From: Candidatus Aegiribacteria sp. MLS_C | Lineage (GTDB): Bacteria > Fermentibacterota > Fermentibacteria > Fermentibacterales > JCC-6 | Reading direction: 5' to 3' | DNA: 64,000 nt | Assembly: GCA_002030045.1 (NCBI GenBank) | Contig: LQBI01000024.1 | Span: 202,848 to 266,847, forward strand | Shown: one piece after another, positions 1 through 64,000 of the stretch | Layout of the letters: each line of letters begins with the position of its first letter | How positions within the stretch are numbered: position 1 is the first letter of the stretch | Position numbers and translations under genes: made by a program | Notes under the pieces: generated by a model | The model's database searches: none | What the model was told of the DNA's origin: nothing | What the model saw: the letters and a program-made list of their open reading frames with translations, nothing else

Positions 1-591
1 CGGCGAAGACCGGTATTCTGAAGTTGTCATCCAGAGGGAGGTAGAAGAGTTCTGAAAGCGTTGCCACCAGCGACCCCACGATGAGAGTGACGGGAGTGAA
101 CCTCCATCCGAACTCCGGCGACGCCCAGAGAGCAAAAAGACTTATTAGCAGGCAGGTGTTGAACGCGGCAAGGCTGCCTTCCAGCGTCCTCTGGCCCACC
201 AGCCTGATTCTTCCGAAGTGCTTGCCCACCAGAGCGGCCGCACTGTCCCCCAGGCTGAGGTACATCAGCGACACCACCGCTATCTCCTCGCGGAACACCA
301 GGATGGTGAAGGCGGCCGAGGCCACCAGGATGGTGGATGCGGTCATGCCGCCCTGCAGCTCGTTCTTTCGGAGCACCTTGCCGAAGAAACGCATCATGAA
401 GCTCTTGAATGGCCTGTAACGGGCCTTCAGGAAATCCAGGGCTAGAAGCACCACCGCCAGGAGGGCAAGCGATCCCGATAGATAGAGCCTGCCGCTGACT
501 GGATATGCGTTGTGAACGACTATGACGGCCATCGGAAAAACCGCGGACCCGATGTGTATGGTTTTCCTTATCGATTCCTCAAAATGCGGCA
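1..591 (-). CDS. Dolichol/phytol kinase-like CTP-dependent polyprenol kinase family membrane protein. Partial: the gene starts at 591 and its 3' end lies beyond the window start.
   Basis: My own minus-strand translation gives MPHFEESIRK...LSLGDSAAALVGKHFGRIRLVGQRTLEGSLAAF. The GDSxAAxVGKxFG motif plus several TM helices is typical of the dolichol-kinase/DGK1/VTE5 family. No stop codon before the window edge. Confidence 0.45.
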
Positions 592-621
592 TGGGAGCGC
601 CTCACGCGTCCTGCGAGGAGA

Positions 622-1701
622 TCAGAAACCGGCTCCGAGGGAAACTCTGTGAGTGGCATCGAGGTCCTGGTGGCCCAGATACGCATAGTCCAGTCCGACC
701 GGATGGTCCATGAGGCGGAAACTGAGACCGAGGCCGGCCGTCATGTTGCCCTCGGAGGAGCCTATCCTTAGAGCTACGAGGTCCTTCACCAGGAATTCCG
801 CACCTAAATGTGTGTCCAGGCTGACGCCGCTGAAATTGTACTGGGCGGAATACTCCCGGCCTTCGAAACGGAAGTCTCCATCGGCGGCGATGGTTGCTAC
901 AGTGGCGAACTTGCTGATAGGCCACTTCAGGGCAAGGCCCAGCTTGACGGTGGGCAGTACGCTCTCGCTGACGCCGTTGTTCCAGAAGAGATGGGTACCG
1001 GATATGTCCTGAAGGTTCACCCCGACGGAGAACGCGTCCGAAGGCTGGTACCTTGCTCCGATGTCGAGACCCAGACCGAAGGCGCTGTACCCCATCAGCC
1101 CTCTTCTTATGACCTTGGCGGATGCGCCTACTGAGAACTCCCCGCTCAGCATACGTGACCAGGAGAGGTAGAGGGCCCAGTCCACTGCGCTGTCGTAGGT
1201 TATCAGGCTCTCGTCGTAGACTATCTCCTCGCCGGGATCCCACTCGCCGTTGCCCTCGGTCCCGTCGGGATTGGAGACGGGATCCCAGTCATCGTCGCCT
1301 GCGTCCCCCGGAACGCCGGTGCCGTCCTCCCCGAAGACCCCGTCGGAGCCCGTGTCGTACCATGGAAGGCTGTTGGTGTTGGGGATGTCGCTTATGCCGG
1401 TCCTGAAGAGGCTGGCACCCAGCCCGGTCTCGCCGTCGGACCTCCCGTAACCCAGATAATCGTACTTGACCAGACCGCCGAAACGTTCAGAATGCATGAA
1501 CTGCGCCTGCTGCCCCCGCAGGAGATGCAGGCCGGCGGGATTCCAGTATCCCGAAGAAACGTCGTCCACCACTGCGCAGAAGGCTCCGCCCATGCCCAGT
1601 CCCCTGGCTCCGGCGCCTACGGAGAGGAACTCTCCCGCGTACTTGGCCGCGCCTGACACTGATACAGCAAGCAGCAGCGCCAGCAAGTATATGATCTTCA
1701 T
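622..1701 (-). CDS. Outer-membrane beta-barrel protein, PorV/PorQ/FadL-like (candidate T9SS-associated channel).
   Basis: Signal peptide MKIIYLLALLLAVSVSGAA. GYWNPAGL motif near the N-terminus. Alternating beta-strand pattern. C-terminal aromatic ...SLGAGF. Confidence 0.5.
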   Translation of the reverse strand: MKIIYLLALLLAVSVSGAAKYAGEFLSVGAGARGLGMGGAFCAVVDDVSSGYWNPAGLHLLRGQQAQFMHSERFGGLVKYDYLGYGRSDGETGLGASLFRTGISDIPNTNSLPWYDTGSDGVFGEDGTGVPGDAGDDDWDPVSNPDGTEGNGEWDPGEEIVYDESLITYDSAVDWALYLSWSRMLSGEFSVGASAKVIRRGLMGYSAFGLGLDIGARYQPSDAFSVGVNLQDISGTHLFWNNGVSESVLPTVKLGLALKWPISKFATVATIAADGDFRFEGREYSAQYNFSGVSLDTHLGAEFLVKDLVALRIGSSEGNMTAGLGLSFRLMDHPVGLDYAYLGHQDLDATHRVSLGAGF

Positions 1702-1722
1702 GTTACCAGCCCGTTCATGGTA

Positions 1723-2067
1723 TTACCCGGTGGATTCCATGTCGGAGGTGTACTTTACGATTGTCCTGCGACCATCCTCCGTGATCCTGGTGAAGAATAG
1801 ACCTATTCCGTAGGATCCGTCGGAGAGTTCCTCCTCCCTTATGACCACTGCCCGGGCAGGTATCTCGGGGCTTCCGTCTATCCTCAGGACAAGGTTGACC
1901 CTGGTCAGTTCGCCGAGGCTCCTTGAACTCACGCAGTAGATCCCCGAAGCGCTGATGTTTATGGCGGTCGCCGGAAGCATCGGCATGTCCTTCGGGCTGA
2001 CGCTCAGCTCGCAGTCGACACTGGCCCTGGAGAACAGTCTCTTCTCGGAGAGGGGGTTTTCGTGCAC
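1723..2067 (-). CDS. PilZ domain protein (c-di-GMP binding).
   Basis: RxxxR-like KRLFSR element and N-I-S-A-S-G matching the (D/N)xSxxG PilZ motif. 114 aa. Confidence 0.55.
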   Translation of the reverse strand: MHENPLSEKRLFSRASVDCELSVSPKDMPMLPATAINISASGIYCVSSRSLGELTRVNLVLRIDGSPEIPARAVVIREEELSDGSYGIGLFFTRITEDGRRTIVKYTSDMESTG

Positions 2068-2449
2068 TGTCGATCTGCCTTTCGATGCCGCATTAACCTT
2101 CGATCAGGATAATGCCAATGCTACCCCTGAAGTTCCGGCGTGTCAATGTTCACCCCAGTCTGAAGGCACTCCGCGCCTTCTTCCGGCAGTGCTTTACTGA
2201 ACGGCTCTATTCCGGTCCGCTCCCATTGGTTCCAGGCCAGTGAGCATACTTCCGATTCTGCGGCGGCAGGACAGCGGCACTTGCGGCCGGCGGATATTTT
2301 TCGATATTTCAGGTATTGTTCTGTTCACGGGGTGCTTCAGGACCTTCAGGAAGGTTGTCTGTAACAGGGTACGGTTCTACCGTCCAACCCTCGGTTCTTG
2401 TTCATGTCCTGGAGCGCAGTAAATAGTAGTTCTCAAACAGGAGGTGAAA

Positions 2450-2875
2450 ATGAGCTACCTCAGCGGTATTTGGCTGGTCGTACTGGGTATCCTTGCGGCG
2501 CCGAACCTCATCATATCCAGGAAGCCCGAGGCGAAGGAGATCATCGCAAAGATGGTCCCCTACCAGGGCTGGTTCGGTGCTATATCCGCAGTCTATGGGG
2601 TCATCGACATAATCAGGTTCATCGGCCGGCTCGACTGGTTCGAGTACATTCCCGTCGGAATGATAACCTTCATCGCGGGCGCCGTGGTCACACTTGCCCT
2701 GGGTCTTCTTCTCGGCATAGGCGTGATCAAGTCCTTCGTGAGTTCCGACGAAGCCAAGGCCAAGATGGACGAGATGATAGCCAAGCTCGCTCCGAAGCAG
2801 GGAACCCTCGGGCTCCTGGGTATCATCATCGGTCTCTGGATCATAGTCTACCGTCTTCTGGACCTCGCTCTCTAG
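2450..2875 (+). CDS. Small integral membrane protein, unknown function.
   Basis: Four predicted TM helices. GGAGG RBS 5 nt upstream of ATG 2450. Followed by a strong terminator. Confidence 0.5.
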   Translation: MSYLSGIWLVVLGILAAPNLIISRKPEAKEIIAKMVPYQGWFGAISAVYGVIDIIRFIGRLDWFEYIPVGMITFIAGAVVTLALGLLLGIGVIKSFVSSDEAKAKMDEMIAKLAPKQGTLGLLGIIIGLWIIVYRLLDLAL

Positions 2876-2897
2876 TTCTCAGGGACATGACACAGCC

Positions 2898-2929
2898 GGG
2901 AGCGGTCAACGACCGCTCCCGTTCTTTTT
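2898..2929 (+). terminator. Rho-independent terminator.
   Basis: GGGAGCGGTC-aac-GACCGCTCCC perfect 10-bp GC-rich stem followed by GTTCTTTTT. Confidence 0.75.
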
Positions 2930-3030
2930 CGGGCCTTCTCGTGCAGCGGCTGCAGGGAGTGTATTGACAGACGGCGGCCATCGAGTAGCTTCAGTCTGAT
3001 CACCGTCAAGAGCAATGAAGGGGGTGGAGA

Positions 3031-4383
3031 ATGCCGATAACGCAGCAGCAGGGCGACTACATCAGGAAGCTCATCGCCAGCGGCGCGCGGAGCAGGGCGG
3101 TGCTTGTGCTCAAGAAGATGCACCCGGCGGACATCGCCGACCTTTTCGGTACGCTGACCCCACCCGAAGCAACCATCCTGGTGGAACTCCTCTTCACGCA
3201 GAAAATGGCGGACAAGGTCCTTCTTGAACTGCCGGAAGGCATACTCCTCGAGGTTCTCGGCCGCATGGAGGATTCCAGGGCGGCGGAAATGCTCTCCCTC
3301 CTTGAATCCAACGACGCTCTGCTCTTCCTTCAGGCCCTTCCGGAGGATCGCAGGGACGAGATACTCCAGCTCCTGCCCCCTGTCCGGAAGCACCGAATAG
3401 AGCAGCTGCTCATCTATCCCGAGGATTCCGCCGGATACGTGATGAGCGACAGTTTCATGTCCATCAGCACCGAACTCACGGCCCAGCAGGCGGTGGAGGT
3501 AATCAGGGAGCAGAGCGAGGACGTGGACGTACCCTTCTACGTCTACGTTACCGGCGAGACGGGCAGGCTCACCGGGGTCGTCCCCCTACGCAGGCTGGTC
3601 ACCTGCCCGCCTGACACCCCCGTCAGGAGCCTGATGATGGCGGACCCATTCACGGTCAACGTGAATTCCGACCGCGAGGAAGCCGCCATTCTGGCCAGGA
3701 AGTACGACATCATGGCCATTCCGGTGGTGGACGACAACCACCGGCTGCTGGGGGTCATACCCGGCGACAGCCTGTTCGATGTAATGGAGGAGGAAGCCAC
3801 CGAGGACATGTACAGGATGGCCGGCCTCTCGGAGGACGACAGGATATTCAGCCCGGTCTCCACCGCATTCCGCCAGCGATTCCCCTGGATATGGGTCAAC
3901 CTGTTGACCGCCTTCGTGGCCTCGACTGTGGTCAGGGCCTTCCAGGGCACCATAGAGTCAGTGGCCACCCTTGTGGCCTTCATGCCCATAGTCGCCGGAA
4001 TGAGCGGCAACACCGGGAACCAGTCCCTGATCGTCATCACCAGGGGCATAGCCCTTGGAGAGATGGAATTCTCCTCCAGCCTCAGGGCCATCTTCAAGGA
4101 GGCCAGGGTCGGTGTCCTGCTGGGCCTGGTGGCGGGAACGATTGCCGCGGGCGTTGCCCTTGTCTTCCCGGGGAACACCGATCCCCTGCTCCTGGGCCTG
4201 GTGATTTTCATGGCCATAGTCGGCAACATGGGTCTCGCCGGGCTCCTGGGCGCCGCCATACCGCTGGTGCTGAGGTCCCTGGGCAGGGATCCTGCGCTGG
4301 GCAGCAACATCCTTCTGACCGCATTCACGGATTCCCTGGGCTACCTTCTGCTCCTCGGCCTGGGAATGCTCGTGATACTGTAG
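3031..4383 (+). CDS. mgtE: Magnesium transporter MgtE.
   Basis: MgtE N-domain, tandem CBS region (PFYVYVTGETGRLTGVVPLRRLV) and a C-terminal 5-TM divalent-cation-transporter domain. GGGGGTGGAG RBS. Confidence 0.85.
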   Translation: MPITQQQGDYIRKLIASGARSRAVLVLKKMHPADIADLFGTLTPPEATILVELLFTQKMADKVLLELPEGILLEVLGRMEDSRAAEMLSLLESNDALLFLQALPEDRRDEILQLLPPVRKHRIEQLLIYPEDSAGYVMSDSFMSISTELTAQQAVEVIREQSEDVDVPFYVYVTGETGRLTGVVPLRRLVTCPPDTPVRSLMMADPFTVNVNSDREEAAILARKYDIMAIPVVDDNHRLLGVIPGDSLFDVMEEEATEDMYRMAGLSEDDRIFSPVSTAFRQRFPWIWVNLLTAFVASTVVRAFQGTIESVATLVAFMPIVAGMSGNTGNQSLIVITRGIALGEMEFSSSLRAIFKEARVGVLLGLVAGTIAAGVALVFPGNTDPLLLGLVIFMAIVGNMGLAGLLGAAIPLVLRSLGRDPALGSNILLTAFTDSLGYLLLLGLGMLVIL

Positions 4384-6587
4384 TGATCCCCGCAACGATC
4401 CTTACCGGTGACGAGATCAGGAGAATCGAGGAAGCTACCCTTCCCGACCCCTTCATGTTACTCGGAATGCACCCCCTCGGACCGGAACACGGAAACCGGC
4501 TGGAGATCAGGGTCTTCTGTCCTCCCGCGGCGGGCATAGGGATAAGAGCGGAGGAGGGATCGCTGCTGGCCATGAAGAGGGTGACCGATTCCGGTCTCTT
4601 CGTCTGGGCTTCAAGAAATGCGGCGGACCCCTTCCCCTATACACTGGTAATAAGAACAGCGGATGGAGGCTGGGAGATGCCGGATCCCTACAGCTTCCTG
4701 CCACAGCTCGGCGAGCTGGACCTCCACCTCCTTGCAGAGGGGAACCACTACAGGCTCTACGAGAGACTCGGGGCAAGGTTGTGGACAGCGGGGAAAACAC
4801 GGGGCGTGCTCTTCTCGGTATGGGCCCCCAACGCAGCCGCAGTGAGCGTGATCTCCAGCTTCAACGACTGGGACAGGCGGCGACACCCGATGAGGACCAG
4901 GGGCAGCTCCGGCGTATGGGAACTCTTCGTCCCCGGAGCGGCACCCGGAGACCTCTACAAGTATTCGATCCTCTCCACCGGGGGCTCACTGCTGGAGAAG
5001 TCCGACCCGCTGGGCCTCGCCATGGAGTTCAGGCCCAGGACCGCCTCCGTGGTCGCTGACATCGACTCCTTCCAGTGGACAGACCAGGAATGGATGGAGG
5101 CGAGGCGAGGAAGGGACCACCGCACCTCGCCCCTCTCCATATACGAGATGCACGCCGGCTCCTGGAGGGGCACTTCGGACTGGAGGGATTTCACATCCTG
5201 GGAGGAACTGGCGGACCAGCTCATTCCCTACCTCACGGAATCCGGTTTCACTCACGTGGAACTCATGCCCGTCATGGAGCATCCCTTCGACGGTTCATGG
5301 GGCTACCAGACGCTGGGTTACTTCGCGCCCACCAGCCGCCTCGGGTCCCCCCGGGACTTCCAGGGGTTCGTGGACAGGCTGCACGGGGCATCCATCGGTG
5401 TGATACTGGACTGGGCTCCGGCGCATTTTCCATCCGACCCGTCCGGTCTGGCGTATTTCGACGGCACCTGCCTGTACGAGCACCAGGACCCCAGGATGGG
5501 CCGGCATCCCGACTGGGATACCCTGGTCTTCAACTACGACCGCAGGGAGGTCAGGAACTTCCTTGTCGCCAGCGGCCTCTTCTGGCTGGACAGGTACCAC
5601 ATCGACGGCCTGCGGGTGGACGCGGTGGCATCCATGCTTTACCTCGACTACTCGAGGAACGAGGGTGAGTGGGTCCCCAACGTCCACGGCGGCAGGGAGA
5701 ACCTTGGAGCCATCGAGTTCCTGAAGACTCTGAATTCCATCGCTTCCAGGGATTTCCCGGGAGCTATGACCATTGCCGAGGAGAGCACCTCATGGCCGGG
5801 AGTAACGGCACCCCTCGACAAGGGCGGGCTGGGCTTCACCTTCAAGTGGAACATGGGCTGGATGCACGATACTCTGAGTTTCTTCTCCAGGGAACCGGTG
5901 CACAGGAAGCACCACCTGGACGACCTGACCTTCTCGCTTCTCTACGCTTTCAGCGAGAGGTTCATACTTCCCTTCTCCCACGACGAGGTGGTGCACGGCA
6001 AGGCATCCCTCATCGGCAAGTGTCCCGGCGACCGGTGGCAGAAGTTCGCCAATCTCAGGCTGCTTCTCGCTTACCAGTGGTGCCATCCCGGCAAGCAGCT
6101 GTTATTCATGGGCTCAGAGTTCGGACAGTGGAGGGAATGGGACCACGACTCGGAACTGGACTGGGAGCTGCTCCGGTACGGTGAGCACTCGGGACTCAGA
6201 CTCCTGGTGGGGGACCTCAACCGTCTGCTCGCGTCGGACCCGGTCTTCAGCGGCAGCGACTGCGACCCGTCGGGCTTCCGCTGGATAGACTTCAGCGACA
6301 CCCTTTCCACGGTGGTCTCCTTCCTCAGGTTCTCATCCGGCGGCGATCATGCTGTGTGTGTGTTCAACATGACACCTGTCGTCAGGGAGGGTTACACCCT
6401 GGGCGTGCCCGGCCCGGGAAGCTATTCGGAGGTGCTGAACACCGACTCCGAGTCCTACGGGGGATCGGGCTCCGGGAACCTGGGCCGGGTGGACAGCAGG
6501 GAACAGGGAATGCACGGTCTCCCCTGCTCGGTCAGCCTTACCCTTCCCCCGCTGGCTGCCCTGGTTCTCAGACCGGAAAGGAGGTAG
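4383..6587 (+). CDS. glgB: 1,4-alpha-glucan branching enzyme GlgB (GH13). Probable GTG start overlapping the mgtE stop.
   Basis: LPDPFMLLGMHP corresponds to the ADPFSVLGMH N-terminal region of E. coli GlgB (recalled from memory). CBM48 region and GH13 catalytic core (GLRVDAVASMLY, FNYDRREVRNFL). The 898-aa ORF from 3891 is an upstream over-extension in the mgtE antisense frame. Confidence 0.85.
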   Translation: MIPATILTGDEIRRIEEATLPDPFMLLGMHPLGPEHGNRLEIRVFCPPAAGIGIRAEEGSLLAMKRVTDSGLFVWASRNAADPFPYTLVIRTADGGWEMPDPYSFLPQLGELDLHLLAEGNHYRLYERLGARLWTAGKTRGVLFSVWAPNAAAVSVISSFNDWDRRRHPMRTRGSSGVWELFVPGAAPGDLYKYSILSTGGSLLEKSDPLGLAMEFRPRTASVVADIDSFQWTDQEWMEARRGRDHRTSPLSIYEMHAGSWRGTSDWRDFTSWEELADQLIPYLTESGFTHVELMPVMEHPFDGSWGYQTLGYFAPTSRLGSPRDFQGFVDRLHGASIGVILDWAPAHFPSDPSGLAYFDGTCLYEHQDPRMGRHPDWDTLVFNYDRREVRNFLVASGLFWLDRYHIDGLRVDAVASMLYLDYSRNEGEWVPNVHGGRENLGAIEFLKTLNSIASRDFPGAMTIAEESTSWPGVTAPLDKGGLGFTFKWNMGWMHDTLSFFSREPVHRKHHLDDLTFSLLYAFSERFILPFSHDEVVHGKASLIGKCPGDRWQKFANLRLLLAYQWCHPGKQLLFMGSEFGQWREWDHDSELDWELLRYGEHSGLRLLVGDLNRLLASDPVFSGSDCDPSGFRWIDFSDTLSTVVSFLRFSSGGDHAVCVFNMTPVVREGYTLGVPGPGSYSEVLNTDSESYGGSGSGNLGRVDSREQGMHGLPCSVSLTLPPLAALVLRPERR

Positions 6588-6591
6588 CCGA

Positions 6592-7053
6592 ATGCCGGTT
6601 TCCGAAGGAGAGGACTTCGTTTTCACCGCGGAAATGACCTATACCGGCGCAGCGGGTACTGGCAGAGGCTGTCTGCTTGGAAGCCGGGACCTCATCCTCC
6701 AGCTTCCCGTCCGGACCTTCACGGGAAGCGAAAGGACCATGGGCACCAGGGACTGGTTCATCGAGGGCAGACCCGTGGTCGAGTACGTCAGGTCGCGACT
6801 GGAGGACCCGGCCATAGATGCTACGGGTCTGGACGGGCTCATGCGGGAACTGGCCTCCGCCGTCGAGGGAGCGGTACTGGTAGACCTATCCGTGGTCCGC
6901 CGCTTCAAAGTGAGGACCTCCCTCCTTTCAGGAGGCATCTACACAAGCCTCCGGGACAGCGGACCCGGCTGGAAGGGATTCCCTCTCAGGAAGGCGGACG
7001 CCGCCGGGTTCAGGGATTCCTACCGGGGCCATCCCGCCTCTGCGGGAGGCTGA
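6592..7053 (+). CDS. Hypothetical protein.
   Basis: 153-aa ORF 4 nt after the glgB stop, same strand. No recognisable motif. Confidence 0.3.
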   Translation: MPVSEGEDFVFTAEMTYTGAAGTGRGCLLGSRDLILQLPVRTFTGSERTMGTRDWFIEGRPVVEYVRSRLEDPAIDATGLDGLMRELASAVEGAVLVDLSVVRRFKVRTSLLSGGIYTSLRDSGPGWKGFPLRKADAAGFRDSYRGHPASAGG

Positions 7054-7377
7054 ATGAGACTGGACTACTCCATCGGACTTGTCAGAGCGGAACTCTATTT
7101 CAGGGGAGCCAGGACCCTGAAGGACAGGAGGTCCCACCTCCGCTCCCTCAGGGACAGGCTCGAGAACATGGGTTTCTCAGTGGCACAGACCGGTCCTCCC
7201 GACATTGTATCAAGGACCTGGCTGGTGGCTGTGACCGCATCGGGATCCAGGTCAATGGTAGGCAGGAACCTGGACAGGGCGCGGGAGCTGCTTGACCAGC
7301 CGGTCTGGGAACTGGTGTTCCTGAGCCTGGATATCATGGGAGACGGAGAGACACTTCCAGAATGGGAGACATCATGA
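7054..7377 (+). CDS. DUF503 (YlxP-like) family protein.
   Basis: [45 protein letters not shown] matches the DUF503 N-terminal pattern. Abuts the previous stop. Confidence 0.55.
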
Positions 7378-7793
7378 GATCTCACAGGAAATATCTGTGG
7401 TTCGACACCCCTTCGCGGAGGGACTATATCAACATCACTCCCGACGTGGAAAGGGAACTCAGGGACAGCGGAATAAGGGAGGGGCTCTGTCTGGTCAACG
7501 CCATGCACATAACGGCCAGCGTCTACATAAACGACGACGAACCCGGGCTCCTTGCGGACTACGACCGCTGGCTGGAGGAACTTGCGCCGCACGAGCCTCT
7601 GTCCAGGTACAGGCACAACAATACGGGGGAGGACAACGGTGACGCTCACCTGAAGAGGCAGATCATGGGCAGGGAGGTGGTGGTTGCGGTCACCGACGGA
7701 AAGCTGGACCTTGGACCATGGGAACAGATCTTCTACGGCGAATTCGACGGGCGAAGGCGCAAGCGGGTGATGGTCAAGATAATCGGGGAATGA
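7374..7793 (+). CDS. yjbQ: YjbQ/UPF0047 family protein (secondary thiamine-phosphate synthase-like).
   Basis: HITASV and [39 protein letters not shown] are hallmark UPF0047 motifs. Confidence 0.8.
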
Positions 7794-7820
7794 GCCGCAC
7801 TGTGCGGCTCTGTTCCGTAT
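7792..7820 (+). terminator. Possible terminator hairpin after yjbQ.
   Basis: GAGCCGCAC/GTGCGGCTC 9-bp inverted repeat overlapping the stop codon. The downstream T-run is weak (tgttccgtatgtagcgtttt). Confidence 0.3.
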
Positions 7821-7847
7821 GTAGCGTTTTCATGAAAGGACAGCGGC

Positions 7848-8570
7848 ATGAGAGTTCCAACAGCATTGCTGGCGGCCATAGCACTGATCACCGCGGCTCC
7901 CGTAGCCGGGCAGGAATACTGGGAGTATCCCGCAACCATCAGTTCGACCGGATTGGGCACGGCATCTGCGGAGCCTGACGTGGCTTCCGTGACATTCGGT
8001 GTGAGCATCACCCGGTCGACCCCGGACGGTGCGGTGGACGAGGCCGGAAGGCTGATGGAATCCGCCATGGCAGCCGCCCGCAGTGAGGGGGTCAGGGGAC
8101 AGGACATGCAGACCACCAGCTACAACCTCTGGGTGCAGGAGGTCTGGGACGACTACGATTACGCTTACACCGGCGAGATGGAATACGTCGTCACGCACTA
8201 CGTCCAGGCAGAGGTCACTGACATCAATTCAGTGGGCGACGTACTGGCGGCAGTGGTGGAGGCCGGGGCCAACTCCATAACCGGAGTCTACTTCCATGTG
8301 GAAGACACCGCGGCTCTCTACGAGGAGGCCCGGGTACTTGCGGCCCGCAACGCCGTGGAGAAGGCGGAACAGCTCGCGGAAGCCTTCGGTGTCGAGCTGG
8401 GAGAGCTCCAGTCCATCAGCGAATGGACCAACAGCAACTACGGTTACGGTTACGACAGCGCCTACTACAACTACGGCGGAGGGGCAGGCTACACCGAATC
8501 CCCTCCCGTCACTCCCGGCGCCTACTCCATAACCGTCGAGGTATCCGCCACCTACGAAATAGTCCAGTAG
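7848..8570 (+). CDS. SIMPL-domain (DUF541) secreted protein.
   Basis: Signal peptide MRVPTALLAAIALITAAPVAG. SIMPL-like core and a Tyr/Gly-rich C-terminal segment. Confidence 0.55.
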   Translation: MRVPTALLAAIALITAAPVAGQEYWEYPATISSTGLGTASAEPDVASVTFGVSITRSTPDGAVDEAGRLMESAMAAARSEGVRGQDMQTTSYNLWVQEVWDDYDYAYTGEMEYVVTHYVQAEVTDINSVGDVLAAVVEAGANSITGVYFHVEDTAALYEEARVLAARNAVEKAEQLAEAFGVELGELQSISEWTNSNYGYGYDSAYYNYGGGAGYTESPPVTPGAYSITVEVSATYEIVQ

Positions 8571-8571
8571 C

Positions 8572-9078
8572 ATGGTGCGGGGAACCCTCCTTCTGCTGGC
8601 CCTGCTCTCCGGCGGTACTCCCCGGGAGGCTCTCGAGAATACCTGGGCTGCCGTACAGGAGGGTTCCCCGCGCATCTTCCTCGGTTCTCTGACTCCTGAG
8701 ACCTCCAGCTCCATCCTTGACAGCTGCAGTGTCTATCTGGACTTGCTCAGGTCGTACAGCCGTGAACGGCTGGGTGAGATCTTCGCCTCGCTCCGCATCG
8801 AGGCCGCCCCGGACGAAGTGCTTCGCTGGGACTCACTGGCCGTCCTGGAGATGATCATGTCCTCCCCCGGGCACCATGCCCTGGTCAACGATACGGATGT
8901 ACTGGTGGACAGCGTGAGGACCATTGACAGCATGGCAGTGGTACACGTAACGGTGGTGCTGCCGGACGGCAGCCGGGAACCGGTGGTATTCCATACCGCC
9001 CTATCCCCTCTCGGCTGGCGCACAGGCGGACTGGAGCCCCTGATGGGAGAAATACTGGAGGCCGTGCTGGCCGAATAG
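8572..9078 (+). CDS. Hypothetical secreted protein.
   Basis: N-terminal hydrophobic leader. ATG 2 nt after the previous stop. Confidence 0.35.
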   Translation: MVRGTLLLLALLSGGTPREALENTWAAVQEGSPRIFLGSLTPETSSSILDSCSVYLDLLRSYSRERLGEIFASLRIEAAPDEVLRWDSLAVLEMIMSSPGHHALVNDTDVLVDSVRTIDSMAVVHVTVVLPDGSREPVVFHTALSPLGWRTGGLEPLMGEILEAVLAE

Positions 9079-9207
9079 GTCTTCTGCAGTTCATTCATCA
9101 TCGCTGATTCCAGGGTGATGACAGACATGCCGCCTGTTCTTATATCTATGAAGGAGAATGCCCCCGGGACAGCGAGAAACCCGCAGGTTCCCGAAGAAGG
9201 AGGCATC

Positions 9208-10074
9208 ATGCACGGGGAACGGGCGACCGGGAGTGCCAGGACTCTCAATGTGGCATCGGTGACGATGTCCTGTCACCAGGACCCGGCATCCAATCTCGAG
9301 AAGATATCCGCAACGGTACGGACCGTAATGGCGGAGCATCCCCACACGCAGCTGATGGTTTTCGGCGAGATGATACTCGGATGGTACGATCCCGCCGAGA
9401 TGGCCGAGTATCACAGGGAGATCTCCATTCATGTCTCCCACGAAAGCCTGGGGATGATATCCGACCTGGCATCGGCCTACGGTGTTTACATCTCCCTCGG
9501 TTTTTCCGAGAACGACGGGGGTTACCTCTACGATTCCCAGGTGCTGTTCGACCGTAAGGGCAACCCCAGGACGCTGCACCGCAAGAGCATCCTCAGTGAT
9601 GCGGAATTCGCCTGCGGCTACCATGCAGGCGACGAACCGTTCACCATGACAGGGATCATGGGCAGGAAGACGGCCATGGTCATCGGTTCGGACCTGGCCA
9701 GGTTCTCGACGGTGAGGAAACTGGCTCTGAAACGGCCGGAACTGATCATCCTGGCCCTTGCCGACGACTCCGACCCCGACATGCTGATGGCAGGATTCAA
9801 CGCACGCCTCTACGATGCATGGATAGTGTCCGCCAACAGGTTCGGCCTGGAGGACGACCGCTTCTGGGACGGCCACGCAGCCATATCCGACCCCTGGGGG
9901 AGGCTCAGGGCGTCCTCATCCGGAAGGGGTTCCGTGCTCTACCACAGCATCCGTTTCCCGTCACGGAGCATTCCGGCGAGGTGTTCCAGGAAGCTGCTCA
10001 CACGGCTCCCTCTCCCCTTCCTGCTCCTCTTCCGCTGGAAACGTATTCGAAGCTGGTTCTCCCCGTCCGGCTGA
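9208..10074 (+). CDS. Carbon-nitrogen hydrolase (nitrilase/amidase superfamily) homolog. Catalytic Cys not conserved. C-terminus uncertain.
   Basis: The E (LMVFGEM) and K (TLHRKSIL) motifs of the CN-hydrolase triad are present. The expected G-x-C-x-D position reads MVIGSDLA, with no Cys. GGAGG RBS before ATG 9208. The final 60 aa or so are low-complexity, so a frameshift or an overlong call is possible. Confidence 0.5.
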   Translation: MHGERATGSARTLNVASVTMSCHQDPASNLEKISATVRTVMAEHPHTQLMVFGEMILGWYDPAEMAEYHREISIHVSHESLGMISDLASAYGVYISLGFSENDGGYLYDSQVLFDRKGNPRTLHRKSILSDAEFACGYHAGDEPFTMTGIMGRKTAMVIGSDLARFSTVRKLALKRPELIILALADDSDPDMLMAGFNARLYDAWIVSANRFGLEDDRFWDGHAAISDPWGRLRASSSGRGSVLYHSIRFPSRSIPARCSRKLLTRLPLPFLLLFRWKRIRSWFSPSG

Positions 10075-10175
10075 AAACCCACCAACGGCCGTTCCCGGGT
10101 CTCCATTCATTCGACCCCTTATATTCGGCCGGAAAGCTTAACGATCGGCCTACGGTACCATGCGGGAGGATCGAA

Positions 10176-10664
10176 ATGGGCATCGATGCCGCCATGAGAC
10201 GTCTCGAACTTGTCAGGAAAAGCGTGGACCTGGTCCTTGGCAGGTATACAGCCGAACGCGGCTGTCCCTGCGATTACAGGCAGTTCGTCTACTGGGCGGG
10301 AAAGAACCAGGGGCCCGGGTGGCATGACACCGTTCAGAACTTCCTGGTCAAAGCGACACTGGAACTCGACTGCTTCGAGAAGACCGATTGCCAGAGCGGG
10401 AAATGGGGATACGAAGGTTCCTGGTTCTGCCGCAACTGCGGCGCTCTGTGGAGCCATATCTCGCTGGAATGGCGCATGCTTGCCTTCCATGAGCGGCTTT
10501 TCCGGCTCGGCGAGGAGGATCCGGACAGCCTCTACGATGGCATGATCTCCATGGATGTTGCCGCCACCGTCGGTCATGAACCGAATGGTCTGAAGCGCCT
10601 TTCGCTGGAACAGTGGGTGGAATTCATGCTGGACAGGAATGACAGCCCGGAAAAATGGGACTGA
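10176..10664 (+). CDS. Cys-rich hypothetical protein.
   Basis: GGAGG RBS before ATG 10176. Cys pattern CPCDY...DCFEKTDC...CRNC. Overlaps the GNAT start (ATGGGACTGA). Confidence 0.4.
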   Translation: MGIDAAMRRLELVRKSVDLVLGRYTAERGCPCDYRQFVYWAGKNQGPGWHDTVQNFLVKATLELDCFEKTDCQSGKWGYEGSWFCRNCGALWSHISLEWRMLAFHERLFRLGEEDPDSLYDGMISMDVAATVGHEPNGLKRLSLEQWVEFMLDRNDSPEKWD

Positions 10665-11149
10665 ACACCGCAGGGACCGGGACAGGGGACATTATCCTGC
10701 GGCACGCCGAGCCCGAGGACATTCCAGGGGTACGGAGTCTCTTCATGGAGTACCGGGAATTCCTCGAAGAAGACCTGGGCTTCCAGCACTTCCAGGAGGA
10801 GCTTGACTCCCTTCCCGGGGAATACGCACCTCCAGTAGGAGCCCTCCTTGTAGCCGGACATGGAGGCCGGACAGCCGGCTGCGTGGCCATGAGAAGGGTG
10901 GACGGGAAAACCTGCGAGATGAAGCGGCTTTTCGTAAGACCGGCCTTCAGGGGACACGGTATCGGCCGCGCCCTGGCGGAAGCCATCGTGAACGAGGCGA
11001 GAGCTGCGGGATACGCAACAATGGTCCTGGATACACTGGACAGGCTCCATGGTGCCATGAATCTGTACGAATCCATGGGATTCAGGCGCACAGGACCCTA
11101 CTACATCAACCCCCTGGATGGAGTGGTCTACTGGAGAATGGACCTCTGA
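10655..11149 (+). CDS. GNAT family N-acetyltransferase.
   Basis: Acetyl-CoA-binding motif RPAFRGHGIGRALAEAIVNEARAAG (R/Q-x-x-G-x-G/A). Confidence 0.8.
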   Translation: MGLNTAGTGTGDIILRHAEPEDIPGVRSLFMEYREFLEEDLGFQHFQEELDSLPGEYAPPVGALLVAGHGGRTAGCVAMRRVDGKTCEMKRLFVRPAFRGHGIGRALAEAIVNEARAAGYATMVLDTLDRLHGAMNLYESMGFRRTGPYYINPLDGVVYWRMDL

Positions 11150-11170
11150 ATCCCGAGTTACAATGAACCG

Positions 11171-12097
11171 GTGGAAAGTGACCTCATGGAAGACGATTTC
11201 GACTTACTGCTCAAGGACGAAGTATCCTCCCACGCACTCGCCTCCGACATAGCCGGCGGTCACTGTTTCGGACATGCCGGCAAGAGGATCCCAAAGGGTT
11301 CCAATATCCTGTACGGGCTCGGGAGCGGCAGCATCCTGAAGGTATTCCGCAGGGAGGAGCGGGATTTCAGGGACAACGAGGCCCTGTGCCTGGAAAGGCT
11401 TTCCGGAAGGCTGCGAGTTGATGTCCCGGAACTTCAGGCCACCGGCGAGCACGATGGCTACCCCTACCTGATCATGCGCAGGATGCTGGGGATCCCCCTG
11501 GATACAGTATACGACAGTATGGGCATCGCTGAACGGACCCTTGTGGCCGAAGCCGCGGGCGGACTGCTGAAGGAAATGCACTCGCTGCCGGTGAGCACTC
11601 TTGAAGGCTGTGTACCCGAATGGAGTACATTCATTGGATCGCAGAAGGACGACCTGGCGGATAACCATGCCGGATATGGACTTGAGCATTCCAGGATCGC
11701 CGAGGTCCTGGAGTTCGTGGATGACATGGAGCCGGTTGAGGAGTACCAGGAATTGGTTGTCTGCCATACCGAGATCATGCCGGATCACATGTTCATCTCC
11801 TCGGACAAGGGTTCTCCCCGCCTGACCGGTCTGATAGATTTCGAGCCCTCAATGCTGGCCGTCCCCCAGTACGAACTGTGCGCGGTGGGCCTCTTTCTGT
11901 CCGGTGGCGACCCCGACCTCTACGGTTCCCTCATCGATTCGCTGGAACCCAATTACGACCATTCCCCCTCCACCGTCATGAGAATGCTGCTGCTTCACAG
12001 GTACTCCAACATGAACCGTTTCATCGGCATGCTGCCGGAAAAACTCCGCGACGCCGACCTTATGACCATGGCGTACTTCTGGTTCGGTATCCGTTAA
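11171..12097 (+). CDS. Phosphotransferase (APH/choline-kinase-like) family protein.
   Basis: Brenner-type HTEIMPDHMF catalytic motif and LIDFEPS (DFE/DFG-like) motif. Confidence 0.6.
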   Translation: MESDLMEDDFDLLLKDEVSSHALASDIAGGHCFGHAGKRIPKGSNILYGLGSGSILKVFRREERDFRDNEALCLERLSGRLRVDVPELQATGEHDGYPYLIMRRMLGIPLDTVYDSMGIAERTLVAEAAGGLLKEMHSLPVSTLEGCVPEWSTFIGSQKDDLADNHAGYGLEHSRIAEVLEFVDDMEPVEEYQELVVCHTEIMPDHMFISSDKGSPRLTGLIDFEPSMLAVPQYELCAVGLFLSGGDPDLYGSLIDSLEPNYDHSPSTVMRMLLLHRYSNMNRFIGMLPEKLRDADLMTMAYFWFGIR

Positions 12098-12305
12098 GTG
12101 CATTATAGAAGCATTAGCGAACTAACGGACTAAAAGGGCATCCCTCCCCCCTTCTCTCGCTGGAAAACCCTTCATACTGCCGGGATGACCGAACTTCTTC
12201 CATTCCGCGGAACCCCTGAAGGACCGTCTTCCAGGTGATCCACTCCGGCGCGCACTCTGCAGCGCCGTTGAACGCCGCGCCGTCTTCGAGTAAACTGTAC
12301 GTGTT

Positions 12306-15300
12306 ATGGAAACGATACTGTTGATTCTGAACGTTCTGCTGGTCCGCGCCCCGGTGATAACTGAAGTCGCATCTAACCCGCTCATCGAGACCTCCGGCGA
12401 ATTCATCGAGATATTCAACCCCGACATCAATCCCGTGATCATAGAAGGATACTCGGTGACCGACGGCGACGCGCTGGACTTCCTCATTCCATGGGACGAG
12501 AGCCTTCACGGTACGTTCCCTCACGCCGGCATGGTCCTGGGTACCGACACCATTCCCGCCGAGGGCTTCGCCCTGCTCTTCGAACTGGACTACGCAGGTG
12601 ACGGCTGTTACGACATCCCGCCTGGCACAGTCATACTGACCACCGGCGACCATGCCCTTTGCAACGGTCTCTCGGCCTCGTCGGACCCGGTCACTCTGTT
12701 CGATGCCGGCGGCACCGCTGACAGCAATGCGGTCAGCACATACGGAACGCCCGTCCCTTCGGACATCTGGGAAGAGAGGGACGACGACGGTCTCGACGGA
12801 ATACCCTTCGATCCCGGAGAGAACATTACCGTGGAGAGGTACCCCTGGAGTTCCCCCGACACGGAGGGGGCCTGGTTCGCCGGGCCCGAGGGGGGCACTC
12901 CCGGCGCCCATGCCCAGGCCCCTCCCGATACCCTGAACATCTCCTGCGACTCCCTGTGGACCGTCCCCGTGGACCCGCTGCCGGGCCAACCCTTCGAGAT
13001 CCTCGCCCGATTCACCTGCTGGGGCAATGTTTCTCCGTCATCTGGAACCATCACCATCTTCCTGGATGCCGAAGGCGACTCGATACCCGACGCCGGGGAG
13101 ACCCTGGCCCAGTACCCGGCCACCTCCCTTCAACCCGGTGCCTCCATGACTTTCAGCGCCTTCACATCCCTTGAGCAGGGGTGGTACCTTCCCTCCGCCC
13201 TGTCGGAAGTCCCGGAGGACGAATACCCGCAGGACGATTTCCGGTCCGTCCCGGTGGCGGTTGGAGGCGGAATAGACCCCGTGGTCACAGAAGTGATGTG
13301 CAATCCCCTGGACGAGGACAGGGGCGAATACATCGAGATACACTTCCCCGGACCCGGCATCTTCCCGCTGTGCGGGTGCCGGTTCACGGACGGCGACGCC
13401 GTGGACATCATCGTTCCCTGGGACCAGTTACCGCTGACGGACCCCGACGCGGTCTACTCGGAATACCTCCCCGGTGGCTTCTACGGCGTCGTCCTCGATC
13501 CAGAGTACGTCTCGGGCATGCAGGAATACGATCTGGCCGATTCAACCTACGTATTCACCGTGGGCAACACCACCATCGGCAACGGGCTCACGGGAAACGA
13601 CCCGATAACGCTCTACGACTTCGAGGGGACCGCACAGGCCAACGTCATGTCCACCTACGGCACACCTCTCCTGAACGACGATCCTCTCATGTGCGACGAC
13701 GACGGCCTCGACGGCATTCCCTTCGATCCCGGGGAATTCCACAGCGTGGAGAGGAAATCGCACGAGCTGCCGGATGAGGAGTACTGCTGGGCTGTTTCAC
13801 CGGAGGGGGGAACACCGGGGGGCCCGGCAGTATTCTTCGATACTCTGGATGTTTCCGTCGATGCCATCCTGATAGAACCCGACACGCTCCAGCCCGGGCA
13901 GCCGGTGCAGATCTCGACGGTAGTGAGGAACACGGGCACGGCGACGGCCGCCGGGATCGAGCTGACCGTCTTTCTCGATTCCGACGCGGATTCCCTCCCG
14001 CAGCCGAACGAGATACTCCTGTCCCCGGTCATGGATTCACTTCTTCCCGGTCTCGAGGACACGATATCCGTCACGGTAACGGGACCGGAAGAGGGATACT
14101 ACCTGGCGGCTGCAAGGGTCTATCTTCCCGGAGACTCGGATCCGGACAACGACTTCGCGAACAGGAGCTTCAGGACAGGGGACGGGGTCCCGGTGATAAT
14201 CACCGAGGTGCTCTGCAACCCGGAGAACGAGGATACCGACGAATTCGTGGAGGTCCACTATCCCGGTCCCGGGGTGTTCGATGTCACCGGATGCTCCTTC
14301 ACCGACGGCGACGCACTGGACTGGCTCCAGACATGGGACCAGGGACTCGGGACCATAAACGACCCCGAAGCGGTAATATCCCCCTACCTGCCCGCCGGCA
14401 CATACGCGGTCATCCTCGACAGCGAGTACCCCCAGGGGACTCAGCCCTACGACCTCCCTTCCGGTACCCGCGTCCTCACCACCGGGAACACAACCCTGGG
14501 AGACGGACTCACGGGCACCGACCCGGTAACCCTGTACGGCCATGAGGGAACATCAATATCCAGCATCATGTCAACCTACGGCACTCCCCTTCTGAACGAC
14601 GATCCTCTGCTCTGCGACGACGACGGTCTGGACGGAATACCCTTCGACCCGGGAGAGGGCCTCAGCGTCCACCGGATCGACCCCGCCCTTCCGGACGCGG
14701 AGGAGAACTGGTTCGCCCCCCCGACTGGGCCAACTCCCGGGGGGCCTCCCCCCTTCTTCCAGGAGGGAATGAACGCATGCGGGCTTCTCCTGGACTGCTT
14801 CCCGCCAATGGGCCATGGCGGAAAGGAAACGGATCTGATGGCAGAATTCGTCAACACAGGCACCGACACCATTCCTTCGGGAACGATGCAGGTACTCTTC
14901 TTCGCGGACATCGACCAGAGCGGCACGCCTGCCCAGGGGGAGCTGATAGACAGCTTCCTGTGCGGTGCTCTGGCACCCGGCGACAGCCTCGTCGCCGACT
15001 GCGGATGGACCGCTCCGGAAGGCACGGTGGAACTTATTTCGGTCTCCGCCTGCCCCGGCGATTCCTTCCCCCAGGACGACACCCTCCGCTGCACATGGAA
15101 CCTGGCAGGGCCTGTCGTGGTGAACGAGATAATGTACGCTCCCGCTCCGGGGGAGCCGGAGTGGATAGAAATATTGAACAGGTCGGAGGTACCGGTGGAG
15201 ATAACGGGATGGACCACCGAGGACTCAAAGGACCGGGTTGTCTTCTGCCAGGACAGCATGGTCCTGCAGCCGGATTCCTTCGCCCTTATAGTGCCGGACC

Positions 15301-15926
15301 CGGACGAGTTCCTGCAGTTCTGGCCCCAGGTAACCTGCCCCCTGCTCCAGCCGTCATCCTGGCCTGTGCTCAACAACACCACGCAGTCCGGAGAGGAATG
15401 GGCCGACATCATCATCATTCGTGACAGCCAGACGCAGTCAATAGACTACGTCCCCTACGACGACGACTGGGGCGCCTCCCAGGGCGCAAGCCTGGAGAGG
15501 ATCGACCCTGACCAGCCGGGGTTCCCGGAAACCAACTGGACGGGGTGTTCGACGACGGCCACCCCTGGAGAGACAAACAGCTGCTCTGGAGGAGGGGAAG
15601 GGCCGGGGAGGTATCTCCACTACTTCCCCGACCCCTTCTCCCCCGACGGCGACGGCATGGACGACGTTCTGACAATAGAGATGCACTTCGGCCATTCCGA
15701 GAACGAGGTGACCCTGGAGGTATACAACGTGCAGGGCAGGCTCATTCTCAGGCTCCTCGACCGTGAAACCTGCGGCCCCTCCAGGACCGTTTTCTGGGAC
15801 GGCACGGGAGAGGGCGGCTCCAGACTGCCCGTAGGAAGGTACATCATCTACCTCTCATCGAGAGCTGAAGACACCAGAGAATACCGCGAGGACTGCGGAG
15901 TTGTGGTCCTGGCCAGGCGCCTGTGA
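12306..15926 (+). CDS. Giant secreted protein (1206 aa) with four lamin-tail domains (LTD), three tandem repeat units of about 310 aa each, and a C-terminal FlgD-Ig-like / T9SS-type sorting domain.
   Basis: LTD motifs: VITEVASNPLIETSGEFIEIFNP, VVTEVMCNPLDEDRGEYIEIHFPGPG, VIITEVLCNPENEDTDEFVEVHYPGPG, VVVNEIMYAPAPGEPEWIEILNRSEVPVEITGW. Repeated ...STYGTPLLNDDPLxCDDDGLDGIPFDPGE blocks. C-terminal FSPDGDGMDD...TVFWDGTGEGG...RYIIYL. Confidence 0.7.
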   Translation: METILLILNVLLVRAPVITEVASNPLIETSGEFIEIFNPDINPVIIEGYSVTDGDALDFLIPWDESLHGTFPHAGMVLGTDTIPAEGFALLFELDYAGDGCYDIPPGTVILTTGDHALCNGLSASSDPVTLFDAGGTADSNAVSTYGTPVPSDIWEERDDDGLDGIPFDPGENITVERYPWSSPDTEGAWFAGPEGGTPGAHAQAPPDTLNISCDSLWTVPVDPLPGQPFEILARFTCWGNVSPSSGTITIFLDAEGDSIPDAGETLAQYPATSLQPGASMTFSAFTSLEQGWYLPSALSEVPEDEYPQDDFRSVPVAVGGGIDPVVTEVMCNPLDEDRGEYIEIHFPGPGIFPLCGCRFTDGDAVDIIVPWDQLPLTDPDAVYSEYLPGGFYGVVLDPEYVSGMQEYDLADSTYVFTVGNTTIGNGLTGNDPITLYDFEGTAQANVMSTYGTPLLNDDPLMCDDDGLDGIPFDPGEFHSVERKSHELPDEEYCWAVSPEGGTPGGPAVFFDTLDVSVDAILIEPDTLQPGQPVQISTVVRNTGTATAAGIELTVFLDSDADSLPQPNEILLSPVMDSLLPGLEDTISVTVTGPEEGYYLAAARVYLPGDSDPDNDFANRSFRTGDGVPVIITEVLCNPENEDTDEFVEVHYPGPGVFDVTGCSFTDGDALDWLQTWDQGLGTINDPEAVISPYLPAGTYAVILDSEYPQGTQPYDLPSGTRVLTTGNTTLGDGLTGTDPVTLYGHEGTSISSIMSTYGTPLLNDDPLLCDDDGLDGIPFDPGEGLSVHRIDPALPDAEENWFAPPTGPTPGGPPPFFQEGMNACGLLLDCFPPMGHGGKETDLMAEFVNTGTDTIPSGTMQVLFFADIDQSGTPAQGELIDSFLCGALAPGDSLVADCGWTAPEGTVELISVSACPGDSFPQDDTLRCTWNLAGPVVVNEIMYAPAPGEPEWIEILNRSEVPVEITGWTTEDSKDRVVFCQDSMVLQPDSFALIVPDPDEFLQFWPQVTCPLLQPSSWPVLNNTTQSGEEWADIIIIRDSQTQSIDYVPYDDDWGASQGASLERIDPDQPGFPETNWTGCSTTATPGETNSCSGGGEGPGRYLHYFPDPFSPDGDGMDDVLTIEMHFGHSENEVTLEVYNVQGRLILRLLDRETCGPSRTVFWDGTGEGGSRLPVGRYIIYLSSRAEDTREYREDCGVVVLARRL

Positions 15927-16215
15927 AATCCATCAAAGGATTCCCGAATACCGGAACGAAACTCCCCAATCGAAAAGGCTCCCATGGGCATCAATGATAA
16001 CCTGAACCCCTTGTTATGCTGCTGCGGCATAACATCGAGAATTCCGGTGTTAACAAGCACAAGTGTATTGCCCTTGAACGTGTTATCGATATTGACTCGC
16101 ATATATCAATGCTTTTATTCTCTGTCAGCATAACCGGGCAACGGTGTTAACTTAACACGCTGCCGCATAATCATTGTTATGAAGAACCAGTTTGATTCTA
16201 CCGGAAAGGACCATT

Positions 16216-17940
16216 ATGAAAAAACTCTACTATGGAGACAATCTGGATGTTCTCCGAAGAGAGATAGCTAGCAATTCTATTGATCTTATATACTTAGATC
16301 CACCTTTCAACTCTAAAAAATCCTACAATGTGTTATTCTCTGGACCTACCGGTGAAGCAAGAGCACAAATACAGGCGTTCGACGATACTTGGAAATGGAC
16401 GCCAGAGACCGAGAGTATCTACATAGACATGCAAAACGGAAGCGTACCAGCAAGGGTTGCAGATGCGGCTCAAGCATTTCGCTCATTACTTGGTGAAAAT
16501 GATGTTCTCGCATACTTAATAACAATGGCTCCAAGATTAGTTGAGCTGCATAGAGTACTAAAATCAGAAGGATCCCTCTTTCTACATTGTGATCCTGCAG
16601 CAAGCCACTATTTAAAAGTGCTACTGGATGCAGTATTTGGAGGGCGGCGATTCCGAAATGAAATCGTGTGGAAAAGAACTGGTGCCCATACAACCCCAAG
16701 AAGGTTCGAAACAATACATGATATATTGTTGTTTTATGCAAAGGGCGATAATGCATACTTTAATCCAATTAAAACACCTTACACTAAGGATCATGTTGAT
16801 TCAAGATATACCGAAGACGAAAAAGGTAGGCTGAAATTCGTTACAGGCGGGAACATCCTTTCAGGACCTGGTGCTACAAACGGCGACTCGGGCCAACCAT
16901 GGAAAGGTTTTGATCCATCAAGCAAGGGTCGGCACTGGGCAGTACCAGGTTATCTTGCAGAGCAGATGCCAGAGGGATTCTCTGAATTGTCGGTAAGAGA
17001 AAGACTGGATGCTCTCTATGATGCCGATCTAATTGAAATAAAGAAAGGAGCTGAATGGCCGCATCCGGTTAAATACCTTGCGGATGATGATGGTAAATTT
17101 CTATCAGATATCTGGGCATACCAACCAGGTACAGAAGGCGTACTATACGGTACAGACCAAGGAATTGACGCAGATGTGCAATGGATCGGTCCAACAGATC
17201 CAGAAGATCTTGGATATCAGACTCAGAAACCGGAAGGTCTCTTGGATAGGATTATTAGCTCAACATGCCCGCCTGAAGGGATTGTGCTTGATCCATTCTG
17301 TGGTTGTGGAACCACAATTGCTTCCGCACAAAGGCTTGGTCGGAATTGGATTGGGATTGATATCACCTACCTAGCTATTGATTTAATCGAGAAAAGACTC
17401 GTTGCCCAGTACGGTGATAACATATCCGATGAATACGAGATCTTTGGTATTCCGAGAGACATGGATGGAGCAATGACTCTCTTCAACTCAAATCCATTTG
17501 ACTTTGAGAGATGGGCAGTTTCTATTGTAAATGGCCAGCCTAATGAAAAGCAAGTCGGTGATAGAGGTATAGATGGGATCGTGAGATTCCCACTTGATGT
17601 TGCTGGACGAAAGAGCGCGAAAGCAATTGTCTCTGTCAAAGGCGGAAAGTCACTCAACCCAGGAATGGTTAGAGATCTAATGGGTACAGTAGATGCAACA
17701 CAACAAGCAGAGATAGGTATTCTAATCTGCTTAGAAAATCCCACAAAAGGTATGCTTGATGCTGCGGCAAGAGCTGGGGTCTACGAATGGCCCTTAACAA
17801 GAGAGCGTTATCCAAAGGCTCAAGTCATAACAATAGAAGAGTTACTAGATGGCAAAAGACCACATATGCCTCCAACATTGCTCCCATACATTAAGGCTCA
17901 GAAATTTGAAGATCCGAGTGGGCAGATGAAGTTGCTATAG
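16216..17940 (+). CDS. Beta-class N6-adenine/N4-cytosine DNA methyltransferase with a C-terminal Mrr-cat-like restriction-endonuclease-fold domain.
   Basis: Motif IV DPPF (LIYLDPPFNS) precedes motif I (VLDPFCGCGTT). C-terminal GDRGIDGIV...VSVKGGKS resembles an Mrr_cat D...(E/Q)xK core. Low GC. GAAAGGA RBS. Confidence 0.75.
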   Translation: MKKLYYGDNLDVLRREIASNSIDLIYLDPPFNSKKSYNVLFSGPTGEARAQIQAFDDTWKWTPETESIYIDMQNGSVPARVADAAQAFRSLLGENDVLAYLITMAPRLVELHRVLKSEGSLFLHCDPAASHYLKVLLDAVFGGRRFRNEIVWKRTGAHTTPRRFETIHDILLFYAKGDNAYFNPIKTPYTKDHVDSRYTEDEKGRLKFVTGGNILSGPGATNGDSGQPWKGFDPSSKGRHWAVPGYLAEQMPEGFSELSVRERLDALYDADLIEIKKGAEWPHPVKYLADDDGKFLSDIWAYQPGTEGVLYGTDQGIDADVQWIGPTDPEDLGYQTQKPEGLLDRIISSTCPPEGIVLDPFCGCGTTIASAQRLGRNWIGIDITYLAIDLIEKRLVAQYGDNISDEYEIFGIPRDMDGAMTLFNSNPFDFERWAVSIVNGQPNEKQVGDRGIDGIVRFPLDVAGRKSAKAIVSVKGGKSLNPGMVRDLMGTVDATQQAEIGILICLENPTKGMLDAAARAGVYEWPLTRERYPKAQVITIEELLDGKRPHMPPTLLPYIKAQKFEDPSGQMKLL

Positions 17941-17947
17941 GAATCAT

Positions 17948-18018
17948 AACCACAGCGTGAACCAGACGCCTGTAAGAGTTCGGGGTAAATGCTAACGGCG
18001 CTGGTTACGCTGATTGTT
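17948..18018. repeat. Family-1 attC-like imperfect palindromic element, copy 1, immediately 3' of the methyltransferase.
   Basis: AACCACAGCGTGAACCAGACGCC ... GGCGCTGGTTACGCTGATTGTT: the arms are reverse complements. Bounded by AAC...GTT. About 85% identical to copy 2. Confidence 0.6.
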
Positions 18019-18034
18019 ATCTAGAAAGAAGACC

Positions 18035-18940
18035 ATGAATCAACTGCCACAGATGCTTTGTCCCGAGTGCTTAAGACCCATGGAGAATAACGGAAGTACA
18101 GTAAAACCAACAGCAAAGTACAAAGACTGTATTCGAAAGTGTCAAGCCTGTGGTATTGGTTACTCGAATTCAGTAGCAAAACCTTCACTGATTTTCGAAG
18201 ATCCTAGAAAGAACATTCCTGGTTTTGTGGACAGCTCAGATTTTCTCAAAATCCTGGAGAAATCCAATAACCGAAGGAATATCAGTAACAAGAAGTGCAA
18301 AGCGGGATTCTCAACATCAGAGGACGCAGTTACTTATACCTTCGTTAAATCCTTTTCTCAAGCTGATTCAATCGAGCGAATGATGAAAGTACTCGGACTT
18401 GAGATGAACAGCAACCATGTTGATTTGTTTCTATGGGGATGTCCTATTTCAAAAGGCACGGACATTACATTGATTAATAGGATGAATTCTTTGCTAAGTA
18501 ATGAGTTTGCGGAGAGGGCAAATTCTCTCACAGAGCCAGACATTATTCTGAGCGTTGAGGGCTACGGTATTGTCATTATTGAAGTGAAGTTGCACAGTTC
18601 TAACGAAGTTAAAGCAACTGAAAAGTTAAGCAATTATCTGGATCGCAGCTTCTATACTAATGTAGCAAAGGCAAAGTCCTCTCAGCATTATGAGCTAGTT
18701 AGAAACTGGTCAATTGGTAACGCCTTATCCGAGGGTTGCAACTTCACACTTATCAATTTAGGCAAAGAATCATTGTTTACAGACCGAAATGCATCAAAGC
18801 TACAGCTGTTTAAGGAATCACTAAACTGTAATAAGAGGCGCCAGTTTGCTCAGGTATCCTGGGAAGAAATTCTGAACAGATTAGAAGAGAGGGATTCTCA
18901 GTTAAAAGAATATCTGAAGAGGAAAACAAAGTATAGATAA
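18035..18940 (+). CDS. Putative restriction endonuclease: N-terminal Zn-ribbon plus a PD-(D/E)xK nuclease core.
   Basis: CPEC...CQAC ribbon. EPDIILSVEGYGIVIIEVK reads as PD-x13-EVK. Adjacent to the methyltransferase. Low GC. Confidence 0.55.
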   Translation: MNQLPQMLCPECLRPMENNGSTVKPTAKYKDCIRKCQACGIGYSNSVAKPSLIFEDPRKNIPGFVDSSDFLKILEKSNNRRNISNKKCKAGFSTSEDAVTYTFVKSFSQADSIERMMKVLGLEMNSNHVDLFLWGCPISKGTDITLINRMNSLLSNEFAERANSLTEPDIILSVEGYGIVIIEVKLHSSNEVKATEKLSNYLDRSFYTNVAKAKSSQHYELVRNWSIGNALSEGCNFTLINLGKESLFTDRNASKLQLFKESLNCNKRRQFAQVSWEEILNRLEERDSQLKEYLKRKTKYR

Positions 18941-19007
18941 CCACAGCATGAACCAGAAGCCTGCAAGGAAATGGGTAAGGTTAACGGCTCTGGTTACGCT
19001 GATTGTT
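18939..19007. repeat. Family-1 attC-like element, copy 2, immediately 3' of the endonuclease gene, overlapping its stop codon.
   Basis: AACCACAGCATGAACCAGAAGCC ... GGCTCTGGTTACGCTGATTGTT. Shares an 18-nt exact match (CTGGTTACGCTGATTGTT) with copy 1. Confidence 0.6.
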
Positions 19008-19050
19008 GTGCGTATAAATGCTATAGACACTTAACGCTAGTGGAGGAAGA

Positions 19051-19812
19051 ATGTCAGATGAAATGAAGGGGAAAGTGGCGCTGATTACCGGTGGTAGTTC
19101 TGGAATCGGTAAAGCAGCTGCCTTTGCGTTTGCCAACGAGGGAGCACAGGTAGTAATCGCCAGCAGATCAGAGGATACTGGAGAGAAAGCTGCCAGCGAT
19201 ATAAGACAATCCGGTGGAAATGCGAAATGGATTAGGGCAGACGTAACGCAGGAAGACCAAGTTAAGACATTGGTAACACTGATATTAGAGGAGTATGGCA
19301 GGCTTGATTATGCCTTCAATAACGCAGGATCAGGTGGAAAAGGCGGTTGGACTACTGAGATAGAGGAAGAGGACTGGGATAAGACAATATCAGGCTTTCT
19401 GAAGAGTGTATGGCTGTGCATGAAACACGAACTACCAGCAATGCTTGATAACGGACAAGGTTCGATAGTGAATAATTCATCTGTAGACGGTAAACGAGGT
19501 TTCCGTTGGGACCCCGTTTACTCAGCTGCGAAGCATGGAGTGATTGGGTTAACAAAATCATCTGCATTGCAGTATGCCCAGCAAGGAATCCGTATTAACG
19601 CAATCTGCCCTGGATGGATAATAACCCCTCCAGTTGAGAAGATACTAGAGCATAATCCCGAAGCAGGGAATGGTATGCTTCTTCACCAGCCAATTGGAAG
19701 ATTCGGTAAACCTGAGGAAGTAGCTCAGGCAGTTGTCTGGCTGTGTTCAGACAAGTCATCATTGATTACAGGCACAGTGCTTCCAATTGATGGAGGCTAT
19801 CTAGCGATATAA
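19051..19812 (+). CDS. SDR family oxidoreductase (3-oxoacyl-ACP reductase-like).
   Basis: TGGSSGIGKA (Rossmann motif), NNAG, YSAAK (YxxxK). GGAGGA RBS. Confidence 0.85.
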   Translation: MSDEMKGKVALITGGSSGIGKAAAFAFANEGAQVVIASRSEDTGEKAASDIRQSGGNAKWIRADVTQEDQVKTLVTLILEEYGRLDYAFNNAGSGGKGGWTTEIEEEDWDKTISGFLKSVWLCMKHELPAMLDNGQGSIVNNSSVDGKRGFRWDPVYSAAKHGVIGLTKSSALQYAQQGIRINAICPGWIITPPVEKILEHNPEAGNGMLLHQPIGRFGKPEEVAQAVVWLCSDKSSLITGTVLPIDGGYLAI

Positions 19813-19821
19813 ACCGCACGG

Positions 19822-19897
19822 CAACAGAATGCAGCAGAACAGCGTTTGGGAGTTTAACCTGGGTTTTTGCAGTCTGCTGATTCAGAGCGTTCAATAG
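19822..19897. repeat. Family-2 attC-like structured repeat, copy A, 3' of the SDR gene.
   Basis: ...AATGCAGCAGAACAGCG...(loop)...TTTTTGCAGTCTGCTGATT..GAGCGTTCAAT, with imperfect inverted arms CAGCAGAAC.GC / GCAGTCTGCTG. Confidence 0.55.
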
Positions 19898-20293
19898 AAA
19901 AGATAGAAGTCATATCAAACCGGACAGAGATTATCAAGGTAGATAATCATCATTTTAATGATGATATTACAGTCGGTCTTTTCGACAATTTGCAATCCTT
20001 AAGCGAATCTCCGAAAATCAGGTATTCTAATGCTTTGCTGATGCATCAAAAGCAGACTAACCAATTCCGACTAATTGGGTACATTGTCCGAATATAGAAA
20101 TAATAAAATAATTCACACACTCATGTAACTTGTTATTAAATTTTTAAAAGGTTATCATTGTAGTATGTGTGAAGAGTTAATTCTTTCACTGTGAAATCAA
20201 TCTGGGCTATGAAACAAGTCTAACTAACATCGTGTTACATCCTGTCAATAAGTTTACTTCTTTCGAGCTTATGATATTCGGAAGGAGAAAGTC

Positions 20294-22147
20294 ATGTGTT
20301 CACGGGTTATTTTCCTTGCTACTTATCTGGTTATGTTCGCGCCCTTTGAAGTTTACGCAGGTACCGCAACCCAGACTGACTGGTCCGGCGGTGACGGAAT
20401 CTTCGGACCGGTTATAGACTGGGGCAATGAGTTCTATTCTGATACAGACATTGAATGCTACAACAGTCCTTTCAATATTGTTCTCCAGAAAACAATGGCT
20501 CTGACTCCTCTGGAACATACCGTTTGCGGGGATTTCGTTATGCCTGCGGGAGTGTACTCTGCTGATGTCAACGGAGACGGCTATATGGATGTTCTCGGAG
20601 TATCCGTTGCTGCTAGTAATATTACCTGGTGGGAGAATCTGGATAGCTCGGGCACAAGCTGGGCTGAACACATTGTTGATGGAGATTTCGATGGTGCCCG
20701 ATCAGTGTATTCCGCTGATGTCAACGGAGACGGCTATATGGACGTCCTCGGAGCAGGCTGGACAGCCAACGACATCACCTGGTGGGAGAGTATTGACGGC
20801 TCGGGAACAAGCTGGACGGAACACATCGTAGATGGGGAATTCCATACCGCCGCCTCAGTGTATTCCGCTGATGTCAACGGAGACGGTTACATGGATGTCC
20901 TTGGAGCATCTTACAATGGCTCTTTGATCTCTTGGTGGGAGAATCTGGACGGTTCGGGTACCAGTTGGACGGAACATATTGTTGATGGGGCTATCAACAG
21001 TGCTATTTCAGTATGTGCTGCAGATGTCAACGGAGACGGCTACATGGATGTTCTCGGAGTTTCTCAAAATTCATCCTATGTTGCCTGGTGGGAGAATGTG
21101 GACGGCTCGGGCACAAGCTGGGCTGAACATACAGTTGACGCGTCTTTCGGGGGTGCCTATTGGGTATCCTTCGCGGATGTCAACGGGGACAGTTACATGG
21201 ATGTTCTGGGAGCTGCCGCTGATGATGACGAAATCACCTGGTGGGAGAACGTTGACGGCTCGGGCACAAGCTGGATGGAACATATCGTAGATGATAATTT
21301 TGATTATGCCTCATCAGTATACTCCGTGGATGTCAACAGAGACGGCTACATGGATGTCCTGGGCTCAGCTCAATATGCCAACGACATCACCTGGTGGGAG
21401 AACACTGACGGCTCGGGCACTAGCTGGACGGAACATACCGTAGATGGTGACTTCGGTGGTCCTTTCTCAGTGTTTTCCGCTGATATCAACGGAGACGGCT
21501 GGCTGGATGTCCTCGGAGCTGCATATCTTGATAACGACATAACCTGGTGGGATCTGACCGAATATCTCCCTGATGGTTCGCTTGAATCCAGCGTGCTAAA
21601 TGTACAGGAAAGCCCAGACTGGCAGACAATTGACTGGACCTGTACCGAGCCTGCCGGGACAAGTGTTGCTGTGCAGGTGAGGGCTTCGAACAATTCTTCC
21701 AGCATGGGAGCCTGGTCGGATACACTTACAGCTCCCTGTACCCTGGAAGGAATCCTGTCCGACGAAGACAACTATTTCCAGTACAGACTCATACTGAGCA
21801 CCACCGATTCGTTTCTTTCTCCCGTGCTTCACGATGTAGCTGTAGGCTGGGAGCCGTTCACCGGAACGCATGAAGGATCCCGGGTAGAGGTTTCCACATA
21901 CTCTCTATACGGCGCGCAGCCAAATCCGGCACTGGGTCATGCAACGCTGGTCTTTTCGCTGCCTGTTGATTCAAAAGCTGAACTGACAGTATACGACCTG
22001 ACCGGGCGAGTGGTTTACTCCATTAATGGTGTGTACAGTACAGGCGTGCACGAGGTGATACTCGAAGGTCTTGCAAGTGGTGTGTACATGGCCCTTATGA
22101 CCTCGGAAGAATTTGTGGCAACGCTCCAATTCGTTGTGATCGATTAG
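20294..22147 (+). CDS. Secreted FG-GAP/VCBS-repeat (beta-propeller) protein with a T9SS type-A C-terminal sorting domain.
   Basis: Signal peptide. Eight or more tandem repeats of about 60 aa (VYSADVNGDGYMDVLG...ITWWEN.DGSGTSWTEH.VD) carrying a DxNxDGxxD Ca-binding loop. C-terminal QPNPALGHATLVFSLP...LTVYDLTGRVV...SGVYMAL. Confidence 0.75.
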   Translation: MCSRVIFLATYLVMFAPFEVYAGTATQTDWSGGDGIFGPVIDWGNEFYSDTDIECYNSPFNIVLQKTMALTPLEHTVCGDFVMPAGVYSADVNGDGYMDVLGVSVAASNITWWENLDSSGTSWAEHIVDGDFDGARSVYSADVNGDGYMDVLGAGWTANDITWWESIDGSGTSWTEHIVDGEFHTAASVYSADVNGDGYMDVLGASYNGSLISWWENLDGSGTSWTEHIVDGAINSAISVCAADVNGDGYMDVLGVSQNSSYVAWWENVDGSGTSWAEHTVDASFGGAYWVSFADVNGDSYMDVLGAAADDDEITWWENVDGSGTSWMEHIVDDNFDYASSVYSVDVNRDGYMDVLGSAQYANDITWWENTDGSGTSWTEHTVDGDFGGPFSVFSADINGDGWLDVLGAAYLDNDITWWDLTEYLPDGSLESSVLNVQESPDWQTIDWTCTEPAGTSVAVQVRASNNSSSMGAWSDTLTAPCTLEGILSDEDNYFQYRLILSTTDSFLSPVLHDVAVGWEPFTGTHEGSRVEVSTYSLYGAQPNPALGHATLVFSLPVDSKAELTVYDLTGRVVYSINGVYSTGVHEVILEGLASGVYMALMTSEEFVATLQFVVID

Positions 22148-22295
22148 CACCGGCGATCCCGTAGAGTTCAACGAGCTTCACACTCTTCTGGCCTCAACTG
22201 CCAACTGGGAAAGCTTGTTAGCATTTTAAACGCAATGAAGTGAAGCTATAGAACATTTGCAGTATGCACATCTGGAGTATTACTTTGCGGATAAA

Positions 22296-22377
22296 ATTGA
22301 ACAAGCAAATGCAGCAGAACTGCGTCAGAACTATTGAAACTCAGGTTTTTGCAGTCTGCTGATTTAAGCGTTCAGTC
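22296..22377. repeat. Family-2 structured repeat, copy B, about 150 nt 3' of the FG-GAP gene.
   Basis: ATTGAAC-AAGCAA-ATGCAGCAGAACTGCG...GGTTTTTGCAGTCTGCTGATT-TAAGC-GTTCAGT. The R''-L''...L'-R' style layout has AAC/GTT boundaries. Confidence 0.55.
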
Positions 22378-22510
22378 GACCGCAGTCGGAAAAGAAATAA
22401 ACGGAAAATGAATATGAAAACGCTGCAGGAAAAGATAAACAAGTATGCGGAAAGCGGTCGACTGAATGGGCCGCGTATTACCACACGCTAGTTCATCCGC
22501 CTGCGGCGTC

Positions 22511-22551
22511 TGAACAAGCGTATGCAGCAGTCATTGAATCCGAACAAAATG
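22511..22551. repeat. Degenerate partial copy of the family-2 repeat (5' arm only).
   Basis: TGAACAAGCGTATGCAGCAGTCATTGAATCCGAACAAAATG resembles the 5' halves of copies B and C. Confidence 0.35.
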
Positions 22552-22647
22552 AAAGCAAGGCTTATACCTCCGCCGCCGGGAAACTCATCCCGGCTCAATT
22601 GCTGATCTTTTGCTTGTGGATCCATGTTTTTCTAGTCGTTGAATGAT

Positions 22648-23007
22648 CTAGGCTTTCTCGTTCTTTTCGTAGTGAACCCGTGCGTCTCGCAGAAGATGTA
22701 CACAATGGGTATTAAGGCTTTCTCCATGGCGCAGGGCGTCTATGGTAAGTTCTTTGTGTAGATCCTTGCCGACTCGAAGAACAAACTTGCCCGAGTAATC
22801 TTTGCCAGCGGTTTCAGCAGGAAGGGTTGCACCGTCTTGCCCGTATATCTCGATCCACTCTTCTACTACCTGGCAGAGTTCGCGATATACCTTAGCTTCA
22901 TCGTCTCCATGAACACCTCCAAGCATAAGCCCGGGACATGTGCCGATGTAGCAATGATCTTCTTCCGACCACTCGACAATCTTGAGATATCGGTCACTCG
23001 TTTTCAT
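22648..23007 (-). CDS. hicB: HicB family antitoxin.
   Basis: 119 aa. HicB-like fold features (YIGTCPGLMLGGVHGDDEAKVYRE). Overlaps hicA by 4 nt. Confidence 0.6.
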   Translation of the reverse strand: MKTSDRYLKIVEWSEEDHCYIGTCPGLMLGGVHGDDEAKVYRELCQVVEEWIEIYGQDGATLPAETAGKDYSGKFVLRVGKDLHKELTIDALRHGESLNTHCVHLLRDARVHYEKNEKA

Positions 23008-23198
23008 TCCATCACCTCGCGGATTGCTTTCTCTACCTCGCGCTCCTGATACTTCTTTGCGTCCTGCGAAAGGTAACCGCTTATTGTTATCTTCGCTCCC
23101 TTGGGGTGAGTGAAGTTTCGATGGCTACCTTTTCCGCCGCGGTTTATAAAACCCGCATTCTTCAGGTCGCGAATCAACTCTCTTACTTTCCTCGGCAT
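23004..23198 (-). CDS. hicA: HicA family mRNA-interferase toxin.
   Basis: MPRKVRELIRDLKNAGFINRGGKGSHRNFTHPKGAKITISG is the canonical HicA/YcfA sequence. Confidence 0.75.
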   Translation of the reverse strand: MPRKVRELIRDLKNAGFINRGGKGSHRNFTHPKGAKITISGYLSQDAKKYQEREVEKAIREVME

Positions 23199-23454
23199 AT
23201 CTATATAGTACTACAATGATACTACAAATGTCAATGGATCAGCCTAAGACAGAGCTGTATTCAGCAATCATCAGATCCTTTGGCAATACAACCCCTGCGA
23301 AGATTACAGGCATAAACGAGTATACCGAACAGAACCGAACATACCGAACCAATCCAAGCATATCCGCCCGCGAAAGTGTTCATCCAGAGATATTGTGTAT
23401 TGAAATCGGGCTGATTATCATCAATCCAACTGGCTGGGAGTATAACCAGATCCC

Positions 23455-23537
23455 GAACACAACAACAAAATGCAGTAGAACTGCGCAGCGGTGCCTGAAG
23501 GTTATGCTTTTGCAGTCTACTGATTTTGAGTGTTAAA
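23455..23537. repeat. Family-2 structured repeat, copy C, upstream of hicA on the opposite strand.
   Basis: AAAATGCAGTAGAACTGCG...GCTTTTGCAGTCTACTGATTTTGAGTGTTAAAA. Confidence 0.5.
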
Positions 23538-23630
23538 AAGCCAAGTAATTTGCCAATCATTGTAGGGGCTATTTTGTTCCTGATTGGTTTTATTATCGTA
23601 TTACTAAACTATATCGTAGGAGGGTAACAA

Positions 23631-23903
23631 ATGGAATCGATACAAGAGGTGCATCTGTTCATTGAAGGTGGTGGAGATCAGAGACTTGTTAATGAGATTA
23701 TTCAAGCACTACACCCTGAATTTCTTAGGATACCTGGCCTGAGAATACACAAGCATGATGTTGCAAATTGGCCAGAGGAGCCTTTTGTCTATGCAGCAAT
23801 CAGTTTGAAGACACAACACGGAATCAAGTTGACGACATCCAATTGCCTCACACAAGATGGATCAGCGTACGGAAAGAAATTGTACCTGATTATGGTCAGA
23901 TAG
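23631..23903 (+). CDS. Hypothetical small protein.
   Basis: GGAGGG RBS 7 nt upstream. 90 aa. Low GC. Confidence 0.35.
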   Translation: MESIQEVHLFIEGGGDQRLVNEIIQALHPEFLRIPGLRIHKHDVANWPEEPFVYAAISLKTQHGIKLTTSNCLTQDGSAYGKKLYLIMVR

Positions 23904-24028
23904 TAGGTTGCCATAACCAGGGACAACCCTGCCTTACACTCGGTCGGGAACTCCGCTGCGCTCCTTTCCCGCCGGTGAAGGCAACATTAAGTAGAAGAAT
24001 ATGGATGAAGGAACAAAATACAGAGTGA

Positions 24029-24433
24029 TTACTCAAGGTTTGGCACAAAGTCACAGAGATATGTGACCAGAATCGGGAAGAGGTCTTCATGACGATGATT
24101 ATACCTGAACTCCTGTTCCTTCAGGTAGAGCGGGAAATTTTTGTGTGAGACACCATGATGCTTTATAAGACGCTCCTTGGCAAAACTCCAGAACCCTTCG
24201 AGACCGTTGATGTAGACACGCCCCCGGGAGAACTCCTTTCCGTGGTCAACCTTGAGATGCCTGTAACCGCAGAACATCAGGCTGTCATATATCTGGAAGC
24301 GATCGTTGTATACAATGCTTCCCCGGCGGACCTTCTTCAAAGTCAGACCGAGCACGGTCTCGGCCCTGACAGCAGGCTCCGTTCTGCTCACAGTCCTCGC
24401 GGAATTCGTATTCGAACTGTTCCAGAGCATCAT
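24029..24433 (-). pseudogene. IS1595-family (ISXO2-like DDE) transposase, C-terminal fragment only. N-terminally truncated or decayed.
   Basis: GSIVYNDRFQIYDSL..YRHLKVDHGKEF..VYINGLEGFWSFAKERL matches the DDE_Tnp_IS1595 C-terminal half. An in-frame stop lies 5 codons upstream of the first Met. GC composition shifts to host-like immediately 5' of it. Confidence 0.6.
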
Positions 24434-24949
24434 CGTTGGAATCGTGGCTTATCCTGCCGAAACCCAGTGCACCCTCTGCTAACACGACGAAGTCTTCGCC
24501 CCAGTGGTGGAGTATGGGAACTGTCCGGAGGTGCTTGGGCGCCTCCGGTCTCCACCTCACCTGCTGAAGACAGGACTATCGCAGATGATAGAAGAAGAAC
24601 AACAACCGGTCGCTTCATTTCCATTGAGGACTCCTCGACGGTCGACCGTCATGCTGACAGATGCTGACCTCCCCTTTGGGAATGGCCCGTTCAGGCTTCC
24701 CCGATCCGCAATCCGGAATTTATTGAGCACCCGCGGGATTGCCATCTTTCCCGGCGACTCAGCTCCTTTGCCGAATGATAACCGAGCGGTTTCGACCGGT
24801 CAGAGAGAAGTGGACCGTCAAGGCGCACACAGTGATCCTGCCGCATCGCGCCGGAGGCCGGTGAGGTATGTGCGGTTATCGTATTGTCCGGGGCTTCTGC
24901 CACCGCCCCGACCGGATGCACCCGCAGGACGGATTCCGGGAAATACCCG

Positions 24950-25951
24950 TTAGAAACTGCTCAGGGCTATGCTGAGCCAGAGGGGCAGCGTCAGGAGGGC
25001 TGCGAGGTGGACCGCCAGCTGCAGCCCTGAGACCAGTTTCCACCTGCCTCCGTACCTTCTCGCGACAAGCGCGTGGTTCGTGGCGGGAGGAGCCGCGGCG
25101 ACCAGTACCAGGATCGTGGCAGCAAGCGGTTCTACCGGAAGGTTCCTCAGCACCGCATACACCGCCAGGGGGACCGCGATGAGCCTTATCAGGACAAGTG
25201 GTACCGTGTACCTGGAGGGTATCCCGCGAATGCTCCCGGCTCCAGCGATCATGCCGCCCAGTATGATCATTGCCATGGGCGAGAGCATTCGGCTCACGAA
25301 CTCCAGTACGGACATGATCGTCTCAACGGGAGCCATGCCTCCCTGGATCCCCCTCGCCGATTCACGCACCCCCGGTATGAAACTGATGAGGATACCAGCG
25401 AAGAACGAGACTATGGGGGGATTGAATATCCGTTTCAGCCTCTCTGCCGCGGTCAGGTCGGCTGACCTTCCGAGCAGCTTCACACCCGCGGTCCACATTA
25501 TCGCGATGGACGGTAGTGAGACCATTGAGATGTACATGACGGCCTGATCGTGCATGTGCCCTGGAGTCACGGCCAGGATGACGGGCAGCGGTAGATAGAG
25601 ACTGTTGGATATCATCATCATGGCCACCACCGACCGGTCGGCCTGCGGGTCTCCTCCGGGCAGGATCCTGTAGAGCATCGTCCCCGCCGCCCAGGAGAGG
25701 ACTATCCAGGCGGTGGAGAAGAGAACGAGCACGAGCCCCTCCTCCAGTATCTCCAGTGAGAAGGATCGGGCCATGGCCAGCACGAAGGTGCAGGGGATCA
25801 CCACGTCGATCAGGAACCTCACCAGATCCGAGAGGGTGTCTTCACGGATCCATTTCCGCCGGACCATCAGGAACCCCAGCAGCACCAGGAGCGCCATCTG
25901 CCCTATCACGTCGATTGATGTGTACAGACCCTGAAGGAATGATTCCGACAT
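24950..25951 (-). CDS. AEC (auxin efflux carrier / malate permease-like) family transporter.
   Basis: About 10 TM helices, two-repeat topology. Host-like codon usage. Confidence 0.6.
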   Translation of the reverse strand: MSESFLQGLYTSIDVIGQMALLVLLGFLMVRRKWIREDTLSDLVRFLIDVVIPCTFVLAMARSFSLEILEEGLVLVLFSTAWIVLSWAAGTMLYRILPGGDPQADRSVVAMMMISNSLYLPLPVILAVTPGHMHDQAVMYISMVSLPSIAIMWTAGVKLLGRSADLTAAERLKRIFNPPIVSFFAGILISFIPGVRESARGIQGGMAPVETIMSVLEFVSRMLSPMAMIILGGMIAGAGSIRGIPSRYTVPLVLIRLIAVPLAVYAVLRNLPVEPLAATILVLVAAAPPATNHALVARRYGGRWKLVSGLQLAVHLAALLTLPLWLSIALSSF

Positions 25952-26479
25952 CTTACACCCGTTCAGCTTTGTTCATTTGGCCTGAACTCTCCCTGTAAGG
26001 AACTCCGGGTTTCTCGCCGGGATACCGGTGGATCCGACATTGCCCTCCTCCAGGACGCCGTTCCATACGCGATCCGGCAATGACCGGCTGATGGCATCAC
26101 CACCTCGGCCGCACTGAAGAGAAATGCCTTCGGAAGCGACGCTGGTCCTGAGGACCAGTGCATACTAACAGGGTAGCGGCGTCAAGACCAGCGGCGACCT
26201 GACCTGTTGAGCCGTGACCTTCCAGGCTCCTTCCTGTTCGAAGTAATCTGGATAGCCTAATCAAGGGGTTGGATTCCGGGAATTCTAATTGTCGCCAAGC
26301 GGGAGTATTAAGTGTCGCTGATCACTTGTCATCCAGCAAAGGGCCAGCATATATCTGGAAGAAGGTGTTAAGGACCAGGTAGCGCTAACGACTGGACTAA
26401 CCTGATACAGCCGCTCCGGGACGGGTCTCGGTAATGCCTGTGCAGGTTATTCGGAGCGTCAGGCGGATTGAGAAGAAGA

Positions 26480-28312
26480 ATGACTGCACAGCAATGGATC
26501 ATACTGGGAATCCTTACCGTAACGATGGCCTTGTTCATCTGGAATCGCTGGCGGTACGATGTAGTGTCGCTGATGGCACTGCTGGTGGTCACTGTTACTG
26601 GAATCGTTCCGCCCGATGAGGTTTTTTCGGGGTTTGGCCATCCGGCGGTTATCACCGTTGTGGCGGTGCTTGTGGTGAGCAAGGCGCTGTTCAATGCCGG
26701 CGTGATTGATCTGATCGCGCGTCAACTGGGACGGGTCGGCGACCGGCCGACGGTTCAGGTGGCGGCCCTGACGGGACTGGTGACGGTGTTTTCGGGGTTT
26801 ATGAACAATGTCGGGGCGCTTGCGCTGCTGATGCCGGTGGCGACCTGGATGTCGCGCAATAGCGGTCGCTCACCGTCGCTGCTGCTGATGCCGCTGGCCT
26901 TCGGGTCGCTCTTGGGCGGGATGCTGACACTGATCGGGACACCGCCCAATATGATTATCGCTGCGTATCGAGCCAATGTTGCCGAGACGCAGTTCGGGAT
27001 GTTCGATTTTTTGCCGGTTGGCGTCAGCGTCGCCTTTGTCGGGGTGGTCTTCATCGCGCTGGTCGGCTGGCGGCTGATTCCCAAAAAACAGGATAGTGTC
27101 GCATCCGGGGAGCTGTTTGAGGTCAGCGAATATATCAGCGAGTTGCGCGTTCCCGAAGAATCCAAGTTTGTCGGGTTTCCGCTGCACGATCTGCTCTCGG
27201 TGATGCCGAACAAGGAGGATATTACGATTGTCGGTCTGGTGCGTAACGACAAGCGTTTTTTGGCGCCGTCGATGTATCGCGTCCTCAGAGCCGACGACAT
27301 CCTGATGGTCGAGACTGATTCGGACAGCCTCAAGAATTTGATCGACGACGGCGGGCTGGAGTTCATCGAGGGCGACAAGAACGATGAAAAAGACGAAGAA
27401 GGGGAAGAAGAAGAAGAGGACGAAAAAGAAAAACCCGACAAGTCGATTGAATCCGACGACGTCAGTGTTCTCGAGGCCATTGTCGCACCCGAATCGCTGC
27501 TGATCGGGAAGACCGCCTCCAGTCTGTTACTGCGTGAACGTTACGGGGTCAACGTCATCGCCGTCGCCCGTCGCGGAAAGCGTCTTCAGGAACGACTGGG
27601 GCGCATTCGATTCCAGGTCGCAGACATACTGCTGCTTCAGGGCGGGGCCAATTCGCTGCCGTCCACGTTATCGGAGTTGGGCTGTTTGCCCCTGGCCGAG
27701 CGCGGACTGCGCATCGGAAAGCCGCGCAAGGTGCTGCTGCCGGTCGGCATTTTCGCGGTTGCGATGACGCTGGTGGCGATAAATGTGCTGCCCGCCCAGA
27801 TCTCCCTGACCTGTGCGGCGGTGGTGATGATCGTTGCCGGGCTGCTGTCGCCGACCGACGCGTACAAAAGTATTGACTGGCCGGTGGTGGTGCTGCTGGG
27901 GGCGATGATTCCCATCGGTAACGCCTTTGAAACCACCGGCAGCGCGGACTTGATCGCCAGTCAGCTGCACGGCATCGCACAGGCCGCCACGCCGGCGGCG
28001 ATGCTGGCGATCCTGATGGTAGGAACGATGCTGTTGAGCAATATTGTCAACAATGCAGCGGCGGCTATTCTGATGGCACCGATTGCCGCCGGCCTGTCCC
28101 ACGCCATCGGCGCCAATGCAGACCCGTTTTTGATGTGTGTGGCGGTCGGCGCTTCCTGTGCGTTTCTGACGCCCATCGGCCACCAGTCCAACGCGATGGT
28201 CATGGCGCCGGGCGGGTACAGGTTCAGCGACTACTGGCGAATGGGTCTGCCCGTCTCCGTTCTGGTGGTGGTCGTGGGTGTCCCGACGATTCTTCTGTTC
28301 TGGCCCTTATAG
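26480..28312 (+). CDS. SLC13/DASS-type anion permease with two central TrkA-C (RCK_C) domains.
   Basis: N- and C-terminal CitMHS-like TM bundles. Two TrkA-C-like segments (YISELRVPEESKFVGFPL, IVAPESLLIGKTASSLLLRERYGVNVIAVARRGK). Acidic insert DKNDEKDEEGEEEEEDEKEK. Codon usage differs from the rest of the contig. Confidence 0.75.
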   Translation: MTAQQWIILGILTVTMALFIWNRWRYDVVSLMALLVVTVTGIVPPDEVFSGFGHPAVITVVAVLVVSKALFNAGVIDLIARQLGRVGDRPTVQVAALTGLVTVFSGFMNNVGALALLMPVATWMSRNSGRSPSLLLMPLAFGSLLGGMLTLIGTPPNMIIAAYRANVAETQFGMFDFLPVGVSVAFVGVVFIALVGWRLIPKKQDSVASGELFEVSEYISELRVPEESKFVGFPLHDLLSVMPNKEDITIVGLVRNDKRFLAPSMYRVLRADDILMVETDSDSLKNLIDDGGLEFIEGDKNDEKDEEGEEEEEDEKEKPDKSIESDDVSVLEAIVAPESLLIGKTASSLLLRERYGVNVIAVARRGKRLQERLGRIRFQVADILLLQGGANSLPSTLSELGCLPLAERGLRIGKPRKVLLPVGIFAVAMTLVAINVLPAQISLTCAAVVMIVAGLLSPTDAYKSIDWPVVVLLGAMIPIGNAFETTGSADLIASQLHGIAQAATPAAMLAILMVGTMLLSNIVNNAAAAILMAPIAAGLSHAIGANADPFLMCVAVGASCAFLTPIGHQSNAMVMAPGGYRFSDYWRMGLPVSVLVVVVGVPTILLFWPL

Positions 28313-29455
28313 CCGTGTGTCTGTTGAACAATGATTCAGAAGGACCGCCCGATAGCAGCATGAAGCGGACGGCGCCAGGCGCCGCCGCTGATGCTGAGCG
28401 TTGACGAGATGGAAACGGCGGGTCAGGTCCGAATCAGTGTGAGATTCATGAGCCTTTTCCGGAACGGGATCGGGGACATCCTCGGATGATGTCTTCGATT
28501 CCATCCAGTCCCAGTACTCCTCCATATCGAAGTATTCTCTGCCTTCCGTCCAAGCAACGTCCTGTTCGACCAGCAGCGCTCCGATAAACCCGAACGCCGA
28601 TGCCTGATTGGGAAAAATCCTGATTGCTCTCTCCCTCCTGCGGATCTCCTGGTTCAATCTCTCAATTGAATTAGTCGTTCTGAGTCTCTTGCGGTACTTC
28701 TCCGGAAGAGCCATGACCGCAGGAGCATCATCAAGGCGCTCTTCGAGTTTCGATACAGCCTTCGGCGCTGTTATTCCAAACCTGTCGAAAACATCACCGG
28801 CAAGCTCCCTGGCCGTCTCCTCGTCCGGAGCATCGAAGACAGGGCGTATCCTGTTCTTGAGCTCCTTCTTACGACGCTTGGGCGCGCTGTCCAGAATGTT
28901 CTTCATCAGGTGTGTCTGACAAGCCGCCAGCTGCTTCCGGGCAGCTGACTCCTTATGGCTTTTACAAGGCCTGCGTGGTTGTCTGACACAACAGGGTCCG
29001 CTCCGCTGAGACTTCTGCCGACAAGCCACCTCAGGAACTCCTCCCAGGATACCTCGCTCTTCGGGAACTCCATCCCCCGCATCTCCTCAACGACCTCCTC
29101 ACCCTGAGGGTGCTTACCCCGTTGATCACCATCTCGATAATGGCCAGCAGGAAGGCCTGCTCGCTGCGCTGAAGCCTGCAGAACGTCTCCGTATCGAACT
29201 GGCCGTCACGAAGCCGTGGCACCTGCAGCTCCAGCCTGCCGAACCCGGTCTTGATAAACCTCGACCGGTAACCACTCCTGTAGGCCGTTAGGCTCTCAGA
29301 ACGCTTGTGCTTCACAGCCCCGACCTGTTAAGCCGCCTGCTGGTCAAGGACCTGATTGGCCACCTTCTCCATCAGCCGGCCGACTCCTTCGTCGGAACTG
29401 AACAGGCCTTGCACATCTTCCGAATCAAGTGTAATGTTGTATTGGGTCATCGGAC
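28307..29455 (-). mobile_element. IS256-family transposase gene, disrupted into three frames (frameshifted or pseudogenised).
   Basis: N-terminal MTQYNITLDSEDVQGLFS, middle YRSGYRSRFIKTGFGRLELQVPRLRDGQF...GVSTLRV, and C-terminal TNSIERLNQEIRRRERAIRIFPN. The pieces are ORFs 29328..29576, 29031..29315 and 28307..29029. Confidence 0.7.
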
Positions 29456-29799
29456 ATCCCTTCCTAGTTGGTAGAACAAAGTAGGAGCAATAAGGGATTA
29501 GGGTGACCCATTCCTCCTTCCTGGGCAACCCCGGGGAAAGTGCACACCATATCGGATACAACCTTGGCGGCATCATTCTTCATGATTTTCAATGCATTGT
29601 TCTCAAAACAATGAAGGGGTCTGACAACCGCATCGACTCGGACAGGCAATTCCGCTGCGCTCCATTTCCAGACGGTTATGCGAAGCGTTGTCTTCAGAAA
29701 GGAATACTAGCATATAGCGTTATGCGTTATCGCACGTACTCATGATACGCAGCTTCAAGTGCCGGGAAACCGAACAACTATTCAATCGGGAAAGACCTG

Positions 29800-30762
29800 T
29801 CAGAGGAACTTGTCCCTGAGCTTCTCCAGCATGTCGGCTGTCATCGAGTCCAGGTCCCATTCAGGCTTCCAGCCCCACTCTTCGCGTGCGGCGCTGTCGT
29901 CCACGCTCATGGGCCAGGTGTCGGCGATGGCCTGGCGGTAGTCCGGCTCGTAATCCACGCTGAAACCGGGTATGTGCTTCCTTATGCTGCCGGCTATGTC
30001 GCCTGCGGTTACCGACAGGGCTCCAACGTTGAAGTCGCTGTGGTGAACCAGTGAGCCGAAATCCGCCTCTGCAAGGTCCAGGGTGGCCTTGATGCAGTCG
30101 GGCATGTACATCATGGGGAGCATGGTGTCTTCCCTGACGAAACAGGTGTAGCGTCCCTCCTGGACCGCCTTGTAGTAGATGTCCACCGCGTAGTCAGTGG
30201 TGCCTCCGCCGGGAAGCGTCTCCGAGGAGATGATGCCGGGGTACCGGAGCCCTCTGACGTCGAGGCCGTACTTCCTGACGTAGTAGTCGCAGACCAGCTC
30301 CCCGGATACCTTGGTTACCCCGTACATGGTCTTGGGGCGGAGCACGGTCTCCTGCGGAGTATCCTTCCTGGGTGTCTCCGGTCCGAAGGCTGCTATCGAA
30401 CTGGGTATTATGACCCTGCTTATTTCGTGCTTCCGGGCGGCTTCCAGAACGTTGATGGTACCGTCCATGTTGACCTTCCAGCAGAGCTGGGGGTTCTGCT
30501 CACCGGTGGCGGAGAGTATCGCGGCCATGTGGAATACGGCGTCGATGTCCAGTTCGATGACGGTTTTCTCCACCGCATCGGCGTCCGTGACATCCAGCAG
30601 TGTCCAGGGCCCCCCCTCCATCACAGTGCTGTCCTTAACCGTCTTGATGTCGGAAGCTATAACGTTGTCCCTGCCGTAGCGGTCTCGGAGTTCAGCAGTC
30701 AGTTCCGAGCCTATCTGGCCCAGGGCGCCGGTAACCAGTATCCTCTTGAAGTCCTTGGTCAT
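29800..30762 (-). CDS. tdh: NAD-dependent epimerase/dehydratase family protein; probable SDR-type L-threonine 3-dehydrogenase.
   Basis: ILVTGALGQIGSEL Rossmann motif typical of SDR-type TDH. 320 aa. YxxxK present (YGVTK). Confidence 0.55.
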   Translation of the reverse strand: MTKDFKRILVTGALGQIGSELTAELRDRYGRDNVIASDIKTVKDSTVMEGGPWTLLDVTDADAVEKTVIELDIDAVFHMAAILSATGEQNPQLCWKVNMDGTINVLEAARKHEISRVIIPSSIAAFGPETPRKDTPQETVLRPKTMYGVTKVSGELVCDYYVRKYGLDVRGLRYPGIISSETLPGGGTTDYAVDIYYKAVQEGRYTCFVREDTMLPMMYMPDCIKATLDLAEADFGSLVHHSDFNVGALSVTAGDIAGSIRKHIPGFSVDYEPDYRQAIADTWPMSVDDSAAREEWGWKPEWDLDSMTADMLEKLRDKFL

Positions 30763-30840
30763 GGCTGGCCTTTCGGGGAAGCTATTGTCAGTTTTCCATC
30801 AGCCTGGAAATTACCAAATCGGAAAGCCCGCTGCAAGGTG

Positions 30841-32517
30841 TCAGCGGTGTATCGGCACCACGCCTTTGATGACCGTGCCCACGGTTATCCTGTCCAGGTA
30901 CTCGGTGTTCATGACCCTCCCGAAGGCCGTGTACCTCCCGTCCAGCCTCCCGTGAGAGTCCAGCATTATGAAGAACTGGCTTCCGGCGGTATTGAGCCCC
31001 GCATCGGCCATGCCAATCGTTCCCCTGGCGTAGTGGCTGGGACTTCTCTCGTTGGGAAGGCAGTAGCCGGGGCCTCCGGCACCGTTGCCCTCGGGGCAGC
31101 CGGCCTGCGCGACAAAACCGGGGATTACCCTGTGAAAAGCCACTCCATCGTAGAAACCCGTCTCCGCCAGATGGACGAAGTTCCTGCATGCCAGCGGGGC
31201 CGTTGCGGGCCACAGCTTGATGAGGTAGTCGCCGTCGGAGGTACTGAGCATCACCTTCTCGGGAATGGGGCTTTCTAGATCGAAGGGAAGCCGGTACCTC
31301 ACCCATACGTCCCCGTCCTCGGGAGCATCCGCTGCCCCCGTAAGGCTGTTGCGGAGGAATCCGGTGTACTCGTCTACGGCGAGCGTGTCCGAGTAGGTGT
31401 CTCTCTGTTCCTCTATCCTCGCGACGGCGGCCAGGGCCCCCGTGGTGTCAGCTGTATCGGTGAGATGCCAGGCCCACGAGACAGGGACCAGCCAGTAGGT
31501 ATCGGACATCCACTCCTCCTCCATCTCCGCCGTTACAGGAAGGGAATCGGACAGCCATGCGGTCTGGGCCGCGGCCCTTCTGCCCGGTTCCGCGTGCTCC
31601 ATGAGCTCCCTCAGCAGAAGACTGTCCTCTGCTCCCAGGTTCTCCGCCGCCATATGGCCCACGGGGCCATCTATAAGGGCGAGCTCCCGCAGCGTCGCAT
31701 TACCCGCCGGGTTGCCGGTCTCTTCGAGGCCGATGGCAGCCCTGAGCCTCACGAAAGGAACGGGGTCCCAGAGGAGCTGTTCCAGTGCCTCAGGATCGAC
31801 CCGTCCGGCGGCTGCGTACCGAACCGCCCAAAGCGGGTCCTGCATGAGTTCAGCTGCCTCCTCAGCAGGGGAGCAGGATGCGGCATATATACGCAGGAGC
31901 GGCGGGTCGATGATCTCCGTATAGAAGACCTCCTCCCTGCCTATCTCGACGAAGTACCTGGCCACGGCGGTCCGGCCCGCCCCGGCCAGACGGTCTGCAG
32001 TGAGTTCGCCAGTGGCGTCTATGCCCAGTCTGCCAAGGACCTGGAGGATGAGGGACCTTGATTCCCGCGGTACCTCGTCCCATACGGAAACCGCAAGTTG
32101 CAGTACAGCTTCCAGGTCCGGGACCTCTTCCTCCTCGGACAATGTGTGTAGAATTCGGCGCATGAAGGCGTCCAGAAGTCCGTGGTCGGCGGAGACGGCC
32201 ACAGGGTCCGGCTGGGTCCACTGATCGCCGTACTCGATCAGCAGCGGTGTCATTCCCGAAGAAAACGGTGTACCAATCATCGATGCAGCCCATACTATGG
32301 TGACCGAATCGGAGGGCTGCCGCCATATGAGGGACTGTACGAACTCACCGCCGTCCATCCATTCGGGCAGGTGGCCGCTCCTTGCCATGAAGACGAGTAC
32401 GTCCACGGGATTCTCCTCGAGAGCGGCCGAGAAGGAGACCGAATCAGGAGGCCGGGCCTCCGTGTACCAGCCGCCTGCGGAAGCCAGAAGCGCCAGGGCG
32501 ATGCATGGGCCGGTCAC
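30841..32517 (-). CDS. Secreted protein with a C-terminal cyclophilin-type peptidyl-prolyl isomerase domain and a long N-terminal extension.
   Basis: Signal peptide. C-terminal FHRVIPGFVAQAGCPEGNG...GTIGMADAGLNTAGSQFFI. Confidence 0.7.
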   Translation of the reverse strand: MTGPCIALALLASAGGWYTEARPPDSVSFSAALEENPVDVLVFMARSGHLPEWMDGGEFVQSLIWRQPSDSVTIVWAASMIGTPFSSGMTPLLIEYGDQWTQPDPVAVSADHGLLDAFMRRILHTLSEEEEVPDLEAVLQLAVSVWDEVPRESRSLILQVLGRLGIDATGELTADRLAGAGRTAVARYFVEIGREEVFYTEIIDPPLLRIYAASCSPAEEAAELMQDPLWAVRYAAAGRVDPEALEQLLWDPVPFVRLRAAIGLEETGNPAGNATLRELALIDGPVGHMAAENLGAEDSLLLRELMEHAEPGRRAAAQTAWLSDSLPVTAEMEEEWMSDTYWLVPVSWAWHLTDTADTTGALAAVARIEEQRDTYSDTLAVDEYTGFLRNSLTGAADAPEDGDVWVRYRLPFDLESPIPEKVMLSTSDGDYLIKLWPATAPLACRNFVHLAETGFYDGVAFHRVIPGFVAQAGCPEGNGAGGPGYCLPNERSPSHYARGTIGMADAGLNTAGSQFFIMLDSHGRLDGRYTAFGRVMNTEYLDRITVGTVIKGVVPIHR

Positions 32518-32816
32518 AGGTCCATGTCCTCGTCAGCGTATTCTTCGCAGTCGAGCTCCTGGCTCCTGTCGCATGAATCCAGATACTCGACTATCAGCTG
32601 TTCGGCCTTCTCACGATCCTCCTCCATGACCATCACGTATCCCCAGACAGGGTTCCAGACTTTCGCTATGCCGTCGTACATGGGTATCTGCCTGCTCCGT
32701 ATCGCGGCATCTATGCCCTGGCTCTCGAGGAAAGCCTGAATGGTGATTGCCTCAAGCTCGTTCCTGGCCTCCAGGACCGAGACCAGTCTGCTCCCTTCGC
32801 TACCGTTCTCTGTCAT
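32514..32816 (-). CDS. DUF2007-like small protein.
   Basis: 100 aa. Acidic C-terminus. ATGA overlap with the downstream gene. Weak family assignment. Confidence 0.35.
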   Translation of the reverse strand: MTENGSEGSRLVSVLEARNELEAITIQAFLESQGIDAAIRSRQIPMYDGIAKVWNPVWGYVMVMEEDREKAEQLIVEYLDSCDRSQELDCEEYADEDMDL

Positions 32817-32899
32817 GCGTCACCTCCGGCAGGAAAATAATGAAAATGGGGAGGGAGTGCACTTGACTTCACAGCCAAACGGTTAAGAATAGACTGTGG

Positions 32900-32985
32900 G
32901 AAGCGTATGCGAAGGGGTGCCCCGAAGGAGGGCTGAGAACAGACCCTAGGAACCTGATCTGGTTAGCACCAGCGGAGGGAGAACG
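32900..32985 (+). promoter_or_regulatory. TPP (THI-box) riboswitch in the thiC leader.
   Basis: GGGGUGCCCCGAAGGAGGGCUGAGA...ACCCUAGGAACCUGAUCUGGUUAGCACCAGCGGAGGGA matches the THI element core (CUGAGA, ACCUGAUCUGGUUAAUACCAGCGUAGGGA). Lies directly 5' of thiC. Confidence 0.85.
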
Positions 32986-32996
32986 GAAAAAGGACG

Positions 32997-34295
32997 ATGT
33001 ACACACTCATAGAAGCAGCGACTAAAGGGCAGTCGACGGATCTGGTCAGAAGAGTAGCCGAGCTGGAAGGGGTTCCGGAGGACCTGCTGGTACGTGGGCT
33101 TGCGGATGGTACACTGGTAATACCGGCAAACACCACCAGGGAGATCAGGAGACCGGTGGCCATTGGACGAGGTGTCACGGTCAAGATAAACGCCAACATA
33201 GGCAGTTCCGAGGACCTCGAGTCGATCGACAACGAGATCGAGAAGCTCATGGTAGCCGTCTCCCACGGAGCTCATACCGTGATGGACCTTTCCACCGGAC
33301 CCCGATGGCGGTCGATACTCACCAGGATACTCAAGAGGAGCCCCGTTCCCCTGGGAACGGTACCGCTTTACCAGATCTTCGGTGAAGCCATGAGAAGCGG
33401 CAGGGACGTGGCGGATGTCACCGAGGAGGAGATGTTCTCGGCGGTGGAGGACCACTGCCGTATGGGCGTCGATTACCTCACCCTGCACTGCGGAGTGACC
33501 AGGAGGGCGCTAGAACTGCTCAAGGCGCAGGGAAGGAAACTGGGTATCGTCTCCAGGGGCGGTTCTCTCCTGGCCGAGTGGATGAGCAAGAACCGCAGGG
33601 AGAACCCTTTCTACGAGCACTTCGACAGGCTTATCGAGATACTGCACGGATACGATGCAACATTCTCTCTGGGGGACGGGCTTCGGCCGGGATGCCTGGC
33701 GGATGCGTCCGACCATGCTCAGATAGAGGAGCTGATATCCCTGGGGGAACTCCAGCGCCGTTCCCACAGTGCCGGGGTCCAGGTGATGATAGAGGGTCCC
33801 GGACACGTTCCCATGGACAGGATCGAGGAAAACGTCAGGATGCAGAAGAGCCTCTGCAACGGAGCACCCTTCTACGTTCTCGGCCCCATAGTAACTGACA
33901 TAGCTCCCGGGTACGACCATATAACCTCCGCAATCGGTGGGGCCATGGCGGCATGGTTCGGCGCGGACTTCCTGTGCTACGTGACTCCCGCTGAGCATCT
34001 GAGGCTTCCCGATGCGGACGACGTCCGGGTAGGTGTTATCTCCGCCAGGATAGCGGCGCATGCCGCGGATATAGCCAGGGGTATTCCCGGCGCCAGGAAC
34101 TCCGACGACATGATGGCCGAGGCCAGGGAGAACTTCGACTGGGAGGCCCAGTACGGACTTGCAATGGATCCGGTCACCGCCCGTCGGGAAAGGGACGAGG
34201 CCCTTCCGTCGGACGGCGATGTCTGCTCCATGTGCGGACATCTGTGTGCTCTGAAGACTTCCAAGAGGGCTTTCGAGGATGATCGGGGGGAATGA
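32997..34295 (+). CDS. thiC: Phosphomethylpyrimidine synthase ThiC.
   Basis: Conserved ThiC core and a C-terminal CSMCGHLC cluster motif. Confidence 0.9.
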   Translation: MYTLIEAATKGQSTDLVRRVAELEGVPEDLLVRGLADGTLVIPANTTREIRRPVAIGRGVTVKINANIGSSEDLESIDNEIEKLMVAVSHGAHTVMDLSTGPRWRSILTRILKRSPVPLGTVPLYQIFGEAMRSGRDVADVTEEEMFSAVEDHCRMGVDYLTLHCGVTRRALELLKAQGRKLGIVSRGGSLLAEWMSKNRRENPFYEHFDRLIEILHGYDATFSLGDGLRPGCLADASDHAQIEELISLGELQRRSHSAGVQVMIEGPGHVPMDRIEENVRMQKSLCNGAPFYVLGPIVTDIAPGYDHITSAIGGAMAAWFGADFLCYVTPAEHLRLPDADDVRVGVISARIAAHAADIARGIPGARNSDDMMAEARENFDWEAQYGLAMDPVTARRERDEALPSDGDVCSMCGHLCALKTSKRAFEDDRGE

Positions 34296-34299
34296 GCTT

Positions 34300-35655
34300 A
34301 TGAGGAAGCCTGTAACCTTTGTCGCCGCAGCCGCGATAGCTTCACTGCTGGTAATAGTATCCGGGTGCGGCGGTAGCGATGAGAGAACCGGTCCGCCGGA
34401 CGTGGTGATGGTAATCGTTGATGCCGTAAGGACCGATCATCTTTCACTGAATGGATACCATCGTCCCACCACTCCGGTCATGGACAGTCTTGCCGGAGAA
34501 GGGAGCGTGTGGGGCAGGATGCAGGCCCAGAGCTGCTGGAACATGCCCGGAGTGGCATCAGTGCTTACCGGCCTGCCCCAGAGGTCGATTGCCGTCGGGT
34601 ATTCAGAAGACAGGCTTTACGGCATCGACCAGTCGCTGATGACCATTCCGAACATCCTGAAACGCAGTGCCCGGTACCAGACCGCCGGGTTCTTCAATTC
34701 AGGCGTCTTCGGTGAGGAATACGGGTTCCATATCGGATTCGACCACTTCGACAGCAGGGGCGTCCTGGGCAAGGACCAGCTCAGGGATGCCGGTCAGACC
34801 GTCTCGGATTTCCTGGAATGGTACGAAAGTGCCCGCGATGATGAAAGACCGCTGTTCGCTGTCATCCACTTCCAGGACCTGCATCTTCCCTACTCCCCGC
34901 CGGCGGGCTACGATGAACTCTACGCCGACCCCAAGTTCGACCCGCTCTTCAACTGCAGATGGGGACGCCGGAGCCAGGTGGATGACGTGAACTCGGGAAG
35001 GGTGGCACCTACTGCCGAGCAGCTGGGAATACTCATCGGTCTCTACGACGGTGAGCTCGAGTACGTGGACTCCTGCATTGGGACCCTGGTCCGGGCTCTG
35101 AGGGAACGCAACGCCGCGGAGAACACGGTCTTCCTGGTGGTAGGGTCCCACGGCGAGGAGTTCATGGACCACGGGTGTCTCGGTCATGGTCATACTCTTT
35201 TCCAGGAGCTTCTCAGCGTCCCGCTGGTGATGTGCGGACCGGGAATACCCTCGGAAGTGCAGTGGCAGGTGGCGGCCCATATGGACCTGCTCCCAACGGT
35301 CCTCGGGCTGGCCGGCCTGGAAGAACCCATGTGGGCGGAGGGCCGCGACCTTCTTTCCGATTCCTCCAGTTCCGACTCCAGGTACGTTCCTGCCGGCGGT
35401 CTGCTCTGGTCGGACAGGGACCTTCTAGCCCTCAGGTACGAGGAGAGAGTGATAATAGGCAATCCCGTTACCATGGAGGCATCACTGTACGACCTGGAGA
35501 CGGACCCCACGGAGACCTCTCCGATCACTCCCTCAAGGGATAGCAGGGACCAGCTCTACTATCACTGGTCAATACCTCCCAGGGGCGATCCACTGCCTGC
35601 AGGACCCGAGGGCGGTTCACCGGGAATGCTGAGGGACCTGGGCTATATCAATTGA
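34300..35655 (+). CDS. Sulfatase-like (alkaline-phosphatase superfamily) lipoprotein.
   Basis: Lipobox LLVIVSGC. Metal-site motif VVMVIVDAVRTDHL. No canonical CxPxR formylglycine motif. Confidence 0.6.
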   Translation: MRKPVTFVAAAAIASLLVIVSGCGGSDERTGPPDVVMVIVDAVRTDHLSLNGYHRPTTPVMDSLAGEGSVWGRMQAQSCWNMPGVASVLTGLPQRSIAVGYSEDRLYGIDQSLMTIPNILKRSARYQTAGFFNSGVFGEEYGFHIGFDHFDSRGVLGKDQLRDAGQTVSDFLEWYESARDDERPLFAVIHFQDLHLPYSPPAGYDELYADPKFDPLFNCRWGRRSQVDDVNSGRVAPTAEQLGILIGLYDGELEYVDSCIGTLVRALRERNAAENTVFLVVGSHGEEFMDHGCLGHGHTLFQELLSVPLVMCGPGIPSEVQWQVAAHMDLLPTVLGLAGLEEPMWAEGRDLLSDSSSSDSRYVPAGGLLWSDRDLLALRYEERVIIGNPVTMEASLYDLETDPTETSPITPSRDSRDQLYYHWSIPPRGDPLPAGPEGGSPGMLRDLGYIN

Positions 35656-35703
35656 GGCCTGCTTGATTGCGCGTCTCCGTGGTGCTATTATCCCTGGAAT
35701 GGA

Positions 35704-36039
35704 GTGGAGGTACGGTTGAAGCACCTTATGATACCCGCTTCCTGGAAGAGCGCTGCGGCCATGCGGAAGACCATCGAGGATAAGGAAAAGGAGAACTGGA
35801 GCGTCGTTGCCCTGGGCGACATATCCGGTGCCAACACGCTTATTCTCGCCGACGACGGCCACAGGTACGAACACCAGGTTATTCAGATATTCTGGAGCCT
35901 CAGGAGCAGGGTCCAGGACATCATCGCCGAGAAGCAGGAGGAGGGATGGAAGGTCGCCACTGTTGGAGCATGTCTGGGAAGCACCCTCATGATCCTGAAG
36001 AGGGTCGTGGATACAGCGGAGAAAGACCGGGAGTCCTAA
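35704..36039 (+). CDS. DUF4177-like small protein.
   Basis: Two ...EGWKVATVG / ENWSVVALG segments resembling the DUF4177 GWelv core. Confidence 0.3.
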   Translation: MEVRLKHLMIPASWKSAAAMRKTIEDKEKENWSVVALGDISGANTLILADDGHRYEHQVIQIFWSLRSRVQDIIAEKQEEGWKVATVGACLGSTLMILKRVVDTAEKDRES

Positions 36040-37274
36040 TCTGACCTTTCCCTCGATATCCTCAAAGGTACCATGAGAATGAGCATCATAACTCCGGCTG
36101 CGGCTATCATAGGTCCTATGCCTGTCCTGTCGGCGACGTAACCGAACAGAGGGGCCAGAACGGCCATCATAAGTGTCTTTGCCAGTGACTCCACTGACAG
36201 ACCTACCGACATCACCCTGTTGTGGACCATGTCGCTTATGAGGCTTACGCACAGCGGCCTCCTGAGGTTCTGCACGGCGTAGAGCGCAACGTATGCGATT
36301 ATCGTGACCGCGAAAAGGCCCAGTCCCTGGAACAGCCCGGCTGCTGCAACAAGCAGTGCGCCGGCGGCCCATGTTATATCCAGTGCTCTCCGCGGCCCCC
36401 TGAACCGCCTGCCGAAGCCTCCGGATCCTCTGGATACCGAGCTTGCGAGCAGGAAGAGCACCGAATAGACCGCACCCGCAAGTAGCGCGGTCCGCCTGTC
36501 CACGGCGAGGGCCGTGAGGAACGGCAATCCCAGAGCTGCAGCCCTCAAGACCGGCTGGAGATACTCCTTGAGAACCTTGAAGAATGAATCGAAGGCTGCG
36601 GAGTTCAGTATGCTCCTCCTTGCAGCGGGATCGCGGAGCATTCTGATGGAATGCCCAATGCTCTCCCTTATTCCGGGTCTTTTCTCCCCCCTGTCCAGAC
36701 CTGCCCAGTTCAGCCTGGATGGATACGACGCCAGGTTCAGCATGTTCAGAAGGCAGGGAAGCGCTGCGGCGATGAAAACGTACCTGTAACCGCCCGTGAA
36801 GAAGACCAGTGCGGCTGCGATCAGGGCGTTGAGCGAGGAGCCAAGCAGAGAAGCGGACCTGGTTGCTCCGTAGTAATCCGGTTTCCACTCCTCCTGGCCT
36901 GTTATTCTCAGGTACTCTAGGATCATCGCCTTGTGGGTGCCTGTCCTGAAGGCCTCGCCGCAGGCGAAGAGCACCATTGCCCCGGCGGCCGCAGCGTAAG
37001 ATCTGAAAAGGAAGAAGACCACGAAACTGACAATGTACGCCAGCATGGAGAAGACCATGGAGGTCTTCCTTCCACCGATATCGGCTACGAACCCCGTCGG
37101 GACCTCGAGGAGGACCGTGGAAAGCTCCCTGATGGAGAACAGCACGCCTATCTGCAGGAAGGTCAGGCCGATCTCCCTGAAATAGAGTATTATGAACGGT
37201 TCGAAGAACCTGAGGTTCTTCAGGAATCCGTACATGGAGAACCGGTAGAACTGCCGGTCCCTGAGAAAGCTCAA
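36036..37274 (-). CDS. MFS transporter.
   Basis: 12-TM topology. Motif-A-like GGRKTS loop between TM2 and TM3. Confidence 0.7.
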   Translation of the reverse strand: MSFLRDRQFYRFSMYGFLKNLRFFEPFIILYFREIGLTFLQIGVLFSIRELSTVLLEVPTGFVADIGGRKTSMVFSMLAYIVSFVVFFLFRSYAAAAGAMVLFACGEAFRTGTHKAMILEYLRITGQEEWKPDYYGATRSASLLGSSLNALIAAALVFFTGGYRYVFIAAALPCLLNMLNLASYPSRLNWAGLDRGEKRPGIRESIGHSIRMLRDPAARRSILNSAAFDSFFKVLKEYLQPVLRAAALGLPFLTALAVDRRTALLAGAVYSVLFLLASSVSRGSGGFGRRFRGPRRALDITWAAGALLVAAAGLFQGLGLFAVTIIAYVALYAVQNLRRPLCVSLISDMVHNRVMSVGLSVESLAKTLMMAVLAPLFGYVADRTGIGPMIAAAGVMMLILMVPLRISRERSD

Positions 37275-37286
37275 CCCCCGCTTTCC

Positions 37287-37937
37287 CTACCAGTCGAGGC
37301 CCAGGCCGGAGAAGAGGTCAGGTTCGCCATCCAGCTCCTTGCCCGCGGGTTCTGTCGGCATCATGTCCTCGGGACTACCCAGGATGTAGACCGCAGCAGG
37401 GGCTAACACCCAGTCGGTCTCCGGTATGGACCCCGTTATGCCTTTGACGCTCTCCGGCTTCATCAGGACGGTCTCCAGAGAGGTGCCGGTCATGATCTCC
37501 AACCTCTCAAGATCTTCCTGGAGCGAATCGGGAACATCTTCGGCGACGATCATCAACCGTGTCTTCCCGTGGCGTGTTTCCGCCGCGGATCCATCCACCA
37601 CGGCGACTTGAATACTGCGACGGTGATCCCTCAGAACAACCTCGAGGGCAGCACCTGTGTCCGTTACAGCTCTGAGCAGAGCTTCGAGTTCCCCTGCCGC
37701 CGGGCAGTCCTCCGCCAGACTGAACAGGACCCTGACACCTTCCCGTCTTCTGCTCACGAGCCCTGCGGAAACGAGGTTGCCGAGTTCGCGCTGAACGCCT
37801 CCCCTGCCCGTACGGAGCAGAGATACAAGTTCGAGCAGGTAGAAAGACGTGGAGGGATTGAAGAGGAAGACGGAAAGCAACTCCCTCCTGATCCTGCCGA
37901 AGAGGGCCTCGTCCACCGGTCTGCGGTCTTTACTCAT
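37287..37937 (-). CDS. Putative winged-helix transcriptional regulator.
   Basis: N-terminal wHTH-like YLLELVSLLRTGRGGVQRELGNLVSAGLV. 216 aa. Confidence 0.4.
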   Translation of the reverse strand: MSKDRRPVDEALFGRIRRELLSVFLFNPSTSFYLLELVSLLRTGRGGVQRELGNLVSAGLVSRRREGVRVLFSLAEDCPAAGELEALLRAVTDTGAALEVVLRDHRRSIQVAVVDGSAAETRHGKTRLMIVAEDVPDSLQEDLERLEIMTGTSLETVLMKPESVKGITGSIPETDWVLAPAAVYILGSPEDMMPTEPAGKELDGEPDLFSGLGLDW

Positions 37938-37985
37938 ATAGGGTATCTGTATAGAGGTCAGTGGCTTGTCAATAGGCCCGTTCCG

Positions 37986-39188
37986 TCATACTACACCCAG
38001 TTCTTCCCCCGTCTCCCTGAATGCCCCGATGCACCTGTCCACTTGTTCGGTGGTATGGGCCGCCGAGAGCTGCACTCGAATCCTGGACTCACCTCTTGGA
38101 ACCACCGGGTAGAAGAACCCGATGGCGTAGATACCCTTTGCAAGCAGCCTGTCCGCAAACTCCTGCGCGAGGGCGGCGTCGTCCCGAAGGTGTCCGAAGA
38201 GAACGGGCACGATAGGGTGGTCTCCTTCCCGTATGCGGAACCCCGCCTCTTTCATGCCTCTCCTGAACCTTCTCTGGTTCTCTCGGAGCCTGTCCCTCTC
38301 GCTGCTGGAGCCCTCTATGATGTCCAGAACCGCCAGGGTCGTCCCGGTGATCACTGGAGCCAGGGTGTTCGAGAAGAGGTAGGGCCTTGACCTCTGTCGA
38401 AGCATCTCTATGATTTCCGACGGCCCGGATGTGAATCCTCCCGACGCTCCTCCGAGTGCCTTGCCGAAGGTCGACGTGACTATGTCGACCCTGTCGGTGA
38501 CCCCATGGTACTCCAGGGTCCCTCTCCCGGTATCCCCGATGAAGCCCGTGGCATGGGAATCGTCCACTATCACGAGCGCGCCGTACTTCTCTGCGAGGTC
38601 GCATATGGCGGGAAGCGGCGCTATGTCACCGTCCATGGAGAAGACCCCGTCGGTCACCACAGCCTTCGTCCTGCAACCCCTGGCGGTAATTAGTGCCTCC
38701 TCCAGGTCCTCCATGTCCGCGTGAGCGTACCTGAACCTCTTGGCTTTGCAGAGCCTTATTCCGTCGATGATCGAGGCGTGGTTGAGCTGGTCAGAGATGA
38801 TGGCGTCATTATCTGTTAGCAGTGGCTCGAAGAGACCCCCGTTGGCGTCGAAACAGCTGGAATAGAGGATGGTGTCTTCCTTGGACAGAAATCCCGATAC
38901 CCTTCCTTCAAGCTCCCTGTGCAGGTCCTGCGTCCCGCAGATGAACCTCACCGAGGAAAGCCCGAATCCCCGTTCCTGGAGGATACTGCAGGCTCTGTCC
39001 ACTAGACGCTGGTCCCCCGAGAGTCCCAGGTAATTGTTGGCGCAGAAGTTCAGGACCTCCCCGGTGGTCATCACCCCCACCCTTGTGCCCTGCCTTGTGG
39101 TGATGATCCTTTCCTTCTTGAACGTGCCGGATTCCCTGGCCCTCTCCAGGTTCTCCAGAAGAAGCGATCTCAGTTCGTCCGTATACAT
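37986..39188 (-). CDS. kbl: Glycine C-acetyltransferase / 2-amino-3-ketobutyrate CoA ligase (alpha-oxoamine synthase family).
   Basis: LNFCANNYLGL, SVRFICGTQDLH, YSSCFDANGG and DDSHATGF are near-identical to E. coli Kbl motifs (recalled from memory). The PLP lysine region is present. Confidence 0.8.
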   Translation of the reverse strand: MYTDELRSLLLENLERARESGTFKKERIITTRQGTRVGVMTTGEVLNFCANNYLGLSGDQRLVDRACSILQERGFGLSSVRFICGTQDLHRELEGRVSGFLSKEDTILYSSCFDANGGLFEPLLTDNDAIISDQLNHASIIDGIRLCKAKRFRYAHADMEDLEEALITARGCRTKAVVTDGVFSMDGDIAPLPAICDLAEKYGALVIVDDSHATGFIGDTGRGTLEYHGVTDRVDIVTSTFGKALGGASGGFTSGPSEIIEMLRQRSRPYLFSNTLAPVITGTTLAVLDIIEGSSSERDRLRENQRRFRRGMKEAGFRIREGDHPIVPVLFGHLRDDAALAQEFADRLLAKGIYAIGFFYPVVPRGESRIRVQLSAAHTTEQVDRCIGAFRETGEELGVV

Positions 39189-39272
39189 GCTGCCGCCCTT
39201 CACAGGCTGGTTCCAATGGTCAGACGGGATGCAAACATACTACCTGAAAAGGTAGTTGGCATGGAAAGGGGA

Positions 39273-39839
39273 TCACCGGCTAACGGTGAGCATCAGACGG
39301 TCCGACGAGGTGAAGACCGCTCCTTCCATGCGAAGCAGGGCCAGCTTCATCCGCGTGCCTCCCTGGTAGCCTCCCGGACTTCCGTCGGACTTCACGGTCC
39401 TGTGGCATGGGATGATGACGGGGAAAGGATTCGCCGATAGAACCCTGCCTACGGCCCTGTACATGCCTGAATGGCCGGATTCCTCCGCCAGTCTGGAATA
39501 GCTCCACACTTCTCCCCTCGGAATGCGGCTCTCGGTGAGGAGCACGCTCCTCTGGAAGTCGCTGCATACCGAGAGATCGGCAATTGAAAGGTTGAATTCC
39601 GCGGCCCCTCCTTCCAGGGTGTGGCAAATCCTTCCCGCCAGCCCAGTCGTCACTGGATCGGAACCGGGCACCGGACAGCCGCGACAGGCAGCTGCCGCCA
39701 CACCGGCGGATAGCCCCGGGGAACTGAGGAAGACCCTCCTCACCTTCGTCGATCCGCTCTCTTCGGACCAGACCAGTGCAACCTCGCCGAAGGCCGTCCC
39801 GAAAGCATGCACGAAGGGACCTGAACGGGACCTACTCAT
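39273..39839 (-). CDS. ogt: Methylated-DNA--protein-cysteine methyltransferase.
   Basis: IIPCHRTV active-site motif (PCHR). Confidence 0.8.
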   Translation of the reverse strand: MSRSRSGPFVHAFGTAFGEVALVWSEESGSTKVRRVFLSSPGLSAGVAAAACRGCPVPGSDPVTTGLAGRICHTLEGGAAEFNLSIADLSVCSDFQRSVLLTESRIPRGEVWSYSRLAEESGHSGMYRAVGRVLSANPFPVIIPCHRTVKSDGSPGGYQGGTRMKLALLRMEGAVFTSSDRLMLTVSR

Positions 39840-41112
39840 TCTCCGGGTCTGTGACGCCGGAGCGCGTATGGCTGCCGATCAGGTCAAGTATGCGGTTGGA
39901 ACCGTGAAAGAGCATATCCGGCGTTAGTGGCACCTCGAAGTCCGGGGTCATGGTCCTTCCCGGACTGTCAACCGTCTCGAAGTACTTGGTGGGATATGAT
40001 ACGGTCAGACCCGAGTAGGGCAGTACAGCAGTCCTGACCTCACCAAGGTGATTGGGGGAACCTCCGGTCCTCTCGCCGTACACCGTCACGCCGGGTATGG
40101 CGGCTATCTCCTGGGCATTCAGTATTCCGGAGGAATATGTCCATCTTCCCACGATGAGGCTTGTTCTCGGTCCTCCGGATACCGGGAGTCCTCTCAGCCA
40201 CTGTATTAGGGGCGTCGCCACGAGGGAGTTGCCCCCGCCGTTCCTTCGGAGGTCCACCACCAGGTCGGCGACACGGTTGACCCGAAGCGTTGAATCCAGC
40301 TGTTCCACGAATCGTTCCATGGGATACCCCTGCATAAGACCGCATGAATTATAGGCGCAGTAGAGCATTCTGCGATCAGGAAGGTAACGGAACCAGTAGC
40401 AGTCGTCCGAGGATAGCCAAATGGGAAGCTCCACTCCCGGAGCAGTGTTGAAGTAGAGCATGTTCGAATAGGTAAAATCCATAGGTGCAAGGGAAAGCTT
40501 GGTGGTGTCCCCTGAGTCTCTTATGAAAACAAAATCCGTGGTTCCCTCCGGGTTCCCGTATCCCAGTGCCGACATACAGGTGGATAGCATCATGAACCGC
40601 TCCGCGCTGGTCCTCGTCGCAGTCTCGTTCGTTGAGGAAAACAGTCCGGCCATGGCGGCTGCAGCCTCCTCCGCCTGCCGGCCGTCGTAGCCCGTGAGCC
40701 TCGAACCGATCAGTTCCGCAAAGGAAGTGTCCGCTGCGGTAACGAAGATGCCCTCTTCCAGCCATATTACCGACAGGGGAAATGCCCGTATCTCGCACTG
40801 GTCCCAGAAAGCTATGCCCGTATGACTGCACTCCATGGACGCAAGCACACCGGTCAGCCCGAGGGCCGCCTCCATGTCCCCGATGCTGTCGATACGGGCT
40901 TCGAGCCGTTCGAGCCTGACCAACAGGCTCTCCCGTGGCTGGTACATGAAAAGGTCGTAGTGAAGAAGGGGAAGTGAATCCCTGATCCAAGCCATGTCCG
41001 TACGCCAGCCCTCGGCAGCGTCCGCCGGCTGCTGACGATCCCCGCAGGAAGGCAGCGCCGCCGCACCAACGGAAAGCATCGCAAGCATCATGGTCATTTT
41101 ATACTTGCTCAA
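39832..41112 (-). CDS. S41 family peptidase lipoprotein.
   Basis: Lipobox ALPSCG. VVDLRRNGGGNS is the S41 catalytic-region signature. Confidence 0.6.
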   Translation of the reverse strand: MSKYKMTMMLAMLSVGAAALPSCGDRQQPADAAEGWRTDMAWIRDSLPLLHYDLFMYQPRESLLVRLERLEARIDSIGDMEAALGLTGVLASMECSHTGIAFWDQCEIRAFPLSVIWLEEGIFVTAADTSFAELIGSRLTGYDGRQAEEAAAAMAGLFSSTNETATRTSAERFMMLSTCMSALGYGNPEGTTDFVFIRDSGDTTKLSLAPMDFTYSNMLYFNTAPGVELPIWLSSDDCYWFRYLPDRRMLYCAYNSCGLMQGYPMERFVEQLDSTLRVNRVADLVVDLRRNGGGNSLVATPLIQWLRGLPVSGGPRTSLIVGRWTYSSGILNAQEIAAIPGVTVYGERTGGSPNHLGEVRTAVLPYSGLTVSYPTKYFETVDSPGRTMTPDFEVPLTPDMLFHGSNRILDLIGSHTRSGVTDPENE

Positions 41113-41136
41113 GAATTAAAATGCCTCCGTCCCCGA

Positions 41137-42534
41137 TTATTTCCAGTCGTTGGATAAAACGGCTTTTATGTCGTCCCAGAGCTGGCCCATTCTGATGTCC
41201 CTCCAGAACCGCTTCCAGATGTAGGAGGGTCTGAAGTAGAACTTCCTGTGGAAAAGGGAATAGTACCTCTGTATCGTATCCCAGTCCAGGTTCTCGTGCT
41301 TCCAGACCTCCGAGGTGGAATGGAAATTGTACTTCCTCCAGTCCTCGGAGAGGATCCTTCCATCCATCTTCACCTGTCTGTAGAGGGCCGAAGAGGGGAA
41401 CGGCAGGGTCATGGAAGCCTTGGCGTAGGTCAGGGGAAGGCTCCGGGCGAAGGATATGCTCCTGTTCATGGTCTCCACCGTATCTCCCGGAAGTCCCATC
41501 ATGAAGAAACCCACGGTCTCGAGTCCCGAGGCGTGCGCCATCTCTACAGCCTGTCGAATGCGCTCCGGCGACTGCCTCTTGTTCACCCCGGCAAGTATCT
41601 CCGGCACACCGCTCTCTATTCCGAAGGAGATCTGGTAGCAGCCCGCCTCCCTAGCGAGCTTGAAGAACTCCAGGTCCACGTCCGCCACGTTGACTCCCGT
41701 GGGAAGGGCCCAGGGCGCGGGGAACTCCTCCTCGATAAGGAGCCTGCAGGTCTCCTTGGCCCTTTCGATATCGGCGGTGAAATTGTCGTCCTTGATGTGG
41801 ATGTCATTGAAGCCCAGTTCCAGCATGCGGAACATCTCGTCCACCACCCTGCGCGAGGTCTTGGACCTCACGTTATGCCCGAAGATCCTCTGACTGCAGA
41901 ATGTGCAGAAATGATTGCACCCCCTGTTGGTCTCCATGTACCCTACCGGATTCTTCCTGCTGGCTATGTGGGGCGATCTGTAGCGGCTCAGGTCGTGCAG
42001 CTGCCAGGCCGGCAGCGGAAGCGAATCGAGGTCCTCTATGAGTTCCCTGGGAGGAGTCTCGGTGTAGTCGCTCCCCCTTCCGAAGGCGATGCCCATTATG
42101 CTTCCGGGATCCTTCCCGGCGGCTATCTCCCCCAGTGTCCTCTCCCCCTCCCCCATGACGACCAGGTCGAAACCGCCCTCTTCCAGGGATTCCCTGGGAA
42201 GGCTGGTGGCATGAATGCCACCCGCCACCGTAATACAATCCGGAAGTTCCGAGTGGGCGATCCCCGCCAGTTCCGCCGCCTCGTGGAAAAGTGGAGTGGT
42301 GAAGGTGATCCCCACGATGTCGGGACGGAACTCACGAAGCAGCGCGCGGTAGGCGCCGAAGGGATCCATCTCCACCATCAGGTCCGCTATCCTGGCCTCG
42401 TGCCCGTCCCTCAGCAGCTCGCCGGCCAGAGTGGCAAGGGTGATGAAGGGAGCGCTCGTGATAGCCACCCTTATCTTGCTGCTGTAGTAGACCTCGACGG
42501 CCGACGGAGGGTTGACGAGAAGTACGCGGCTCAA
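41137..42534 (-). CDS. B12-binding domain radical SAM protein.
   Basis: N-terminal B12-binding Rossmann region. CNHFCTFCS is a CxxxCxxC radical SAM motif. Confidence 0.75.
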   Translation of the reverse strand: MSRVLLVNPPSAVEVYYSSKIRVAITSAPFITLATLAGELLRDGHEARIADLMVEMDPFGAYRALLREFRPDIVGITFTTPLFHEAAELAGIAHSELPDCITVAGGIHATSLPRESLEEGGFDLVVMGEGERTLGEIAAGKDPGSIMGIAFGRGSDYTETPPRELIEDLDSLPLPAWQLHDLSRYRSPHIASRKNPVGYMETNRGCNHFCTFCSQRIFGHNVRSKTSRRVVDEMFRMLELGFNDIHIKDDNFTADIERAKETCRLLIEEEFPAPWALPTGVNVADVDLEFFKLAREAGCYQISFGIESGVPEILAGVNKRQSPERIRQAVEMAHASGLETVGFFMMGLPGDTVETMNRSISFARSLPLTYAKASMTLPFPSSALYRQVKMDGRILSEDWRKYNFHSTSEVWKHENLDWDTIQRYYSLFHRKFYFRPSYIWKRFWRDIRMGQLWDDIKAVLSNDWK

Positions 42535-42559
42535 CTGGCCTCCATGACGATGATGCGCA

Positions 42560-43936
42560 TCAGACCCTCCTGGCCTTGATCAGTGTTCTCCTGATGTTCC
42601 TGGGTCCCAGTGCGGTCCTGAGGGTCCGGAAAACCCTCGACGGGTGAAGGTAGAACCTCCAGAAAGCCCGCTTTTTCAGCCTCTCTATCTCCGAGGGCCG
42701 GAAGCCCTCCAGCTGGTAGACCGACCTCTGGAAGCAGTCGAACTCGGTGTAGTCCTCCCTGACAAGATGCTTCGTCCTCTCCCACAGCTCGGTGTGAGGA
42801 AAAGGGGTCGTTATGTCGAATACGGCATCGTCGAAGGGTTCCCTGGTGGCGAACCTGATAGTCTCCTCCATCTCCTCCCTGGTCTCTCCCGGAGCCCCGA
42901 GCATGAAGTAGCCCTGCACCCTGATACCCCTTTCCCTGGCCATTGCCAGGGCTCGCCTGACCCCCTCGACCGTTATTCCCTTGTCGTAAATGTCGTCCAG
43001 AACTCTCTGTGAGGCGGATTCCACTCCCATGTTGATCTTTGCCAGTCCGGCCTCCACCATGTGGTCCAGCAGGTCCTCCTTCAGCAGGTCGGCTCTCACG
43101 TTGCAGCACCACCTGAGTCCCAGGCCGCTTCCCGTGAGTCCGTCACATACCGTGTGCACCCATTCGGCGTCCACTATGAAGGTGGAGTCCTCGAACATGA
43201 ACGCATCTATTGAATAATCCGCCACCAGGGCTTCGAGTTCGGAGATGATGGAGGAAGCCGTCCTCTTCCGCATCCTCTTGCCGAAGATCTCGCTCAGGGT
43301 GGGCTGGCAGAAGGTGCAGGTGAACGGACACCCCCTGGTGGCCATGACCGACGTGCCCCTGAGATCGGGGTCAACCCTGTCCATGGAGTACCAGGTGGAG
43401 AAGTACTTCTCCATGTCGAATACCGAACGGTCCGGGAGGGGAAGCGTGTCAAGGTCCTCGGTAAGCAGGAGACCCGGAGCCCTGTGCAGCTTCCCGTCGC
43501 GAATCATGCTGAATCCGGGTATCCTCGAGGGATCCTCCCCGTCAAGGAGCCTGGCCCATGCCATCTCGGCCTCCCCGGAATAGACCAGGTCGGCCCCGGT
43601 CCTGGCCAGCGTGTCCTCCGGCAGGACAGTGGCGTGGGGTCCTCCGGCGATCAGCAGGACTTCAGGGAGCACATCCCTGCATATCGAAGCCGCCGCGGAC
43701 GCATCCGCCAGCTGAGGGGTCATGAGGGAAATGCCCACGGTATCCGGTCTGTAGTTCGCGAGCTCCCGTCTCATCTCCCTGAAGGGATCCTTCATGAAGG
43801 ACATGTCGAATACCCTGACATCCCTGCCCCTCTGACGGGACACCGCCGCCAGCATGCCCAGCCCTATGGGCGGCTGTCCGGACGGGTACCGTGTCTCCGG
43901 GAAAACAAAGAGGATTCTCTCCATTGCTCTGCTCAT
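42560..43936 (-). CDS. B12-binding domain radical SAM protein (second, tandem).
   Basis: CPFTCTFCQ motif. AAGGAGAG RBS before the Met of MSRAMERILF. The upstream part of ORF 42560..44236 is an over-extension. Confidence 0.7.
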   Translation of the reverse strand: MSRAMERILFVFPETRYPSGQPPIGLGMLAAVSRQRGRDVRVFDMSFMKDPFREMRRELANYRPDTVGISLMTPQLADASAAASICRDVLPEVLLIAGGPHATVLPEDTLARTGADLVYSGEAEMAWARLLDGEDPSRIPGFSMIRDGKLHRAPGLLLTEDLDTLPLPDRSVFDMEKYFSTWYSMDRVDPDLRGTSVMATRGCPFTCTFCQPTLSEIFGKRMRKRTASSIISELEALVADYSIDAFMFEDSTFIVDAEWVHTVCDGLTGSGLGLRWCCNVRADLLKEDLLDHMVEAGLAKINMGVESASQRVLDDIYDKGITVEGVRRALAMARERGIRVQGYFMLGAPGETREEMEETIRFATREPFDDAVFDITTPFPHTELWERTKHLVREDYTEFDCFQRSVYQLEGFRPSEIERLKKRAFWRFYLHPSRVFRTLRTALGPRNIRRTLIKARRV

Positions 43937-44281
43937 CAGGGTGACTCTCCTTAGATGGCTCGAGGATCCCGCAGCCAGCGATGGTGGATGATAGGAGAAG
44001 CCGGTACCGCAAGTCAAGCTGGAACCGGGAATTCCCGGCAGCAGGGGGGCCTGGGTCCTGAACAGCGTCCAGCCGGCGAACTGCGGGAAGAACTGCCGAC
44101 CGCTGCCCCATGGCCTGGCTGATGTCTCCGATATCTTCCTTCTGCATCGAGCCGTCCCGTATCGGGCAGCTTCCATGCTTCCGTGCCGACGGTCCTTTCC
44201 CGTGCGCCGTACTGAGGATGGACCGGCACTGTTCATTCATTCGATTCACGCCCTGAATGGAGGGCGAAGGGTCTCAGCAGG

Positions 44282-44806
44282 TCATTCCTCGGGTCTACCG
44301 ACGTCCCTGAGTTCGTGGATCGACCTTTTCAGCTCTCTCATGAGCCTCCGTATCTCGTACCTCTGCCGCAGGTCGCTGTCGTCGGCAAGGAGGCTCAGGG
44401 TAGAATCGGCATGCTTGAGCCTGTCCGAGAGCATCCCTGCCAGAGTGCAGCCCACGTGTATAGCCAGATCCGGATCACTCCTGTGAAGCTCCCTGAAGGA
44501 CTCCCTGCTCATCACGTACAGCTCTCCCGGAGCCACGCAGGTGACCGTGGCCGACCTTATGCCGCTCTTGAAGAAAGCCATCTCACCGAAGACGTCGCCT
44601 GATCCCAGGGCCGCCAGGACGAATTCCTCCCCCTTCGAGTCGCTGACCACGAAACGGCCGCTCCTGATCACGTAGAGGTCGTTGCTGAACGAACCCTGGT
44701 CGATTATCACCTCCTGCTCTTCCGTCGTACGGAATTCACAGGCATCTACGAAGTTCTTCTCCTTCAGGAAGTCCACCGGCTTGAACAGATTGTCTTCGCG
44801 GTCCAT
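44282..44806 (-). CDS. Cyclic-nucleotide-binding domain protein.
   Basis: cNMP-binding signature GSGDVFGEMAFF...RSATV. Confidence 0.7.
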   Translation of the reverse strand: MDREDNLFKPVDFLKEKNFVDACEFRTTEEQEVIIDQGSFSNDLYVIRSGRFVVSDSKGEEFVLAALGSGDVFGEMAFFKSGIRSATVTCVAPGELYVMSRESFRELHRSDPDLAIHVGCTLAGMLSDRLKHADSTLSLLADDSDLRQRYEIRRLMRELKRSIHELRDVGRPEE

Positions 44807-44822
44807 GCAGCAGTCCTTTCAG

Positions 44823-45353
44823 CTATTCTATCCTGTCCATCCTGGCGAAAACGGGTGGAGCCTTCACCGAATGGTCACGGGCATCTATTCTTCGGGACAG
44901 TATCCCAACCATCTCCTCCACGGCGCGGGAGACTTCCGGTGAGAGACCTTCCCCGAGAATTTCAGGCATTTCTATGGTCACTCCCCAGATGCTCCACTCC
45001 AGGTCATTCAGGCCCCGGAGTTCCGAGAGGTGTCCTACTACCGTGGGCAGGTCCATGTGATGAAGCGAGGCCGGGTACGCCCTGAGGGCGCTGTTCCTGC
45101 CCAGTTCGACCAGCATCCCCGAGGGTCTGCCGGCCACGGCGTCCAGGAAGATGAACCTGCCGCTCAGGGGGAGGAGTTCCCAGAGTTCCAGGGGATCGGT
45201 CTCCAGGCTGTGGATGAACACATCTCCCCTGTCACCGTGCATCTCCCTCAACCGTGCCGCAGCAACGTTCCCCGCGCCGTCGTCACCGGCAAGTGTATTG
45301 CCTACTCCAACGATGCAGAGGTCGTACCTCCCCTCCCGGGCACGCGGACCCAT
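44823..45353 (-). CDS. [NiFe] hydrogenase maturation endopeptidase (HycI/HyaD/FrhD family).
   Basis: CIVGVGNTLAGDDGAGNVAAARL motif. TAATG overlap with the upstream gene. Confidence 0.75.
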   Translation of the reverse strand: MGPRAREGRYDLCIVGVGNTLAGDDGAGNVAAARLREMHGDRGDVFIHSLETDPLELWELLPLSGRFIFLDAVAGRPSGMLVELGRNSALRAYPASLHHMDLPTVVGHLSELRGLNDLEWSIWGVTIEMPEILGEGLSPEVSRAVEEMVGILSRRIDARDHSVKAPPVFARMDRIE

Positions 45354-46075
45354 TATTTCGTGTACACCTCGACCTTGTAGGTACACTGGCTGTCGCCCGG
45401 AATCGACTCCTTGAGCTTCAGACGAGCGCTGCCCATCTTTCCCAGGTATCCGGCCAGGTAGTTGTAGAAGAGTACGCACAGGTCTCCGCCCAGCTCTATG
45501 CCCTCCTCCTTGCAGAGTTCCCTTATGAAACACGTCCCGACCTTGATGTCCAGTCCCGATGAACCGTCATAGTCCGGTTTCAGGTCCCATGCGGGAGCGA
45601 ACTGCTTCACCGCCATGTCCAGGGCTTCCTGGAAATCCTCGGGGACCCTGTACCTCGGAAGCTGCGTCGCCAGTGTCATTCCGGCCATGGTGCCCACAGC
45701 CGGAAGACTGCCACCCAGTGTCTGCCTGAAGACGGACGCCACGGAAAGGAGCCTAATTCCCAGGTCCTCCAGTGCGGCTTTCCTGTGCTCGTCGTCCGAT
45801 GGAGCGTGAAGCAGCGGGATATCAATCCCCAGCCTGGAGGCCAGGCGTATGTTCTCCTCGTCATGGTAGTGGTCCTCGGAGTGGACGATGTCCTCGTGGG
45901 TTATGGCCGATGCCGGGCAGATCTGGCTGCAGCTCAGACATCCGAAGCACTCCTTCTCCCTCACGACCCTGGGGATACGTTTCTCCTCGTCGAACTCGAA
46001 GACGTCGGTGGGACATTCGTCGACGCAGAGAGAGCATCCGACGCAAGCTTCCTCGTCGATCGCTATCCTGATCAT
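45353..46075 (-). CDS. 2x[4Fe-4S] ferredoxin domain fused to a V4R-like domain; putative hydrogenase electron-transfer subunit.
   Basis: CVGCSLCVDECP and CFGCLSCSQICP. C-terminal GGDLCVLFYNYLAGYLG is V4R-like. ATGA overlap with the large-subunit stop. Confidence 0.55.
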   Translation of the reverse strand: MIRIAIDEEACVGCSLCVDECPTDVFEFDEEKRIPRVVREKECFGCLSCSQICPASAITHEDIVHSEDHYHDEENIRLASRLGIDIPLLHAPSDDEHRKAALEDLGIRLLSVASVFRQTLGGSLPAVGTMAGMTLATQLPRYRVPEDFQEALDMAVKQFAPAWDLKPDYDGSSGLDIKVGTCFIRELCKEEGIELGGDLCVLFYNYLAGYLGKMGSARLKLKESIPGDSQCTYKVEVYTK

Positions 46076-47487
46076 CCCTCTGCCCCCCTTCTCACGGTAC
46101 TGAAGACCTTCCCGTCCTTTCTGAACTCCAGCTCCATCGGCATGCAGCCGGCGGCGTGGGTGGCGCAGGCAAGACAGGGATCGAAACACCTGAGGGCGAA
46201 CTCCGCACTGTTCATGATGAGGTTCTCGTCCCCGGTCGGTTTGTAGTGCTTCGCAAGCGCCGTGATGGCATGATCGATTGCGTCGTAGTTGTTCTGAGTG
46301 GCGACGATGAGGTTGGCAGACAGTATCTTTCCATTGTCGTCAGCCTCGTAGTCGTGTATCAGGACTCCCCTGGGCGCTTCGATCATTCCGGTGAAACGGC
46401 CTCCTCCGGGCCCGGCTTCCACCCTTATGGGGCCGTCGCCGAGTTCGCTTCCGCAGATATCGGCGATTCTCTCTGCACAGTACATCATCTCTATCAGCCT
46501 CGCCCTGAGGTAGTCTATCGCCGAGAGCCTCGGGCTTCCGCCGGCCTTGAACTCCTCCAGGAGCCTGTCCGCTTCGGGCGTCGAGAAGTGTTCGTTGACG
46601 TTGAGCCTGGCCAGCGGACCAACGAAGTACTTCTTCTCCTCGCTCCCCGCCTTCAGCCTGACGGAGCGCATGTAGGAGCCCTGCATGGGGTGCTCGACCA
46701 GGTTGTCCGCGTACTCCACTGCGGTGAAGGTCCTCTCCTCTTTCCCGGAGGGATCCACCACCCTGCAGACGTTCTCCATGAAGGTCACCCTGCCTCCGTC
46801 GGTGAGGGCCATGGAATGGAAGGGTACCTCGGCGACCTCGTTTATTTCAGCGATGTTCTCCAGTTTCTTCAGCAGGACGTCGGACAGCTCCTTGATCAGA
46901 CCGGCAGCCTCTACGCCCCACTGGCCCATCTTCACAACCTCTTCCGACTCCGGTCTGGAAGCCTGTCCCCCAGGGACCGAGGTGACCGGGTGCACACCCC
47001 TGCCGCCAACTATCTCAACGGTCTTCTGGCCGATGCTCCTGAGGCGCAGGATCTTCTTGACTATCTCCGGTGCCATTTTCAGAAGGGCAAGAACGTTGCG
47101 GTCCTGGGGTTTCGCCCCGATGCCCACCAGCACGTCGGGTCCAGTCAGAACGAAGGTGCTCAGCGAGTGGGAATGGAGTATGTGACCCATGTACATAAGC
47201 TCCCGCAGAAGTTTTGCATCGGCGGGGACCTTCACTCCCAGACCGTTCTCGATGGAGGTCACCGAGACAAGGTGGTGGGCGGCGGGACAGACTCCGCAGA
47301 TTCGGCCGGTTATCAGGGGGAGTTTGAACAGTTCCATACCCTCCAGGAGCTTCTCGAACCCGCGGATCTCAAGCACCTGCAGGTGGCCGCTCGTGATACC
47401 GCCGGAATCGTTCACGTCCAGCACTATCTTCGCGTGACCCTCTATCCTGGTCACCGGATCCACGTAGATCTTCTCTTTCATCATCAA
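46072..47487 (-). CDS. [NiFe] hydrogenase large subunit (cytoplasmic, group-3-like).
   Basis: N-terminal RIEGH and RICGVCPAAH. C-terminal DPCLACATH followed by a cleavable tail. Confidence 0.9.
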   Translation of the reverse strand: MMMKEKIYVDPVTRIEGHAKIVLDVNDSGGITSGHLQVLEIRGFEKLLEGMELFKLPLITGRICGVCPAAHHLVSVTSIENGLGVKVPADAKLLRELMYMGHILHSHSLSTFVLTGPDVLVGIGAKPQDRNVLALLKMAPEIVKKILRLRSIGQKTVEIVGGRGVHPVTSVPGGQASRPESEEVVKMGQWGVEAAGLIKELSDVLLKKLENIAEINEVAEVPFHSMALTDGGRVTFMENVCRVVDPSGKEERTFTAVEYADNLVEHPMQGSYMRSVRLKAGSEEKKYFVGPLARLNVNEHFSTPEADRLLEEFKAGGSPRLSAIDYLRARLIEMMYCAERIADICGSELGDGPIRVEAGPGGGRFTGMIEAPRGVLIHDYEADDNGKILSANLIVATQNNYDAIDHAITALAKHYKPTGDENLIMNSAEFALRCFDPCLACATHAAGCMPMELEFRKDGKVFSTVRRGAEG

Positions 47488-47518
47488 CCTCTTAATCCAA
47501 ACCCCGTTGTCAGACGGT

Positions 47519-48430
47519 TCACTTCCCGGCCCATTCCCTCATCTCCACGGTAGGCTTCTTGTAGATGACGGGAGACGATAGAGCATAGGCGTAGAAAGTC
47601 TTTGCTTCGCTCTCCATGTAGTCGATGATCTCCTGCTGGTCTATTCCGGTGAGCAGGTTCATCCTCCTGGCGATCATCGTCCTTATATCCAGATGGGGTT
47701 CGGTTATCAGGTCGACCGATGGGCCCGCACAGCCGGCGCAGGCCACTCCCTTGTTGGGACACTGGGCCTGGCAGCGGTCGAGTGTCACGGAACCCAGGCA
47801 GACCACACCCTGGCTCAGAAGGCATACATCCTCTTCGAGCGCCACGGAGACGCCTCTCTGGAGTTTGACACCCTCCCTCTTCTCCATTCTCCGCCTGCAC
47901 GCGGAGCAGACGGTCCTGGCCTTCAACTCCGGTGCCTTGGCTCCGATCAGCGTCTTGAGAGCAAGCGCTATATAGTAGGGATGAGGGGGACAGCCGGGTA
48001 CGTAGAAATCGACGTCCACCGCCTCGTCGATGGGGATGACGCTCTGCTCGAGTTCCGGGGCTCCCTCGGGCATGGCGCCGTCCCTGGAGGCTGTGACGGT
48101 GCCCTTGTAGATCTTGTCCAGAATCACACCCTTGCGGTAGAGCCAGCCGATCCCCGACGGGCCTCCATAGACCGCACAGGTTCCGAAGGCCACCAGCTTC
48201 TTGCAGCTCTCCCTCATCTTCATCAGACAGTGCCTGTCGTGTTCGCTCCTTACGGCGCCCTCGACTATTCCCACGTCGGCTTCGGGATAACCCTTCTCGT
48301 CCATCAGGACGGGTATTCTGACGAACTCGACATCCTCCACGAGATTGAGGAGTTTCTCATGCAGGTCCACCATGGCAACATGGCAGCCCGAGCACCCCGA
48401 CAGCCACTCGGTCGATATCCTGGTTTTCAT
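47519..48430 (-). CDS. [NiFe] hydrogenase small subunit.
   Basis: N-terminal LSGCSGCH proximal-cluster motif. GCPP and C-terminal Cys clusters (CQAQCPNKGVACAGC). ATGA overlap with the upstream gene. The longer ORF 47519..48817 is an over-extension. Confidence 0.85.
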   Translation of the reverse strand: MKTRISTEWLSGCSGCHVAMVDLHEKLLNLVEDVEFVRIPVLMDEKGYPEADVGIVEGAVRSEHDRHCLMKMRESCKKLVAFGTCAVYGGPSGIGWLYRKGVILDKIYKGTVTASRDGAMPEGAPELEQSVIPIDEAVDVDFYVPGCPPHPYYIALALKTLIGAKAPELKARTVCSACRRRMEKREGVKLQRGVSVALEEDVCLLSQGVVCLGSVTLDRCQAQCPNKGVACAGCAGPSVDLITEPHLDIRTMIARRMNLLTGIDQQEIIDYMESEAKTFYAYALSSPVIYKKPTVEMREWAGK

Positions 48431-48915
48431 CCTTTGTCCTCCAGTATCATTTCCTTCAGGCATGCGTTGGGTCCGGCATGAAGGATCTCCAGATGGACTT
48501 TCTTGTCGGGCATGACCTTCTCCATGGCGCCCGCGAAGACGCCGTGGGCCATGTAGCAGAGTGATTCCTTCTGTTCGTGGGCGTAGCGGAACAGAGCGTT
48601 CCTGACCATGCAGGTATTGAATGTGAGGCGCATCACCTCTGTCCCGTCCCTGTTCTCGATCAGCTGGTCCCGCTCGCCCTTGAACGGCCGGAAGTCCCAG
48701 ACTATGCCCCGCTTCTCCAGCGCCTGCCTCAGCAGCTCGACCGCCTTGACCGGATCGTCGGTATGCTGAACGTCCTGCACCGCCTCCCGGCCGAACTTCT
48801 TGCCGGCCAGCATGCATATTGAATGGCTGCTCTGGCCCAGGTTCTTCTCCGAAGCGTGCGCCAGCGCACCCAGCAGATATGCCACTCCGTGAAGCCGATC
48901 CAGCATTTCTGCCAT
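48427..48915 (-). CDS. V4R-domain (COG1719-like predicted hydrocarbon-binding) protein.
   Basis: 162 aa. LCYMAHGVFAGAMEKV V4R-like CxxxxGxxxG pattern. First gene of the hydrogenase string. Confidence 0.45.
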   Translation of the reverse strand: MAEMLDRLHGVAYLLGALAHASEKNLGQSSHSICMLAGKKFGREAVQDVQHTDDPVKAVELLRQALEKRGIVWDFRPFKGERDQLIENRDGTEVMRLTFNTCMVRNALFRYAHEQKESLCYMAHGVFAGAMEKVMPDKKVHLEILHAGPNACLKEMILEDKG

Positions 48916-48953
48916 GTCGCCCTCCTAATCTGTTGTCCCTGAAAGGACGCCCG

Positions 48954-50453
48954 TCAAGGCCGAAGAGCCTTCATGGCCGATTCGAGCTTTCCCTGGTTCA
49001 GGAAATCCAGGGCGTTCCTCAGTTTTTCTATCTCCTTCGAATCGGTCCTCTTCTGCTGCAGCTGCTCTATCCGGTCGGCGACTGCCAGCTTCAGGGTCTC
49101 TATCTGGTTCTCCACCGACTGGGCGGACTCCACCATGGAACGGTACTTCTGGGTACCGGCCGCCGCCCCTCCCCCCCCTGTCTGTCCTGTCTCCTCCTCG
49201 AAGATGTGTTCGTCCGGTATCTCCGGAGGTTCCCGGCGGTCCTCGAGGTCCATGGCCGGCATGCGAGCATCTGTCCGGTCCCGCTGCGTCTCAGCGACGT
49301 CCTCGGTTCCCGGTTCCGCAGTTACGGTTTCCTCGGGTTCCTGCGGCGAAGCATCCGGCAGAACGGTTACGACCGGCTCCTCGGGTATAACCGCGGCATC
49401 CTCCTCATAACCCCCGGATGCTCCCCCGCGGTTCTCCTCGTCTATGTCGACAACGATGTAAGGCGTGTGTGTGACGGAGGCGTGCTCGATCTCGGGAGCC
49501 TCGTGCACGTTAAGCTCCGAGGCTTTGGGCCGCGGCTGGTCCCTCCTGCTCACCTGCATGAAGTTAAGTATATCCTTCACTATCTCGAGAGTTACTTCGT
49601 GGCCGGGTCCCAGCATCTGGGCCAGGACCATCCTTCCCGCAGCCTTCAGCTGCCTGACGTTCAGCTTCACGTTGGTCGCGATGTATTCGATTATCTCATC
49701 GTCAGTCTTTATCCCCGTCTGACTGAAAAGATTGCTCAGTATCTCCTTCCTGCCCTCCAGGTTCACTGTCTCCAGCTTGATCACCAGACCCGAAGTGAGC
49801 CTCGAGTAGAAAGAGGCGTCTATGTCCAGCAGTTCGCCGGGATGGACGTCGGACGAGGTGATGATGCCGTGTTTCCCCCTGGGCATCCTGTTGATCACGG
49901 AAATGATGAACTTCTGGAACATCATGTCTCCCTGGGAGAACTGGATGTCATCGAGAAGAAGCAGGTCGAAGGTGGTTATCCAGTCCCGGAGTTCCCTTTC
50001 TATGCCGGCTTTCAGGCACTGCTGGTACTCGATGTGCAGGTCGACGGTGTTGAGGATGAGGGTACGTTTGTGCGTAGCCCTGGAGATAGCGGCCAGGAGA
50101 TGCGTCTTCCCCTGCCCGGTATTCGCGTGCAGCATGACCGGAGTAATACTCTTCCAGACCCTGGGAATAAGTGCGATGGTGCGTGCTATCTCGGTGGCGT
50201 AGTAGTTCTCTTCGGTGGTCACGTAGTTGTTGAAGGTCATGTCCTCGGGGTAGGTGCTGACCAGGGTGGCCGCGAAGTCGTCGGTGCTGTGGAGCTGCTT
50301 TCCGGTCAGCCTTGGTACCGCCCCCACACCGCCTATTGCCTTGGCGAAGTTTATGATCTCCCTGGCCACCTCCTCCCCTACGAGTCCCGAATCCGAACAG
50401 ATCTCCAGGAATTCCTCGAAGTGCAATTCACTGAGGTGGTCCAGTTCCTTCAT
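48954..50453 (-). CDS. DnaA-like AAA+ ATPase lacking the DnaA-box-binding domain IV; acidic/coiled-coil C-terminal tail.
   Basis: TFNNYVTTEENYYATEIARTIAL, Walker A ANTGQGKTHLL, LLLDDIQF (Walker B), FYSRLTSGL (sensor/box VII). No HTH domain IV. C-terminus EEDAAVIPEEP...coiled coil. Confidence 0.65.
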   Translation of the reverse strand: MKELDHLSELHFEEFLEICSDSGLVGEEVAREIINFAKAIGGVGAVPRLTGKQLHSTDDFAATLVSTYPEDMTFNNYVTTEENYYATEIARTIALIPRVWKSITPVMLHANTGQGKTHLLAAISRATHKRTLILNTVDLHIEYQQCLKAGIERELRDWITTFDLLLLDDIQFSQGDMMFQKFIISVINRMPRGKHGIITSSDVHPGELLDIDASFYSRLTSGLVIKLETVNLEGRKEILSNLFSQTGIKTDDEIIEYIATNVKLNVRQLKAAGRMVLAQMLGPGHEVTLEIVKDILNFMQVSRRDQPRPKASELNVHEAPEIEHASVTHTPYIVVDIDEENRGGASGGYEEDAAVIPEEPVVTVLPDASPQEPEETVTAEPGTEDVAETQRDRTDARMPAMDLEDRREPPEIPDEHIFEEETGQTGGGGAAAGTQKYRSMVESAQSVENQIETLKLAVADRIEQLQQKRTDSKEIEKLRNALDFLNQGKLESAMKALRP

Positions 50454-50467
50454 AGCCTCTACATCCG

Positions 50468-51160
50468 TTACTCTCCGCCAAGTTCACGTGTTATCCTGCC
50501 CAGCACCATGGAAAGTCTTCCCAGCTTGATCTCGGGTCCGGTGGCGATCACCACGGTCTTCTCCGTATCGATCCCGGCTATGGCGAGGGAGACGCTGTCA
50601 CCCTCGATGAAAGCCTTGCCCGTAAGACCTCCCGGATACTCCGCCACGAATCCCTTTACGGAGCCCATGAAAGGCTCCAGCATCTGCATGAATCTCTCAT
50701 CGACCCCGGACCTGGCAAGGAGCTGTCCTTCAGGGGTCATCATGCATATGTAACCTATGCCGGGAATGGTTCCCAGGAGCTGGTCCAGTTTCGAGGACAG
50801 CACCCTGTCGATCTCGACGGAGAGACCGGCAGAGCTTGCAACGCCATCCTTCTTCCTCTCGTCGCGTTCCTTCAGGGCCCACATCAGTATATGGTGGAGG
50901 TCCTCCTGAATACTTGTCTCATCGGGTTCTATACCGGATTCGAAACTGAACTGGCCCTCGCTCCAGTCGACTATGTCCACCAGCACGTCACGGCCCTTCT
51001 TCTTGCCGTAACGGGCATGGATGAGTTCGCCCTTTCGGTAGAAGAACTCGGCCTTGCCATCGATGGATATGACCGTGAGCAACCCCGTCTTGCGGCTGGA
51101 ATTGGGGAACTGCAGGAGGGAGACGAAGCCGATGTCGCTCAGTGTCCCGTTAATGGGCAT
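50468..51160 (-). CDS. DUF4388 (PatA-N-like) domain fused to a roadblock/LC7-like domain.
   Basis: N-terminal GTLSDIGFVSLLQFPNSSRKTGLLTV...GELIHARYG. The C-terminal half has a roadblock-like fold pattern. Confidence 0.55.
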   Translation of the reverse strand: MPINGTLSDIGFVSLLQFPNSSRKTGLLTVISIDGKAEFFYRKGELIHARYGKKKGRDVLVDIVDWSEGQFSFESGIEPDETSIQEDLHHILMWALKERDERKKDGVASSAGLSVEIDRVLSSKLDQLLGTIPGIGYICMMTPEGQLLARSGVDERFMQMLEPFMGSVKGFVAEYPGGLTGKAFIEGDSVSLAIAGIDTEKTVVIATGPEIKLGRLSMVLGRITRELGGE

Positions 51161-51170
51161 TCAGTTCCTC

Positions 51171-51755
51171 TCAAAGTATTCGAAAACGGTTGATTATCTC
51201 CTTGCTTATCAGCTGAAGGGTCCTCATTACGCCTCTGCCCTCGGTGGCTATGGACTCAGTGACCGGTATGCCCTCGATGCCGAGTTCCTTCTCGAGGATC
51301 CCCAGTCTAAGCCTGGGATTGCAGTCCCTCTTGTTGTACTGCAGCACTACCGGGAAACCGTCGGGGTCGATTCCGTGGCTTACCAGGTTCTCGTTCATCA
51401 GCCTGTACATCTGGATGTTATCCTCGAGGCACTCGACCCTGGAATCGGCCACGAAGACGATGCCATCGGCTCCCTCGAGGATGATCCTCCTGCTGGCCTC
51501 GTAGTATATCTGCCCGGGTATGGTGTACAGGTGGAACTTGAGGGAGTAGCCCTGAACCGTCCCGAGGGATACCGGAAAGAAATCAAAGAAGAGCGTCCTT
51601 TCCTTCTCTGTGTCCAGCACCAGCATATCACCCTTGTACCTGTCCGTCAGCGTCCTGTGTATGAACAGAAGGTTCGTCGTCTTGCCGCTCATGCCCGGAC
51701 CGAAGTACACTATCTTGAAGACGATCTGCTTCTCAGCCGGATCCAGATGAGGCAT
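51171..51755 (-). CDS. mglA: MglA-like Ras-superfamily small GTPase.
   Basis: KIVYFGPGMSGKTTNL (P-loop), LYTIPGQIYY (switch II), DGIVFVADS, LQYNKRD (NKxD). Confidence 0.8.
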   Translation of the reverse strand: MPHLDPAEKQIVFKIVYFGPGMSGKTTNLLFIHRTLTDRYKGDMLVLDTEKERTLFFDFFPVSLGTVQGYSLKFHLYTIPGQIYYEASRRIILEGADGIVFVADSRVECLEDNIQMYRLMNENLVSHGIDPDGFPVVLQYNKRDCNPRLRLGILEKELGIEGIPVTESIATEGRGVMRTLQLISKEIINRFRIL

Positions 51756-52245
51756 CGTCCTCTTCACCAACCACGAAGATCCTGTCGATCAGGTTGAGAG
51801 CGTACTCCCGGAACTCGGGCACCGAAAGATCCTCCGCGTCCTCCTTCCTGGTCCTTTCCCTGTTCTCCAGTATCCTCAACAGGTCCGGTACTATGGACCT
51901 GGCCTCGTGTCTCACCCTGCCGATCCTTGTGTAGTCCTCGAAGACCACCACCATCATGTACCTCTGGCCGATGAGGGAGATGTGAATGTGCCTCTTCTCG
52001 CCCTGCTGAAGAAGTATCGAGAACTGCTCCTCGCCTACTATGTTAGCCACTTCCCGGGTTGCAGCGAACATCCCAGCCACCAGGGCGGCCAGGGCGGTGG
52101 AGTTGAGGCTCTCGGTGCTTCCGGCCTTGCCAACGCACATGCCTTCCCTGCTGATGAGAAGCGCCGTGACTGCCTCGGACCGCTCCACCAGACTGGACAG
52201 CAGTGTCGTGAGAGCCTGTGCATTACCGCTTCCGGGTAACTGCAT
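51733..52245 (-). CDS. Roadblock/LC7 domain protein (MglB-like).
   Basis: VTALLISREGMCVGKAG...MMVVVF roadblock pattern. Confidence 0.6.
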   Translation of the reverse strand: MQLPGSGNAQALTTLLSSLVERSEAVTALLISREGMCVGKAGSTESLNSTALAALVAGMFAATREVANIVGEEQFSILLQQGEKRHIHISLIGQRYMMVVVFEDYTRIGRVRHEARSIVPDLLRILENRERTRKEDAEDLSVPEFREYALNLIDRIFVVGEEDDASSGSG

Positions 52246-52268
52246 TCGATCCTCTCTCGTTCTTTCGA

Positions 52269-52625
52269 TCAGAGGGCGGCTTCGAGCTTGGGTACGCTTC
52301 TCCTGACCTGAAGACGGATACCGCCGAGGTTCGCGTCCTTGACGGCCACGATGGCCAGCAGTGCGTCCCGGCCGAGTGCCGTCATCATGACTATTCCACC
52401 CTTGTACTCCATCATGGCCTGGTCCATCTCCTCCAGACCCAGTTCACGTCCCACGCTCTCGGCGGAACCCATGCCGGTGGACACCATAGCGCCGATAGCC
52501 TCGGTGTCGGAGGATCCCGCGGAGGCCGCATCGATGACAAATCCATCACGGCCGACGCATACGGCCACATCTATGCCGCTCACCTCGACGAGTCCTTCAA
52601 GGATCTTGTGGAGTTCTTCCATTTT
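52269..52625 (-). CDS. Roadblock/LC7 domain protein (MglB-like), second copy.
   Basis: GIDVAVCVGRDGFVIDAAS...ALLAIVAV. AAAGGAAG RBS before the Met of MEELHK. Confidence 0.6.
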   Translation of the reverse strand, partial: KMEELHKILEGLVEVSGIDVAVCVGRDGFVIDAASAGSSDTEAIGAMVSTGMGSAESVGRELGLEEMDQAMMEYKGGIVMMTALGRDALLAIVAVKDANLGGIRLQVRRSVPKLEAAL

Positions 52626-53011
52626 GCTTCCTTTCCGTAGTTGTACCGAGCAAGCCTGCTCTGTAAGAGAACCTTTCGTACATTCCACAATTCAGTGTAC
52701 ATATTCTTCACAGCCGGGGGTTGAATGTCCAGTGCCTCCAGCAGCCCGATTGAAGCGCCCGGGCAGTCGGTGTACCCAATTCGGGGTCTAGCCTTCTCCC
52801 TTTTCCTGAGTATAGTAATGAAAGCTGAGAATGAATCTCGAAGCAGCGCTGAAACGACAGGAGGCTTATTTACGTACAAATTCCCGAACAGCAGTATGAT
52901 GCGCTTTTCAGGGAGTTTGCGCCGGAATAATCGATTCATGTTGTTTGAAGAGCAGGCAAGCGCCTGCGCAGGACCGTTCCCGGTACACCAGCTGAATATG
53001 GAGGTTGCAGC

Positions 53012-53452
53012 ATGGCTCTTACCATTATACTCGCGTTACTGGTCTCCTCTCCCGGTGAGGGAACCTTTGAACTCGGCGGAATACTGGGTGAACCCTCCGG
53101 CATCTCGCTGAAGTACTGGCTGGGAAGCCACACCGCATTCGACGGCGCCGTTTCCTGGTCCCTCAGGGATGACCGCGGCGACGACTTATATCTGCACGGT
53201 GACTTCCTGTGGCACGATTTCGGTATCATCGAGGACGAGAGCGGCGACGTGCCTCTCTTCTACGGGATCGGCGGAAGGGTAATACTCGATGAGGACGATA
53301 CCAGGCTGGGAGCCCGTTTCCCGGTGGGGTTCTCCTGGCTTCTGGGAGGAGCGCCGCTGGACTTCTTCGTGGAGATAGCCGGGGTCATCGATCTGGTACC
53401 CGACATGGATTTCGACGTTAACGGCGGCATAGGGATCAGGTACGTCTTCTGA
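53012..53452 (+). CDS. Small outer-membrane beta-barrel protein (OmpW/opacity-like).
   Basis: Signal peptide. Alternating beta pattern. C-terminal ...GIGIRYVF. Confidence 0.45.
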   Translation: MALTIILALLVSSPGEGTFELGGILGEPSGISLKYWLGSHTAFDGAVSWSLRDDRGDDLYLHGDFLWHDFGIIEDESGDVPLFYGIGGRVILDEDDTRLGARFPVGFSWLLGGAPLDFFVEIAGVIDLVPDMDFDVNGGIGIRYVF

Positions 53453-53471
53453 GACCGGCTGGCCGATGCGG

Positions 53472-53987
53472 TCAGGTTAGGTCCCTGAGACCCACGCTCA
53501 GAATCGAGGCCAGTTCCTCCGCCACCCGAAGTGCCTCCTCCCTGCTTCCAAGACGGGCGACGCTGAGGGTGGAGGCGGGAGAAACCGCCAGGATCCGGTA
53601 GACTATCCCGGCGAACGAGCCCGATGCGGCAGGGGAGCCGGGACCGTGCAGTTCCAGCCGCTCAACATCGGCGGTGCTGAGTTCGCCTTCACTCGATCTC
53701 AGGGTCCCCCCCATGTAATCAACGCTCACGGTGCCTGACCCGGAGAACCTCTTCCTGAGCAGGACTATCAGAAGAACGTCCATCGGCAGGACCATGAAGA
53801 GGATCACGGGTACGATGTATATCTGTTCGGTGTTCCCGGACCTTCTCATCAGAAGATAGATCACCGCCGCTATGGCGATGGTGATGAAGGCGGAGAACAC
53901 CAGTGCGAAGGTTACGATCCTGCCAGTCCTGGAGGCAGAGGCCGGTCTGTAGACATATTGTCCGCCGTTTTCGGCGAAATACCTCAT
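53472..53987 (-). CDS. Hypothetical membrane protein.
   Basis: Two TM helices. Confidence 0.35.
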   Translation of the reverse strand: MRYFAENGGQYVYRPASASRTGRIVTFALVFSAFITIAIAAVIYLLMRRSGNTEQIYIVPVILFMVLPMDVLLIVLLRKRFSGSGTVSVDYMGGTLRSSEGELSTADVERLELHGPGSPAASGSFAGIVYRILAVSPASTLSVARLGSREEALRVAEELASILSVGLRDLT

Positions 53988-54051
53988 GATTCGCCTTTCA
54001 GATGGATGGGAATCCCGGGGGCGCCTGAGCCCGCGGGATTCCCACGGGCTC

Positions 54052-54615
54052 TCAGCCCCTGGGGCAGACGGGAAGCACAGTCCTGCCCCTGGAGCCGTTG
54101 ATGACCTCTGCTGCCGCCAGGTATATGGCCGACGTTCCGCAGATGATACCCTCCAGGCCCGTCATTACGGTGAACCACCCGGGCATGGGGAACCAGTGCC
54201 CCAGCGCGAGCAGCCAGAACAGGACCGTGAGACTCAGGAAGACGAACTGAAGGGCCACATTGGTCTTCCACGATGCGAACCACATGTAGAATGTGAATAC
54301 ACCCCACATGAACAGGTACCATCCCAGAAAGACGGGATCGTAGTCGAACCAGCCAAAGCGGGCGCCCAGGAATATGAACACCAGGGACAGCCAGAAGAGG
54401 CCATAGCTGGTGAAGGCTGTGGTACCGAAGGTATTGCCCCTCCTGAACTCCATGATCCCCGCGAAGACCTGCGCCAGTCCGCCGTAGAAGATCCCCATGG
54501 CGAGTATCATGATGTCGTTGCCGAAGAAGCCGGCATTGTGGATGTTGAGCAGCACGGTGGTCATACCGAATCCCATGAGGCCCAGGGGGGCCGGATTGGC
54601 CAGTCTTTCGCTCAT
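54052..54615 (-). CDS. satP: GPR1/FUN34/YaaH family acetate (succinate-acetate) channel.
   Basis: NPAPLGL signature. Six TM helices. Confidence 0.85.
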   Translation of the reverse strand: MSERLANPAPLGLMGFGMTTVLLNIHNAGFFGNDIMILAMGIFYGGLAQVFAGIMEFRRGNTFGTTAFTSYGLFWLSLVFIFLGARFGWFDYDPVFLGWYLFMWGVFTFYMWFASWKTNVALQFVFLSLTVLFWLLALGHWFPMPGWFTVMTGLEGIICGTSAIYLAAAEVINGSRGRTVLPVCPRG

Positions 54616-54694
54616 ATTACCTCCATTCGACCTGTCACAGGAGTGCCCGGCGCGGCACGCCAGGTACTGCGCCGGGCTTTCCTGATCGTATCCG

Positions 54695-55942
54695 CTAGGT
54701 GCCGTACCTGGCTATTATCTCGTCCTTGCCCAGTCCGAGTATGCCGTACTTCTCCCCTACCTTGCGGAAGGCGTCCACGCACTTGTCTATGTGTTCCTTC
54801 TCGTGGGCCGCGGAGAGCTGTACCCTGATGCGGGCCTTCCCGGCGGGCACCACAGGGAAGAAGAAGCCTATGACGTAGATTCCCTCGGCGTACATGTCCC
54901 TGGCCATGTCATTGGCCAGTCTGGCGTTGTAGAGCATCACGGGTACAATGGGAGTCTCGCCCGGCCTCATGTCCAGTCCCGCCTCCCCCATCCTCTTCCT
55001 GAAGTACCCTGTGTTCCATTCCAGCTTGTCCCTGCGCTCGGTACTCTTAGAGATAAGGTCGATGACCTTTATGGAGGCGCTCACGATGGGGGGCGCCAGG
55101 GAATTGCTGAAGAGATAGGGCCTGGCTTTCTGCCTGCACAGCTCCACCAGCTCGCTTCTTCCGGAGACGCAGCCACCTGAGGCTCCGCCGAGACCCTTGC
55201 CGAAGGTGGTGGTGATCAGGTCGACTCCGTCCATCACGCCGAAGTGCTCATGGGTTCCCCTTCCGGTTTTCCCTATGAAGCCCGAGGCATGCGAATCGTC
55301 CACCAGGAGCATGGCGTCGTACTCGTTGCATAGGGCCACCATCTCGTCGAGGGGTGCCAGATCGCCGTCCATGGAGAAGACACCGTCCGTGACCACCATT
55401 CTGGTCCGCTTGTCCTGGTGGTGCTCCAGCTTCTTTCTGAGGTGGTCCGTGTTCATGTGCTTGAAGGTGTCGTACTCAGCGGAACAGAGCCTTATTCCGT
55501 CCACGAGGGATGCGTGTATGAGCCTGTCGGCGATGATCACGTCCTCCTGCCCCAGTACCGCCTCGAAGACGCCGGAGTTGGCGTCCATGCAGGATGGGAA
55601 CAGCAGGGTGTCCTCCATTCCAAGGAACTCGGAAACCCTGTTCTGGAGTTCCCTGTGAATATCCTGCGTACCGCAGATGAACCTCACCGAACTCATGCCG
55701 TAACCCCTGGTGTCCAGCCCCTCGTGAGCCGCCTTTATCACCTCGGGATGGCTGGAGAGCCCGAGGTAGTTGTTGGCGCAGAAGTTGAGCACCCGCTTGT
55801 GCGGAGCGCCCTCGGGGTATTCCACCTCGATCTCGGCGTCCTGCTGGGAGCAGATGAACCTCTTCTCCTTATAGAGACCGTCGTCCCGAATACGCTGAAT
55901 CTCATCGGTGAAAATGGACCTCGTCTTTTCGGTGAACGCCAT
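54695..55942 (-). CDS. Alpha-oxoamine synthase (KBL/BioF/SPT-like) paralog.
   Basis: LNFCANNYLGL, SVRFICGTQDIH and DDSHASGF. It is the second AOS in the window. GGAGG RBS. Adjacent to a dedicated ACP. Confidence 0.8.
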   Translation of the reverse strand: MAFTEKTRSIFTDEIQRIRDDGLYKEKRFICSQQDAEIEVEYPEGAPHKRVLNFCANNYLGLSSHPEVIKAAHEGLDTRGYGMSSVRFICGTQDIHRELQNRVSEFLGMEDTLLFPSCMDANSGVFEAVLGQEDVIIADRLIHASLVDGIRLCSAEYDTFKHMNTDHLRKKLEHHQDKRTRMVVTDGVFSMDGDLAPLDEMVALCNEYDAMLLVDDSHASGFIGKTGRGTHEHFGVMDGVDLITTTFGKGLGGASGGCVSGRSELVELCRQKARPYLFSNSLAPPIVSASIKVIDLISKSTERRDKLEWNTGYFRKRMGEAGLDMRPGETPIVPVMLYNARLANDMARDMYAEGIYVIGFFFPVVPAGKARIRVQLSAAHEKEHIDKCVDAFRKVGEKYGILGLGKDEIIARYGT

Positions 55943-55956
55943 GGATCCTCCTTCCT

Positions 55957-56205
55957 TCAGCCCAGGTGCTTCTGAACGAGCCTGCAGATGGAGTTCACGG
56001 TATCAAAGGCCTCAGGCGTGGCTTCCTCGTCGGGAAGGGTGATCCTGTACTTGCTCTCCAGGAATCTCTTCAGGGATACCATGGAGAAACTGTCCACTAT
56101 ACCCGATGATATCAGCGGGGAGTCGTAGGAGACCTCATCCCCCTCGTCCTCGTCGAGGTACTCGTCGACTATGTACTCCAGCACGATCTCCTTCATCTCG
56201 TCCAT
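55957..56205 (-). CDS. Acyl carrier protein (dedicated).
   Basis: GIVDSFSMVSL phosphopantetheine-attachment Ser motif. AAAGGAG RBS before the Met of MDEMKEI. ORF 55957..56277 is an over-extension. Confidence 0.7.
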   Translation of the reverse strand: MDEMKEIVLEYIVDEYLDEDEGDEVSYDSPLISSGIVDSFSMVSLKRFLESKYRITLPDEEATPEAFDTVNSICRLVQKHLG

Positions 56206-56289
56206 TCCGGCTCCTTTCATCCTCTGCCTGTGGAAGAGTATCCATTTCCCGATACTCGTCGGTGTTCTCTGGTCCAACAGCTCCAGTGC

Positions 56290-58035
56290 TCATTCATCCG
56301 AAAGGGTCGACAGGTCGCCGACCTCCTCGCCCCATTCGAGAGCCTTCAGGTACCTGCGGACGATCTTTCCCGAACGGGTCTTTGGAAGCCTGTCACGGTA
56401 CTCTATCTCCTGCGGCATGGCCAGCGGAGACAGTCTCTTGCGTATGAAGTTCATGATGTCCAGCTCAAGCTCATCGGAGGGTTCGTAGCCCGGCTTTAAA
56501 GTGACGAAGGCCTTGACGACCTCCATGTTCACCTCGTCGGGCTTGCCCACTGCGGCAGCTTCCGCGATGGCCTCGTGTTCTACCAGTGCCGATTCGATCT
56601 CGAAGGGACCCACCAGGTGTCCGCCGGTGTTGATCACATCATCATCCCTTCCCACGAACCAGAAGTAACCGTCGGCGTCTATGCTGGCCCTGTCCCCCGA
56701 TACGTACCAGAGGTCGCCGCCGGTCCTGAGTTCCTCGGGCATGGCGTCATCGGGGGCTCCGACGAACTTGCTCCTGTAGACATCCGGCTTCTTCCAGTAC
56801 TCCCTGAACATGGACGGCCAGCCGGGACGGAACGCTATCAGACCCACCTTGCCGGGATCCTGCAGGGGCTCATGGGTGGCCAGGTCCAGGACGGTGGCCT
56901 CAATGCCGGGGAAGGGTTTCCCCATGGAACCAGGCTTTATCTCCATGCCCGGGTAGTTGCAGATCATCATGGCACCGGTCTCGGTCTGCCAGAAGGTATC
57001 GTGGAACTTGAGCCCGAAGACCTCGCCGCTCCAGATAACCGCTTCCGGGTTGAGGGGCTCACCCACCGATGCCAGGTGCCTGAGGGAGGAGAGGTCGTAG
57101 TTCCTGACCACCTCGTCCCCGTCCTTCATGAGGGCCCTTATTGCGGTAGGAGCCGAGTACCACACCGTGACCCTGTTGTCCTGTATGAACCGGTACCACC
57201 TGCTGGTGGTGAAACCTGAATCCAGCACGCACTGGGTGATGCCCAGGGACCATGGTCCTATTATTCCGTAGCTGGTGCCGGTAACCCATCCCGGGTCTGC
57301 TGTGCACCAGTAGACGTCATCGTCGCGCAGGTCCAGGACCCAGCTGGCGGTCAGGGCCTGTCCCCAGACCGAGTTGTGTACGTGAAGGGCGCCCTTGGGC
57401 TGGCCCGTGGTCCCGGAAGTGTAGTGCAGTACGGACGGGGTTTCCGGACCGGACGGATAGACCTCGAAGGTGTCCACCCTGGGACCGGCCTCAACATCGA
57501 AGAAAACCTCGTCCTCCCTGACCCTGTCCGGATTCCCCTCCACGACCACCACGGTCTTCAGTTCGGGAAGGCGCTCCCTGACCTTGCGCACCTTCTTCAC
57601 GTGCTTTGAGGTGGTGAGTATGGCCTTCGTTCCCGCGCTGGCAAGCCTCACTTCCAGCGACTCGTCACCGAACGCGGAGAAGAGAGGCTGGGCGATGGCG
57701 CCCATCTTGAGTATTCCGAGGAATGAGAAGTACAGGCTGGGGATCTTGTCCATGAAGATGCATACCCTGTCCCCGGGCTGAATGCCCAGATCCTTCAGGA
57801 ATCTGGCGAAACCGTTGGAGTATGCCCTGAGATCCTCGAAAGTGTAAACGGACCTGCGGTCACCGAAACCTTCCCATATGAGTGCTGGTTTGTCGCCCCT
57901 GCCCATCCTGCATATCCTGTCGGAACAGATAGCCCCGATGTTAAGCAGCTCGCCTTCCTTCCAGTTCAGGATCTCCCTGGCAGTGTCCCAGCTGAAATCC
58001 TCCACCCGCTTCTCGTAGGATCCGATGTTGCTCAA
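56290..58035 (-). CDS. Acs-family AMP-forming acyl-CoA/ACP ligase (acetyl/propionyl/acetoacetyl-CoA synthetase-like). TTG start.
   Basis: YTSGTTGQPKG, WYSAPTAIRAL, DTFWQTETG, C-terminal SGKIVRR. GGAGGAG RBS before TTG. Confidence 0.8.
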   Translation of the reverse strand: MSNIGSYEKRVEDFSWDTAREILNWKEGELLNIGAICSDRICRMGRGDKPALIWEGFGDRRSVYTFEDLRAYSNGFARFLKDLGIQPGDRVCIFMDKIPSLYFSFLGILKMGAIAQPLFSAFGDESLEVRLASAGTKAILTTSKHVKKVRKVRERLPELKTVVVVEGNPDRVREDEVFFDVEAGPRVDTFEVYPSGPETPSVLHYTSGTTGQPKGALHVHNSVWGQALTASWVLDLRDDDVYWCTADPGWVTGTSYGIIGPWSLGITQCVLDSGFTTSRWYRFIQDNRVTVWYSAPTAIRALMKDGDEVVRNYDLSSLRHLASVGEPLNPEAVIWSGEVFGLKFHDTFWQTETGAMMICNYPGMEIKPGSMGKPFPGIEATVLDLATHEPLQDPGKVGLIAFRPGWPSMFREYWKKPDVYRSKFVGAPDDAMPEELRTGGDLWYVSGDRASIDADGYFWFVGRDDDVINTGGHLVGPFEIESALVEHEAIAEAAAVGKPDEVNMEVVKAFVTLKPGYEPSDELELDIMNFIRKRLSPLAMPQEIEYRDRLPKTRSGKIVRRYLKALEWGEEVGDLSTLSDE

Positions 58036-58068
58036 AGGTTCTCCTCCGTTCCCCGGCAGAGCCGGCGC

Positions 58069-58482
58069 TCAGCCGGATGCTGTTGCGATGGCTATTGCAT
58101 TATCCCTTGTATGGCTGATGGATATCTCCATTCGTCCGACTCCCATCGTGCGGGCCCTGTCCAGAACGGCCCCACTGAGTTCCACCGTTACCCGTCCGGA
58201 AACCTCTCTCAGTATCTCCACGCATTTCCAGCCCATGCCCTGGGACAAACCCGCTCCCAGGGCCTTGAAGACGGCTTCCTTGGCCGCGAACCGGGCTGCA
58301 TAGCTCTCCCAGGGCCTTGCTCTGGAGTCGCAGTACTCGATCTCCCCCGGCAGGAACAGCTCGTCGATCATAGCGGCGTCAAGCCGTTTTCTGAAAGTCT
58401 TCAGATCGACGATATCGACCCCGACACCGATGAGTCTCAAACAGGCAGTCTCCCGGGATGAACGATATAGGGTCAAATACAC
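58069..58482 (-). CDS. acpS: Holo-ACP synthase (4'-phosphopantetheinyl transferase AcpS type). Start uncertain.
   Basis: GVDIVDL...FAAKEAVFKALG...EISISHTRDNAIA. Confidence 0.7.
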   Translation of the reverse strand: MYLTLYRSSRETACLRLIGVGVDIVDLKTFRKRLDAAMIDELFLPGEIEYCDSRARPWESYAARFAAKEAVFKALGAGLSQGMGWKCVEILREVSGRVTVELSGAVLDRARTMGVGRMEISISHTRDNAIAIATASG

Positions 58483-58590
58483 GGCTTAACCTTAATACCA
58501 TGCAGGGTCCATGTCCACATCCACTCCCGGAGCATCCCCGCTGCTGACCGGTCACTTGACGGGAAGACACCGGAGGAGAATAGAATCCCC

Positions 58591-59970
58591 ATGACAAGAG
58601 ACTCATTCTCCCGTATCCGAAGGCGGATCGCGGCACCGGCCATGCTCCTGGCCGCCACGACGGTCCTCGCTGCAGCAGGCGGCAGCGTCATGACCGTTCC
58701 GCCCATGGATGATACATACATCCATCTCGTGTACGGAGAAAGCCTGATTTCCGGAGAACCCATGGTATACAGCGGAAGCGAACCATCCTCAGGCCTGACC
58801 AGCCCGCTATGGCTGCTCCCCTCGGCCCTCTCCGCTCTTGCAGGCAGGTCAGCGGGGCCCCTGATCCTCATGGGCTGTTCACTGGTCCTCTCCCTGCTGC
58901 TCCTGTACTCAATGGGAACGCTTTCCGCAATGGTGATGGTCCTTGCAGGTCCTTTCCTGTTCCATTCCGGAAGCGGTATGGAGACATCCCTTTCCTGCCT
59001 GCTTGTCTTCCTCGTCTGGAAGTGGATAGATGAAGGCAGAGGCAGAACGGGCCCCGGAGGTCTGCTGCTGGCCGCGGCATTCCTCACCAGACCCGAACTG
59101 ATCCTTCTGGTCATTCCCATGACACTCTCGATGGACCGGCGCACGCCCGGAAGCATCGCGGCCCTGGCTGCTCCCTCGATTGCAGCCGGTCTGATCTGGG
59201 CAGCATGGAACATGTGGTCCACGGGCCTTCCGCTTCCATCGACCTTCTACGCAAAGCTGTCGGTATCCTGGTTCACTTCGCTGAGGAACGGGCTTCCCGG
59301 GCTGGCCTACTCCCTCCTGATCACATCCCCCCTTCTGCTCTTTTCCACCGTCTCCGGCGTTCTCATGCTGTTCTCCAGGAGGAGGACGGACAGGAGGTCC
59401 CTGGCCCTGGGACTGACGGTGGTCCTCCTGTTCCTGGTGACCTTCGCCCTGCAACCGAACAGTTATTTCCAGATGAGATACTACCTTCCGGCACTGACGG
59501 CCTCGGTCATGTCATCATCCGTCTGGCTCTCCGGACTTGGAGGACGGAAGCGGCTCAATACCGCTCTGCTGGTGCTTTCGATGCTGCCGGGCCTGATCGT
59601 CTACGGGGAAAGGAGGACAGGGGCGTCCCGGGACGTCATGTGCATCGACGTCGCCCCTGCGAGGTACCTGGAGGAGATAGCCCTGGCGGGTGAGAAGGTG
59701 GCGGCGGCGGACATTGGAGCGGTCGGGTGGATATCCGGCCTGGAGATCGTCGACCTCGACGGACTGGTCACTCCTGAAAGGCTTCCGGGTCCTGGCCGGC
59801 AGGGCTGGGAATGGATCGGTAACAGTGCGGACTATCTTCTGGCGTTCCCCCGCCAGTACTCGGGACTCATTCAGGAGGCAGGGGACGACATAAGCTTCCT
59901 GAGGGGGTTCGGCACTCAGTCCAGCGTGATCTGCGGAGAGGACTCGGTGGCTCTCTGGCGCATAGAATAG
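58591..59970 (+). CDS. GT-C-fold glycosyltransferase-like polytopic membrane protein.
   Basis: At least 10 TM helices. DDxY-type motif MDDTYIH in the first periplasmic loop. Confidence 0.4.
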   Translation: MTRDSFSRIRRRIAAPAMLLAATTVLAAAGGSVMTVPPMDDTYIHLVYGESLISGEPMVYSGSEPSSGLTSPLWLLPSALSALAGRSAGPLILMGCSLVLSLLLLYSMGTLSAMVMVLAGPFLFHSGSGMETSLSCLLVFLVWKWIDEGRGRTGPGGLLLAAAFLTRPELILLVIPMTLSMDRRTPGSIAALAAPSIAAGLIWAAWNMWSTGLPLPSTFYAKLSVSWFTSLRNGLPGLAYSLLITSPLLLFSTVSGVLMLFSRRRTDRRSLALGLTVVLLFLVTFALQPNSYFQMRYYLPALTASVMSSSVWLSGLGGRKRLNTALLVLSMLPGLIVYGERRTGASRDVMCIDVAPARYLEEIALAGEKVAAADIGAVGWISGLEIVDLDGLVTPERLPGPGRQGWEWIGNSADYLLAFPRQYSGLIQEAGDDISFLRGFGTQSSVICGEDSVALWRIE

Positions 59971-60039
59971 CTGGACGCGGACGCTTCGTGCCGATATTGT
60001 ATAAAATTCCGCGGGTCGGCGGCATCGGAAGGCGAGGCT

Positions 60040-61248
60040 ATGACGGAGCAGGATAACAGGTCCCATAATCCCGGAATGATCCAGGACAGCATTCCCAGCG
60101 CGGCTAACAGGTTCGTCATCATCTGTGTTCTCGTTGCCGTGTTCGTGCTCCTTTCGGCCTATTTCAATCTCGACCGCAGGCAGTCGATAAGCTACGCCCA
60201 TTTCGCATACATACCGATAATATTCGCCGGCTTCTGGTGGGGCAGGAAAGCCATACTCGTGGCACTGGTTCTCGGTGCTGACGTGCTTGCCTTCAGCATA
60301 TTCAGCAGCGTGGGCGGGCCTGTCTGGGCAGACATCATAAGGGTGGTCGCGTTCCTCATAGTCGCATTCGTCATAGGTGAGCTGAGCACGGAGCTGACCA
60401 ATACCCACAGGGCGCTCCGCGAGAGGGAGGAAAGGCTCAGGAAGACCAACGCCGCCCTGAGGAAGTTCTCGAAACTGAGGAAGGCCTTCCTTCACATAGC
60501 CATACATGACATGAAATCTCCGGTGTCCGCCACCACAATGCTCCTTCACAGCCTTCAGACCCTCCTGGGCGACAGCATTAACGAACAGCAGGAGCACATC
60601 ATCGAGAGGATGCACGCAAGACTCGAGGAAGCGGTATCCTTCCTCAGGGACTTCCAGCTCTTCGCCCAGCTGGAGGATACCTCGCAGATACGCAAACAGG
60701 CCTCCGAGCTTGACCTGAACAGAGTAATAAGTGATGCGGTCTCGGCGAACATGGACCTTGCGGGCGAGAAGAAGCAGCTCATGGACACGGACCTTGACCC
60801 CGACCTGCCGATCGTCGCCGGAGTGGAGAGACTCATCCGGGAGGTGATAGGCAACCTGATCACCAACGCCATCAAGTACACTCCCGAGGGAGGCCACGTG
60901 ACGGTCAGGAGCATGACCAAGGGGAAATCGGTCGTTACCGTCGAGGTGGAGGACAACGGAATAGGCATATCCCCGAAGAACCAGAAGAAGCTCTTCAGGG
61001 AGTTCGTAAGGATAAAGGACAACGATGTCAACGGTCAGAAGGTCGGCGGTATAGGTCTCGGTCTCTCCATAGTCAAGCGGATAATTGACATGCACGGAGG
61101 AAGGGTATACGTGATAAGCGCACCCGGCAGGGGCAGCATCTTCGGTTTCGACCTCAGAGTGCTCCCCCCGGATGAGGACCCGCTAATAAGACCGGCCAGG
61201 AGAGTCTCTCCGGAGCAGGTCCCGAGGGAAGGCTACGTCCCGGAGTAA
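60040..61248 (+). CDS. Sensor histidine kinase.
   Basis: Four N-terminal TM helices. H-box AFLHIAIHDMKSP. N, G1 and G2 boxes (LITNAIKYT, GGIGLGLSIVKRIIDMHGG). Confidence 0.85.
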   Translation: MTEQDNRSHNPGMIQDSIPSAANRFVIICVLVAVFVLLSAYFNLDRRQSISYAHFAYIPIIFAGFWWGRKAILVALVLGADVLAFSIFSSVGGPVWADIIRVVAFLIVAFVIGELSTELTNTHRALREREERLRKTNAALRKFSKLRKAFLHIAIHDMKSPVSATTMLLHSLQTLLGDSINEQQEHIIERMHARLEEAVSFLRDFQLFAQLEDTSQIRKQASELDLNRVISDAVSANMDLAGEKKQLMDTDLDPDLPIVAGVERLIREVIGNLITNAIKYTPEGGHVTVRSMTKGKSVVTVEVEDNGIGISPKNQKKLFREFVRIKDNDVNGQKVGGIGLGLSIVKRIIDMHGGRVYVISAPGRGSIFGFDLRVLPPDEDPLIRPARRVSPEQVPREGYVPE

Positions 61249-61283
61249 GAGGCAGGCTGCCGGTAATACCCCCGACACAATCC

Positions 61284-62747
61284 TTACGGTCCGGACCTCT
61301 GCGTTGTCATGTCGCAGTTCTGGAAAGTCCTCTGCACTCTCCATGTCCTTCCGTCGTACACGTAGAGAGCGGGCGATGTCTTCGGCCCGACGAGCATCCT
61401 GTCACCTGTACGGACCATTCCGGGGAAAGGCTGGCACTGTACCAGGTTCCCGTCGAAGTACATCCTGTTGTAGCTCTCTATTCTCTGGGGTCTGAAACCA
61501 AAGGCTCCGATGTACAGCGTACCGCTGCCGTCCCAGCATTCCAGGGCCGCATCAACGAGGCACCTGTCCGTCGATGCGCCCTCCTGCATAGGCTTCACGG
61601 CCTCCCTTGTCCAGATGACACCTCCTGTCCCCAGAGCCGCGAACAGGATACAGGCAGCTGCCCACGAAGCGGTCCTGCCGATCCTGTCACGCATCATCAT
61701 CACGAACCCGGCCATGACGAATGCCGCGCCTATCGACGGCAGGTTGAAATACCTCGAGGGTATGTCGCAAAGCCCGGGAAAGAATCCCTGGAAACCCATG
61801 GTCCATGGAAGGAAGGGGAGAGAAACCGTTGCGATCCAGAGGAACCCCTGCAGCACCAGCCTCCTTGCGTCCCTGGACCCCAGGAACAGCGTCGACAGCC
61901 AGAGAAGAGGGTAGAGGACCATCTTCAGTACGGTGTACTCACCGGTGTCCGGGGGCATGGAAGCGACGAGGGGGTAGACCACGAAGTGCAGAAGGTTCCT
62001 GGGTATCATCCAGCTGAGACCGTACCTGGTGAAATTGGCGTCGTCCGGATAGGAAAGCTGCACCATCACGACATTCAGTACGAAGAATCCGGTCAGGATA
62101 TAGAACGGCAGGAGCCTTTTGAGCCTGCCCTCTCTTCCCCTGTCGACGGTGAAGTCCAGTACCGTCAGCAGGATCGGAAGGGACAGCGCCGACTCCTTGG
62201 AACCCATCGCCAGAAGTGCGGCAACCAGCGCTAGTATTCTGACGCGAAGGCTGGAAGCGTATTCATGTCGCGTGTAGAGGTCTGCGGTGAGGAGCACGAG
62301 GAACCCGGAGAGGAAACCGGTCGCCCCGGCGGCCACCCAGTACAGGTTGTCGGTGGCGCAGGGAGAAAGCAGGTAGAAGAGAGCGGCCGCAGCACCGACT
62401 GTCATCCTTCCCGTCAGGTTTTCCACAAGCCTCAGGACCAGCACCGCGGATCCAGCATAGAGGAGCAGGTTCGCAAGGAAATACGGCCAGGGGGTCGGAC
62501 CCGAGAAGACGGAGAGGACCCAGAAGTACAGATGGGTTACAGGTCTCGGGAACATCTGCACATAGTAACTCCGGTCGAATATATATGTAGGGGCATCGTG
62601 ATCGACCGCGACCGAAACGTAGGTGAAGTCGTCCTCGTCCCAGAAGGAATGGGAGAGTATGGAACCGTAGGACAGCAGCAGGAAAACGGCGGCGAACAGG
62701 AATCCGGCCACCTGCCGGGTAACGCCGGTTCGATCGATGAGTCTCAT
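61284..62747 (-). CDS. GT-C-fold glycosyltransferase-like polytopic membrane protein (second).
   Basis: Multi-TM. WDEDDFTY DE-motif near the N-terminus. Confidence 0.4.
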   Translation of the reverse strand: MRLIDRTGVTRQVAGFLFAAVFLLLSYGSILSHSFWDEDDFTYVSVAVDHDAPTYIFDRSYYVQMFPRPVTHLYFWVLSVFSGPTPWPYFLANLLLYAGSAVLVLRLVENLTGRMTVGAAAALFYLLSPCATDNLYWVAAGATGFLSGFLVLLTADLYTRHEYASSLRVRILALVAALLAMGSKESALSLPILLTVLDFTVDRGREGRLKRLLPFYILTGFFVLNVVMVQLSYPDDANFTRYGLSWMIPRNLLHFVVYPLVASMPPDTGEYTVLKMVLYPLLWLSTLFLGSRDARRLVLQGFLWIATVSLPFLPWTMGFQGFFPGLCDIPSRYFNLPSIGAAFVMAGFVMMMRDRIGRTASWAAACILFAALGTGGVIWTREAVKPMQEGASTDRCLVDAALECWDGSGTLYIGAFGFRPQRIESYNRMYFDGNLVQCQPFPGMVRTGDRMLVGPKTSPALYVYDGRTWRVQRTFQNCDMTTQRSGP

Positions 62748-62759
62748 TCAATCTCCTTG

Positions 62760-63809
62760 TCAGCAGATCCTCGGAAGCTGCTCCCCGCTTATCATGTCCA
62801 CGATCCTGTCCGATCCTATGAGGCTCCTCATGATGACTCCGGAGCCGGTCCGGGGTCCGACGCTGCCTATCCTGCAGGCCCCCTTCCCGTCATCGTGGTT
62901 CTTCAGGATCTCGACGGCCCTGTCAGCATGCTCCTGCGGAAGGAAGGTCACGAATCGGCCCTCGTTGGGCACGTAGAGTGGATCGAACCCCAGCAGCTCG
63001 CAGGCCCCCGCAACCTGTTCGGTGACCGGAATGGAGGCCTCGTCAATGAACACGGTCAGGCCCGCCTGATCGGCGATCTCGTTCAGTCCGCTGGCAAGTC
63101 CGCCCCTGGTCAGGTCCCTCATGCAGTGGATATCCAGGCCTTCCCGAAGGAGTCCCGACACCATGCCCGAAAGGGGAGCAAGGTCGCTGTTCACCGGTAT
63201 TTCCAGACCTATCCCTTCCCTGGCGGCCATTATGGCCATGCCGTGCCTTCCGATGTCCCCGCTGAGTATCACCGCATCCCCGTCCCTCAAGGAGGATGGA
63301 TGGATGCTGAGCCCTTCCGGCACTATCCCCACGCCAGAGGTGTTGATGAAGATTCCGTCGCCCTTTCCTCTGTCCACGACCTTCGTATCGCCGGTCACGA
63401 TCTGAACGCCCGCGCGTGCGGCAGCTTCGGCCATGGAGCGGATCACACGCCAGAGGTCCTCCATTGAGAAACCTTCCTCTATTATCAGACCTGCGGAAAG
63501 CCAGAGGGGTCTGGCCCCGCACATTGCGAGGTCGTTCACGGTGCCGTACACGGAAAGGGAACCGATGTCGCCGCCGGGAAAGAACAGGGGCGTGACCACA
63601 TGGGAATCAGTGGCGAAGGCCAGGGTGCCTCCGTCAAGCTCCATGACCGCTCCGTCGTGCCTCCGGTCCAGAAAGCTGTTGGAAAACGTACCGATGATCA
63701 TGCGGTCGATCAGCTGGTTCATGAGCCTTCCGCCGCCTCCGTGCGCCATGGTTACCTTCGGATAATCGGAGATCGGTATCGGACATGCCATATCGTTCAA
63801 TTCAGTCAT
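62760..63809 (-). CDS. hypE: Hydrogenase maturation factor HypE.
   Basis: AIR-synthase-like fold. C-terminal ...GEQLPRIC (PRIC end). GGAGG RBS before MTELND. Confidence 0.85.
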
Positions 63810-64000
63810 CTTTCCAACCTCCAGGTCTGTACCGGTAGTAGGCTGCACAGGCCCCCTCCGAGGAGACCATCGGCGCTCCGAGCGGATGCTCCGGTGTACA
63901 CTCCGTACCGAAAGCGGGACACTGATCGGGTTTTATTACACCTCTCAGGACCTTGCCGGAAAGACACCTGCCGGATTCCTCGACCCTCATGTGGTCGACA
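63802..64000 (-). CDS. hypD: Hydrogenase maturation factor HypD. Partial: the 5' end lies beyond the window.
   Basis: C-terminal [31 protein letters not shown] matches the HypD C-terminal CxxC...CTPExP region. Confidence 0.75.

Follow-up and report, generated by a model that had tools for sequence, protein, structure and literature searches.

A four-gene operon with its own carrier protein suggests an ACP-dependent version of acetate activation and the KBL reaction

On a contig of Candidatus Aegiribacteria sp. MLS_C, the gene for a small carrier protein (ACP) lies between those for an acetyl-CoA-synthetase-type ligase and an alpha-oxoamine synthase (AOS), both of which pass the curated NCBI cutoffs for CoA-dependent enzymes. 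What is a dedicated carrier doing there? The locus was analysed within a window of 64,000 nucleotides, the whole stretch of DNA studied. All five open reading frames described in an earlier sequence-only reading were found, and the motifs quoted there (YTSGTTGQPKG, FWQTETG, VDSFSMV and NPAPLGL) are present in the window proteins. The five genes share the minus strand with gaps of 14–84 nt, and the core order is AcpS, AcsA-type ligase, 82-aa ACP and KBL-type AOS. These genes, and two pathway-related ones elsewhere in the window, are as follows.

58069–58482, minus strand: AcpS-type 4'-phosphopantetheinyl transferase (PF01648, E 1e-18)
56290–58035, minus strand: AcsA-type (short, ~570-aa) AMP-forming ligase, 581 aa (AMP-binding, E 5e-77)
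55957–56205, minus strand: dedicated ACP, 82 aa, start MDEMKE (set by homolog lengths)
54695–55942, minus strand: KBL-family AOS paralog, 415 aa (TIGR01822)
54052–54615, minus strand: SatP/AceTr-family acetate(/succinate) channel, a facultative accessory gene (NF038013, 239 bits, cutoff 50)
37986–39203, minus strand: canonical KBL (glycine C-acetyltransferase) paralog, outside the operon (51% identity to the cluster AOS)
29800–30762, minus strand: SDR-type L-threonine 3-dehydrogenase (TDH), outside the operon (53% identity to the protein of locus L042)

The gene identities are established. AcpS scored 80 bits against TIGR00556 (cutoff 45). Its homologs begin MR(L/I)IGVGIDIVD, and translation probably begins at the TTG at 58440, which would give a protein of 123 aa as in the homologs. 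For the ACP, a 106-aa ORF beginning with TTG was rejected, as every homolog is 80–83 aa long. Phosphopantetheine is predicted to attach at Ser39, in GIVDSFSMVSL. The ACP and AcpS genes supply the cluster with a carrier protein and a phosphopantetheinyl transferase of its own, as had been claimed from the sequence. The public annotation uses the names "glycine C-acetyltransferase" and "acyl carrier protein".

A scan seeded with the ACP matched more than 523 species. The core order recurred in at least 10 phylum-level groups, among them Fermentibacterota, Bacteroidota, Acidobacteriota, Gemmatimonadota and Zixibacteria. The ligase adjoined the ACP, which follows it, in 71 of 77 loci, the AOS came after the ACP in 69 of 72, and AcpS was upstream of the ligase in 57 of 77 related loci. 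Among the 69 loci with both flanks, drawn from many phyla, the ACP lay between ligase and AOS in 60; the complete four-gene set was present in 49/69. Counted in the reverse direction, the ACP follows 63 of the 96 ligases bearing the family A8 motif. AcpS is missing from 20 of the 77 loci and the ligase from six, while three acidobacterial loci (L024, L048, L052) keep ligase and ACP and have no KBL-type AOS. Identities were 63–91% for the ACP across phyla, 57–89% for the ligase and 64–91% for the AOS; the carrier is no less conserved than the two enzymes. With E-values of such size and a synteny kept in more than 500 species, chance is ruled out. By name, many hosts belong to anaerobic sediment or digester lineages. 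No cultured host of the operon was found, nor was any description of the cluster in the literature searched.

The channel gene behaved differently. SatP is the gene immediately after the AOS in 14 of 80 loci (in Fermentibacterota, Eisenbacteria, Bacteroidota and Acidobacteriota, and also at locus L092), and an ActP-like transporter occurs in five further loci, giving an acetate-type transporter in 19/80 from several phyla. Hence the idea of a co-conserved five-gene block holds for the four-gene core but not for SatP, and an acetate transporter belongs to the block only as a recurrent companion of one type or the other. The conserved unit is four genes, with SatP outside it.

The ligase exceeded the cutoff of NCBIfam NF003313, 'acetate--CoA ligase' (752 bits, cutoff 729), and its closest solved relative was the 572-aa acetyl-CoA synthetase AcsA of B. 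subtilis, likewise of the short type (PDB 9G79; 555 bits). Of the acetate-pocket residues, V310, T311 and V386 do not vary across the ligase family and W414 is kept in 65 of 67 members, which bears out the earlier assignment to the acetyl-CoA-synthetase rather than the FadD type. This Trp-gated pocket would exclude long acyl chains, and from its conservation we infer that the acyl group is acetyl. R584 and the catalytic Lys609 are also kept. Unlike the enzyme of an acs locus, however, the ACP-linked ligases form a distinct monophyletic clade among short acetyl-CoA synthetases (30 of 30 bootstraps) at the low-score edge of the family (752 bits compared with 908 for a non-ACP relative). Eleven positions separate ACP-linked from non-ACP ligases. 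Seven of these (E. coli Acs 189, 194, 555, 581, 590, 592 and 594) flank R191 and R584, the CoA-nucleotide contacts of Acs (PMC10455477). A Leu in place of the thioester-step Arg526 of Acs was found in 67/67 family members; it was considered as a mark of ACP use and rejected, since the non-ACP relatives (908 bits, acetate--CoA ligase) share it. We propose that the cluster enzyme may be an acetate:[carrier protein] ligase.

The AOS scored 571 bits against TIGR01822, glycine C-acetyltransferase (cutoff 493), and 441–448 bits to solved KBLs, compared with 265 for SPT, 200 for BioF and 110 for CqsA. Identification as BioF, SPT or CqsA was rejected, as all three models scored below their cutoffs (the SPT models at 240–333 bits, with cutoffs of 500–670); the CqsA-, capnine- or sphingolipid-like chemistry suggested earlier is not borne out by these scores. 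The AOS clade was monophyletic and nested within the KBLs in 60 of 60 bootstraps. Model scores and tree therefore place it inside the KBL family and not within BioF, a placement that would have told against the sequence-only reading. The presence of the second KBL-type gene in the window agrees with its description as a kbl paralog. The nine active-site residues checked (N50, H136, S185, D210, H213, T241, K244, S274 and R368 in E. coli KBL) are unchanged in 62/62 AOS members, so that at these positions the active site equals that of the KBLs of E. coli (tdh-kbl) and Cupriavidus necator (PDB 1FC4, 7BXP); this points to glycine/KBL chemistry, and glycine would be the amino acid. In contrast to those KBLs, the AOS belongs to a separate subclade with 12 fixed clade-specific substitutions and a conserved extra C-terminal tail, ILG..K..II..YG, which the canonical KBL of the window lacks. 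It also scores lower on the KBL model (571 bits) than that canonical KBL (605 bits) and the canonical KBLs scored (605–625 bits), and it is paired with a dedicated carrier and an acetate-activating ligase, not simply with tdh. The tail and substitutions, along with the ligase positions near the CoA contacts, suggest a changed partner surface, and the monophyly of both enzyme clades fits co-evolution with the ACP. We propose that the AOS may act as an acetyl-ACP:glycine C-acetyltransferase.

The nearest NCBIfam model for the ACP was the ornithine-lipid ACP, at 57 bits (E 2e-15), which is under the cutoff. An AlphaFold model (pLDDT 86) gave a four-helix carrier fold with Ser39 opening helix II. 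The nearest solved folds were PigG, PltL, a glycyl carrier protein and DltC (TM 0.76–0.88), at sequence identities of only 23–30%. Carriers of this kind, from PigI-PigG, PltF-PltL, DltA-DltC and the pair with the Bradyrhizobium glycine:[carrier protein] ligase (PDB 7THN, 6O6E, 4H2U, 4BPG), receive their load straight from a stand-alone ANL enzyme whose gene is adjacent, which favours loading of the ACP by the ligase. Those ANL enzymes, however, load amino acids, whereas the cluster ligase has the acetate pocket of Acs.

Both enzymes could still use CoA, as both exceed equivalog cutoffs. They might be chance neighbours of the carrier, the ligase being the acetyl-CoA synthetase of the cell and the AOS a second acetyl-CoA-using glycine C-acetyltransferase, while ACP and AcpS serve some other purpose, for instance a regulator or a different pathway. 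The CoA-enzyme names in public records, the retained R584 and K609, and the acetate transporters and Pat-like GNAT proteins typical of acs loci agree with this. Such an arrangement is nevertheless distinctly unlikely: the ACP gene is placed between those of ligase and AOS across many phyla, the ACP is as well conserved as they are, both enzymes form separate subclades at the low-score edges of their families, the genome has a canonical KBL as well, and the ACP resembles carriers loaded by stand-alone adenylating enzymes. The retention of R584 and K609 counts against ACP use, and so do the loci that lack AcpS, ligase or AOS.

The neighbours of the block were then considered. The canonical KBL adjoined it in 26 of 80 loci, and TDH lay within 6 kb in nine; in L042, L045 and L049 TDH is part of the operon, directly upstream of AcpS. 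The L042 protein scored 430 bits to solved L-threonine 3-dehydrogenases. Locus L092 unites TDH, KBL, AcpS, ligase, ACP, the ACP-linked KBL paralog and SatP, and the window itself holds both TDH and canonical KBL besides the operon. These recurrent partners place the module in threonine/glycine/acetate metabolism and not in signalling, a possible function suggested earlier, although aminoacetone or pyrazines may still arise as a signalling by-product. The 9/80 figure for adjacent TDH counts against the threonine link. An AMP-forming ligase with an acetate transporter and Pat-like acetyltransferases also has the look of an ordinary acs locus (in E. coli, acs-yjcH-actP).

That the module makes a small aminoketone (aminoacetone or a relative) to serve as a signal or a precursor of pyrazines, or makes an amino-lipid head group, seems quite improbable. 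The ligase-ACP-AOS architecture does parallel the bacterial sphingolipid module of Caulobacter and Sphingomonas wittichii, in which serine palmitoyltransferase is accompanied by a dedicated ACP and an acyl-ACP synthetase; logic and gene order are shared, an ANL ligase loading the ACP and an AOS-family PLP enzyme condensing the acyl group with an amino acid. In the operon, however, ligase and AOS come from short-chain families, Acs and KBL respectively, the SPT, CqsA and BioF models stay under cutoff, the acetate pocket shuts out long chains, and no ceramide genes lie near the block. Across the 80 loci the block had no recurrent gene for a receptor, a regulator, lipid synthesis or tailoring beside it, the recurrent partners being those of primary metabolism, and nothing points to an amino-lipid head group. 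In favour of an aminoketone, the unstable 2-amino-3-oxobutanoate breaks down to aminoacetone, from which alkylpyrazines form by condensation (PMC9814548).

An acetyl-CoA hydrolase/transferase-GNAT fusion adjoins the ACP in eight loci, seven of them acidobacterial, and a Pat-like ACS-GNAT protein occurs in seven others. Together with the three loci lacking the AOS, this could mean that ligase and ACP are a general acetyl-ACP donor, for instance to the GNAT fusions, with the KBL paralog as one client of several. We regard this as very improbable, as the AOS so regularly follows the ACP, and GNAT proteins beside acs-type ligases classically regulate the ligase itself.

The reading we prefer, at an even chance on the sequence evidence, is that the operon is an ACP-dependent version of acetate activation and the KBL reaction, a private carrier probably replacing CoA in the AOS reaction. 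It matches the short acyl-ACP plus amino acid condensation put forward in the sequence-only reading. AcpS would convert the carrier to the holo form. The ligase would adenylate acetate, provided in some lineages through SatP or an ActP-like transporter, and pass the acetyl group to the phosphopantetheine thiol of the carrier instead of CoA, forming acetyl-S-ACP. The KBL paralog would then interconvert acetyl-S-ACP and glycine with 2-amino-3-oxobutanoate and holo-ACP, so that the ACP would be both acyl acceptor and acyl donor. The 2-amino-3-oxobutanoate may be tied to L-threonine through the SDR-type TDH, or may decay to aminoacetone. Precedents exist for both steps: the AOS domain of SxtA (saxitoxin) takes a short acyl-ACP, and the citrate lyase ligase CitC uses acetate and ATP to acetylate a carrier thiol. 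SxtA, however, is PKS-like and multidomain, with arginine as its condensation partner. CitC lies outside the ANL enzymes, and the prosthetic group on its carrier is a different one. Neither has an architecture homologous to that of the four-gene operon.

As to direction, we infer that the synthetic one is preferred, from acetate and glycine through 2-amino-3-oxobutanoate to threonine. Driven by ATP-to-AMP cleavage, the ligase could keep nearly all of a small private carrier pool in the acetylated form, and this would drive a Claisen condensation that is disfavoured with the shared CoA pool. The catabolic direction would be served by the canonical CoA-dependent KBL of the same genomes. The same ACP chemistry might run catabolically, as a fermentative, ATP-conserving threonine pathway: TDH would yield 2-amino-3-oxobutanoate, the KBL paralog with holo-ACP would give glycine and acetyl-ACP, and the reversed ligase would convert acetyl-ACP, AMP and PPi to acetate and ATP, the acetate leaving through SatP or ActP. 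An AMP-forming Acs is reportedly run in reverse by Syntrophus aciditrophicus, SatP-type channels could export acetate, and many hosts carry the names of anaerobic lineages. Cleavage is also the usual working direction of KBL, and TDH with canonical KBL is the classical catabolic pair (PMC9814548). We consider this catabolic run unlikely, yet the foremost of the alternatives, as the canonical KBL already fills the role and leaves the dedicated carrier unexplained, AMP-forming ligases usually go towards the thioester, and in E. coli ActP and SatP adjoin acs for acetate uptake.

If the ACP-dependent reading is true, a familiar reaction, that of KBL, runs on a private carrier in hundreds of uncultured bacterial species.

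Five closely spaced open reading frames, with gaps of 14-84 nt between them, were found on the minus strand at 54052-58482 of the window. From upstream to downstream, they were assigned as follows.

Genes of the block at 54052-58482
minus strand, upstream-most of the five: AcpS-type PPTase (PF01648 match, E 1e-18)
minus strand, second, downstream of AcpS: AMP-binding ligase, 581 aa
minus strand, third, between the ligase and the AOS: small carrier protein (ACP)
minus strand, fourth, downstream of the ACP: alpha-oxoamine synthase (AOS), 415 aa, class-II aminotransferase fold
minus strand, last of the five, downstream of the AOS: GPR1/FUN34/YaaH channel

The motifs quoted in the sequence-only reading of this DNA were all present in the window. 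As every homolog of the ACP is 80-83 aa long, its start was placed at the ATG at 56205, giving a protein of 82 aa. For AcpS, the TTG at 58440 is the probable start, which would give 123 aa and match the length of its homologs. The channel is an AceTr/SatP acetate transporter, scoring 239 bits on NF038013 (cutoff 50) and carrying the NPAPLGL motif. When the region from 53.3 to 58.8 kb was scanned for sigma-70 promoters and intrinsic terminators, the counts equalled those expected from shuffled sequence.

Divergent from AcpS, on the plus strand, lies a gene for a 459-aa multi-pass membrane protein without a Pfam match (58591-59970), and adjoining it is a DUF4118/HisKA/HATPase histidine kinase (60040-61248, plus strand). 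Among the related loci examined, the membrane protein is syntenic with the block in L014, L015, L017, L032, L040 and L078, and the kinase in L014, L032, L040 and L078; the loci sharing them are mostly labelled Fermentibacterota, and the pair is not syntenic in other phyla. A run of small minus-strand ORFs upstream of the block (50468-52688) includes a 199-aa P-loop protein (GPGMSGKTT) between proteins of about 140-230 aa of unknown type; judged by its sequence, the run looks like a small-GTPase module.

The ACP alone scored 17.6 on the Pfam PP-binding model, below the cutoff of 20.8. An AlphaFold model of the protein (18 homologs; pLDDT 85.9) showed the four-helix carrier topology, with predicted helices at residues 2-16, 39-53, 64-67 and 70-81. 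Ser39 of DSFSMV, part of an invariant DS motif, is located at the start of predicted helix II, and a PPTase for the carrier, AcpS, is encoded in the operon. When the model was subjected to Foldseek, it matched the carriers PigG, PltL and DltC with a probability of 1.0. The nearest solved folds were PigG, PltL, the carrier of the Bradyrhizobium glycine:[carrier protein] ligase, and DltC; the AcpP proteins of fatty-acid synthesis ranked lower. Each of the four nearest carriers stands alone and receives its load straight from a stand-alone adenylating enzyme whose gene is adjacent, an arrangement that the block matches. The nearest family model for the ACP, that of the ornithine-lipid OlsHI carrier protein (NF052616), was rejected, the score being 57 bits against a cutoff of 130.

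The AOS passed two glycine C-acetyltransferase equivalogs, TIGR01822 (571 bits; cutoff 493) and NF005394 (567 bits; cutoff 460), and cluster-type homologs from Bacteroidota and Acidobacteriota scored 571-577 bits on TIGR01822. Compared with solved enzymes, it gave 441-448 bits to KBLs (C. necator 7bxp, 7v58 and E. coli 1fc4), 313 bits to the Thermus AONS/KBL, 265 bits to the Sphingobacterium SPT, about 200 bits to BioF and 110 bits to CqsA. A phylogeny of the AOS was among the checks proposed by the sequence-only reading. A neighbor-joining tree was constructed from 62 cluster-type AOS together with second paralogs, either adjacent to the block or distant from it; the references were E. coli Kbl, two solved KBLs and, for BioF, the E. 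coli enzyme. In this tree, the cluster-type AOS formed one clade in 60/60 bootstraps. The clade lay inside the KBL family, surrounded by the second paralogs and the reference KBLs (E. coli Kbl, 7bxp and 7v58); the canonical KBLs were paraphyletic around it, and BioF was a distant outgroup.

SPT, ALAS and CqsA, which are absent from the tree, were excluded because the scores to solved structures were 110-265 bits against 441-448 for KBLs. The suggested likeness to SPT, CqsA or capnine pathways consequently had to be dropped as a family assignment, on these scores as well as on HMM cutoffs. Bacterial SPT models NF047599/47600/47603 gave 333 bits (cutoff 640), 288 bits (cutoff 500) and 239 bits (cutoff 670); the model for a CqsA-type autoinducer synthase, NF005526, gave 190 bits against 428; and a capnine-type assignment failed in the same two respects. 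An AOS belonging to BioF with biotin genes nearby, the outcome named at the start as speaking against the proposal, was not what we saw: the TIGR00858 score was 367 bits, below the cutoff of 426, and biotin genes were absent from the recurrent neighbour clusters of the 80 loci surveyed.

Nine residues of E. coli KBL (N50, H136, S185, D210, H213, T241, K244, S274 and R368), which, going by the 1FC4 structure, are active-site or substrate-binding positions, the PLP lysine among them, were invariant in 62/62 cluster-type AOS and also in 29/29 canonical KBLs. Twelve substitutions are fixed in the cluster-type clade (E. coli numbering: S109P, F112M, A128V, x133R, F/Y151D, R152T, D160H, A168H, T215S, L264C, S268A and H325T). 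A 12-residue C-terminal extension, ILG..K..II..YG, is likewise conserved in the cluster-type AOS and missing from canonical KBLs. In family and catalytic apparatus the AOS is hence a KBL, yet its own clade, fixed substitutions and tail mark it as a dedicated paralog. The tail and the 12 substitutions, along with a dedicated ACP in 69/72 loci, suggest a thioester partner other than CoA. The AlphaFold model of the AOS had a mean pLDDT of 54.6, too low for inspecting the C-terminal tail.

The window also contains a canonical KBL at 37986-39203, 51% identical to the cluster AOS. It scored 605 bits on the KBL model, above the cluster AOS, and has no C-terminal tail. At five other loci, mostly from Delongbacteria (L018, L026, L030, L035 and L068), the cluster AOS is immediately followed by a second AOS that formed the sister group of the cluster clade, and the two that were inspected (L026 and L035) carry the same kind of C-terminal tail (...EIIEMYPI). 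From this placement and tail, the second AOS seems to have arisen by tandem duplication of the ACP-linked type and not to be a canonical KBL.

The ligase passed the short AcsA-type acetate--CoA ligase equivalog NF003313 marginally, with 752 bits against a cutoff of 729. Its homologs scored 752-757 bits, and one relative without an ACP scored 908. The best solved relative was a 572-aa acetyl-CoA synthetase, 9g79 (555 bits), the long Acs enzymes giving about 350 bits. Residue numbering was verified on a HMMER alignment to S. enterica Acs (2p2f), and the family was compared on E. coli Acs. V310, T311 and V386 were kept in 67/67 ligases and the gating W414 in 65/67; these four are the acetate-pocket residues of Acs. 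Inspection of the pocket, another check proposed at the outset, thus gave an acetate type. Because the pocket is conserved, a long or bulky acyl substrate is unlikely, and acetate, or at most propionate, is expected. Catalytic K609 and R584 were invariant in 67/67 ligases.

Three arginines of Acs, R191, R526 and R584, have been shown to be important in binding CoA and in the thioester step (PMC10455477). R526 is replaced by Leu in 67/67 ligases, and R191 is not conserved; R191 is also missing from B. subtilis AcsA. Leu526 was considered as a marker of ACP use and rejected, since it also occurs in 33/96 ligases without an ACP, one of them scoring 908 bits. The presence of Leu526 in carrier-less ligases implies that much of the short AcsA family can do without Arg526, a residue reported to matter in the CoA-dependent catalysis of long Acs. 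Metagenomes hold a carrier-less sister clade of AcsA-type ligases that also has Leu at this position (L108, L116, L118, L123, L132, L135, L145, L159, L163, L195, L198, L204, L208 and others).

The ACP-linked ligases formed one clade in 30/30 bootstraps, and 11 positions separate them from their non-ACP relatives. Seven of the 11 (E. coli Acs 189, 194, 555, 581, 590, 592 and 594) flank R191/R194 and R584, the site of CoA nucleotide binding. Changes near the CoA-nucleotide contacts are the pattern that a change of thiol carrier would predict, and no proof of it. The plain reading that the ligase and the AOS both use CoA is favoured by both enzymes still passing CoA-enzyme models, and we regard it as quite improbable. 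If the enzymes do use CoA, what is left is an acs-kbl operon interrupted by a very conserved ACP whose presence is unexplained.

A 16-residue insertion (PDDAMPEELRTGGDL-like) was observed in the ligase just before WYVSGD (residues ~426-443, window 56710-56760). It was found in the window and in six other sampled loci, including ones from Fermentibacterota and Krumholzibacteriia, and was missing from the sampled homologs of Bacteroidota, Acidobacteriota and Delongbacteria and from B. subtilis AcsA.

The ACP alignment was scanned against one genome per species, and at least 523 matches were confirmed, the best 80 of which were used for the locus survey. The closest ACP homologs bearing an organism name were from Candidatus Aegiribacteria or Fermentibacteria, which makes Fermentibacterota the probable host group of the window. 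The hosts of the best 80 loci comprise Fermentibacterota, Krumholzibacteriia, Delongbacteria, Eisenbacteria, Gemmatimonadales, Fibrobacteraceae, Bacteroidota (Bacteroidales, Rikenellaceae, Prolixibacteraceae and Cytophagia), Ignavibacteriales, KSB1, Zixibacteria, Acidobacteriota (Vicinamibacterales and Aminicenantes) and Deferrimicrobium. Among the ACP and AOS homologs found, none came from a cultured host, the names being those of MAGs or metagenomes. The order AcpS-ligase-ACP-AOS on one strand was the rule in these 80 loci. Adjacency was counted by tblastn only at loci with sufficient flanking sequence, hence the differing denominators.

Adjacency of the block genes
ligase directly upstream of the ACP: 71/77 loci
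AOS directly downstream of the ACP: 69/72 loci
AcpS-like gene upstream: 57/77 loci
all four genes together: 49/69 loci

The five-gene block that had been put forward was therefore borne out for its first four genes; the fifth, SatP, is facultative (14/80). Across phyla, the ACP was 63-91% identical, the ligase 57-89% and the AOS 64-91%, so that conservation of the carrier equals or exceeds that of its two enzyme partners. In the reverse test, metagenome contigs were searched with the ligase family motif A8, NT[GA]GHLVxPFE. Of the 120 ligase homologs obtained, 96 had at least 800 nt downstream, and an ACP followed in 63/96. The other 33/96, without a carrier, were more distant (40-66% identical, all but three below 60%).

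To characterize the neighbourhood, all flanking ORFs of the 80 loci were clustered, and recurrent families were annotated by Pfam, NCBIfam and PDB searches. Only a few partner families recurred.

Partner families recurring around the block
second, canonical-type KBL: 26/80 loci
SatP: 14/80 loci (Fermentibacterota, Eisenbacteria, Bacteroidota, Acidobacteriota)
SSF transporter nearest the MctC/ActP monocarboxylate/acetate symporters: 5/80 loci
SDR-type L-threonine 3-dehydrogenase (TDH): 9/80 loci, immediately before AcpS in L042, L045 and L049; matches solved TDHs at 430 bits
Pat-like ACS-GNAT protein: 7/80 loci
acetyl-CoA hydrolase/transferase-GNAT fusion: 8/80 loci, seven of them acidobacterial

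Each of these partners concerns acetate or the threonine/2-amino-3-oxobutanoate/glycine node. On the 3-Mb contig of locus L092, a divergent TDH is followed by KBL, AcpS, ligase, ACP, the ACP-linked KBL paralog and SatP. The window has its own TDH at 29800-30762, 53% identical to that of L042. The lipid or signalling purpose suggested by the sequence-only reading found no footing here, as no lipid, regulator-receptor or tailoring genes recurred among the flanking ORFs of the 80 loci. Beside the TDH gene of the window lies a 240-aa ORF (28307-29029, minus strand) with an end typical of a transposase C-terminus (…IERLNQEIRRRERAIRIFPN…), which may be an IS remnant.

Several neighbours were observed in particular groups. 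The KBL-type AOS after the ACP is missing in acidobacterial loci L024, L048 and L052, the ligase and ACP being kept. A 623-aa acetyl-CoA hydrolase/transferase with a C-terminal GNAT domain adjoins the ACP on the opposite strand in some acidobacterial loci (L024, L048, L052; also L034, L064, L074, L080). Upstream in L024 and L052 there is another AOS that shares 37% identity with that of the cluster, and the L052 copy passes TIGR01825, 'BioF/Kbl family' (565 bits; cutoff 535). Besides the cluster AOS, the ligase-ACP pair may serve further clients. The Pat-like protein (895 aa; ADP-forming acyl-CoA-synthetase domains and a C-terminal GNAT) lies within 6 kb of the block in L045, L046, L061, L063, L072, L073 and L086, from Bacteroidota, Zixibacteria and Aminicenantes. 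By analogy with Pat and Acs, the protein may control the ligase through lysine acetylation. In Bacteroidota, a 380-aa iron-type alcohol dehydrogenase is conserved upstream of the canonical KBL on the opposite strand (L046, L060, L061, L063, L071, L072, L073, L075, L077). Among its weak NCBIfam matches is YiaY, an Fe-type 'L-threonine dehydrogenase'; the enzyme could act on threonine or on aminoacetone/aminopropanol.

Gene identity, conservation and co-occurrence are what the data establish. In the scheme that follows, the acceptor, acyl group and amino acid, as well as the direction, are our inference. AcpS would convert the ACP to the holo-carrier. The ligase would form acetyl-AMP and then transfer the acetyl group onto the carrier thiol. 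The KBL paralog would catalyse acetyl-S-ACP + glycine <-> 2-amino-3-oxobutanoate + holo-ACP. TDH would connect 2-amino-3-oxobutanoate to threonine, or the unstable keto acid would yield aminoacetone, a decay that has been described (PMC9814548). The condensation of a short acyl-ACP with an amino acid, as originally proposed, would agree with this best-supported reading of the ligase, dedicated ACP and KBL-type AOS. The block resembles the Spt/ACP/acyl-ACP-synthetase initiation module of bacterial sphingolipids in that a ligase would load a dedicated ACP for an AOS. It differs in being built from short-chain members of both families and in failing the SPT, BioF and CqsA tests; by family, its enzymes belong with Acs and KBL, as distinct monophyletic subclades.

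The synthetic direction is favoured, since AMP-forming ligases that are paired with uptake-type acetate transporters, as in E. coli acs-yjcH-actP, normally drive thioester formation. A private carrier pool, acetylated at the cost of ATP-to-AMP hydrolysis, would moreover justify a dedicated carrier, and synthesis would account for a CoA-type KBL beside the ACP-linked one. On thermodynamic grounds, we infer that a small acetylated carrier pool could push the condensation beyond the reach of the shared acetyl-CoA/CoA ratio. Set against these arguments is a serious rival, the catabolic conversion of threonine to glycine and acetate with recovery of ATP, which we consider rather unlikely. Returning to synthesis, we tentatively propose, as a possible reading, a CoA-independent 'private thioester pool', in which an Acs relative acetylates the ACP and a KBL relative uses the acetyl-ACP, so that acetate and glycine give 2-amino-3-oxobutanoate and then threonine, insulated from the CoA-dependent Tdh/Kbl. 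Such a pool would be widespread, behind routine annotation, in FCB-group and acidobacterial anaerobes.

The system is invisible in annotation, as records read 'glycine C-acetyltransferase' and 'acyl carrier protein' and the ligase passes an acetate--CoA ligase model. No description of the cluster was found in the searchable full-text literature, which leaves out most subscription journals, so an earlier report is possible. If the proposal is true, the ligase would be, as far as we found, the first acetate:ACP ligase of the Acs family, and the AOS the first KBL to depend on an ACP. The breadth and conservation of the block are striking, the enzyme clades occurring in more than 500 species from phyla that are abundant in the environment and mostly uncultured. 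With automated names identical to those of CoA enzymes, reconstructions would misassign acetate, glycine and threonine fluxes in these lineages. As a compact set of four genes, the block could be used to produce alpha-amino-beta-keto acids or aminoketones from acetate, and would be a clean natural example of a dedicated carrier separating the opposing directions of one reversible reaction.
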